A stretch of 47,079 bases of DNA, counting the filler, from Sphacelaria rigidula (lineage: Eukaryota), in the NCBI GenBank assembly GCA_964200075.2. It is 2 parts of 2 records of this genome, joined end to end, with 100 filler letters (N's around TTAATTAATTAA, not from the genome) between each part and the next. Parts side by side here need not be neighbours in the genome. Positions count along the whole stretch, not along the records: positions 23,607 to 47,079 come from CAXNAA020000260.1; 1 more part is not named here. The stretch is one strand, 5' to 3'. The notes beneath the pieces were generated by a model. It did no database searches, was not told the origin of the DNA, and saw only the letters and a list, made by a program, of their open reading frames with translations. Positions within the stretch are counted from its first letter, which is position 1; each line of letters starts with the position of its first letter. Positions 1 to 47,079 of this stretch are shown here, one piece after another. A program made the translations under genes and the position numbers.

Positions 1-1615
1 GCTGTCTTTTCAGCCGATGGACAAAGTGCTCCCAGCGGGGGGGCGACGTTGCCACCAGAACCGGTCGCTTCTACTGGTGGCGTGCAGCGGACCATGTCAT
101 TGCACTCGTTCCCGGGTTCGAACTCCGCGGCGGTGCCAGCATGGAGATCGCTCAAACCGGATGAGGTGTCAGGTTTTCAATCTGAGGGTCTGCGAGTAGA
201 TAGCAAGGAAAGGAAATGTCTTGCCGACTTGTCTGTCCCGAGTGCAGGGGGAAAGGGTGTTTGTCCGGTCACGGCTATTTGAGATTCAGAATCTGGACTC
301 ACGACCATGTCAGCTGGTGTGACGGCGAAATTGCAAGCCATGGTTCCAGTTGTCCAAGTGGTGAGATCGATGGTTGGTAAACAGCTGGTGACACTGGCTA
401 ACAGCAATGTTGAGCGCGTGAAGCAAAAAACTTGCCTTGTCCGGATCGCTTTACACACCAGCTTGGGGCCGGTTATGCTGATCCCATGTTCATATGCGGT
501 CATGTCGGGTACAGATGATGTGATGATCATCATGGGGAGCCCTAAGCTGGAGGCGCTGGGCATTGACGTGTACAGTAGCTTAGTTGCCTGTGCACGTGCA
601 GGAAACACTTGGGTGCGAGGTGTAAACACGGCTGATTTTACGGACTGTCGGTGTGTCAGTACCACGGTTGACGCTTTACAGTAACCAGGAGGTCGGACGG
701 AGCCCGTTTATTCCTCAGTCGAGTGGTTGTTGTCGAGAAGTCCGGCGATGAGTATATCCTCGGAACAAGAGCTTGCTGAGTTTGATATTGCGCCGGAGGA
801 GGCGGTACAAGCCGCTGCGGGTAACGGCACATCGGATAGCGACGTGAGCCAAATTCGTGAGCCTGTGCGGAACAGAGCGAGCATTTTCCGGCGGGTGCTG
901 CATAGTTATCCGCCTGCTCGCGTCGAGCCCTGGAAGGTGAAATTCAAACCTGCTGCTGTGGAGGCAAAGGCTCGGCCGAGGGCGTTCTTTCCGGTCAGGA
1001 TGGCGTGGTTGCGCTCGGGCTCGTGTACTGCAGTTTGCAGGTAGAGTGGGCAAAAGCGGCGATTGCAACGCCCGAGAAGTCCTGTTTTCGCTGGATGAGT
1101 GCATGCAAGGCAGAGGAGGGAGTTTTCCGTCACCACAAGGAGGTGGTGCATGGTGTTCACCGAGGGAAGGTTTTTCATTTCAACTTCCTCAGTGTTGGCG
1201 AGGGTAGTCCCCTGGGAGATAATGGCTTGGGCAAAGGTGATCAGTTCAAGTACATATTGATAGGATGGATGACCCGGACGACTACGTGCGGTTGGAGCCC
1301 GCGGAGTCTTGTACGGCGGCAACGACGGTGAAGCATTGTTAACATGGTACAAAACGCTGGGGCCGCAGGAGGGATGGGTCAGCGATACGGTATCGCAATA
1401 TGAGAATCGTGTGGTGAGAGTGCTCAAGAAGGTGCTGATGGATCGCAGATTCGTGGTGGCCAACTCGCAGTTGTCACATCGTGAATGTGAGTGCATGGTG
1501 CGTGACATTGTTCGTACCTTGAAGGTCATAGTGCAGAGATGAAGACACGATGCCAACGCCTGGGTGGGTTTGGTACCTGCCGTGCAGTGGGCATTGCATA
1601 CTGGTTATCGGGACA
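1..1615 (+). mobile_element. Degenerate Ty3/Gypsy gag-end/protease/integrase remnant with most of RT-RNaseH missing
   Basis: Protease-site remnant AI*DSESGLTTMS (intact ILDSGSGITTMS in the copy near 15990). Integrase-core remnants WVSDTVSQYENRVV, CECMVRDIVRTLK, GLVPAVQWALHTGYR match the integrase at 18487-18846. Stops and frameshifts present. Confidence 0.8.
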
Positions 1616-2436
1616 GCTGTGAGAGCTGTAGCTGCATCAATGATGCGGGTAGCGACTGTTGGAGTGGAAATGCCGCTCTACGGTGTGGACGAGGTTGTAG
1701 CTGTAGAACTGCTGTTTCTCAGGAGGAGCGCAGGACAATTGTAAGGCAGGCATTGCCTGAGGTGCTCGATGTTGCGGTGAACGCCGGGTTGGGTGATGTT
1801 GAGGAGCAAGTACTAGCGGAATTGCTTGCTGAGAATGCGGGAGCACATTGTGACTTGTATACCTGAATCGTTTTGTGGACGATTGTAGGTGGTGGTGATG
1901 TGGTTCCTGGACTTGTCTGTAGTGTTACGCTGGTTGGCACGCATGATACACGGTGGTTTCTGGAAAGAAGCTGCTGAGAGAAATATGAGCATGCAGGTGT
2001 GACTGATGTGCATGGTCTCTGATGAAGAGTCAGAGTGACGCAGTTTCCAATACACGGCTGTGTGCTGAATGAAATAAAGCTCATATATCATTTTTCGCGC
2101 AAAAACTGAAATAATGCTTGTGCGGTTTGCAGAAACTGCCTGTAGGAGATGGTGATTGCTGCTGCTGGCGTGAGAATGAGCGGAAACTACGAGATGCGTA
2201 GGCTCGTATGTGAACAAGTATAACGTGAGTATTTCCAGAGGTTGACGGTAAAAAAAATCGTACGCGAATACAGTGATCTTTTACTGTGGTACATCTTTAA
2301 GTGTTTGGATAGGCGCATACATGGTGCTTCGCATCTGCAAAACGGATAATGTGGATGGTGTGCCTATTTTTCTGAAAGAAGTACCGCCTATTTAAACTCG
2401 CTTTCTACTTCGAGTAGTCCGGAGTTTTGGGGGTGC

Positions 2437-2717
2437 TGTAGAGAGTACGTCACCTCCAGTGCACGTACGTGCAGGTTCATGATGATATACAAGTGGAGCA
2501 ATCTGCTGTAGGCGTTTTTTATTGGTTGACGGACTTGCGGGTCTGATCGGCAGACTATGTGGATTCGAACATCATATGCTTCACGCATGTGGTTACTTCC
2601 GATAACGAAGGCTGTGTGTTTATGAATAACAACTGTCTTGAAGTCTCCAGGCCCTAGTGAGGGAGGAAGCCCTTGGAGCAATCTTGTGACCTTGTTCTGA
2701 GTCCAGGAGGGCTCTTT
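2437..2717 (+). repeat. LTR, family 1
   Basis: Starts TGTAGAG right after a PPT-like TTTTGGGGGTGC. Near-identical inverted copy at 6999-7278. Confidence 0.7.
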
Positions 2718-3109
2718 AGCTCCCAAGGGTGCGAGCTGTAGCTGGACTCATGGCGCGAGGAGCGAGTGTTCGAGTGGAAACGCTGCTCTAGGCTGTGCAT
2801 GGGGTCATGATTCGCTCTACGCTGTGCCCGGGGTCGTGGTCCGAGTCCTGCTATTTTTCAGGAGCGGGATGGAGGACTACAAAGAAGGCATTACCTGAGG
2901 TTCCTGCAGTTGTGGTGAGCGCCGCGTTGGGTGCTAATGTTGAGGAGCAAGTGCTGAGGTGATTGAGCGCTTGTTGAGAATGAGGAAACACGTTATGACT
3001 GGTATCCGCGAGTCGTTTTGAGAGTGATTGCAGCTTGTTTTCATGTGGTTTGTGATCATGTTTGCGCATGAAATATTGTTGTCGAGCGAGCATGATCGTA
3101 TTGCGTGTG

Positions 3110-4632
3110 CAGGGTAAAACTATGGCGTACACGTGGGTTTTTGGCATGTGTGTGTTGTGCTGATCTGGTTGGCATGGACGATGCATGGCATTGCATGTGC
3201 TGAGTGAGATATTGGCATGCATGTACGGATTTTCATATGCTGAGTCGAATTTTGGCAGGCATGTGGGAATTTTTGCTCGGATGGTACTGATATGAATTGA
3301 ATCCGGTGACGACCTAGGGTGGAGCAGTTTTCAATATACTGCTGCATGCTGAATGCAGAGAAGCTCGTATAATCTTGTTCGCGCAGGAACACAGTCGAAT
3401 CGTATTAGTGCGGTTTGCACCCACTGGCTGGAGGAGATATAGATGGCTGCTGTTAGCGTGAAAATCAGCTGAAAGATACGTATTGCGTAGACTTGTCGTA
3501 TGTAAGCGGGTATGACGCGAGTGCTTCCGGTGGCTGAAGAGAAAGACAATATGCGCGCATGCATCAATGATCTTTGACCGTGGCATGCTTTTGTACGGAT
3601 TGTCACGTGTTTGAACGAGCACGTGGTTGATTTTCCGTTCATGTCAGAAGGAGCATGTGGATGATGCGTCCATTTGTTCGAAGAACTGGTGTAGGTGGAC
3701 TGCAAGCGTGTCGAGGAATTCAGTATTTCTACATTTTGGCTGATGCACGGATGGGATATGACGGTCCAAGATCCAAATGAGATATAGAAATATCTGGGAT
3801 TTGCTCGAACACAAGAGTTCGAAAACGAGATCATGAGAGGTGATCGATGATGGCCGAGGTCGAGGTGCGTTCGACGTCGTTGGATTAGTATGCATGACTT
3901 GAATAGCGGTTTGAGCCATGGCTTTCCTTTGATTGTCATCATGAAATGATTTCACGTTGAAGCATTGAAGCTTTGACGGCGGGGAGGCATGCGATGCATA
4001 CGTTGCTTACGGTGTCGCAGAAGCAAGCAAGAGGCTAGGTGCGTTTTAGAGGTGTTGGGTGCTTATTTCCTTCTAGCGTGAGGATGATGTATCATTTGGC
4101 TGTTGTACTCCGTTGCGCAGGTGTTGAACGTACAAAGAGTGCATATTGTATGTTAAGAAGTACCTTGTCTCGGATGAGAGGGACCATGAGTCACGAATGC
4201 TCTGGTATTCGACGCTCGCTGACATTTCCGGGTTCATGGCGATGAAGAGTCAAGAGACTTGTTTTGGGCGAAGATTTGAGAATTTGGCGCTAGCTATCGC
4301 TGTATAACTCCAAGTGGTGCAAGTAGCGTGATTACATGTTCATGATGGACGATATTTTCTTAGGATCTCTTGCGAGTTGACGAAAGTAGAGCAAGCTTGT
4401 ATGGAGCTGTTATCGACAGCAGCGGAAGAGATTGCTAATCTTTTCGGTAAGCGGGGGTACTATCAGGTACGAATGATGTCTGAGTTTGTCCAGCTCTGAT
4501 GTAACTACTTGTTGGTAGTAGAAAGCTTTGGGGGTGCTGTAGATTCTAGCCACCATTGTTGCCTAAGGTAAGGGACATTGTGTACGTGGAGTGACCGGTC
4601 TGATTGCCGGACTCTGTGATGATACCTCCCCC
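3110..4632 (+). mobile_element. Long non-coding 3' region, PPT and start of LTR family 2 of a Gypsy-like element
   Basis: Inverted copy at about 20140-21735. AGTAGAAAGCTTTGGGGGTGC is followed by TGTAGA at 4538, the same PPT-LTR junction style as at 2437 and 17698. Confidence 0.65.
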
Positions 4633-6998
4633 GGTTTGAGCGATCTCCACGACGACATCGCCTCTGATTTCGAACCCGGGAACAAATGCAATGACATGGT
4701 CCATCGGCCGGTCCTGGTGGCAACGTCACCCCACCGCTAAGAGAACTTTGTCCATCGGCTGAAAAGACAGCCCTTGTGGGCGCAGGGTTCGTGCCCCCTC
4801 CGCGAGGCACCTGCCCAGGGCCCTGCGACAGCTGCTGCTGTTGTTGCTGCGTGTCGCCAGCCTTCGACTCCCCACCTGTAGTATGTTGTGGAGCAGCAGC
4901 TTGGCTCTGTTGCTTACAATCCTTCACGAAGTCGCTCTGTTCCGTACAGACTCACGAATTTGGCTCACGTCGCTCTCCGATATGCGCTTATCCGTGGCGG
5001 CTTGTACCGCCTCCTCCGGCGCAACAGCAAGCTCTTGTTCCGAGGATATACTCATCGCCGGACTTCTCGACAACAACCACTCGACTGAGGAATAAACGGG
5101 CTCCGTCCGACCTCCTGGTTACTGTAGAGCGTCAACCGTGGTACTGACACGCCGACAGTTCGTAAAATCAGCCGTGTTTACACCTCGCACCCAAGTGTTT
5201 CTTACACGTGCACAGGCAACTAAGCTACTGTACACATCAACGCCCAGCGCCTCCAGCTTAGGGCTCCCCATGATGATCATCACATCATCTGTACGCGGCA
5301 TGACCGCATATGAACATGGGATCAGCATAACCGGTCCCCAGCTGGTGTGTAAAGCGGTTCGGACAGGGCAAGTTTTTTGCTTCACGCGCTCAACATTGCC
5401 GTTAGCCAGTGTCACCAGCTGTTCATCAACCATCGGTGTGATCACTCGAACATCTGGAACCATAGCTTGTAGTTTCGCCGCCACACCCACTGACATGGTC
5501 GTGAGTCCAGATCCTGAATCTCAAATAGCCGTGACCGGACAAACACCCTTTCCCCCTGCACTCGGGACAGACAAGTCGGCAAGACATTACCTTTCCTTGC
5601 TATCTACTCGCAGACCCTCAGATTGAAAACCTGACACCTCATCCGGTTTGAGCGATCTCCATGCTGGCACCGCCTCGGAGTTCGAACCCGGGAACGAGTG
5701 CAATGACATGGTCCGCTGCACGCCACCAGTAGAAGCGACCGGTTCTGGTGGCAACGTCGCCCCCCCGCTGGGAGCACTTTGTCCATCGGCTGAAAAGACA
5801 GCCCTTGAGGGGCGGGACTCGTGCCCCCTCCGCGAGGCACCTGTACAGGGCCCTGCGACAGCTGCTGTTGTTGTTGCTGCTTGTCGCCGGCCTTCGACTC
5901 CCCACCTGTAGTATGTTGTGGAGCAGCAGCTTGGCTTTGCTGCTTACAATCCTTCACGAAGTTGCCCTTGTCTCCACATGAGAAACAACCTGCATAGCTT
6001 GGGCCTGGTTTGCGGGTTTTCCCGGAACTGGTATTCCCATTTCCACTGCTCGTCGTTTTCCCACCATTTGGTTGGCGCTTGCTTTCGGAAGTCCCGTTGC
6101 CACTCCTTTGTTTCACCTGCGGCTGCCGACGGCGCTGCTTTTCCGCTGCTTCCACCGTCTTCCATGCCTCCGCTGCTTCCCGAGTCGTGTTATACACAAG
6201 CCCAGGGTCCTCCTTCCACCCCCCCTTCATGTGCAACATGTTGAGGACTTTGGTTTTGAATTCGGGGGGGGATCAGTCCATTCAACATTTCACGCGTTAT
6301 AATTTGAGCGGGTCCTGGTTTGAAAAACTGCATCACCGCGGAACGCACGCTCAGCGGTAGTGTTCTCCGCAAAAAATCCCTCCAGGGCACCTCACTGCCC
6401 TTCTACTCTTCCCATTGCAATCTGCTCGTTGCGGGTAGCCAACACTTTCCGCACACCAGCGGCAGCAACCGAAGGATCAATCTCTTCATCCTCCCAATAT
6501 CTCGCATGTCGGCCTAGTGCCTCCTTGAGATCATCTTCGTCAAGCACGGATCCGTCAAAAATCGTACGTGACAGACACGCACGAATGTGCTTCGGCCCCA
6601 GTTCACTAACAGTCAATAAGACGGCCTGCATGCTACGTCCCTTGCTGTTCATTTTGACCGCCTCTTCCTACTCGACGTATTTCTGATAAAAACGTCGGGA
6701 CGAATTTTCGCTGAAATATCGTCCGTAATCTGGGACTTTCAGCGATCCTGTAGGCATAAGCTCAGTAAACTTAAACTTCACCTCTTCGCCTGCATCGCTA
6801 TCACCCACTTTCTTGCGCGTTGCCACAGCTGCACGCAACAGTTCCAGCCAACCTAGCCGTCTCTCTGCTGTCAGCGAGCTCCCTCACTTGACAGAGTGCA
6901 CACTCCTGTGTACGAAGTCTGATATAATTTCTCAGCAGCTGCCCACAGCTGATTAACCTCTTCCAGAAACTAGCGGGTTCCTCTCAATAAACGTTTAT
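4633..6998 (-). mobile_element. Degenerate Gypsy gag-protease region downstream of the LTR at 6999-7278, with a duplicated gag segment at about 4633-4932
   Basis: Zinc-knuckle remnant CFSCGDKGNFVKDC; protease region near 5119-5540; frameshifts and stops. About 4935-5802 is a near-identical inverted copy of about 1-880. Confidence 0.8.
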
Positions 6999-7278
6999 TA
7001 TAGAGCCCTCCTGGACTCAGAACAAGGTCACAAGATTGCTCCAAGGGCTTTCTCCCTCACTAGGGCCTGGAGACTTCAAGACAGTTGTTATTCATAAACA
7101 CACAGCCTTTGTTATCGGAAGTAACCACATGCGTGAAGCATGCGATGTTCAAACCCACGTAGTCTGCCGATCAGACCCACAAGTCCGTCATCCAATAGAA
7201 AACGCCTACGGCAGATTGCTCCACTTGTATATCATCATGAACCTGCACGTACGTGTACTGGAGGTGGACTACTCTACA
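6999..7278 (-). repeat. LTR, family 1
   Basis: 280 bp with termini TGTAGAG...CTCTATA; lies directly 5' of the gag region; copy at 2437-2717. Confidence 0.75.
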
Positions 7279-7289
7279 TTTGTTGACAT

Positions 7290-7952
7290 GGTGCAAAGCG
7301 CCTTGTATAATCGAAACAATAGGGGCGTGTGACCCGCGTGAAGCGGGTACGCAAAGCGAGCCGCGAGCTCGTTATGCTGTTCGCGATCACAATTCTGACG
7401 GCGACAACGAGCGTCGCGTGGGGCTGGGGTTGTCGTGTGCATTGCTGTATGCATGGACAGGTTTGGCGTATTTGGCGGCGTCTTTGCCGCTGTACGGTCA
7501 GTCAGCTGCTGGAGGAGGATGGCGTGATGCCATCGGGAGGTGTTGCTGTGCGGGGCTGTATGGATGTTCCCGTTCTGCCTCTTGTTTCCTCTAAAAAAGC
7601 GACCGAAGAACGAGCGTTCATGAATGCGCAAGTATCTGTGGAGGCGGAGGATCTGTCGCATTGGTTTGGCGGTGCGAATATATCTTTGAGAGGCGTGTTG
7701 AGCTACCACATGGGGCTACCAGGTGTAGCTACACTGAAGGTACAAGGAGGGAGTGTCCGAGAGGAAAGGCTGCTCTACGCTGTGCCCGGGGTTGTGGTTC
7801 GGCTGCTGCTGTTTCTCAGGAGCGGGATGGAGGGCTACAAAGAAGGTATTACCTGAGGTTCTTGCTGTTCTGGTGAGCGCCGCGTTGGGTGCTGATGTTG
7901 AGGAGCAAGTGCTGAGGTGATTGAGTGCTTGTTGAGAATGAGGAAACACATT
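7290..7952 (+). repeat. Degenerate retroelement-derived repeat blocks
   Basis: About 7290-7690 is an inverted copy of about 21760-22160. About 7770-7952 is a direct copy of about 2812-2992 and a diverged copy of about 1670-1850. Confidence 0.6.
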
Positions 7953-8047
7953 GGGTAGACTGATGAGGTCTGCAGACTTCCCTATCTTGAAGTGTCAGCT
8001 GCTTTTCAGCGGATCTACCGCCATCAGCGGACTTAATGAACGTTCGT

Positions 8048-8297
8048 TGTAGGCTTCTGTCACTCAAGATCAGATTGTCATGTGAATCCCTCCCATCACG
8101 GGCACATGGACTTCAGCACCTTTAGTTATTCATTATTAACCCTCAGCATAGTACAGGAGAACAGGACCATAGCCTCTCTCCACCAGAGTGGCAAAATCAA
8201 GCCTACTTGTCATGGAGGTCACCATCACAGAGTCCGGCAATCAGATCCGCAACTTCACCTACAAATGTCCCTAGGTAACAATGGTGGCCAGAGTCTT
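8048..8297 (-). repeat. LTR, family 2
   Basis: Matches 19966-20224 and, inverted, 4538-4632. Ends ...GCCTACA at 8048 on the minus strand. Confidence 0.65.
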
Positions 8298-9650
8298 TGA
8301 CACGACAATGCCCAGCGACTCCAGCGTAAGGCTTCGAATGATTAGCACATATCAGTGTGAACTAGAAGTGTAGGATGAACGATATCTGTAGAATGGGATT
8401 GGAAAAATGATGACCAAAAAATCGACAAAAACATTTCCGATCGAGACTGTATGCAGTCCCTGATCATTGATGTATGCAGGTGACGCGGCTCGCGTGAGGA
8501 GCTTCTAGGTCGATTACTCATCATAACAAACGTCAATGTTACCAGATTGAAGAAGCCCCTTGGGATATTTCCATATGGTAGTCGAACTTAAACCGTTCGA
8601 CCGCCAGGGTAAGCCGGTAATTTGTATCAATATCACTTGAACAAAGTATCTATAATCAAGATGGACTACCCGCTCCGCGGTCTAAGGGTTACACCGAACA
8701 TTTTCGATTGAAAGCGATTTTTTCCAGGTTTTTTTATTACCATGACTCATCATGGTTTCTGGTTGATCCCAAACCTTTGAGAATCGAGATAAATGAGTAC
8801 CACGACACAAATTCCGAGAAACAAATATTGTCCGCCACTAATTTTGACCGAAACACGAGCTTCCCGGTCTCCGGAGGTCTTCTGAATGTACAGTCCTTGG
8901 TGCTCGGTCTGCGATATTTCCGGTCGACCGAATCGTTCCGGATCGTTACAATGGAAAATCTTGTGCCTCCTTTTTTCTTCTCGCTATTTATTGCGCTGCA
9001 GCCGAAAAACAGTGTGTTCGTGTCATATGCGGGCAATAACACCCCCTCGATGTACGGAGTTTTATCCCGTATCGATCGGACAACACAAAGTTGGGATGCC
9101 ATTCCAGGTATCACTGAATGAATGTATCAAAATAACTACAACCACCCAGGAGAGTAAACAGTACACCGTTTTTCTATATATAAAATCATCAACTGTACCT
9201 TGAAATGAAACGGTGATCACTAAAAAACAAGTAATGAAAAAAAATGCTACCGACAATGAATGGTACTCAAGAAAATATTTTGCTCGTACTACACTCAGCT
9301 ACACTCAAATTTAAGTTTCGTCAACACATCGACAATCATACATGAGTACGACCATGCCTGGTACATGAAAGAGCAGAAGAGGACAATATATATATGAGAT
9401 GCCTCGTATGCGCGTATGTTCGCACTACGTACATACATACGTTGAGCAAGCAGTGTAGATGTAGTCGTCGCAAGCGTCGCCACCGATCATCGTCCTATGA
9501 TGTATACGGAGCGCACACGTATACCCACGAAGTAGCCGTCGATCTACTAACGTATAGATCTGGTATACCAATTTTGGCTGTTTACATTTACTCGGACGAC
9601 TTTTCTATCGACCATACTCCTCGTTATTGCTAGAATCGTAATGGATCCTA

Positions 9651-11466
9651 CTACCCAACCGCCCCCGCCCCTGCACTCCATTTCTGTTTCAGGTTTGCGA
9701 CCGAAACCTTGAGGACTTTCCCTGAATTCTTCTTGCCCCTTTCAATCAAAGCGGGACAGCTAGTCACGAAACCGGACGCTGGTTCCCAACTTTGGTCTGG
9801 AATCAGCCGCCAGGGCCTCCCGGTTCCTTGCACAGGTACATGGTACCTGCCGAACACGCCTTTCGCGAAATTTTCGAGAGACCAAGAAGCGGCGGCAACG
9901 CGGATGCGCCTTGTTGCGGGGCTTCACCAGTGTACCCATAGCTCACCATATGACTCTATCCCCTCGACGCCATCTTGCGCCCGGCGTACGTCAGTGATGT
10001 GGCCCACAAGGCAGGGGGCTTAATCAGCAAAAAAAAAGGCAAAGTGCCCTATCGTCGACATGGTGGCGATCGCTCCGGCAGCAGCACGTCAAGAACTCGG
10101 TGTTGATGAGTTGACCATCTCAGTTCTCTGCCCGGTGACGTCTCCTTTCGAGACATCACTGCCGCAGTCGCGGTCGCTACTGCTATCACTGTCGCTACTG
10201 CCATCACCTCCGCCACGGCTGCGGCCGCCCGAGCCTTCGCCGCTGTCGCTGCCACTATCGATTTCGCTGTCGCGGTCGCTATTGCTGGGCAAGCCCCTTG
10301 AAAAGTGTGCCTCGCAAAGGCTTCGAACCCTTCTCCCTCAGTAAGTCCGCCGATTCTTCCATTTCTGCCTTCGCTTCTTCTACCTTTGCCATATCTACGT
10401 GATCCGGACGAAGAGGTCGATAAACAAAACATGGCAGCAGAGGGTACAACCGAGTAAAGCGAGCCAGCCTCAGGCACTCCAAAGAGGGCATGCCCGTACG
10501 AAGCTCGAAAGGCTTGTGCAGACATTCGAAAATCTGACTGGGTAGGACGTGTATAGACTGCACACCGGAAGTAGATCTTGTACATGATTAATTAATACCA
10601 AATAATTTCGATACTAATCAGTCCATATATGCCAGGTAGATTCGTGGAAACACCAATAGTCCACACGAAAGGCATTTCGGACGAATTGAAGATTCCGTCG
10701 TACTGGACTACACAAACAGCTCATTACATTTTTCCACTCACCGAGCAAATGGGCAGGTTGCTGCACATACCCCTCACGAGTGATTTATATTATACACGTA
10801 CGCGCTTACAGCGGTGTGACCACGCGAGATTTCGTAGACGGCGCAGACGGACACAACAAACGTTGTCGCACTTTCATTCATTTCTGTTTTCTATATACTT
10901 TTCGGTGAATCTCACTTCCTTAGTTCCAAGGTAAAGATGACCGGCATCTTCGTGGGGCATTTTCTGGCCGTGATCATTAGCTCATCGCCCGATTAACGCC
11001 GCAATATTATCCCCCTTTTTCGAAGGAAGATCGATTACGACGGAAGCAAACAGCGATAACGATCGATTACGGCCAGCCAGGCGTTTTCCTACGACAAAAC
11101 GAACAAGGACAAGGATGTGACCCTGCACGACAGGTTATAGGGAACGGGGTATTGTGTATATGGTGTGAAAGCGCGAATTGCTGCTGCCATGCTGACCGGT
11201 CCAACCCAGTACAGCCGGCAATTTAGGGTTGATTACAACAAAAAGAAGAGGAGAGATGACAGTTAGCTAATGATCACAACATGACCGCAGCAGCAGCAGC
11301 AGCAGCAGAAGCATGAGCACAACACAGAAGCAGCGGCAACAACAGCACAATAGCAGTGGTACACTATAAATCACACAAGTACCAGCGATCATAAGCGAAC
11401 AGGAGACATTTTCAACAAAACCGAAAAACGGAAGCTCGATTATTGCTGCTGCTGCCGCAACTACTA

Positions 11467-11526
<60 letters not shown>

Positions 11527-13345
11527 GCCCTTGATAAGGCGACCGTGCCGTAAAACGAAAACGAACAAAACTCGTTGTTCGTGCTCATGATATCCAGAAT
11601 TATTGATCCGGATATATTGTCCGCGGCTCACGCATGTTCCCAGCATATTTTGCAAGAGATAAAATTTCGCACTTGTAGGTATACTATTTACACCCGTATG
11701 CTATTGGGGCAAAGCAGTAACTGGTAGCAGGAAACAAAACATGGAAAAAGGACACCCCTCTGCTGCGGCTGCTGTGCTGCTACTACGGCTGATCCTGTGG
11801 CCGAGAAAAAACAAGGCAGATAGCGTACACAACCGAAGCACAGCAGCTAGGAATACAGGCAATCACAGTGGTGGTGCCGCTCATTTATTCAAGATAATAT
11901 CACAACCCACCTGCCAATCGTGCTCGATGACCGGGTACCTCCGTCCCCTTTCACAGCATCAAGTAGCCCTTTAGATACTTCGAACATAGTGGTGGAGTAT
12001 TCGTACAGACAGGTCGACCTGCTGCCATCATGCTCCCTAGACTGCACACTGGTAGGGCACGCGCTCACTCACGAACCATTTGCGATCTGTCTCCGCTAAC
12101 AACGCTTCGAAGCGTTCCTCCTCCACTTTGAGCAGTTCAGCGTCGTGGGTGGTAAACGTAGGCGAGGCGAAAAATGCGGCACAATCGAGTTTAATGCAGC
12201 AGCGGTCATTATTCTATTACTCTGAGCTAGACTGGCCGTGAAGTTGTCCAGGCTAACAGGGGCTCGACAAGACCGACGCCGTTTCCGCGGCGGAGGTGGT
12301 GTGGGGCCATGTGATTCGTCTCATACGGGTAGCTTTTCCTTGGGCTGTCTGTCTGCTGATGCAAGAGGTTCAACCGTCCTACCAAGCCACAAGAGAGCTG
12401 GCGAAAATGGCAAAACTACACGAAAAAGCTTGCCTTGTACTACTAGGCAACAGCCAACAGGTCGTAACTAACGGGGTGCGGCGGGGGGAGTATATATTTC
12501 CACGCAGCAAACGCGTGTGCACCGAAATGTTTTCCTGTGTCCGATGAGCTTCACAATATTAATTTAAATATCCACCCGGTCGACGAGGTTTGAATACTTT
12601 CTGAAAAATGATATCAGGGTTGAGATTCGAGAATAACATACTCTTGAAATTCAAAATGTTTCAAACGTTTGAAAAACAGGATTAGCTTTAAATTTAACTT
12701 TTCGCATTTTCAAACTCCTGATACATTAATTTAAATATATAAGGCCACGCGCGCTCTTCGATTGTATAACGGAACAAATGCATTTGTATGAGAATATCAA
12801 CGGGCAGATTATGTCGTTGCAAACATTTTTGTCCCTTGCCTACCTCTTTGCAAAATAAATGCCACCCTCAGACAGACAAGCCAACGCCCCCACCTGAGCT
12901 TCCAGCCGGGAGCGACGAATAGAACCAGGTATAATTCGTGCAGTAGGTTCATCAACTTTAGCATTTGCAAATACAATAGATCGGAAAATGCAGCAGGATC
13001 ATCGACAAAAGTGCGATCACCATCTCCTACCTCACACGGGAGGAGGTGGTGGAGATGGAAAATCGGCTCCAACAGCAGGTGCGTCTAGCTACTTCACGGT
13101 GAGATTCTAAGCGAATGGGAGAGGCAGCCGGTCACCCCTGCCTGCTCTGTCTTTGACTCTTCGAAACTGGAATTATTATTCGCTCACCGGCAGCACTGTC
13201 CGCCTCCGCCCGCGTTTGTCCCGCTCACCAGCTTCAAGTGGACATTCGGCAAACCTCCAAAGACGGCCGACTTCTCCAAACTCGAGCTCCAAGCTCGTAA
13301 ATCGGCGGAAATGATCGGTGGCATCGAAGCCTTCATCCCGTAGAA
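9651..13345 (-). pseudogene. Fragmented coding-like remnants, possibly a decayed Sola-like (DUF7869-type) DNA transposase
   Basis: Frameshifted pieces NDRCCIKLDCAAFF and GRPVCT/YSTTMFEVSKGLLDAVKG (about 11930-12215) resemble the CCxxxC and VCxxxFxxxxxIS motifs I recall for such transposases. Downstream piece PCLVGHITDV...ELWVHW*. No catalytic core or termini seen. Confidence 0.3.
11467..11525. repeat. (CTG/CAG)n microsatellite, about 19 units
   Basis: Direct read of the sequence. Confidence 0.95.
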
Positions 13346-13961
13346 AGATTAGAGTACTCTACGAGAGTGAGTGAACGTGCGGTGGGGGCACCGTGTTCAT
13401 AGGTACGGGTAATTAAACTGAAAAATATCGATTTTCTCGTTGTTTTTCATGATAATACTTGTTGAGATTTCCTCTGGAAAACAGCTGCCTGAAAGTGACC
13501 CCTATGGCCTATGGCGTGACTCTTTACTCGTCACCAGAGACGAGCTTTAATACTCCAAACTGCCATGTTTGTGGATCTAATCCGGAAACCGTTTTTTTTC
13601 TTCATAATTCATATATGATGGTGATACTATGTTAAAACGAAAAATAGTTGAATGGTTGTGCCATGCCTACAGCATTTTGGAGGGATAATGAGTGAAAGCG
13701 GAAGCGGAGTGTGTAGCTTGTAGCTTGCCGGGCGAGAGGCCAAAGGCTGCAATATCCTGTGCCCAGAGGCTACAGTGCCCCACTGATACATCATGTATCA
13801 TGAGTGTAGTACGTGTATGTAGTGGCATTTGCTGTTTCAAAAATAGATGGTTTGGAGTGCATGGCCGTTCAAACTCAATGACGGGAGAAAAGTCCCATTT
13901 TATAATAAAAAAGCAAATTTAGAGTTCGAATACCCAAATTGCCGTCTTCTCCTCATGCTAG

Positions 13962-15123
13962 GATGCGCGCCTCGTGAGGGGGTGCTGCCACAACGCCACA
14001 ACAAGGACGTGATGGAGAGACACGAAGTAAGCTCATTTTCGCTGAAAAAAAGCTTGAAAATAAACGGGGCTAAATTTAAAAAAAGGCGGGCTTATGGAGC
14101 TGAAGCCTAGCGTTGGAGCTTGTGGGCGTTGTTTTATTAGTTCCTCTCCAGCCGATTCTTTCGCTGGCGCCCTTGTGTTTCGAATGTGCTCCTTTGTCGC
14201 ACTGTTGGCCAATGCCGCTGGCAGTTAATTGCAATGAGCGCGCAAGAAACGTTGTTTGCTTGCTATGCCTCCTGGAATCGATTTTGTCCCTCATTTTTTT
14301 CTGTGAGGTCTTGAACGAGGACACCAACCTGATGCCGCATCCCATATTGCCAGTTGATATATTGATGATGCCTCATCCGGACGAGTCAGTGCGCAGACTT
14401 GAACTGATATCACGTACGACACTCCTTCCCTTTACCTCCCGTATATTATATATTATCCCGTCGTTCGCTCGTTCTTTTCTCTGCCTGTGAAGACGCTGTC
14501 CAGCAGCATCGTACAGCGATGTCTGTGGAGGACAACTATCTCGTACTGCAGTACTCCGGGAGGTTGAGTGGGCGACCTTCCGCCGGCGCAAGCAGCCACT
14601 TGCTTCGGAACCTCGACTGCGTGGTGCACAACTCGTCTAGCGGAAAAATGTTTACGTGCAACTCGCGAGTCGCCGTCGACGATGTGTTCGGCCAAGACAA
14701 CCTCAGCGGACTGTCCGCGCCGGTGCTGTCGTTGATGTCACAGGTGTCATTTCCATGTATGTATGTATGTATGTAAGCAATACTTATTCGACTAGACTGC
14801 AACAATTCTGCAGTTCGTTGACGAAGTGAACCAGTAGTCATGTTTTTTCTCTGTCTCTTACCTGACGATGTTGGCGTACTGGGTAGGTGGGCTCCTTATT
14901 ATGCTATACTCGTCCAGCATTCTAGTCGCACGGCTACAAACTATTGTAGCGATTGTGTTGCACTCATATATAGTTTTTTTCTTGTCGCCGTTGTCGCGTA
15001 CAGGCGTCCGCGGAGCAGACAAGTGGTGAAGTTACCGTCGACCCGAACCAAGTTCCGCAAGCTCTCCCGTTCGAGGACATCACTCCCGACAAGATCAAGG
15101 GTGCCTTCACAGCTGCTTTGTAG
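13962..15123 (+). pseudogene. Spliced ORF fragment of unknown function (4 exons, 5' end not found)
   Basis: Phase-compatible GT-AG exons 13962-14026, 14308-14413, 14493-14743, 15004-15123. Translation: CAPREGVLPQRHNKDVMERHE-VLNEDTNLMPHPILP...-HAVQQHRTAMSVEDNYLVLQYSG...-ASAEQTSGEV...TAAL*. Confidence 0.4.
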
Positions 15124-15747
15124 GCTAGCGGGGCCGATTCCAGGCCTGCTGAAGATGTCGCCACGACGGTGGCGACAAACTTTTTCAGTTTTTACACCAA
15201 AAAACGATGTATACTTCTGTTTACTCTCCAGTGTGTTTTTTCCCTATTTGATTACACTTATTCAGTGATACCTGGTATGGTATAGTATAGTCAAGTAGTT
15301 CAGATAGTACCACGTATCAAGTAGAATGCGCCGTGGTCAACGGTACTGTTGAGACAAGTTGCCGTAGACGTGGTTGAGGTACGGCTCTGAGCATGCTGCA
15401 GTAGTGAGTGGACGTAGCCAGAGTGCATTATCAGTACTACGGAGTAGTAAAGACCATATTATGGGCCAAAGGGTATCACCACACCAATAAATTATATGTC
15501 ATAGTTCCTACTGGTGGTGCGGTGTTGGTATGGAAATATGCCGAGGGGCTTCTTCATTCTGGTAATATTGACGTTTGTTATGATTAGTGATCGACCTAGA
15601 AGCACCTCATGCGAGCCGCATCACCTGCATACATCAATGATCAGGGACTGCATACAGTTTCGATCGGAAATGTTTTTGCCGATTTTTTTATCATCATTTT
15701 TCCAATCCCATCCTACAGATATCGTTCATCCTACACTTCTAGTTCAC

Positions 15748-17431
15748 ACTGTCACATCATCTGCACCCGGTATGACCGCATATGAACATGGATTCAGCAC
15801 AACCGGCCCCCAGCTGGTGTGTAAAGTGGTTCGGACAGGGCAAGCTTTCTGCTTCACGCGCTCAACGTTGCCGTTAGCCAGTTTCACCAGCTGTTCATTG
15901 ACCAATCGGTGTGACCACTCGAACATCTGGAACCATAGCTTGTAATTTCGCCCCTACACCCACTGACATGGTCGTGATTCCAGATCCCGAGTCTAAAATG
16001 GCCTTGACCGGACAAACACTCTGTGCCCCTGCACTCGGTACAGACAAGTCGGCGAGACACCGTCGTTCCTCTTTTTCTACGCGTATCCGCTCAGATTGAA
16101 AACCTGATACCCCACCCGATGTAAGCGATCTCCACGACGACATCGCCTCAGATGTCCAGCGCGGGACTGTTTCCCCTGTTTCCCCCGATACGGTCTGCTG
16201 TACGCCACCAGTAGAAATGAACGGTTCTGGCGGCAGCATCGCTCCACTGATGGGAGCACCCCCTCCATTGGTTGGAAATACAGCCCTTGTAGCGGCGGGA
16301 CTCTTGCCTCCTCCTCGAGGCACCTGTCCAGGGCCCTGCGACAGCTGCTGCTGTTGTTGCTGCGTGTCGCCGGCCTTCGACTGCCCACCTGCAGCATGTT
16401 GTCGAGCAGCAGCTTGGCTTTGCTGCTTACAACCCTTTATGAAGTGGCTCTTGTCTCCACATGAGAAACAACCTGCATAGCTTGTGCCCGATTCCTGAGA
16501 TTTCCCGGAAATGGCTCTCTCACTGCCAGTGGTCGTCCTTTTTCCACCATTCCGTTCGCGCTTGGACCCGGAGATCCCGCTGCCGCCTTTCTTTTTCAGC
16601 TGCGGCTGGTGACGGCGCTGTTTATCAGCCGCTTTCACCGTCTTCCATGCCTCTGCGGCTTCCCGAGCCGTATCATACACGAGTCCAGGGTCCTCTTTCC
16701 ACCCCCCTTTCATGTGCAGCATGTTGAGCAATTTTGTCTTGAATTCAGGGGGGGGCATGCCGGCGAGCAATTCCCACGTAATTATTTGAGCGGGTCCTGC
16801 TTTGAACGTCTCGTCCTCGTGGAACTCGCGCTCGATGCTTGCCTTTGCGGCAAAAAAATAACTCCTCGAGGGCACCCCACTGTCCCTCGATTCTACCCAT
16901 GGCAATCGGCTCGTTGCGTGAGGCCATCGCTATAAGCACACCCGCTGTAGCAACGGAAGAATCGATCTCTGTATGAATCCAACATTTTGCATGCCGGCTT
17001 TTTGCCTCCTTCAGTATCGAGTACAGATTCGTCAAATATTGTACATTTCAAAAACGCGCGAACGTGCTCAGGCACGACTCTATCACGGACGATAAATCGG
17101 CCTGTACGGTCCTACCCTTATTGATCAATTGTAGAGCTTCTTCCTAATCCGTGTATTTTTGAAAAAACCGTCTGGAGGCATCTTCGCTGGAATGCCGTCC
17201 GTACACGGATGCTTTTAGCGATCCGGCATAAGCTCAGTAAGTTCAAATGTCACCTCATCGCCTGCATCGCTTCCACCATCTTTCCTGCGCGCTGCTATTC
17301 TTTTCCAGCTGCACGCGATGCTTTTAGCCAACGTGGTCATCCCTTTGTTCAACGAGCTGCAACGAGCTACCTCGCGTTACAGACTGCACACCTGTCTGTG
17401 TACAACATAAAAGAAAATGCAGAAACTATCC
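15748..17431 (-). mobile_element. Degenerate Gypsy gag-protease
   Basis: ORF 15895-16905 carries an intact CCHC knuckle CFSCGDKSHFIKGC and the aspartic protease motif ILDSGSG. Homologous to 4633-6998. Confidence 0.85.
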
Positions 17432-17698
17432 TGTAGACTTGTCTGAAATCAGAACAAGGTAATAGTGCTGTGGCGAGAGGCCGAAGGCTGCAATATCCTG
17501 CCAGGGGCTTCAGAGACTTCAAGACTCAAACAGTTATACAAACAGCAGTCTTCGCTAACCAGGGGTGACCCTTCTTTGCTCCCCTCGCAAATATAATATG
17601 CTACGCAAACGATAATCATCCTCCAACCTATTGTCACACCATCCAAAAGTGATATTCATATGCTACCGTACTCGTCATGCGCGAGGTGCTACTGTACA
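17432..17698 (-). repeat. LTR, family 3
   Basis: 267 bp, TGTA...TACA termini; preceded by PPT-like AGTAGAAAGTAGCTTGGGGGTGC (17699-17721). 3' part resembles family 1 (GTCTTGAAGTCTC, ACCTTGTTCTGA). Confidence 0.75.
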
Positions 17699-18846
17699 GC
17701 ACCCCCAAGCTACTTTCTACTAACGGTAGAAAACGAGAATTGATCATCAGCGGACACCGACAATAAATCTGGGATGTCAACAATGAACAATCATGCAAAC
17801 GATAACCAAGTGGTATACTCGACGAACACCAATCGCATAATACAACCCAACCACGAAGTACGCAAACAACCAGTCACAGCTTGATACCACACTTGGCCTT
17901 CAGACGCTCCCGTAACTCCTTTTTCAATTTCAACTTCCGCAGTTCAGATCGTACAAAGTGCGGCGCTTCCATCTAAATAACATCCAACGGCTCCCATGAA
18001 GTTTCTTCCTCGTCGAAACCTACCCATTTCACACGTACATCGTAGCCATGTCCTTCGTAAGCCTCAGATATCCCGGCGATGGCCTCCATCTCGAACTCTC
18101 CTTGAGTATGTGCATGCTGGAACACATCCTCCAGATTCGCGGTGACCTCCACTTCCTTGTCCGCATAGTACCAAAGACGGGCGACATGAGCGTCCTTTAC
18201 CTCGCCATTCACGATATTTTGAATGTCGTAGACATGTTTTTGCTCCGCTACCACGATCCTCCGAGGCCCTGTCCACGTACTTACGAGTTTCGGTGTTGTT
18301 CCTGAGCGCCTAACCCGTGCAGCCAACACATAGTCATCTACCATGGAATTTGGCAACTGTCCCTTATTAGCGACACGTTGCAGTTCACGAGTCTTCTCAA
18401 CACGCTGCGCCACCTTCTTGTGCAACCCTTGCTGCGCCTCCACGACTGATGACACCTTCTCCCGCAGCATGTCTTCACCCAGCACATCAAGTCGCCATTT
18501 CCTGCCGGTCGACGATGCCAGGGTTAAAAAACTCGTGCGCGGCGCAAATCCAAACATAACATGGTATGGCTGGCGTACTGGCATAGCGCTCGCGGAATGC
18601 CGTGTTCAACGCCCACTGTACGGCAGGCATCAGTCCCACCCTGTCGCGAACGTCGCGCCTCTCTTCTGACAGCATGGCCTTCAAAGTACGGACAACCTCT
18701 CGCAGCATCCTTTCACACGTACCATTTGACCACGGCGAGTTGGGGACCGCGGACCTCCTGTCGGCACCCGGGCGCATCCTTCCAGGTGTTTCATACTTGT
18801 TCAAATCAGCTCGAATTTTGTCTGGAATATTCCCCTCTTGTCTCAC
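17699..18846 (-). mobile_element. Gypsy integrase C-terminal part with GPY/F motif and chromodomain (chromovirus-like), 3' UTR and PPT
   Basis: PWSNGTCERMLREV (integrase E helix), KLVSTWTGPRRIV (GPY/F), FEMEAIAG...YDVRVKWVGFDEEETSWEPL (chromodomain). One frameshift. Confidence 0.9.
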
Positions 18847-18849
18847 TTC

Positions 18850-19510
18850 ATCTCAGATCGTGGAGAATCCCGAATTCACCGAGATGCTGCACTGTCTGCG
18901 TTCTAGGCTCCGAATCCCATACCATCGCAAAGTCATCGAGGAACTCCGCAAAATGAAGGGACGCTGGACAACGAGATACAGCGGAGGCTGGTCGACCAGC
19001 ACGTCTCCATCACCACAGACGGATGGAAATCGTCCAACAGCGACACGTTCATGTCCCTCACCTGCAGCTTCGTCACCTCCGACTTCGAGCTCGAGGCCCT
19101 TACCCTGGAGTGCCGGAAGCGCGAAGGGCACACGGCGGGGGAGGGTCTGGCTGTTGCAGTGAAGGCAATGATCGAGCGCCATTGTCTCAAGGGTCGAGTC
19201 CTCGCTTTCACTACGAATTGTGAGCCGTCCATAGTCAAGACGGGCCATATTCTCGCGGAGAATGACGGCCTCACGCACATCGGTTGCGCCTGCCACCGCC
19301 TCGAGTCAGTCACATCCAAAGCCATTCAACGGACCGGACGTATCGGAGGCGTCGGCTCTTGCGCGCGGCTTGGTGGCTCGCTACACGATGTCTAGCCAGG
19401 CCTTTGATCGCTTGAAGCAGATGTGCGACATCTGCGAAATCACCAGCCTGAAGCCTATTCCAGATGTCGTCACGAGATTTTGGTCTACGCACGCGCTGTC
19501 CTGCCCGAGG
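18850..19510 (+). mobile_element. hAT-superfamily transposase fragment (frameshifted)
   Basis: IVENPEFTEML..RIPYHRKV, SITTDGW, MSLTCSFV, GHTAGEGLA, IGCACHRL (CxxH) and LKPIPDVVTRFWST (cf. DVxTRWNST), in hAT order. Confidence 0.85.
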
Positions 19511-19519
19511 TAGACAGGT

Positions 19520-19965
19520 GAAAGGGGAACCAGCTAATAAACAGCGCCGTCACCAGCCGCAGCTGAAAAAGAAAGGCGGCAGCGGGACCGCTGGGTCCAA
19601 GCGCAAACCGAATGGTGGAAAAACGACGACTACTGGCAGTGAGAGTGTCATTTCTGGGAAATTTCGGGAACTGGGCCCAAGCCATGCAGGTTATTTCTCA
19701 CGTAGAGACAAGAGCCACTTCGTGAAGGATTGCAAGCAGCAATGCCAAGCTGCTGCTCGACAACATGCTGCAGGTGGGCAGTCAAAGACCGGCGACACGC
19801 AGCAACAACAGCAGCAGCTGTCGCAGGGCCCTGGACAGGCGCCTCGAGGAGGAGGCATGAGTCCTGCCGCTACAAGGGCTCTATTTTCAACCAATGGAGG
19901 GGGTGCTCCCAGCAGCAGTGGAGCGATGCTACCGCCAGAACCGTTCATTTCTACAGGTGGCTATA
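19520..19965 (+). mobile_element. Gypsy gag C-terminal fragment
   Basis: KQRRHQPQLKKKGGSG...KSHFVKDC...QQQQQQLSQGPG; inverted copy of about 16200-16630. Confidence 0.8.
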
Positions 19966-21735
19966 AATAGACTTCTGTCACTCAAGATCTGATCGCCATG
20001 TGGACTCCTCCCATCACTGGCACATGAACTTCAGCAGCTTTAGTTATTCATCAATGAACCTTTCGCATACACAGGAGAACGGAACCACAGCCTCTCTCCA
20101 CCAGAGTAGCAAAACCAAACCTACTCGCATGAAGGTCACCCATCACAGAGTCCGGCGATCAGACCCGCAACTCCACCTACACAATGACCCTAACCTTAGC
20201 TTACAATGGTGGCTAGAGTCTACAGCACTCCCAAAGCTCTCTACTACCAACAAGTAGTTATGTCAGAGCTTAACAAACTCAGACATCATTGGTATCTGAT
20301 AGTACCGTCGTTTTCCGTAAAGAATAGCAATCTCTTCCGCTGCTGTCGATAACAGCTCCACACAAGCTTGCCCCACTTCCAAACAACTCGCAAGAGATCC
20401 CAAGAAAATGTCGTCCATCATGAATATGCAATCACGCTACTTACACCACTTCGAGTTACAAAGCGATAGCTAGCGCCAAATTCTCAAATCTTCGCCCAAA
20501 ACAAGTCTCTTGACTCTTCATCGGCAAGCATCAGAAATGTCAGCGAACGTCGAATTCCAGACCATTCGTGACTCATGGTCCCTCTCATCCGAGACAAGGT
20601 ACTTCTCAACATACAAAATGCACTCTTGTACGTTCAACATCTGCGCAACGGAGTGCTCACTTGTTGCTTGCCTTAGTCATTAGTACAACAGCCAAATGAT
20701 ACATCATCCTCACGCTAGAAGGAAATAAGCACCCAACACGTCTAAAACGTATACATCGCATGCCTCGCCGCCGTCAAAGCTTCAATGCTTCAACTTGCCA
20801 TCATTTCATCAAGACAATCAAAGGAAAGCCATGACTCAAACCGCTATTCAAGTCATGCATACTAATCCAACGACGGCGAACGGACCTCGACCTCCACCAT
20901 CATCGATCACCCCTCCCTCGTGATCTCGTTTTCGAACTCTTGTGTTCGAGCGAATCCCAGATATTTCTATATCTCATTTGGATCTTGGACCGTCATATCC
21001 CATCCGTGCATCAGCCACAATGTAGAAATACTGAATCCCTCGACACGTTTGCAGTCCACCTGTACCAGTTCTTCGAACAAATGGACGCATCATCCACATG
21101 CTCCTTCTGACATCAACGAAAAACCAACCACGTTCATGTTCAAACACGTGACAATCCATACGAAAACGTGCCACGGTCAAAGATCATCGATGCATGCGCG
21201 CATAATGTCTTTATCTTCAACCACCGGAAGCACTCGCGTCATACCTGCTCTCACATACGACGAGTCTACGCATTTCGTATCTTCCAGCTCATTTTCACTC
21301 CAACAGCAGGTGTCACCGTCTCCTACAGTCAGTGCGAGCCTACGCATTTCGCAGTTTTTTTGCTCATTTTCACGCTAACAGCAGCAATCCATACATCCTG
21401 CAGTCAGAACGTGCAGACCGCACAAATATGATTCGACTGTGTTCCTGCGCGAACAAGATTATATCAGCTTCTCTTCATTTAGAATACAGCAGTATATTGA
21501 AAACTGCGGCACCCTAAGTCGTCACCAGATACCATTCATATCAGTACCATGCGAGTAAAAATTCGCACATGCCTGCCAAAATTCGACTCAGCATATGAAA
21601 ACCCGCACATGCATGCCAATATCTCACTCAGCACATGCAATGCCACCTTCCTCGCAGCAAACACCATGTATCATCCGTGCCAACCAGATCAGCACAACAC
21701 ACACATGCCAAATATCCACGTGTACGCCAGAGTTT
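19966..21735 (-). mobile_element. 3' non-coding region, PPT and LTR family 2 (LTR about 19966-20224)
   Basis: Inverted copy of 3110-4632; the LTR part matches 8048-8297. Confidence 0.7.
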
Positions 21736-22299
21736 TACCCTGCACACGCGATACGTCGCTAAAAGTATATCTGCACCGCCGAGCCACGGCGACATATCCT
21801 CCGCCCCCACAGATGCTTGTACATGAACGAACGCTTCTTCTTCAGTCGCTTTTTTAGAGGAAACAGGAGAAAAAACGGGAATATCTACACAGTCCCGCAC
21901 AGCAACACCTCCCGATGGCATAACGCCATCCTCCTCCAGCACCTGACCGTACAGCGGCAAAGACACCGCAATTAACGCCGCCAAATACGCCAGACCTATC
22001 CATGCATACATCAGTGCACGCGGCCACCCCAACACCACGCGACGCTCGTCGTCACCGTTAAAATTGTGATCGCTGACAGCATCACGAGCTTGCAGCTCGC
22101 TCTGCGTACCCGCTCCACGCGGGTCACACGCCCCTGTTGTTTCGATCATGCAAGGCGTGTCCACAGCTACGCGCTGCTCCGGCGGCAATCCCGCCAACCC
22201 GGCACCCACCTGTCCTTCAAGCAGACACCCCTGCGAATCATCTGAACGATCTCCCGCCATGTCACTGACCCAGATAGATTCACCATGAGCACGGCGAGC

Positions 22300-23506
22300 T
22301 CTTTGCTCACCCTGCTCGTTCGCAATACGCGAATAGCACCCCCCCTGTAGCTTCGAGTATGCAAGGAGTATCTCCAGCTACGCGCTGGTGTGGCGGCAAC
22401 AGGCAACTGGGACCTCCGTCCACCAGTATTTGCTCATTGGCCCATATAGGCCTCGCCCTCTCAACCTCGCCAATAGCAGCAGCAGTATCACCCATACTCG
22501 CTACAGCCGCCACCTCCTGTCCGGCTTGCTCCTTGACGGTAATAGCGGCAACGCCTTTAGCGCTCTCGTGCCGATCCCCTCGGACTAACGATGGCTGTGT
22601 GACTTGTTCGGCTCTTCCAACAGCACTGCCAGCGGCTGCTAATCCAGCACCGACTACTGTACTCTCACTGTTCTTGCTGCCCAGTGCGTCTCTTCGAACA
22701 GACACATGCGTCGTCATCTTCGCGCCCCTCAAAGTGGCACCGCGTTGTTTCAGTCGCGGGCGAGCTGCTTCTACTACTGCACGCTCAGCAGCCTCACGCT
22801 CGTGTCTGCTCACTCTGACAAGCCTATGTTGTGTCGCCTTCTTGCCCGTCAAAATGTCGTGCCTGTCTCCACCGCCGCCGACCTTCACTCTACCTTGCAC
22901 CACACTCGGCAATGCATAAGATGCATGCTTGCGCAGCGCAAAGAGCAATTTCTCTTACCCAACATCGTGCCAGCGTACTTGACGCGCGTTCGTTGCGTGC
23001 ACCTCACGAAGGTAGTTCTCATTCTTCCGCAGAAGCTGAGCAGATTCATCACTTGAGAACTTGCGACCGCAGTAGGGCATATCCAGAAATCGTACACGGA
23101 CAGCGCGACCATCGATGACAACATATTGTTGCGGCGCACAAACAACATGGCCGTCCACCGCGACGTGCTCCTGCACCTCGTACATTTCGGTCAGCAGTAC
23201 AGCACTCCACGCCGCTTCTTTTTAGAAACGAAGTCACCTCCCACTCACAGGAACAACAACTCTCTCCTTACACCGACACGCGCTGTACCATCTTACTACG
23301 ACGACCACACACGCCTCTTCCTCACACGGTTCTCACCACGTCTTTTGAAGTCCTTAGACTCCTCTTCCTCACCGTACGCGGCCAAGCGTGGACCACGCAA
23401 CCCTCGCTGGCTCCACCAGGCAGTAATTGCGCCGCTTTTTCTGTAACGCTCACGGACTCGCCAGCTGTCGATCAACCCCCCGCGCCTCACGCACGAGCGA
23501 TACCAC
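22300..23506 (-). mobile_element. gag-like remnant of a second LTR retrotransposon family, with a putative tRNA-Met PBS at 23492-23505
   Basis: PYCGRKFSSDESAQLLRKNENYLREVHATN resembles PDYGRYFSENSSRRFYQKYVE*EEAVKMN of the other gag copies. Minus-strand TGGTATCGCTCG sits at the contig edge. Confidence 0.5.
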
Positions 23507-23606
23507 NNNNNNNNNNNNNNNNNNNNNNNNNNNNNNNNNNNNNNNNNNNNTTAATTAATTAANNNNNNNNNNNNNNNNNNNNNNNNNNNNNNNNNNNNNN
23601 NNNNNN
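23507..23606. other. Assembly gap with artificial TTAATTAATTAA linker
   Basis: 44 N + TTAATTAATTAA (stops in all six frames) + 44 N = 100 bp. Confidence 0.95.
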
Positions 23607-24654
23607 CCCCCCCTCTGAAGTCCCTGACTGTGGCATGCATGATCATGAGTACACCCCTCCAAGTCCCTCGCATACTGTGTTTAACTCATTATTCACTCAC
23701 CAAAGATGCTTCTTCAGCTCAAAGTTTGGGTGAGAAACGAAAGGGTGCCTGCTGCTAATTATGAGGCCCAGAATTTGGCCATTCTGTCTGAAAACTGTGC
23801 ATGGTAGTCGTTGCTAGCTCTGAAATCAGTCCGTTCAAAATTCTGCGCTTCTCGAGTTTCCTTTAGCGAGGGTTTCCGTTTTATTCCACACACTGGATAG
23901 TAACAATACTATATTGCATTGTCGAAAAAGTGTACTGCGTACAGTATCGACTATTGCGTCTATTGTAATGGACAGTAGATTCCATACTGTACGCAGTAAA
24001 TGTTTTGACAATGCAGTCCAATGTTCAGGGTGTGCTCTATTTACCTCGTGTCCGCACCTATCCTGTGAGGACGGGTAGATCCCTCGGGGGGATATCGATT
24101 AATGTGCGACGATCATACATCAATCACCACTCTCAAAACACCATCTGACCCGGAACGTGTATGCTGCGTGACTTAGTTTCTTAACCGAAATAAAAAAAAG
24201 AAAAAAAAAGGATGGTACAGGTTCCATGGTTCTTGTGTCATTGAAGTTGAAAGTCAACTGGAACGCCGTCGATCGTACGAATTATGTATGCCACCCTGAG
24301 AAGGGTGGTTAATGCTTGACGGACATTTTTTTGCGGGAGAAAGCAATTTTTCCCTTCTTGTGTGTGGTTATAATCGAACTCGTAATTACCTTCTTTGCAC
24401 ATTGGCAACAACACCGGAAGATGACTCTCGTGCACTGTACTTCCTAAACATATGATGTCTCGGGTTCGAATCCTTGCCCCGATCAACGCGACGACAATAA
24501 AGCGCCCCCAGCCAAGAGTGCACGGAATATGTTCTTTCTACAACTACGTGCCCAATTTCTTATTCTGGGCCTTTCAAATGGGGGAAGGGTATACCAGACC
24601 ACTCCCCCCTCCCCCAAGTGTTGCGTTTGTGATGCTACGGTAGGGGTTGCCCTT

Positions 24655-24839
24655 TGTAGCGAAATGGAAAAAACCGAGCACAGCAAGCAGCTGGGAATCC
24701 CCACGCTTGGCTTCATTCTTGCCAATGCCGCCCATATGAGGCGCTTCATGCAGCCTGAACCCAAACATCAGGTGCTGTATGGCCGTTTTTTCGTGATACT
24801 TTGGGGCTGGTTTTTGGGGGGGCTATCGTAGAAAGTGTC
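24655..24839. repeat. Partial copy of the MITE family with TTTCTACGATAGCCCC termini
   Basis: Similar to 30311-30569; ends GGGGGGGCTATCGTAGAAAGTGTC. Confidence 0.65.
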
Positions 24840-26025
24840 AGAAATAATAAGAATAACATGATGAAGATAAGAGTAATATTACGTATAATAAACAACAATA
24901 AAATAATGAACAAATAATCAACACGTAGAAGTGAAAAAAAAATATAATGGATAAGGTGTTGTGGATAAGCGATGCCACGGTAAGGGTGCACACTAACTTC
25001 GACCCAGATGTTTCTCATTGAGGGGCTCCTGAAGTAAAGAGCATCAGAAACAATTTGTGCGCCCCTATACCATGGCACCGTCTCCCACCATGATGTTTTT
25101 TGTCGGAACGCTCTACCACACTACCACACTGTGGCAGGCTCATCGCAAGTCCCTTACGATATTACCGGTTTGCACAAGCTTAGACTTCAGTTACCGTTGT
25201 TGTTGTTTGTGCGTAAATTTGGTCCGAGGTTGTCGCAGGGGATGGTTTGGGTTTTGGAGACCATCTCCAACCACAAGCGTTAAATATCAAGCCAACCAGC
25301 AACAGTATATGTATATATATATATATATATAGGCGTTTCCAAAAGTACGTATTTGTCACGTGTTGGAGGGATAACGTGACGTGAACGCACGAATCGAGAG
25401 ACGTTAGGCAACGAGGGGGGGGGAAATGTGGACAGAAAAAAAGGACTTCAACTCTCCACGGGGTGAGGGGGGGGATAGGCAGGTATTGTATAGTAGGTGT
25501 GCGGGATACCTTTCTTCGTGGACGCTTCCCCCGGCATTAAATATTGAGCGAAAAATAGGTATCATAAAACGGATGAGATAATATGGATACTACCACGCAC
25601 AACAGGGGGAAAGTTTCCACAACAGGTGGCCGACATGGATCCATTTGTTTTTCACAATATTTTACAGTATCGAGTAAAAATATAGTAAAGAGGAAATATT
25701 ATGCATCATCGAAGGGGGAAATAGACATTATTTCTTGAACACATCATTCTACATCCCAATGGAAATAAGCACATCGTCAGCCGTCTTCGAAGACAAAAGC
25801 CAATAGCATTCTTCGAAAATCGTATCATCAAGTGGACGCCTGCGTCATTTACTCTCTGAAGTTGTTCGGTATAAATACTCTGTCAACACGTGCGTAGTAG
25901 GCCGCGTTTACTGTCATTCCGCGACCACCGGCGAGCGCCTCCCTTCCCTAAGGAAAGGAGTGTGAAACACGTATACGATGAACGTCCCTGCTACGCGATC
26001 TTAAACACGGTGAAATCGCAGTAAG

Positions 26026-26477
26026 TCAGAGTGGTCCATCACCTCCACTACAAATACCACCACCACCGCCACCTAAAAGCGTGATCTTCGCTTCTTTATC
26101 CGGTTGTTCGTCCCCTGCCGGTGACGTTTTTTCGGTTGCTATAAAGCCTCCCTCACCCGTGTCTCCGAGACCTACGTCCACGGGTGATATCTTACTCGAT
26201 TTGTTTTTCGAGAAAAAGGACGGCAACCCCTTAGTACCGCCGATTTTGCTGTTGCTCGTGCTGCGAGGCGACGTGGTCGTTTCCTCTGCCGTGCTGCTTG
26301 GAATAGCTCCAACACCCACGCCACCACTACCGACAACGTTGCTTGGGCTGCTTTTACTATTCTGTGGCTCCATCGGCGGTAGTCGTCTGATCATGTGTCT
26401 GCTGCTGCTGCCGTGACTGATGCTGCCGTGACTGATGCTGCTACTGGCGCCAGGCGCATCAGCATCAGCATCAGCAT

Positions 26478-26516
<39 letters not shown>

Positions 26517-26611
26517 CACTCGTAGTGTGGTCACCGGCGCCATCAGCGCTCTCTCGAAGCCCCCTATCAGCAGCCCCTGCCTCAGCAACGCATGTTGTTG
26601 TTGATGTCGAT

Positions 26612-26642
<31 letters not shown>

Positions 26643-29600
26643 CAGACGAGGAGGAGGATGACAGCCGTTGGCCCGCCGAGAGACTTTTGCCCGAGAGACT
26701 TTTGCCCGTGAAACTCGTACCCAGGCTTATAGAACGACGAGGGTACGTGCTGACACTTTCCCCGGGCAAGGACGACTGCAGTCTAGTGCTGGCTCCCAGG
26801 TAATCCGAGCGTTCTTGCTCCTTCAGCGCGTCCTCTGCAGCTTTCCCTTCAGACTTTTTTTCGGTCACAGTTGTGGCGGCATCGGAAAGAGGGGGGAGGT
26901 GGGCGCTAGGGAGTGGAACACAAGAGGGTGGGGACAGAAAGCGCGCGCCCGAGGGGGTACGCAGGGATTTGGGGGCAGGGAGTACTTGCGTGTCTTAGTA
27001 TGTATGCATTAGTAAATAGTTGCTCTGCCATTCGATCGCGCGTTGCCGAAAGGACAAAGGGTAGGAGGATGGTGTGGGTAGGCACGAGATCGGCGGGGGG
27101 GGCTCGATCGGGGAGACGATGTCGATACGGAGACAATGAAGGAGTCCAAAAACATTGAAAAAGTATCGAATACATTACTATATATCTAACGAATTACGGT
27201 ACAGTGAATACTGAGGGATGGAGAATTTTGTATCTCTTTGCGACTGCAATTGTGCGAATTAAAGCAAACCACCAGTCAGAGAAGGAGGGCTCATCGATGG
27301 AAGAATCTCAATACGGGATGCGGAGGGTGTCACCGATCTGCTGGCCGTACGGGAAGGTGCCGTTCTGGACAGGACAATGCCTGAGACGATGGGGCTCCTT
27401 CGAGATTTCGAGTGGAGTGTATCTTGGTGACTGTACTGATGAAACGAAAAACACTCGGACATAAGTTGAATTGGGCACTGCGAAGAATCCTGGTGTTATT
27501 TCTATTCTGTTTAGAGGAGGGGGGAGGGAATGAGTCAATGGTTCAGTGACGAAACACGTGCCTGCCGATGGATATATATATATATATATATATATGTATC
27601 TGATTGATGATGAAACAAAAGTAGCTGCTACGGATTTTCTGACTGGCGCACATTTCGACATCCCAGAGACTCAGTGCTTCTGTTGACTAGTGGAATGATG
27701 CCGTGTTATCATCCAGAAAAGTCTAATAGAAACCGAGGCAAAATCTGCATGTAAGGTCTTCAGACCTGGTTTCTGAAACCTCTATGTCTTCATTCTTGAA
27801 AATATATTCTAGAGCTGGTTTCGGAAACCAGCTATTTCTGAATTGCGCGAGTGGAACTTTATAAGCGCTGGTTTCTGAAACCGGCTACCTGCAGTCTTCA
27901 AGATGAATGATGAGACCTGATTTCCGTAACCACCCATCATCTCGATGCACTACATGACCATTTCTTCGCGACAGATGAGTTCACCCTTTGCGCGCGGGGG
28001 GGGCGGCGGCGGCGGCGGCGGCGGGGGGGATCGCGGCACCATTCATGTACATCTATTATAAATCAAGGTATGCATCAACACGATTCAGCAGCTTAAGCTT
28101 CTTCGATGATTATACCAGGCACTGCAGACAGGCCCACGAAAAGCGCCTTCCCATGGCCGCCTTCTTGTTCAGCATGGTGTCCGTATCCATCCTCGCCTCC
28201 AAATTCCACTTGCGAATCTGAAGCCTCGCGTGCTTCTCCAACAATGTCATCTTGTATCCCAGAACAAAGATCGACAGCACGAAGCTTACCTGATGGTTGT
28301 TAGGAATAATATATATCAGCAGAGAAGCAGAGGCGCCGATTAACATCAATGCGCTGTATATATACATATATATATATTGCCGACATCAACTCTGAGCGGC
28401 TCAGACATCGACGTTTCGCGCTGTGTCTTTTCGCTGCGATGGTTTAATATACATACATACATATCCACCGCGCCCCTCTTGTCCGGCCGGTACAGGGCAA
28501 AGTCAAACCGGTTAAGGGAGAGTTGGGGGTTCGAACTCCTGTAGAGATACGTCCTTTTCCTCCGTCGTTTTGACGCAAGGGCGTAAGTAGCTGATGGGGT
28601 ATATTTGTCGAACACCGACGCTGTGCGGAAGTATAAACCAATCTGCGATGCCAAGATGTCGGGTATGGGTATGGATATGTGTGCCGGAGGAGAGACGGGT
28701 TGGTTCCTTGAGACGAAATACTCGTCCCGAGCGAGGGAAGAGGTGGAACATGTTACGGGAAAGAACACACACATATTTATATGTACATGTGTATATATAT
28801 GTACGTATTTTGGTTGACGTCGACAACTGTACGTATCAGACTATGAGGTGTGGGTGTACTCATGATCTTGAATACCGTCGTCATCATGTGGCCACTGACC
28901 TCGCATCTCTGCAAATCGGGACGGAGCACACCTGTTTTTCACCGGACCGGGCTCGGAATCGTCAAGCTCGAGGCGCCGTGATGTGTTTGGCGAGTCGCAT
29001 GAGGGGTGATCTGCATGCTGCTAAGATTGTTCGACCCGAGAGGCGTACTAATTACCTTTCATAAGAATGACAGCCTCGGACGAGCTGCTTCATTTTCTTG
29101 TATCACAACCTCCAGAGACAGCCATGGGTTATACACTGCCTCATGGGTGTCTCACCATTTAAACACTACGTAGTACGATCATCCCCTTTGCGGGGACTTG
29201 AGGTTCTCCACCCCGTACGATGATCTAACTCGACCACCATCATGGGTACCGCAGGAAAACGCAGGCGGGAAAATAAAGGGTAGCCTGGTTGCCGAGCTTA
29301 CGCAGTAAGTGGCGTGTTTTTACAGCGCCGCTGTCAACCGACGCCAACCCTTCAAGGGAGCTGTACATCGGGCGTGCGGATTGGCAAGGGGTAAAGCTAC
29401 ACTAGGTTATCGTGTATTGTTGCTGGCTTCTCTTCACATCGAAACCCTTTCCGATCTCTGCGCAGTAACTTCTAACCTCCGTACCGAACATCTGATTCGG
29501 ACCCCTTCCGTAATCACAGGCCAACTACCGAGTAACTATCCGAATCAGGGTACCAGGAAATCGAAGAATAAAAATGAAGAAAAAGGACCCAGGAAGATCA

Positions 29601-32600
29601 ACACAGGCGCGAAAATTTGAAAGGAAGAAATGATGATGTTAAGGTTGATCTTTTTTCGCTTGTAACGCACACATTGCAATGATATCACACGTCGGACAGA
29701 CAATGACCCGTCTGAAATGACTAATCACAAAATATTCTAGAATTCGTTGGTCTACGAACACAAATATGTGACCGCGGAGTCAGGAAAGCCGGAGCGCAAC
29801 CTTCGCGCTACTAGGCGTACTCAGCGCTGTAGTGAAAAAACATGTAAAAGGGGGGATCAAATGATCCGGATCATGATCCGGATCAGACTAATGCCGAGAT
29901 AGCCCCCCCACAGAAAGTGCACGGGGGATCGTCCGACAAACCGGCTGCGATCCCACTATTGGGCTCATTTGCAGCAATTCCGCCCACATGAAAGGCTTGT
30001 AGCAGTCCGAAATCAGCTATAACGCCCAAATAAGTCGCGTCGTGGAACACGAAACCAGCTCTAACGGCATTTATGATCATCGCCTCCGTGCACATTTTTG
30101 GCCGGTTTCGGGCGGGGGCTATCTCGGCAGCGGTCATCAGTACACTGAGAGGAAGTAATTTTCAGACGGAGTTTTAATCTATCTGTCTGATGTGTGAATG
30201 CTATATTGACCCCGTATCCTGCAAGGTATGGTCTCGCCGGTGGCATTCTCGATGATTTTAGCAGAGGGTGTGAAGCTCTCTCGCGGCATGAAACAAGCAA
30301 AAACCAGAAACGACATTTTCTACGATAGCCCCCCTCCAAAAAGTGGCTGGTTTGGGGAGGCAAAATCTACACGTATATCGAAATGAAGAAAGCCGAACAC
30401 AACGACTAGCTGAGAAATCCCACGCTTGGGTTCATTTTCGTCAATGTCACCCATATGAGGCGCTTAATACAGCCCGAAACCGAACGTCAGGCGCTGTTTT
30501 ACCATTTTCTTTGTGACAGTTTTGGGCTGTTTTTTTTCTGGGGGGGGGGGGCTATCGTAGAAAGCGTCGAACGTGTTCTGACGGATCATCGCCCTCTCGG
30601 CTGCTCTATCGCAAGCGTTATTTGGAGCGTGATACCTGGGGCTGTTTCATGAGCTAAACATTTTTCCCATTGAGCCAGTGAGCGCACACTGATTCAACGG
30701 GCATCTGATCGCTTCCTGAGCACCCATTGAACCAGTGAGCGACTCACTCGTACAATGGGCAAATTGTTCGCTTGTTGAACAGACGTGACAGCGAATACCC
30801 GACCTAGTTTCCGTTGTAAGAAGACGGAGACGTCGCCGAGACCTCTGACGTCCAGAAATGATCATCGAGAAATGCCTCGGTGACCGGCAAATTTCCTTCG
30901 CCCACTGCGGGTACTCGTTATAAAAGAAAGTCGAGGATGAGTTTGCCATGGCTCCCAGGTCATGAATCCCGTATAACATCTACGTACGGTCGAGATCATT
31001 TTTTTTTTTTCCTTCTGTCTTTTTGGTGTGTTTGGTACGGCGCTTACCATAAAAACGACGTTGTTGGCCAGGTGCGGCTGACGGAGGAGGAGAAAGAGAT
31101 TGAGGAGGAGAAAAGGGACGTCCTCGAAGACGGCGATGATGATCCGCATAGAATTCAGGCTAATCAGACGCTGCACGCCGATGTGATGGCTCAGGTACTT
31201 GTAGTTGGCGAGGTGTGCAATCGATGACGCGGTGCCCAGGAAAAGGCGACGGAGAGGGAGAGGAGATGGCACGGGGAGGGGAGGGGGGGAGGGGAGAGGC
31301 GTACTCATTTGTTGCTTGCCTTAGTCGTTCGATCATTNNNNNNNNNNGCCTTAGTGGTATGAATAGTCCACACGCCACCCGTTCGGGACGGTTCACGGCC
31401 TTCGTTCCATATAGAGCAATCCCCATCATGGGACCGGGGGGGGGGGTCATGGTGGCGATCAATTTAATCCCGAAAGGCGTTGCCTGTAACCAATACACGG
31501 TCCGTGACCATGTTTCACCCATAGTAATACTAGACGGATCTTGTGATTTATCGCACTATACCAAACGCTGCACCGGAGGTCACGGCAGCGGAAGGATTGC
31601 TAGTATGTTGCTACAAGATTTGAAGTATGATCACGATAAACGACCGAAACAACAGCAATGCTTGATAGAGTGGGAGAAAAGGTTTTCCTCTGCACGATTC
31701 TGTACGAGATCAGACCTTAGTCAACCATTTCGCAAGGTTATTTTTACTACAGTAGTAGAGCTACTCGTAGATTTTCTTCTTTTTCTTTTGCAAGTATTGA
31801 AGAACTGCAAACAGTACCGTCCGTTCAAAAACACAGTATCGACGGTGTACATGTTTTCATGACGGTTTCGTTCAACAACACACCTTGTTTCCCCGGTCGA
31901 AAGGTACGTGCCGACGACAGGTCTTTTTCTGGGTCATGATCTGCAGTATGCTGTACTGCTTTTCGTAGTACAGCATGTTGTTCCCCGTGATCGCAAGCCC
32001 TACGGTGCGCTCCTGGATGGTTGTATATTTTTCGGTGCAGTGCGCACGCATGCAGGGTAGGTTCAAATACGGCAGCAGTAGACGGCGAAAAAGAAAAAAA
32101 AGCACAGAGGGGGGGGGGCAGCAAAGACTAATCATCATCAAAGCAGGAGCTGCACGTCTTTGGCTACTTGTGTGCAGCAAACAGAAAAAGGGGCCTTTAC
32201 GGGGGGGGGGTTATCTGACGTTCGGTCGTTGTGTTCGGGGGTCATGACTGGCGTATGCCGGGAGCATGCGCATACCACTAGTGCACCAGGACGCATGTAG
32301 CGATATGAATGCAGAGTTTTACCTTGACACACAGGATCCATCGTAACGCGCATGTTCAATACTATATATGGTTTGGTGGTGAGTCGCGGACTCGGGCTCT
32401 GTTGAGGACCCGATCCTTTCGTAGGCAAACCGCTCCGCGCCTGCAGCTTGTACGCGACAAGAGACTCATGTTGAGTTACCCGGTTTACATCGCAGAGAGA
32501 CAACAAACAGGTCAGCAACAACATCCACGCCCGAGTTTTTCCAAAAAAATACTGTTGGGGGTACGGAAGGAGAGGTGTCGGCGACAAGGATGGTGCACGC

Positions 32601-35600
32601 ACGGGTGGGGAGCATCCTTGGCTTGGGTTAGGCATCGAGTCGTCAAACTACAACAAAAATGTTGGGTACTTTCAACTGTTGGAGATACCTCTTGCATGTC
32701 AAGGATGATGATGGCCCGCGTGTGCACCCCATGAAGCGATGCCATAAGGGCAAACGCCACAACGATCGTGTACACTATCTTCATCGCGCCGGTCAACGCA
32801 GCCGTGTAGAGCAGAGAAGCATAAGCCCCTAGATCCGACATGAGGTCCATGATTTCGACTCCGCTGAACATGCTGTGTTTTGCGGGATGATCACACGCGG
32901 GCGGAAGCCGGAGAGCGAGGGAGGGGGTGGGCTAGCGGCTTAGCCTCGTACCCTTCGTATTTGTTTGGGTCACCGAAGCTGACGGCAGTGCTCCCGAAGA
33001 TCGCATCTTCTCGTGTAGATGTCAAGGGCGCGTGTCTCAACTTCATTTTTATCACCATCACGGTAAACTTCACAATGTCGTAGTGTGTATGGGTATGAAG
33101 TCCTCTTTGCTCCTAAGCCTTGAGCAGAGTACCGCTCAATGCTTGTCGAATCCCGAATAGCGTACTCGTACGGGGATGTGAGAGTAAAGCGACTTGGCGT
33201 ACTGTGGACGCCATATATGGATAAATTCACCACTTGGTGAACTTGTGGGGGCTATATTCTGTCCTGAACGCTCTGCACGATGTGAAACAGCACAAGCGAC
33301 AACACTCGGATACACAGACATATATCACAAGCACACGCGATGAAACTAAACCGCTAATAGTACAGCGAACACAGCATGCATCACTATTGCATGTTCACTC
33401 CAGACTCAGAATGTACAAAAACGCACGCCACACACACGGAGGACCCAACCCCATGCATCTCGAAACTAAAGGATGAAGAGTCAAGCTGCTCCTATCGCTG
33501 TGTACGCTGCCTGCGGAAGATCTGTTCACCTTATCCAGAACTGCTGTGCCACGATAAATCGGTTCATCTCCTCGTTTAGCTTCATGTGCACCTTCTCCGT
33601 GACCGGAATCCGCGTTCGGCAATTCTTCTCGAGGTAGGCGTAGATGAGTGTAAATATCACGAGAAACACGCCGGCGATGAGCAGATACAGCCCCACGAGC
33701 GTACCGTCTTCCTCCACCTCGGCGTAGCACTGCGATGACCCCGACTCGGACACCTGGTGGGACGTACGTGACCAAGACACGTGTGTAATTATTGCATGGA
33801 ACGAAAACTCCAGTCAGGCGATCTGCTCGTATCTGGCTCCACCTGTATGGGCAAAGATGATACATTGGCAGATGAACTGCGAACTCTCTGATCCCCATGG
33901 AAAAAAATCTTAATGTCACCGTTCTGACGTGACGTTTTGATACGTAGTCTTTGTCTCTTTTGGCGTTCGATTCACCCTCGGGGTATTCAATTGTTTTCTT
34001 GAACGGAATGGGAACAAATGCATCGCCACGGAGTGATTTACCATTCAGCATTCACGGCACTCAGCAACGGCTGTGTTCGCAGTGGCTTTTCGGCTTTTGC
34101 ACAAAATTCTCTTCATGTTCGACGGGGAAATCCATGTTGCGCGTGCTCCTACCGATCCGTTGAGACAGACGGTGCAGGCCTCCAACGACACCGCCCCGTA
34201 GTTTGGCTGCGAGAAGTTGGTAGGGCACTCCAAGCATGTAGAGGAACCAGTAGCGCCAACATCGGCAGAGTAGTATCCTGGCCAACACGAGGTGCACTCG
34301 CTCTCTGCCTTGAGCCCTTGTAGGTCAGAGCAAGCACAGAACTGTTTCGGTATGTGATCAACAGTGGGTGTTTTTTCATCATTTCGGATTAGTGCTGCAA
34401 TCGCAGGCAGTCTTACCCCGTGTACACAGTAGACGTCTGAGGGCAGACCGCATGGCTCGGTACAAAACATGGGAGTAGGAGTATACGAAAACGATGTCCC
34501 GCACAATGGAGTTTTGAATGGAATAAAGCAGTACACGTCCCAAGCAGCAACAGCTGGACATAGGTTCCGGTTGTCATGGGTCGAGTGCCCTAGGTAGTCC
34601 ACGTGGATTCTGTTCATGCTTCACCGCCTCCCTCACCGACCCAGCCATCAGTAGAACACAAATATTGCAGAAACATGAACACTACGCGGTCATTTCAGTC
34701 CAATAATATCACCACCCACTGGTGGTCGACCTAGTGTACAACAACACTATTTTGGGGGAATTTCGTGAAATTTGAATCCCGACACATTAATGAAGCTATT
34801 TTTTTCAGTTTCAGTCGGCCGAAAAATTGAGGACGAGATTGACAAATGTAACTCAAAGAAAGCTGACGGGTTGCAGTAGTGCAGATCCTATGCTCGATAA
34901 TAAAGCATACGCTAATCGATGGAGAGGAGGCGGGTAGATCCCCCTTGAGACTATGCACATGTTCTGAGGAACGACGGGAGGGGGGGGTGGTCAAAATCAC
35001 GACATGTTTTCGAATATACTAAAACTCAGTATCGCCGTTCACACCGCGTGTCCACTATCTCCCTCAGCGAAAACCCGGCGTGCTCCGTTCCGGCTTGGTA
35101 GGGATTCGAGGCCAATAGTCATAATACTACGGCATGCAAGATCATGCGTACATCTCCCCCTAACCCCCCTCCCCGCCCCACTGCCCCTCGAAGCTGAGCC
35201 CTCCACGCGTTATCAACCCACATGTCACCTTGCACTGCCCCGTACGTCCCGGCAGGACACAAAGTACAGTTTCCCATGGATGAGGATCCTTGGGCAGTAC
35301 CGTAAGTACCCAGAGGACACTGTGAGCACTCCGACAACGAGGCTGCCCCGGCTGCATTTGAGTACATGCCACTGGGGCATGGAAGACATTGGCCAGCGTC
35401 GTTTCCGTACACGTGCTTGTATGTGCCTAAGCCACATGGCTGGAGGTTCGGCAGTGGTAACGAGTGCGAAGCGCCGTAAGAGCGAATATTGTAGAGTGTT
35501 GGTGGCGCACGTTAAGATGAAATCTGCATCGAACAGCATGGTGCGCTCGAGGAGCAGACGTACGACAAGGCGACACCGACAGATTCCTTCGGTCTGTTTA

Positions 35601-38600
35601 GAGCCTAGATAGGGTGGAAGCTTGTCTGTCGTCTTACACCCCTCGTTGGAACCCTCTCTCTTGCCCTCTCTCTTGACGTTTCACGCTTGGCATACAGGCT
35701 CACCTCACACAAACCAGTTGCTTCAACAAAATAATGCCCTGGCCCGCACTCACACGAGGTGAGATTTGTAGCTCCAGCCGTTGCCGTCCGTGATCCGGAA
35801 GGACATGCTACACACGAGGGGCCAGGGCCAGTTCCACCCTTTCGTTTAGGGTCATCCGAAAAGTCAGACGGTGGGAGTATATGTGTTGTGTGCGTTTTCG
35901 TCCTATCTATCCTGGGCGCCCACACATTCTGGTGTATGTCAGCGTACCAGCCGGTGTCATAAAGGAGGAAGGTCACACAAGAGTCGTTTTCCCATTTTCT
36001 TTCCGGAGTGTTCGCCATAGTTTTGTGGGACAGAGAAAATGGGCATGATTGCATCATAGAGGCGGCTACCAACTGCCCGGTAATTTCCATTGATGCTCCC
36101 GATGAGTGAGTGCTGTCATAAACGCACTCACCATAAGAATGCGGATTAAGACAAACAAACACATCAGTGAATACATCTGTTCTCTTGGTTCCACCTCACC
36201 CTTTCATCGTAAAAATCGGCAGAACAAACGCATTGCCTCTCTTCCCATCTTCCAGCCAGGAGTGTTGTTGAGTTCGCAGGGCACGCCTGACAAATGCTGA
36301 CGAATGCGCCATCGTCATTGTTTCCCATTCTCGCATCATTTCCTCCGGCGTACCATCCCAGCGGGCACTTCGTGCAGTTCGCTCTGGACCCTTCGTACCT
36401 GCACTACCAAAATATGAATATTTACCGAGAAAACGGCATGGAGTCGAATGGGGTGTATAATGACCTTGGCTTCGACGAAGGCATTCTTCACTTGTTCCGC
36501 TACGCGTACACAAAGGAAAGGCGCAAATATTATGGTATTGCAGGACAACTTTGTACATGCTCTTGCAGACGTGGATTCAGTTTGTGCTATGTTATCCATC
36601 TTTTCTCGTACCCATAAATTTATCGGGTCTCGACTCACCCCTACCGTAGGCCACAAAAATTTCCTTCCAATAGCGCTCGCTGGTCAATTCCTCGATAGAC
36701 CAAAACAATGAGCGCCAAAATGACTCCGTCGACACCCCCTTTCATTGCAACATCCCATTGAATAAAAAATGCCTCCTCCCGACTCCCCCTCGAACTCTCA
36801 CCCGTCTCCGCAGGCACAAATGGAGTAGCGATCATAGGCAGGGTCCAAGACGACGGCGACCGCATCGCTCCCCTCGCTCCCAGGGACAGCATAAAGCGAG
36901 GAGCACACCGAAACATTATCGGTTGCCTCATATAAGAAGATGTCATCTTCGCTGTCTTCACCGGCCGTCACGGCCGCCGCGGCAGCTTCAACGTAGGACG
37001 GCAACGATGCATTGGAGAGGCTGGTTCCGGTCGCATAAAGCATAGTTAGGTCGGAGTAAGACTCCGGGATCGCACCAGTTATGCCCTTGTTATTCGAGAC
37101 ATCGAGAACCTCTATCCTTCGCTTGCCTAGGTGTATCGTCGCTGGCAGTTGCCCTTCGTGGTGTGTTTGCCGTTGGTAGGATGCGTGCATGCGCGTACAA
37201 GGGTAGATGGGTGCGACAGGTGTGAAGAAACCGATAGCTTGCTCGCGAAGCGTGGATGGGTGGGGTGGTGAGGATTTTGGCGAGAGAGCGGGATGCTGTC
37301 CTTTTCTTCTTGATTCACTTTGTAAAAGCTGGTGGAAGCCAGATGTAGTCAGCCGATTGCGATCTCGCGCCAAAGATTGATCCGTTGGAGAGGCCTTACT
37401 GTGATTCTCGCTTGTGGTTTTCGAGTTTCAGGGCACTGGAAGTCAGGCGCTTTTCCTCGCACTAGTACCTGCGGTGCTCAACGTGCTGGACAATATGGAG
37501 TTGATCACACGTCGGACAGAAAATGACTCGTCTGAAATGACAAATCAAAGAAGATTCTCGGACCTGTCGGTCGAAAAACACAAAATATGTGACCGCGGAG
37601 TCAGAAAAACCAAACCGCAACCTTTGCCCTACTCAGCGTGCTCGGCGTGCTTGGCGTGCTCGGGGTCTGGCGCTGTAGGGGGCAAACATGGGAAAGGGCG
37701 GCCAAATGATCCGAATCATGATCTGTCCGACGTGTGTTGATGAGGCAATATTGCGTAATAACCCACATCCCAGTCACCAACAAACTGTACGTCGATTTTT
37801 CATCCTCAGCTAAGCTGCCGTACGAAGCTTGCCTGTCGCCTGAGAGCACCTGTCAAGTCATTGCTATCCAGTGCGACTATGCGCAACAAGGGTCCTGCAG
37901 TGCCCGTAGCTTCCTCGTCGCAAGCGCTGCTGTTACCCCCTGCCGACGCGTCAGTATTGCAGTAGAATAGCGTTAGAACATCTTCCACGGATCCAGTCAA
38001 GGCATTCTTGCCCATATCCAACGTCTGCAGTGACTTGAGGGCAACGACTGTCTGCAAGGTCACGTACACCGTTGCGTTCAGAGCATTTCCTCGCAGTATC
38101 AGCGTGCGGAGTTCTGGTAGCCATGAAGATTCCGGTGCCAGGTGCACCACAGGGTAGGTGTAGCCGTTTTCAACCATTGAGCTGCCGTTACTTGCGTTGT
38201 TGTTCACTTCCAGCCACGCGCTCGGAAGAGAACTGCTGTGCGCGGAAAGCAAGTTTGGAGAGCCGGCCAAACCACAACGAGGAAATAGAGGGAAGGCGTT
38301 TGGTGTTTATACGCAAGAATGACTTCATCATCCGGGGTACCTATGTGAGAACCCGCGCAGTGCTACGCTCATGTTCGAGTTATGATCATAGCAGTGTCAG
38401 CAATACCGAGTGAGTGAATGAATACTTCTGCAGATTTTTTGTATGTATGATGGAAATTTTCCCATACCGCGGGCGTCGTCGTCGAGTATCTGCTGACTTC
38501 AGTCGTGCAGAAGCGAGGATCAGATTGCGGAGACAGCCTGCATTCGTGACACCCTAATTGGTACCGCATAGATGACATTTTGACTGATACGAAGACCAAC

Positions 38601-39263
38601 AGACAGCAGGATGGGGCCGTGCTCTGAATAGAGTGCTTGCGGGAGTATTGTGTATAGCCGTTTGTGAGCTCGTCGTCCCGGACTCCGATGGAGTGATGAC
38701 AAGTGACGCTGGAAAGCATGTACGAGATACGTCTGGAGAAGGCTTGTTGTATCGTACGAATATTTGTCCAGTTGTGAGTGATCCCTTACCCCTCACCCAG
38801 ATATGGCATTGCTCCGGACGGAGAGGTGTCGAAGTGACGAAGCGCCGGAGCCCCAAGATGAGGGAAATGAGGAAAGGTTGTTTTCGGAAAGATCAAGAAC
38901 TTCCAGTGCAGGCATCATACCCAAAACCAATGGCACTGCCCCGTACAGCCCATTTTCGGACAGATGCAGCTCTCGAAGCGATGCAATATTTGCGAGTTCA
39001 CTGGCGGAAGATAGGTCCCCGTCCAGGTTGTTGCTCGGTAGAGACACGGCGGTCACGTTTTGCGATGTACTGTCACATGTCACCCCATGCCAGTTACACA
39101 CTCCCGCAGCAGCATCGAGCCACCCGCTGGACGTGGTCCACTGGTATCCATTGGTGGCGACGTAGAGTGCCTCGAGTCCGGTGTACTGGAGGTCGGTATA
39201 GGCGGATTGTCCGTACAAAAGGTGAACGCAAAGGCGCAGATGTAGAATTAGGAACCGCCTCAT
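26026..39263 (-). CDS. Gene A: LRR + Cys-rich (TNFR/GCC2_GCC3-like) repeat receptor-like protein with about 5 TM helices and a Ser/Ala-rich C-terminal tail, about 1180 aa
   Basis: Phase-compatible exons reconstructed by eye: 39263-38797, 38235(or 38232)-37850, 37153-36802, 36398-36200, 35838-35704, 35439-35229, 34316-34153, 33753-33530, 32872-32689, 32012-31908(or 31884), 31197-31048, 28289-28161(or 28116; donor uncertain), 26853-26026. Signal-like start MRRFLILHLRLCVHLLYG; LRRNT LEALYVATNGYQW...CNWHGVTC; LRRs such as LEVLDLSENNL; repeats such as CPSGMYS and CPLGTYG; hydrophobic segments LVGLYLLIAGVFLVIFTLIYAYL, IVYTIVVAFALMASL, IIIAVFEDVPFLLLNLFLLL, VVFMVSFVLSIFVLGY. Confidence 0.85.
29686..30196. 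mobile_element. MITE with CACACGTCGGACAGA TIRs, containing an internal inverted-repeat-bounded segment (29892-30129)
   Basis: Left TIR at 29686; right TIR TCTGTCTGATGTGTG ends at 30196; flanks AATGATAT / AATGCTAT. First 200 bp match 37506-37736. Confidence 0.7.
30311..30569. mobile_element. MITE with about 22-bp TIRs
   Basis: CGACATTTTCTACGATAGCCCC ... GGGGCTATCGTAGAAAGCGTCG; partial copies at 24655-24839 and about 46870-47000. Confidence 0.75.
31338..31347. other. 10-N assembly gap inside an intron of gene A
   Basis: Direct read; an additional exon could be hidden here. Confidence 0.95.
37506..37736. mobile_element. MITE, 231 bp, perfect 15-bp TIR, in intron 2 of gene A
   Basis: CACACGTCGGACAGA ... 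TCTGTCCGACGTGTG, flanked on both sides by TTGAT. Confidence 0.85.
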
Positions 39264-39603
39264 TCGACTGGCAATATAGATAAGTGCATCAGCCAATGCC
39301 TTATATTCAGAACAACACCTTCGAAAGCAGGGAAGAGGTATATTCAACGAGGAAAGAGGCCAGCTATGCATTCGCAGGCATCCCACGGCCGAACACTCGT
39401 AGATCGTAGATGTGGGGACTGGTGTAAAGCTCGATCGCCAACCGTCACTAATCTCACCGCACCCAGCGCACAAGGCCAAGGGTGCAGCCGGGTCAGCCGG
39501 GGATTGCAACATGATCCACGATCGCCGCAGCCAGCTATACGGGCGATGACGAACGAACCAGGTACACAGTATCCCCAAGAGTGCAGACAACGAGACGTCA
39601 ACA
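39264..39603. promoter_or_regulatory. Putative bidirectional promoter / shared 5' region of genes A and B
   Basis: 340 bp between the inferred ATGs (minus-strand ATG at 39263, plus-strand ATG at 39604). Inferred from geometry only; no motif identified. Confidence 0.55.
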
Positions 39604-42600
39604 ATGCCTCACAAAGATCGATCCATCAACAACGGTGGTCGATTGCGCTCGACCCTTGCTTCAGCCGTGGCCACCTTCGCAGCAGGCGGATGGAGGCTCC
39701 TCCTCCCGCGTTTTGCGAATGTCGCCGCGAACATCTTGTCTAATTATAGCGATGCTCAATACTACGGACTCGAAGTCCTCTATAATGCCACCGATGGAGA
39801 GCAGTGGACACAGTCCAATGGCTGGCGCAACTCAACGCTAAGTGTGTGCAAGTGGCATGGGGTGACCTGCGACGCTGACTCGGGGAATGTGACCATGCTC
39901 TCGCTAGCTGACAACGGTCTCTCAGGGAACTTGACAGCGGAAGCGGGGGAATTAGATTGGTTTTTCGGCATCACATCTTTAACGGATATTGATATGTCAA
40001 GCAATCGGTTGGTCGGGCCTGTGCCGGCCGGACTGGGTATGATGCCTGCTCTGAAGTCTCTTGATCTATCACGGAACTTACTGTCTTCATTCCCGGAGGC
40101 CTGGGGATCGAACGCTACGTCCCTAGAGCACCTGAGTCTTCAATTTAACAACATTTCGGGGTAAGCGGCATAACAATTGCGGGGGGGGGGCATTCGAGGC
40201 TTGTGTAAGCGCTACTATACACTACAACAGTGCAAAGCACGATAATCCGACCAGTCGCTCACTTCAATAAGTGTTGTGCGGGTGAGATCAACTGCTATGC
40301 CAAAGTGGCTCACGGCTGGAGTGTGACGTTACATGTTGGCACTAAACAACTCAGTCGCCGCGTGTCGGCCGCTGTTCTCCCACGAGCATTTCAAGCAGGG
40401 TCAGTTCTTCCACTTGATTTTGGTATCGAACTGTTGGCGTTCTTGTGCTTTTGTGCATGGTGAAATCATGGCGTTCTTATACTTGATTCCGGTATCACAT
40501 AATCGATTTGCTCTATACCTCTGATATTCTCACGCCTAGCGTGTATCGGAGCGTTGGCTCTTCCAATATTTTTTTCCCACCAACACGAGAGCCAACGTTG
40601 CGATAATTTTATGTGAAAAAAATAAATTTCAAGGGCGTTGTGTTCGTGGTTTTGCGGAGCCCTTTCGGCACCTCAGAGGTGCACAATTTTGCAAAGATTT
40701 CCACATGGAAAAGTGGTCGCTATAACTGGCCCTCAGGTACCCGATGCTACACAAAACCAGAGCGCTGATTGCTCAATATAGTATTGGGTGACGACGACGT
40801 GTGCAAAGTCAACACTCGTCACAGGTGCCCGCCCACATAACAAACTCTGCACGATCCTGATCACGTCATTCTGCTACCGTTGTGCCCAACGAAACACGCG
40901 ATGTACAATAGGACGTTGCCTTCACAGTGGCTGGACCTCAACGACAGTACTGCCACAGACTCCTATCCGCTAGTGCACTCGGAAGAGTTCTCCACCTGGC
41001 TACCAGAGCTTCGGACCCTGTCCTTGGGCAGCAACAACATCACCATGACCGTCTACCAAGCCTTGCAATCATGCATTGGCCTACAGTCCCTACAGAGCAT
41101 AGACTTCAGCAACAACGTCCTAACGGGAACCCTTGATGGAGGATTCGACTGGTACTATTGTGAGGATCAACATATCAGCAATATCAGTAACACCTCGTGT
41201 GAATCGGCATCTCTGAGATCAGGAGCATCCATCGTGCTGGCAATCTTACTGCTCGGATCGAACTTGATATCTGGGGGAGTCGCACAGGAGGGCGCTTTGC
41301 CGTTGTCTCTCTCCGTGCTCGCAGTTTCGCAAAATTTATTGCACGGGCCGGTGCACGAAAATTTCTCGCAGCTGTCAGTTTTCTTTGCTGGTGAGAAGAA
41401 AGTGGTGCCGCAGGATGTGCTCCAGTGAGACTGACAGAGAGAATCCGGGATGGAAAGAGTTTGTAGTAGAGGTTCGAATAAAGTTTGAAGTAAATCGTCG
41501 TCTGTGCGGTATGCTGTATGGCGTATCGGATTTCGATTTAAGAACAACGGCCCGTGTTGCTAGTACCCTTCCTGCACACTCGACCGTACGCGAGCAAACG
41601 AGCTGGCAGCGCCTAGGAGCGGGTGATGTGTTAGGGTTTTCAGTGGTAATATATCCGTTAGGTGGATAACAATGCACTTGGTGACTGAACGAGGGCAGGA
41701 CGATATATCATTAGCCGTCGTCATTCGATGGCGACGGGAACGGGAACCGCGCCAGAAACACTTGACAAGCTCACCCCTGGAGCAAGGTAGTACTGCATAT
41801 ATTTCATCTAGACATGACGGGCTCTTGGTGGACGTTTTCAACATGAATCAACGAGGCACATCGACAACAGAACACACGTGTACACACACATTTTTCCCGT
41901 ATTTAACCATCGTAAGGTGTTTCACCGCAGATGGCAACAGCGGACTAAACGACACATCGCTCCCTAGCTTTGCGTCGTACGCAAACAGCACGGCAATTAC
42001 GGTGGGACACGGAAACCTAACTTGTCCTGCTATCTCGGGTGAGAACAACTACGACGACTCTGGGAAGGCAGGACCTCACGTCCGGTTGAGACTCGATGCC
42101 TCCTACCTAGGGTATCGCCACTGCGTTTGCAACCAGGGCATGGAGGTGGGTGATATACCAACTAGGGTAAGGGGACATAAAAAGCAAAAACAAGTAGCAA
42201 AAATTCTGGCTGGCTTGGTGCGCGAAGGTAGTCTTACTTGAGTTGAAGCGTTGTCGAAGTTACCGTTGGCGAAGGGAAAAACAAAGTTGATACGTTTTGT
42301 GAGTGATGCTGCCGACCATGTGATTCGTTGGTTCACAGAGTATTGTAGTGCGCAGCCTTCTAGCAGGAGTACATCGCACAGAATTTTACGCAACAAGATG
42401 AGCGTACGGGAATGATGTAAGAGAGGCCCACTAACGCGTACGAGATGAACGTCTTCAATATGCTCAGTCCTCGTCTATTGAACCAAAATTATTTCGAAGA
42501 TGATATCACCAGCCGCAGCAACAAAGCGGTACCTTGCATGTTCAGGGGAATTTCGAGGCGGGATGCGTACCTTGTCCGAGGGGAAGCTACAGGGAGCACG

Positions 42601-45600
42601 CGGGGCTCTTCGCTTCGCCGCACTGCACTGCGTGTCCGGTTAACTCCGGTACTACGATCACTGTAAGTGGGTTCAACCTCAAACTTGACGAACTGGGGGG
42701 AAAGTAATCTAGCAACCCGAACCATAACCCTTTACTCGCCTTCCCTTAGAACTATCCGCTTGGGACATCATGTATATCTACACACACATATACATATATA
42801 TATATATATATGTGTGTGTCTAGTTTCGTCTTGTTCCTGCCGGCGCTTTTGCTTGAAGAATTCCGTTGAATCTCTCACGAGGTATGCGTACATGTGTTCA
42901 ACGCTCCACTTTTCTTGAGACGAGTCGACAGCACCAAGGGACCATCCCGCCTCGCTCCCGGTACTTGCTGGACTATACATTTTCCGACTTTTATCGATTT
43001 TATCTGATACGCACGTCCTCACGATTTCAACGACAAAGACAAGAATAAAGGGTAGAAGACATATGTGATCATACTCTTGAGCACCCGGAACCATAAAAGA
43101 GGTCCACCTGAACTGATCGTCGGGGTACGAGTCCGATCACCGGGGCGTGACCGTTGTGTTCACGAGTATTGCATCAATAGATGCATTACCGTACGCGTCA
43201 TAAAACAAGAACCAGGGGGGCAGGGAAGAGAATCCCACGAACGGGATCTCACACAAGCCAGAACGTCCTTGCGGTACGCCGGCGTACATCAGGGCGCCAA
43301 AAACCTCGTCACATACTACTGTACTCTTCAATCCTTCCCGACAAACGTGGCGCCACATGCTGTCTGTGTCTCACCTTCTGCAGGGGGCGGCATCCCCCTC
43401 GGAGTGCAAATGTGATGCAGGTTTTTACGATGCCCTCGCGGGCGAAGGGGAAAGTGGACCCTCTTGCACACCTTGTGTATCTGAAAGCGGCGGGTGGAAT
43501 TCGCCGGGGGCGATCGACGTGACTGTTTGCTCATGCTCGGCCGGCAGCTACCTGGACCGCGAATCTAGGACTTGCGTGAATTGTCCGATGGGGACGTATA
43601 AGGTCAACAGCTAATGTAGTACAGCAGGCAATACCGTTCGGTTGTGCGACTATGTAAACGCATGTTGTACGATGAGATTTTTTTCCATACAATCAGCCCT
43701 ACTTCGAGTGCGAGCATAGGGTGTTGAGCCGAGAAAGCGAGGGGTTTTCGCTGCTTGCCCGATTGCGTCAAAACCTCGACGGGTATACCGAGGTTGCGCA
43801 CGAAATCTGTCATCACACTCATGCAGATTAGTAGTTCGTGCTTGCTTTTCCTGCGTGACTAATGACGTCGATTCTGTCCCCTGCGCTAACATACACTCGA
43901 TGGAAATATGCAAAGCTGGGTTACCACATACTTACCCTTTTTTACCCTCCACTCGTCCCGAATATACGCCTTTCCACCCTGCCGTGGGCTTTCAGCCTAC
44001 TGAAGGGAATGACAGGAGTCTTTGTTTGCCATGCGTTGAGGGGAGCTACTCCAGTGAAACCGGACAGGTCTCCGCCGACACGTGCGCGGTATGAGAGAGC
44101 TGTGCCTTGCTCAGTTTTCGAACCCCTCGCTGCAGGTGGAATTTTGGAGCTGGGAGGGGGGGAGAGGGGGGGGGAGGGGGCAGACGTCTAGATCAGGCAC
44201 GACTCCTTAATGAATGTAAAGACATGTGTTCCGAGTGACGAGGAATAATTATCGCCCGTCTCGGGTCAACACGCTCGCTTTGTCTCGTACCTTATGAACC
44301 TTTATTTTCCAGTAACGCATGCTGTCTGCATATTATTCCCCAGAACAAAAGAGACATTCAACACGCACATCGCGCTCGCATTATAAGGACGAAAAGCACC
44401 AGAGTTGCATACTATTTACTCTCAAGACGAATACTCCTGTTTTCGACGGGGAAGATGTCCTTGCTGTAAAAGTAGTGTACCTCCCCTCCCCTGTGCACCA
44501 CTCCGTCTCGAAATGGATGCGTGGTCAATGGTCAAACGACTAAGCCAAGCAACAAATGAATACGCCCCCCCCCCCTCCCCCCCGGTGTACCACACACACA
44601 TCACGGCGCTTCGCGCTTGGTGATCGCGGGCCTAGTCCGACGAAAACCCGGCGTGCTCCGTCCTGGCTCTACATGGATGCAAGGCCAATGACCATATGAC
44701 TACGGCATGCAAGATCGTGAGTACACCCGCGCACCACTCCCATGTACGCCCTCCCCTGCATTTTTTCCGTAACTCGTCTTTTGTGAACAGTCGTGCGACG
44801 TGGGCACCTACTCGACGACAGTAGGGGCCGAATCGTCTTCGGAATGCCTGCCTTGCCCCAGCGGAAGATATTCCTCCCTCACCGGGCTCTTCGACTCCGA
44901 GTTGTGCATGGCTTGCCCTCCAGGATACTACCAGGAATATGAAGGTGTGCAGTCATTATGCTCAGAAACATGAGTTCGAGCAGCCACGAGGGAAGGCGCA
45001 GACCACATGCGGTGGTTGTGGCGCCAGCTATATCTCGGGACTCAGGGTTTCGTGAGCATGCCGGCGGGAGGGGGGGGGGGAGGGGTACTTGTATGTTGCT
45101 TGCCTTTGTCGTCTGACCATTGACTATGCATCCCTTGCGAGACGGAGCATGGTGGAGGTGGGGGAGGTTGTTCACATGATAAGCGCTGCGGGAAGTAATC
45201 AAACCTATCGATCTCCGTGCTTTCGGTCTAACATCATCACAACACTGACAGAGGGGTGTCGAGCTGCAGTACAGTAGCTCAAAGTGAACACTCGACTCGA
45301 ACTACCATATTGTTGTCACGTACCTCTATCGCACTATTATAGACAAGCTGTCGCTAAATACGCAGCTCGACTTCATTCACACAGCACCGACTTCATTCAC
45401 ACAGCACCGACTTCATTCACACAGCACCGTGCCCTGGTTGGCGCGTTACTTGCGTCGTGTTGGTGGAAGGTGGCCGCGCGGGGTAGCGGTGGGGCGGGGG
45501 TATGAGGAAGAGCGAGGAGTATCTGGATGGTTTGCAGAACATGCTGGATGCAAGAAACACTTATGCTGTCAGCACATCCGCAACCGTGCCCATGCCTCGC

Positions 45601-46454
45601 TCAGTCACGAGGGGGACGAAACGCGTGACTCAGCACTACTATCTTGAAGGAACATACTGTTACATGATTCACGACCCAGATCTTCCCAAGAATATAGAAC
45701 ATGAGTTCCTTCAAGACACAGTCAGGCACTTCTCCTCCTGTTCTAATGCCTTGTGCGACAAATCGCTCTCTCCGCGTAGAGATGCAATTGCCTTAGCCCT
45801 GGAGTCAGTAATCGCCCCGACGGTTTTCGCCTTCTTGTCGCGTGGGTATTTATAACGAGGCGTGTCCGTTTTTTTCTTTCTTCAGGAGCAACAGACTCGG
45901 AATCCTGCGAGCCGTGCGACCCCGGCAAGTACTCGACCGAAATTGGTGAGCATCCGTGGATTGTGGAAAGGAGATAGTGGGACAGATAATAACATGCATC
46001 CCCTTCGAGACAAAGCATCGTTCCTACTCCTGAGTGAATGGGCGCGCACGGGGGGGGGGGGAGGTGAACGTGGGAGTATCGCGTGCTTCACATTTTTGTC
46101 CTCCTGCAGCGGTCAAGCAATATTGAATATTGCACACAGATGTAACCGCGGCCCTTGTTATCCACGGTACAGAGATCATTCCTCGACAAAAAAAAAGAAT
46201 GTACTCTCCGCTCTCGTTCGTTGGTGGTCCTTCTGTCGTTGCTCTCTCTCCTTCTTCCGCCTTTGTATTGGCGACAGGCGCGTCGTCCGGGAGTTCCTGC
46301 AGCTGGTGCGCCGACGGGACGTATTCACTGGGGGGCAGCCACGAGTGCGAGTTGCTCCTGACCAACTCGCGCAGGACGCTGGCGATCTATCTCATCGTAG
46401 GGTCCTCCACCCTGACCGCCATCATTATCTCCTACTTTACCTGGGAGAGAAAAC
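39604..46454 (+). CDS. Gene B: paralogous LRR + Cys-rich repeat receptor-like membrane protein (about 690 codons visible; 3' end probably beyond the window)
   Basis: Phase-compatible GT-AG exons: 39604-40160, 40912-41390, 41931-42145, 42546-42662, 43384-43602, 43996-44088, 44791-44944, 45886-45945, 46278-46454. LRRNT LEVLYNATDGEQW...CKWHGVTC; LRR LKSLDLSRNLL; repeats CPRGSY, CPMGTY, CPSGRY, CPPGYY, CDPGKY; TM LAIYLIVGSSTLTAIIISYFTW. Collinear with gene A. Confidence 0.85.
44495..44730. repeat. Dispersed intronic repeat family
   Basis: 44640-44727 matches about 35067-35152 and, in part, 23630-23657. 44498-44583 matches 45066-45150 and 31290-31337 in inverted orientation. Confidence 0.65.
45368..45429. 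repeat. Perfect 20-bp tandem repeat x3 (CGACTTCATTCACACAGCAC)
   Basis: Direct read of the sequence. Confidence 0.95.
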
Positions 46455-46869
46455 GTGAGCATGGCAACAGTTCAGACTTTACATCGAGGACGAAGACTCG
46501 ATGAGGAGAGGAAAATGTGGGAAGAAAGGGTATAGAGGTGTTACAGCAAGCAGCGGTTCGCTAGTAAGAAGAACTATTTTTACATACAGGTTGATCTGAG
46601 GTGTAAACCCCAAGCGTATTCATCCGCAAAACCTCATGCTGGTCACGGTTTATGAGGTTGGACCTTGAGGTTGGACCTTGAAAATTTGCACGCGTGTCAT
46701 TCAGGTCATTACGAAAAAAAAATAAGGACCTGTTCTTTTGCGCCGGATATCGAGGGAACCAGGGATTTCGGGGATTTTCGGGGATCATATGCCGTTCTGG
46801 GATCCCCGATAGCCGGCGAAATAATACATTCAATAAACGTCCTTGAATCATTTTGCAATGGAGTAATCC

Positions 46870-47000
46870 CGCGATAGCCCCCCCCCCCCTCAAACTAACC
46901 CCCCAAACTACCACGAAGAAAATTGCCATACAGTGCATAGCTGGTTTCAGACTTCATGAAGCCCCTCGTATGGGCGACATTGGCGGAAACGGTTCTAAGC
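46870..47000. repeat. Partial inverted copy of the 30311-30569 MITE family
   Basis: CGATAGCCCCCC terminus; CTTCATGAAGCCCCTCGTATGGGCGACATTGGC matches the reverse complement of about 24720-24755. Confidence 0.6.
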
Positions 47001-47079
47001 ATGAAAATACCTACAGTAGTCAGCGTCAGAAGTATGCAGAACCCTTAATTTCTTAGTTTCTCAAAGATTGTCCAAATTT

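Follow-up and report, generated by a model that had tools for sequence, protein, structure and literature searches.

The window, a 47,079-nucleotide stretch of DNA from Sphacelaria rigidula (assembly GCA_964200075.2) joined from parts of two records, holds two multi-exon genes arranged head to head, gene A on the minus strand and gene B on the plus strand. Their start codons, at 39263 (minus) and 39604 (plus), are separated by 340 bp, in agreement with the spacing given in an earlier sequence-only reading of this DNA. We built GT-AG models of both genes by hand, with junctions inferred using orthologous proteins as a guide. Coordinates in the following list are those of the window, and percentages are identities to the relatives discussed below.

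39264..39603, no strand: inter-ATG spacer, 340 bp, GC 0.54
38797..39263, minus: gene A exon 1, ATG at 39263, signal-peptide-like leader, LRRNT, LRR 1-4; donor GTGAGG, phase 2
37824..38232, minus: gene A exon 2, LRR 5-7; acceptor 38232 or 38235; 38-42% to B-type orthologues
36802..37121, minus: gene A exon 3, final LRR and non-repeat island; AAG acceptor; other possible junction 37850/37126
36200..36398, minus: gene A exon 4, first Cys-rich modules
35704..35838, minus: gene A exon 5, Cys-rich; AAG acceptor; the alternatives 35928 or 35911 add 25-30 residues
35229..35439, minus: gene A exon 6, Ephrin_rec_like repeats, 56.6 bits (Pfam)
34153..34316, minus: gene A exon 7, final Cys-rich modules; AAG acceptor
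33530..33753, minus: gene A exon 8, TM1 (LVGLYLLIAGVFLVIFTLI) and juxtamembrane segment; 59% to P0146 of Laminaria digitata
32689..32863, minus: gene A exon 9, C-module TM2-TM3; acceptor 32863 or 32872
31884..32012, minus: gene A exon 10, C-module cytoplasmic loop; 89% to P0146
31048..31197, minus: gene A exon 11, TM4 and amphipathic helix, D.P...LN motif; 87% to P0146
28110..28289, minus: gene A exon 12, TM5, coil, stop codon 28110-28112; 93% to P0146
39604..40160, plus: gene B exon 1, ATG at 39604, leader, LRRNT, LRR 1-4; donor GTAAGC, phase 2
40912..41390, plus: gene B exon 2, LRR 5-8; 54% to P0082/P0083
41931..42166, plus: gene B exon 3, island; 58-63% to orthologues
42546..42662, plus: gene B exon 4, Cys-rich
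43384..43602, plus: gene B exon 5, Cys-rich; weak GTC donor
43996..44088, plus: gene B exon 6, Cys-rich
44791..44944, plus: gene B exon 7, Ephrin_rec_like
45886..45945, plus: gene B exon 8, Cys-rich
46278..46454, plus: gene B exon 9, final Cys module and TM1, followed by donor GTGAGC, phase 1

The gene A model joins 12 exons into a product of 920 aa, in frame, with no internal stop and with a terminal stop codon. The gene B model comprises 9 exons and 698 aa within the window, and its frame is open, so that the intact reading frames noted earlier for both genes are borne out by the models. Four gene A acceptors are non-consensus AAG, of which the L. digitata protein backs only that of exon 11. 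Gene B is cut by the window, and its remaining exons lie beyond the window end: the GTGAGC donor after 46454 falls exactly where the orthologues run on into the C-terminal membrane module (C-module), and no plus-strand ORF between exon 9 and the window end matches that module. A C-module in gene B is therefore predicted from its orthologues. The boundary at 26026 drawn in the sequence-only reading has to be moved inward, because gene A coding ends at the stop codon at 28110 and its L. digitata orthologue, P0146, has the same last exon. The ORF at 26026-26994, considered as gene A coding and rejected, has no Pfam match, and its CAG/CTG low-complexity repeats keep several frames open.

Pfam places LRR_8/LRR_4 and Ephrin_rec_like (PF07699) above cut-off in both genes, whereas LRRNT_2 (PF08263) falls just below it, at 19.2 bits in A and 20.6 in B against 20.7. 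Each protein carries about 8 LRR cores, 10 CxxC modules at 20-residue spacing, of the Ephrin_rec_like type with the pattern CxxCPxGxY, and 14-15 N-glycosylation sequons. No Pkinase match was found by Pfam in any exon or in any relative, which agrees with the earlier description of the pair as kinase-less and excludes an LRR receptor kinase of plant or brown-algal type. The previously proposed order of leader, LRRNT, LRR, Cys-rich repeats and TM is correct as far as TM1 but incomplete, since four further TM helices and a coil, the C-module, follow TM1 both in gene A and in every full-length relative. The gene A product has five predicted hydrophobic segments, and these proteins are predicted to cross the membrane five times rather than once. 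A class C GPCR-like protein (NCD3G plus 7TM) was also considered and rejected: NCD3G reaches only 26-36 bits where 38.9 would be needed, Pfam lists no 7tm family, and five TM helices are predicted.

The C-module of gene A is encoded by exons near 32.8, 32.0, 31.1 and 28.2 kb. When an HMM of the family's C-module was run against all 1253 ORFs of the window, the three best matches were colinear, on the minus strand and within gene A, and L. digitata P0146 also maps onto these exons, with 87-93% identity. HMMER, run exhaustively over 1.84 billion representatives, returned only 60 matches at E<=1e-3, of which all that carry a name are from brown algae or Tribonema. The module has no Pfam match and no PDB sequence match, and a Foldseek search gave nothing at E<=1e-3. 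Asp, Asn, Glu and His residues inside the membrane are invariant in its predicted four-helix bundle. The XK-related scramblases XKR9 (7p16), XKR4 (9boj) and XKR8 (8xej) rank near the top of the structural matches for the two C-module models, with XKR9 reaching Z 11.2 and 10.8 against the two models over 137-144 residues (rmsd 3.8-3.9). Soluble or designed four-helix bundles score as high, however (6n63, Z 9.7 and 11.0; 9u78, Z 9.3 and 9.8), the Z-scores lie under the level that the tool sets for helical bundles, and PF09815 (XKR) is unlisted at E<=10 for P0089, P0146, P0092, P0082 and P0147. For these reasons we read the likeness as that of a generic up-down bundle. The XKR family also differs in topology, with eight TM and two re-entrant helices where the proteins described here have five TM helices.

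A search with exon 2 of gene B brought up P0082 from Cladosiphon and P0083 from Pylaiella, each at 54% identity, and the whole of gene B within the window is colinear with these two proteins, exon by exon, at 54-63% identity (tblastn). Its N-terminal LRRNT and LRR block is 54-60% identical to P0082, P0083 and P0149. Gene B is the orthologue of Ectocarpus siliculosus CBJ31938, which is annotated as a 'Hypothetical leucine rich repeat and GCG domain-containing receptor'. Relatives of CBJ31938 occur in Pylaiella, Cladosiphon, Nemacystus, Choristocarpus and Tribonema gayanum, and they share with it and with the genes described here an identical domain order, in gene B as far as the window reaches. 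The family appears to be a small, orphan, receptor-like one, with named members only in brown algae and one xanthophyte (Tribonema), and its domain types suggest a receptor function. We found no paper or study on the CBJ31938-type family, which is known as an annotation name only. The sequence-only reading had not recognised the genes as a described system, a view that stands as regards the literature but not as regards annotation, where the B-type is already listed in Ectocarpus as a hypothetical receptor.

Gene A shares exon 1 and the C-module with the CBJ31938 type, of which it is a far more divergent subtype. Its exons chain colinearly along P0083 and P0146, and identity to P0082/P0083 is 57-58% in exon 1 only and 26-42% thereafter (tblastn); exon 1 is also 57-58% identical to P0149. 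Compared with the B-types, gene A is 58% identical in exon 1, 35% in the island and 24% in the C-module, whereas the corresponding values for Tribonema are 41-43%, 43% and 42%. Sixteen invariant columns in the TM4-TM5-coil region are nevertheless common to gene A and the B-types.

The exon-1 ORFs of the two Sphacelaria genes (38793-39608, minus; 39550-40164, plus) are 46% identical over 204 residues (BLASTP, E 2e-48), close to the half that had been estimated by eye, and the motifs on which that estimate was based (CxWHGVTCD, LGMMPAL and LSSFP..WGS.A.SL.HLS...N.ISG) all lie within the alignment. Identity drops to 32% across 166 residues in exon 2 (E 3e-26) and amounts to 41% over the whole ectodomains (262/639 residues). 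Intron 1 is the sole intron whose position and phase are common to both gene models. Synonymous sites between A and B are saturated (pS 0.72-0.73), so the duplication must be old, and dN is 0.39-0.67; these values, and the maintained appearance of both genes, uphold the earlier suggestion of an old inverted duplication that has been retained. Gene A is a fast-evolving paralogue, changing very fast everywhere but in exon 1 and yet under constraint.

The question of when this duplication took place was addressed with a tree of 11 rows, several of them partial, in which the A branch is very long (4.2 substitutions per site). The A-type is nested in a brown-algal clade that excludes Choristocarpus (support 92/88), monophyly of the B-types is weakly supported (53/80), and a duplication confined to the kelp lineage is not rejected by the AU test (p 0.40). 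Beyond exon 1, the distance of gene A from the B-types equals or exceeds that of Tribonema, so the duplication may conceivably be older, with exon 1 homogenised afterwards. In such a scenario the A/B split would predate the divergence of brown algae and xanthophytes, and the likeness in exon 1 would reflect ancient gene conversion between the neighbouring genes or extreme constraint on the LRR cap. The island and C-module distances speak for this scenario; against it stand the exon-1 identities, by which gene A is closer to the B-types than Tribonema is, and the placement of A by the tree within the brown algae. A topology that joins A to Tribonema is, moreover, borderline rejected by the AU test (p 0.045), and long-branch attraction would draw A towards Tribonema rather than away from it. 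Any conversion in exon 1 would itself have to be old, because the synonymous sites of this exon are saturated. We regard so early a split as distinctly unlikely.

The length of the A branch raises a second alternative, that gene A is a decaying or non-functional duplicate whose open frame is an artefact of hand-picked junctions. The four AAG acceptors, the several junctions with alternatives and the failure of our search to find an A-type orthologue of the ectodomain could all be read in this way. The 12 exons nonetheless join without an internal stop, they are colinear along both P0083 and P0146, dN is well under the saturated dS, and the invariant positions of the family are retained. Conservation between gene A and L. 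digitata P0146 is also very uneven, reaching 92% (190/206) in the C-module but only 50% in the TM1 region, a pattern that fits selection and does not fit neutral decay. Decay of gene A thus strikes us as very improbable.

The arrangement of the two genes invites a functional interpretation. The spacer at 39264..39603 is presumed to hold both 5' UTRs and a bidirectional promoter. Paired plant NLRs such as RRS1/RPS4, RGA4/RGA5 and Pik-1/Pik-2 are encoded head to head, and they resemble the present genes in their divergent orientation, their short common spacer and the asymmetric divergence of the partners. Unlike them, the genes described here encode membrane proteins and lack NB-ARC, TIR and CC domains (Pfam finds only LRR and Cys-rich families), and the analogy is one of arrangement only. 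A and B could by this analogy form a co-regulated two-component surface receptor, either a sensor/helper pair or an obligate heterodimer, expressed from the shared 340-bp promoter, with B as the signalling and A as the specialised partner. The head-to-head start codons and the short spacer between them are as expected for a paired receptor, and the retention of both genes with equal module counts points the same way. So does the strongly asymmetric divergence, in which B is conserved and A sits on its long branch yet remains constrained and keeps the 16 invariant TM4-TM5-coil positions.

The layout by itself carries little weight, however, because adjacent brown-algal genes generally tend towards opposite strands and form divergent pairs with short spacers, according to the Phaeoexplorer preprint (10.1101/2024.02.19.579948). 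A B-type gene is present in four Ectocarpales species in which no A-type was found, although this absence is weak evidence because the A-type scores at the detection limit (E 4.5e-4). In addition, the presumed signalling module of A is its most diverged part and the N-terminal LRR cap its least, the opposite of what a ligand-chasing sensor would show. We therefore consider a two-component receptor unlikely. A narrower version, which we judge quite unlikely, would make A and B a surface receptor unit specific to the kelp lineage, with the 340-bp spacer as a bidirectional promoter for both genes and with joint action of their products, which might for instance assemble as a heteromer by way of the TM4-TM5-coil region. 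If true, this would be the first description of a paired cell-surface receptor from brown algae, and a lineage-restricted membrane module would gain a function.

The interpretation that we favour, and hold to be fairly probable, is that A and B are inverted tandem duplicates within the CBJ31938-type family, that A arose within the brown algae and has evolved fast but under constraint, and that the pairing is a by-product. The predicted family product is a large glycoprotein-like membrane protein with a signal peptide, an LRRNT cap, about eight plant-type LRRs and a non-repeat island, followed by a stalk of ten 20-residue CxxC half-modules (Ephrin_rec_like/TNFR-like), TM1 and a highly conserved four-TM module whose last element is a basic coiled helix. 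The ectodomain, made up of the LRRs and the Cys-rich modules, may bind an extracellular ligand or wall component, from which a signal would travel via TM1 into the four-helix membrane bundle with its invariant Asp, Asn, Glu and His. The bundle would in turn pass the signal to the cytoplasmic coil, which may engage partners. The 340-bp spacer would probably serve as a common bidirectional promoter, as is usual for divergent brown-algal pairs, and the pairing of A and B would most simply be a by-product of the inverted duplication rather than proof of an obligate two-component receptor. The unequal pair offers a natural experiment on which parts of the protein tolerate change, and the locus is a concrete site for asking whether divergent promoters couple paralogous receptors.

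Complex multicellularity evolved independently in brown algae, and their receptor repertoire is still being catalogued. A survey of 60 genomes lists receptor kinases, histidine kinases, integrins, DEK1, fasciclins and tetraspanins as membrane signalling families (10.1101/2024.02.19.579948), and the CBJ31938-type family is not mentioned among the membrane-localised signalling proteins in the available part of its text. The brown-algal LRR receptor kinases described in that part are likewise membrane proteins of this lineage with an LRR ectodomain; they differ from the genes described here, which have no kinase and whose output module would be a four-TM bundle with a coil. Because its named members come only from brown algae and one xanthophyte, the family is a candidate for a sensing system specific to these lineages, one that might respond to the cell wall, to gametes or to pathogens. 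It combines a plant-like LRR ectodomain with an animal-like Ephrin/TNFR-type Cys-rich stalk and a membrane module for which there is neither a Pfam family nor a solved relative. Among plant proteins, the LRR receptor-like proteins of the Cf-9, EIX2 and RLP23 type likewise lack a kinase and combine a signal peptide and an LRRNT-like cap with LRRs of the 24-residue plant type. These are single-pass proteins with a short tail and without an Ephrin_rec_like stalk, however, and a plant-type RLP can be rejected here, given the ten-module Cys-rich stalk and the four further TM helices and coil of gene A and its full-length relatives. Similarity to plant RLP-type matches is generic to the LRRs, at 30-40%.

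The two long genes that the sequence-only reading described as a head-to-head pair are indeed homologous and lie on opposite strands, in a eukaryotic window whose GC content is about 50% and which has three short gaps of N. Over 204 residues, the stop-to-stop ORF at 38793-39608 on the minus strand matches that at 39550-40164 on the plus strand with 46% identity (E 2e-48); every motif quoted in that reading falls within this alignment, and a second homologous exon pair is 32% identical over 166 residues (E 3e-26). We refer to the minus-strand gene as gene A and to the plus-strand gene as gene B. The start of gene A was placed at 39263 (minus), the first ATG yielding a signal-peptide-like leader, and that of gene B at 39604, the first ATG in the plus-strand ORF, which leaves a spacer of 340 bp with a GC content of 0.54. 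Upstream of the ATG at 39263, the exon-1 frame of gene A runs on without a stop for a long stretch (39264-39608, minus) and contains a further in-frame ATG (…RMHSW…); translation from there would lengthen the leader by ≈40 residues and shorten the spacer.

ORFs were linked manually at GT-AG sites to give both gene models, first with the repeat pattern as a guide and then with orthologous proteins.

Predicted gene models
39604 to 46454, plus strand: gene B, nine exons
39263 to the stop at 28110, minus strand: gene A, twelve exons, 920 amino acids

The gene B exons form a gap-free chain along residues 7-660 of P0083, a protein of Pylaiella littoralis. In ORFs of both strands, Pfam places LRR_8, LRR_4, and LRR_1 above the cut-off and LRRNT_2 just under it; Ephrin_rec_like (PF07699) is above the cut-off in several downstream ORFs, again on both strands, and no kinase was found by Pfam in the tested ORFs of either gene. 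In each protein, ten CxxC half-modules recur every 20 residues, alongside about 8 LRR cores and 14-15 N-glycosylation sequons. The ectodomains are identical at 262 of 639 aligned residues (41%), and intron 1 is the only intron whose position and phase are common to the two models. Four acceptors in gene A read AAG (31197 in exon 11, 37121, 35838, and 34316), of which only that at 31197 is backed by P0146, a Laminaria digitata protein (DRGNK|YLSHH). Such acceptors may be tolerated in the S. rigidula genome, or some of the other predicted junctions may be misplaced by a few residues. One donor in the gene B model is GTC.

The relatives of these proteins extend well beyond the transmembrane (TM) helix. 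A search with gene B exon 2 returned two specific relatives at 54% identity, P0082 from Cladosiphon okamuranus and P0083, both of which carry a precomputed PF26010 annotation. After the TM helix, each continues for ≈250 residues comprising four hydrophobic helices and a basic coiled helix, a stretch with no Pfam match that we call the C-module. Searches with other exons were less specific: among 1905 candidates, exon 1 gave 81 matches at E ≤ 1e-5, and those inspected for longer relatives were generic LRR proteins with no family member, while for gene A exon 2 the 1662 candidates yielded three generic LRR matches; the lack of an A-type orthologue there is weak evidence that none exists.

When the C-module was searched exhaustively with HMMER against 1.84 billion representatives, no more than 60 proteins, mainly short fragments, reached E ≤ 1e-3. 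Organisms were looked up for ten family proteins; the eight that carry an organism name come from Nemacystus, Ectocarpus sp., Choristocarpus, Cladosiphon, Pylaiella, Laminaria digitata, and the xanthophyte Tribonema gayanum. Apart from a few unnamed records, every family member found came from brown algae or from one xanthophyte. The Ectocarpus sp. cluster includes CBJ31938, annotated as a [quoted passage not shown] and a literature search on this LRR/Ephrin_rec_like/C-module family (including CBJ31938/D7FVL7) found no paper. Both genes belong to an orphan family of receptor-like proteins that carries an annotation but is unstudied. Further fragments consisting only of the C-module (P0092/P0148 from NCBI, P0144 from JGI, and P0140 from Logan) are 25-50% identical to the B-type proteins, that is, those resembling gene B and CBJ31938; these fragments point to at least one further paralogue group or to other host lineages.

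When the C-module HMM was applied to the full set of 1253 ORFs in the window, the best three matches were colinear and on the minus strand.

C-module HMM matches in gene A
32515-32931, minus strand
30865-31320, minus strand
28113-28385, minus strand

At 87-93% identity, P0146 aligns to these three exons as well as to 31884-32015; its identity to the TM1 exon is 59%. Because both the HMM matches and P0146 map onto its minus-strand exons, gene A is predicted to encode a five-TM protein that ends at 28110. The LRR and Cys-rich order proposed in the sequence-only reading holds, but the single TM helix at which it ended is followed in gene A by four further TM helices and a coil, so that the predicted architecture is richer than that reading described. 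Its inclusion of ORF 26026-26994 in the gene does not stand: the gene A stop at 28110, together with P0146 ending at the same exon, rules this ORF out as a last exon, and it also has no Pfam or family match and lies on a CAG/CTG repeat. The trinucleotide repeats at 26399-26661, which have many imperfect inverted arms and several overlapping open frames on both strands, explain this long low-complexity “ORF.” Gene B, in turn, is probably truncated by the window end, because a GTGAGC donor directly follows 46454, where its orthologues run on into the C-module, and no matching plus-strand C-module ORF lies downstream within the window. Its C-module exons would lie past 47079, with the expected motifs WAVFFHTLE, KILKHLQ.NKFKVQL, and AVFSAGKISTLIEYHLELR.

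As modelled with AlphaFold2, the B-type module (pLDDT 66, pTM 0.52) and P0146 (pLDDT 66.7, pTM 0.54) both show TM1 and then four long helices. Foldseek against the PDB gave no matches at E ≤ 1e-3, and the C-module profile gave none against PDB sequences at E ≤ 10. In VIA-align, the two models scored Z values of 11.2 and 10.8 with XKR9, 9.4 and 9.8 with XKR4, and 8.4 and 8.5 with XKR8, scores that soluble and designed four-helix bundles equal and that all fall under the tool's stated level for helical proteins. PF09815 (XK-related) did not match the C-module proteins at E ≤ 10. The best ESM Atlas score, 0.87, was below the 0.9 level, with XK-related proteins only at rank 26 (0.78), and was taken as noise. 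We read the C-module, on these models, as a generic up-down four-helix membrane bundle without an identifiable known relative.

The two genes differ in their resemblance to the Ectocarpales proteins: gene B is 54-63% identical in every exon, whereas gene A reaches 57-58% in exon 1 and only 26-42% beyond it. The island is the non-repeat segment after the LRRs, and the Cys-rich stalk comprises the CxxC/Ephrin_rec_like modules.

Identity to Cladosiphon by region
Exon 1: gene A 58%, gene B 58%, Tribonema 41%
Exon 2: gene A 39%, gene B 57%, Tribonema 39%
Island: gene A 35%, gene B 67%, Tribonema 43%
Cys-rich stalk: gene A 40%, gene B 58%, Tribonema 45%
C-module: gene A 24%, gene B outside the window, Tribonema 42%

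The Choristocarpus and Cladosiphon C-modules are 60% identical. Gene A and the L. digitata protein, together the A-type, share 92% of the C-module (190/206) and 50% of the TM1 region, and A-type proteins keep 16 invariant columns in the TM4-TM5-coil region, among them one Asp and one Asn within TM4 and a Glu-x-His that follows TM5. Gene B therefore appears to be the conserved orthologue and gene A a fast-diverged paralogue, one that is probably still constrained because of this C-module identity and these invariant columns.

Synonymous sites between genes A and B are saturated (pS 0.72-0.73), with a dN of 0.39 in exon 1 and 0.67 in exon 2. In a maximum-likelihood tree of 11 rows, gene A and the L. 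digitata A-type are carried by a branch 4.2 substitutions per site long, inside a brown-algal clade that excludes Choristocarpus (support 92/88), where this branch, gene B, and the Ectocarpales proteins form an unresolved knot. P0092/P0148 diverge between Tribonema and Choristocarpus, on a long branch. The best tree has the B-types monophyletic, with weak support (53/80); by the AU test, a duplication in the kelp lineage only is not rejected (p 0.40), and the rejection of a grouping of A with Tribonema is borderline (p 0.045). An older split of A and B followed by homogenization of exon 1 is possible. Recent gene conversion of exon 1 is ruled out by the saturated synonymous sites and is also contradicted by gene A being equidistant from gene B and the Cladosiphon B-type protein, at 58% each. 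The best-supported reading is that of an old inverted duplication in which one copy has stayed conserved and the other evolves fast but is still under constraint.

Neighbouring brown-algal genes tend to sit on opposite strands, and their divergent pairs have short spacers linked with shared nucleosome-depleted regions, as described in part of the Phaeoexplorer preprint (10.1101/2024.02.19.579948); the 340-bp spacer is thus ordinary for the lineage, even though it renders shared regulation plausible. That A and B together form a functional two-gene receptor unit is a minority possibility, and we consider it unlikely. The passages on membrane-localised signalling proteins in the same preprint make no mention of the A/B family (10.1101/2024.02.19.579948), and a metagenome scan for the A/B layout with a two-row alignment returned three loci at 25-34% identity, none of them orthologues.

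Window positions 1-24000 contain long repeated ORFs in both orientations.

Repeated ORFs
177-707 (minus) with 5096-5626 (plus)
5604-6272 (minus) with 15895-16929 (minus) and 19452-19970 (plus)

By eye, these look like fragments of retroelement gag and integrase, with a hAT-like piece at 18907-19395; the transposon reading of this region was set aside, Pfam giving only DUF659, below the cut-off, in one of the seven ORFs tested there. Scattered through the introns of genes A and B, in either orientation, are short repeats 55-145 nt long with 75-85% similarity, which look like small non-autonomous mobile elements.

Dispersed intron repeats
29684-29826 and 37504-37647
31283-31337, 44527-44581, and 45067-45121
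35068-35178 and 44641-44751
28919-28989 and 44593-44663

What the first reader, a model, noticed from the sequence alone, without database searches (positions are those of the whole stretch)
28116..33753. Receptor ectodomain fused to a multi-pass module with XK/XKR-like DxxxD and ExxP motifs
Seen: after the first TM, gene A has four more hydrophobic segments with embedded acidic residues: FWISMFSGVEIMDLMSDLGAY, IVYTIVVAFALMASL, IIIAVFEDVPFLLLNLFLLL, VVFMVSFVLSIFVLGYK. Known: XK-related scramblases carry an intramembrane DxxxD in TM1, an E-x-x-P motif in a later helix and a following SxxxS helix; TMEM26-like proteins have a similar (E/Q)DxP motif. Inference: the output domain could be a half-XK-type module, making a ligand-gated scramblase/channel-like receptor rather than a kinase. 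An A/B dimer could supply two halves.
Basis: partly seen in the sequence, partly recalled or inferred. Interest (0 to 1): 0.75.

Follow-up and report, generated by a model that had tools for sequence, protein, structure and literature searches.

The report
Brown-alga receptor with half-scramblase-like membrane module
A brown-alga cell-surface receptor gene ends not in a kinase but in a strongly conserved, unnamed four-helix membrane module that looks like one half of an animal XK-type lipid scramblase, which would be a new kind of receptor output if confirmed.

Summary
On the minus strand, five exons (33728-28110) with canonical GT-AG introns encode TM1 plus four further helices carrying E..D...D and EDVP. 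Predicted proteins of Ectocarpus, Laminaria, Discosporangium and Chrysoparadoxa show the same spliced protein.

The module is 84% identical to the Ectocarpus one, while the LRR and Cys-rich ectodomain is only 31-59% identical. It matches no Pfam family.

The XK idea is partly supported.
- For: the topology fits one XKR repeat. The motif spacing DLxxDL and R-x6-E-x-x-P-x-L equals XKR8 D26/L27/D30/L31 and R134/E141/P144. AlphaFold models of the A module and of its roughly 20%-identical B paralog both give the N-terminal repeat of XKR9, XKR4 and XKR8 as the best natural structural matches.
- Each chain has only one repeat, so it is not a member of the XK family.

Gene B, a divergent paralog, lies head to head with gene A, so a two-half dimer is plausible. 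Function remains inferred.

The parts
28110..39263 (-). Gene A: a type-I receptor-like protein made of signal peptide, LRR, Cys-rich Ephrin_rec_like repeats, TM1, a 4-helix module and a cytosolic tail. The start codon at 39263 is inferred.
   Evidence: tblastn of Ectocarpus P0008 onto the window; Pfam domains of P0008; position of the first Met before a signal-peptide-like stretch.
34160..39263 (-). Ectodomain exons. Approximate HSP limits are 39206-38796, 38237-37836, 37154-36804, 36391-36170, 35868-35700, 35436-35227 and about 34350-34160. They encode LRRNT/LRR followed by Ephrin_rec_like/TNFR-like Cys repeats. Exact splice sites were not determined.
   Evidence: 31-59% identity to P0008. 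P0008 hits Ephrin_rec_like (E=1.3e-28) and LRR_8 (E=2.3e-11).
33530..33728 (-). Exon with TM1 (LVGLYLLIAGVFLVIFTLI) and a basic/amphipathic juxtamembrane stretch ending in QQFWI. The donor is AG|GTGAAC.
   Evidence: Kyte-Doolittle 2.82.
32689..32872 (-). Exon with module helix 1 (SMFSGVEIMDLMSDLGAYASLLY, which carries E, D and D) and helix 2 (IVYTIVVAFALMASL).
   Evidence: (93.5% identity to P0008).
31884..32012 (-). Exon encoding the cytosolic loop. It contains an amphipathic helix (NNMLYYEKQYSILQIM), a possible counterpart of the partly inserted helix IH1 of XKR proteins.
   Evidence: 82% identity. AlphaFold gives helix 133-148 at low pLDDT. The IH1 analogy is inference.
31048..31197 (-). 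Exon with module helix 3 (R-IIIAVF-EDVP-FLLLNLFLLL) and the start of helix 4 (VVFM).
   Evidence: The motif is invariant in A-type sequences.
28110..28289 (-). Last exon. It encodes the rest of helix 4 (VSFVLSIFVLGY, SxxxS), a conserved cytosolic helix and tail (RGRRFSW, CxxC) and the TAA stop.
   Evidence: 93% identity; invariant tail residues.
31338..31347 (.). Run of 10 N (an assembly gap) inside the intron between the loop exon and the EDVP exon. It does not touch coding sequence.
39604..47079 (+). Gene B: a divergent paralog (B-type) lying head to head with gene A, with inferred start codons about 340 bp apart. Its TM1 ends at 46498. Its own 4-helix module lies beyond the end of the window.
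   Evidence: tblastn of P0079 onto the window.

Best explanation
Gene A encodes a receptor-like surface protein of a brown alga. It has an LRR plus Cys-rich ectodomain, one membrane pass (TM1), and then an undescribed, very strongly conserved four-helix membrane module with a conserved cytosolic loop and tail.

The module is best read as a single-repeat relative, or at least a structural analogue, of the N-terminal repeat of XK-related (XKR) scramblases. Its helix 1 carries D-L-x-x-D-L. A long cytosolic loop with an amphipathic helix follows helix 2. Helix 3 carries R-x6-E-x-x-P-x-L.

Inferred mechanism: the buried acidic cluster between helices 1 and 3 forms a cation (Ca2+) or lipid-headgroup site. 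The module works as a dimer, most likely with the B paralog encoded head to head, so that two halves make an XKR-like eight-helix core. Ligand binding to the ectodomains would change the packing of that core.

Shown here: the gene structure, the fusion, the conservation, the motifs and the lack of any Pfam family. Inferred: homology to XKR, dimerisation, and any scrambling or ion-related activity.
For: Gene model and fusion
- GT-AG introns and a single open frame.
- The same architecture in predicted proteins of Ectocarpus, an EukProt species, Discosporangium and Chrysoparadoxa, plus an unnamed NCBI cluster.

Constraint
- The module is 84% (Ectocarpus), 77% (Discosporangium) and 75% (Chrysoparadoxa) identical to the window.
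- The ectodomain is only 31-59% identical.

Topology
- TM1 of a type-I protein ends in the cytosol. Module helix 1 therefore runs in to out, and the 2-3 loop is cytosolic.
- XKR has the same layout: IH1 sits in the intracellular loop between TM2 and TM3, and each repeat has four TM helices (PMC8298096, passages).

Motifs, using XKR residue numbers read from papers
- XKR8 has D26, L27, D30, L31, K/R134, E141 and Q145 (PMC8500837, passages).
- XKR4 has D125, D129, E313 and P316, with E313 = E141 (PMC12334663, passages).
- Mouse Xkr4 has D123-V-G-T-D127 and E310 as a Ca2+ site (PMC10495444, passages).
- XKR9 TM3 is kinked at PQL.
- The A-type module has D70-L-M-S-D74-L and R183-x6-E190-D-V-P193-F-L, the same spacings.

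Structure
- A-module AlphaFold model: pLDDT 69, pTM 0.56.
- All matches cover the N-terminal repeat. The XKR rows have 12-15% identity (A model) and 9-11% (B model).

ESM Atlas
- For both A and B modules, the only cluster with a Pfam family among the nearest is one where 25% of members carry XK-related (score 0.79, a lead only).

Partner
- B lies head to head with A in the window.
- A and B are consecutive gene numbers in an EukProt proteome (g17844, g17845).
Against: - No sequence-profile support. 0 of 8 modules hit PF09815 (XK-related) or PF09772 (TMEM26), even at E<=10.
- A profile search of PDB sequences gave 6 weak hits, none of them XKR.
- phmmer with two single exons found nothing.
- Foldseek had no match at E<=0.001, and no XKR among the 42 rows it listed (ranks 1-49).
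- The two models share much of their input alignment, so they are not fully independent.
- The residue register of the superpositions was not visible. It holds only for XKR8, and only if the first helix is aligned without gaps (51 to 7 puts D70 on D26). The XKR4 range would be off by 3.
- XKR8 E137 has no counterpart, and the Q of PQL is F.
- The B-type lacks the D74 and E190 equivalents. P0073 lacks the proline.
- The models are of moderate confidence and were built from 8-9 sequences.
- No expression or binding data could be obtained.
Confidence: 0.45

Rival explanations
1. The module is a lineage-specific four-helix bundle unrelated to XKR, and its motif resemblance is convergent. It would serve as a dimerisation and anchoring platform. 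Its extremely conserved cytosolic loop and tail (basic RGRRFSW site, CxxC end) would recruit conserved cytosolic signalling partners, and the buried acidic residues would only stabilise helix packing.
For: - No Pfam or PDB sequence similarity to anything.
- The structural matches tie with generic and designed four-helix bundles.
- The cytosolic loop and tail are as conserved as the helices: there are many invariant positions between 119-183 and 226-272.
- The family appears confined to brown algae and close relatives (Chrysoparadoxa, Phaeothamnion, Heterococcus). This range is far from the animal proteins on which all the XKR papers and structures used here are based.
Against: - Five acidic residues inside two helices, invariant over deep divergence, are unusual for a mere anchor.
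- The spacing of D, D, R, E and P equals that of the functional XKR residues.
- All three XKR representatives rank in the top 17 (A model) and top 9 (B model) of 48,161 chains, always on the same repeat.
Confidence: 0.35
2. The module oligomerises into a cation-conducting or cation-sensing pore, giving a ligand-gated channel-like receptor. The E/D ring would act as a selectivity or Ca2+-binding site, with no lipid scrambling.
For: - Conserved intramembrane E..D...D and ED.
- In Xkr4 the equivalent residues bind extracellular Ca2+, and K+ enters the vestibule in simulations (PMC10495444; PMC12334663).
Against: - The channel rows score below the XKR rows and lie within noise.
- No known channel family matches by sequence.
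- No oligomer prediction could be run.
Confidence: 0.15
3. Gene-model artefact: the ectodomain/TM1 exons and the module exons belong to separate transcripts.
For: No RNA evidence was obtained here. The introns are long (up to 2.7 kb) and one holds an assembly gap.
Against: - The splice phases fit and all junctions are GT-AG.
- The fusion is predicted independently in at least five species or assemblies.
- The B paralog and the distant P0073 have the same ectodomain-TM1-module order.
- No start codon or signal peptide precedes the module exons.
Confidence: 0.03

Closest known systems
N-terminal repeat (ND, TM1-TM4 plus IH1) of XK-related scramblases XKR8, XKR9 and XKR4 (PDB 7DCE, 7P16, 9BOJ)
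   Same: - Four helices with a cytosolic loop helix between helices 2 and 3, and the same orientation.
- D-L-x-x-D-L on helix 1 and a basic residue-x6-E-x-x-P-x-L on helix 3.
- The best natural structural match for two models.
- A regulatory-looking cytosolic C-terminal tail.
   Different: - Only one repeat per chain, where XKR has two, giving 8 TM helices.
- An extra N-terminal TM1 and a large ectodomain.
- No Pfam XK-related hit.
- No E137 equivalent, and F instead of Q after the proline.
- An additional invariant D next to the E.
- Found in brown algae and their relatives.
- Activity unknown.
XKR8-basigin complex (a single-pass Ig-domain partner packed against the scramblase)
   Same: An ectodomain-bearing single membrane helix is combined with an XKR-type bundle (PMC8500837, passages).
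   Different: Here the single-pass, ectodomain-bearing part is fused in one polypeptide. The ectodomain is LRR/Cys-rich, not Ig. The analogy is inference, not tested.
LRR receptor kinases and receptor-like proteins of plants, oomycetes and brown algae
   Same: A signal peptide, an LRRNT/LRR ectodomain and a single TM helix. The brown-alga genome survey lists LRR and beta-propeller receptor kinases as the membrane receptors of brown algae (bioRxiv 10.1101/2024.02.19.579948, passages).
   Different: There is no kinase domain; the output is a four-helix membrane module. In the passages shown by my term search of that paper, this family is not mentioned. Its supplements could not be read.
TMEM26 (Pfam PF09772)
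   Different: No hit in 0 of 8 modules at E<=10. No solved structure turned up in the fold searches run here.

Membership tests
XK-related (Pfam PF09815; XKR8/9/4 structures) | Match to the family profile at or above Pfam's threshold | tested here: not met
   0 of 8 module sequences list PF09815 even at E<=10. The Laminaria module-only protein P0010 has no Pfam family.
XK-related (Pfam PF09815; XKR8/9/4 structures) | [quoted passage not shown] | tested here: not met
   The chain has TM1 plus only four further helices, which is one repeat.
XK-related (Pfam PF09815; XKR8/9/4 structures) | Conserved acidic pair on TM1 (D26, D30 in XKR8) and E-x-x-P(QL) with a kink on TM3 (E141; P316 in XKR4) | tested here: met
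   The motifs are present with identical spacing, and they are invariant in 4 of 4 A-type modules and in the window. Q is replaced by F. Structural register was not verified. The B-type keeps only the first D and the P.
XK-related (Pfam PF09815; XKR8/9/4 structures) | Fold of the N-terminal repeat | tested here: inconclusive
XK-related (Pfam PF09815; XKR8/9/4 structures) | Orientation: the repeat starts in the cytosol and the loop between helices 2 and 3 is cytosolic with an inserted helix | tested here: inconclusive
   The orientation follows from type-I topology (signal peptide, ectodomain, TM1), which is an inference. The loop helix 133-148 is predicted only at pLDDT about 50.
XK-related (Pfam PF09815; XKR8/9/4 structures) | Phospholipid scrambling activity | not testable with these tools
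   Needs cell or liposome assays.
TMEM26 (Pfam PF09772) | Match to the family profile | tested here: not met
   0 of 8 modules at E<=10.
LRR / Ephrin_rec_like receptor-like ectodomain proteins | LRR and Ephrin_rec_like repeats N-terminal to a single TM helix | tested here: met
   The close relative P0008 hits Ephrin_rec_like (E=1.3e-28, 5 stretches), LRR_8 (E=2.3e-11) and LRR_4 (E=4.3e-11). The window aligns to these parts.

The most novel reading that the evidence does not exclude
A and B form a split, receptor-fused XKR-like scramblase, or a Ca2+-gated lipid/ion pathway. Two single-repeat halves, each carrying its own LRR/Cys-rich ectodomain, would assemble into an eight-helix core. Extracellular ligand binding would then directly gate lipid scrambling or cation entry. 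This would be a kinase-free receptor output unknown in any organism, and it would show that the two-repeat XKR fold arose from a dimer of halves.
Probability: 0.15. Interest if true: 0.9.

Novelty: new variant of a known kind. Interest (0 to 1): 0.62.

Why it matters
Brown algae evolved complex multicellularity independently, and little is known about their surface receptors beyond receptor kinases. This gene pair belongs to a deeply conserved receptor family, found from the early-branching Discosporangium out to Chrysoparadoxa and Phaeothamnion. Its output module has no name in Pfam and, in my searches, no paper linking it to XKR.

If the XKR link holds, three things follow:
- It would extend the XK fold outside the animal proteins in which it has been studied in the papers read here.
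- It would provide a natural single-repeat form that bears on how the two-repeat scramblase arose.
- It would suggest a receptor that signals through membrane lipids or Ca2+ rather than through phosphorylation.

If the link does not hold, this is still an undescribed, highly constrained signalling module worth a knockout in Ectocarpus.

Tried and rejected
- Whole genome of the window: none is held.
- Pfam on modules at E<=10: only scattered chance hits such as DuoxA 0.015 and DUF4010 0.067. No XK-related and no TMEM26.
- PDB sequence searches: the profile gave 6 weak unrelated hits. Two single exons gave 0 hits.
- Foldseek against PDB: no match at E<=0.001. The top rows are designed bundles and ferritin-like proteins.
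- ESM Atlas: nearest clusters are unnamed hypothetical proteins (0.82-0.88). One cluster with XK-related on 25% of members scored 0.79 for both A and B. These are leads only.
- Exhaustive HMMER search over 1.84 billion representatives: 66 hits at E<=0.001. Nearly all are single-exon fragments of the same family. The more distant long proteins are P0070 (B-type, 25% identity) and P0073 (28%); two short fragments, P0075 and P0076 (32-33%), also match. No known family was reached.
A/B binding remains untested.
- RNA support: no RNA holder was listed for the stretch. Splicing therefore rests on gene predictions in other species and on splice signals.
- Earlier findings of this scan: none by place or by sequence.
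- Literature: 'XK-related' + 'TMEM26' + 'homolog' gave 0 papers. 'Xkr' + 'brown alga' gave 0 papers. A broader any-two-terms search was uninformative. 'Ephrin_rec_like' + 'Ectocarpus' gave 2 unrelated papers, seen in the listing only.
- Cluster look-up of distant relatives gave no names or taxa.
- Pfam on neighbouring ORFs: 6 of 7 had no family; one had a sub-threshold DUF659 hit.


Full report
**What is in the window**

The window is eukaryotic. Its closest protein matches are from brown algae: Ectocarpus, Laminaria, Discosporangium and Scytosiphon. Related matches come from Chrysoparadoxa, Phaeothamnion and Heterococcus.

Gene A lies on the minus strand from an inferred ATG at 39263 to a TAA ending at 28110. 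Its ectodomain exons encode LRRNT/LRR repeats followed by Cys-rich Ephrin_rec_like repeats. The Ectocarpus relative P0008 (917 aa) hits Ephrin_rec_like at E=1.3e-28 and LRR_8 at E=2.3e-11.

**Check of the observation**

The four quoted hydrophobic segments are all present. Two are contiguous in the genome. The other two span introns whose ends are canonical GT...AG.

Joining 33728-33530, 32872-32689, 32012-31884, 31197-31048 and 28289-28110 gives one open frame of 279 aa. Predicted proteins of several other species have exactly this order of parts. tblastn of P0008 onto the window matches the module exons at 93.5, 82, 82 and 93% identity, and the ectodomain exons at only 31-59%.

Over the whole module the window is 84% identical to Ectocarpus, 77% to Discosporangium, 75% to Chrysoparadoxa and 63% to Phaeothamnion. 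The output module is therefore under much stronger constraint than the ligand-binding part.

**Anatomy of the module**

Numbering follows the 273-aa module of P0008.

- TM1: about residues 5-27.
- Basic juxtamembrane stretch.
- Helix 1: 47-83, with E67, D70 and D74.
- Short outer loop.
- Helix 2: 90-126.
- Cytosolic loop of about 40-70 residues, with a weakly predicted amphipathic helix at 133-148.
- Helix 3: 165-204, with R183, E190, D191 and P193.
- Short outer loop.
- Helix 4, continuing into a long cytosolic helix: 212-262, with S217 and S221.
- Tail with invariant RGRRxSW and CxxC.

In the window, helix 1 reaches a Kyte-Doolittle score of only 0.97 because of its acidic residues.

E67, D70, D74, E190, D191 and P193 are invariant in 4 of 4 full A-type modules and are present in the window. 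E67, D70, D191 and S217 are invariant across A-type, B-type and the distant relative P0073.

**The family**

The module has no Pfam family.

An exhaustive HMMER search of 1.84 billion cluster representatives found 66 proteins at E<=0.001. Almost all are exon-sized fragments of the same family. Two long, more distant members turned up:

- P0070 (934 aa, 25% identity) is the B-type paralog.
- P0073 (672 aa, 28% identity) has a different ectodomain and a much longer cytosolic loop.

B-type proteins have the same LRR / Cys-rich / TM1 / four-helix order. Their motifs read LETIDVITGN and VVMDLP, so they lack the D74 and E190 equivalents.

Gene B of the window is a B-type gene lying head to head with gene A. 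The inferred start codons are about 340 bp apart. Its TM1 ends at 46498, and its module lies beyond the window.

The pairing recurs elsewhere. A and B are consecutive gene numbers in one EukProt proteome. Same-contig status is inferred from equal contig lengths only.

**Test of the XK idea: sequence**

There is no profile support.

- 0 of 8 modules list XK-related or TMEM26, even at E<=10.
- A profile search of PDB sequences gave 6 weak unrelated hits.
- Single exons gave none.
- I could not run a profile-profile comparison, because no XKR sequence was obtainable from a tool.

**Test of the XK idea: architecture and motifs**

All XKR residue numbers below were read from passages of the papers, not recalled.

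XKR9 consists of two related repeats. Each has four TM helices and a partly inserted helix that lies in the intracellular loop after the first two helices. Acidic residues on TM1 and TM3 of the N-terminal repeat are the family hallmark, and TM3 is kinked at a conserved PQL (PMC8298096).

In XKR8, the residues D26, D30, K/R134, E137, E141 and R183 are needed for scrambling, and L27 and L31 line the same helix (PMC8500837). In XKR4, D125, D129 and E313 correspond to D26, D30 and E141, and TM3 breaks at P316 (PMC12334663). In mouse Xkr4, D123-V-G-T-D127 and E310 bind extracellular Ca2+ (PMC10495444).

The A-type module has D70-L-M-S-D74-L on its first helix. On its third helix it has R183, then E190 seven residues later, then P193-F-L. 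These are the same spacings as D26-L27...D30-L31 and R134...E141...P144-Q-L.

The orientation also fits. After a type-I TM1 the module starts in the cytosol, and its long 2-3 loop is cytosolic.

Mismatches: there is no E137 equivalent, F stands in place of Q, and there is an extra invariant D191.

**Test of the XK idea: fold**

The two models were built from homologues, because a spliced window sequence may not be typed into tools.

- A-type module of P0008: 8-sequence alignment, pLDDT 69, pTM 0.56.
- B-type module of P0079: 9 sequences, pLDDT 63, pTM 0.47.

Foldseek found nothing at E<=0.001.

VIA-align was run against 48,161 PDB representatives.

|---|---|---|---|---|---|
| A | 1 | rXKR9 7p16_A | 10.5 | 3.3 | 147 (model 49-240 to chain 1-190) |
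| A | 3 | hXKR4 9boj_B | 10.3 | 3.4 | 153 |
| A | 17 | hXKR8 8xej_X | 8.4 | 3.2 | 146 |
| B | 1 | rXKR9 | 11.7 | 3.8 | 139 |
| B | 5 | hXKR4 | 10.1 | 4.9 | 147 |
| B | 9 | hXKR8 | 8.9 | 5.8 | 158 |

Several points weigh against this evidence.

- The two models share input sequences.
- Residue-level alignments were not shown.
- If the first helix is aligned without gaps, the XKR8 range (51 to 7) puts D70 on D26 and D74 on D30. The XKR4 range (48 to 106) would be three residues off.

The fold evidence is consistent and repeated, but it is not decisive.

**Reading**

The safest statement (about 0.9) is that gene A encodes a receptor-like protein with a new, highly constrained four-helix output module and no kinase.

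I put about 0.45 on the module being a single-repeat relative or close analogue of the XKR N-terminal repeat, working as a dimer (probably with B) through its buried acidic cluster. I put about 0.35 on an unrelated lineage-specific signalling or anchoring bundle, about 0.15 on a cation-pore or cation-sensor reading, and about 0.03 on a gene-model artefact.

The protein is not a member of the XK family as defined. The profile match and the two-repeat architecture were both tested and not met. The claim is 'works like, and may derive from, one XKR repeat'. The XKR8-basigin analogy, in which an ectodomain-bearing single helix is here fused to the bundle, is an inference.

**What could not be done**

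- RNA support could not be obtained.
- No whole genome is held for the window.
- The supplements of the brown-alga genome preprint could not be read. They may list membrane-protein families, and so bear on whether this family has been catalogued. In the passages I read only LRR and beta-propeller receptor kinases are described.
- Searches for 'Xkr' with 'brown alga' and for 'XK-related' with 'TMEM26' returned no papers.

Noticed in passing
window 39263-39604: Genes A (minus strand) and B (plus strand) are divergently oriented. Their inferred start codons are only about 340 bp apart, which suggests a shared bidirectional promoter. The A/B neighbourhood seems to recur in other brown-alga assemblies.
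   Followed up: partly
window 177-707 (-) and 5096-5626 (+): Two nearly identical 176-aa open frames lie in inverted orientation. Around them are repeated gag-like frames with a CCHC zinc-knuckle-like motif (about 4505-6272, 15895-16929, 19452-19970). This looks like nested or duplicated retroelement copies filling the first 23 kb.
   Followed up: no
window 17973-18852 (-): Open frames that read like the C-terminal part of an integrase followed by a chromodomain-like end. Pfam gave no hit at E<=0.001, so this reading rests on the eye only.
   Followed up: partly
window 18907-19395 (+): An open frame with a sub-threshold DUF659 match (E=7.3e-5, 22.9 bits against a cut-off of 34.7). It may be a remnant of a DNA-transposon-associated gene.
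   Followed up: partly
window 26026-26994 (-): A 322-aa open frame rich in Ala/Ser runs, just downstream of gene A. It has no Pfam family, and it is unclear whether it is a gene.
   Followed up: partly
window 23507-23550, 23563-23606, 31338-31347: Three runs of N (assembly gaps). The third lies inside an intron of gene A.
   Followed up: yes
B-type fragments P0124, P0128, P0129, P0138, P0141-P0143: In B-type genes, open frames stop matching right after LETIDVIT and continue as intron-like text. B therefore seems to have an intron inside module helix 1, whereas A encodes helices 1 and 2 in one exon. The intron positions differ between the paralogs.
   Followed up: no
window about 27540-27610 and 28340-28390: TA-rich microsatellites, read as IYIYIY in translation, flank the 3' end of gene A.
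   Followed up: no
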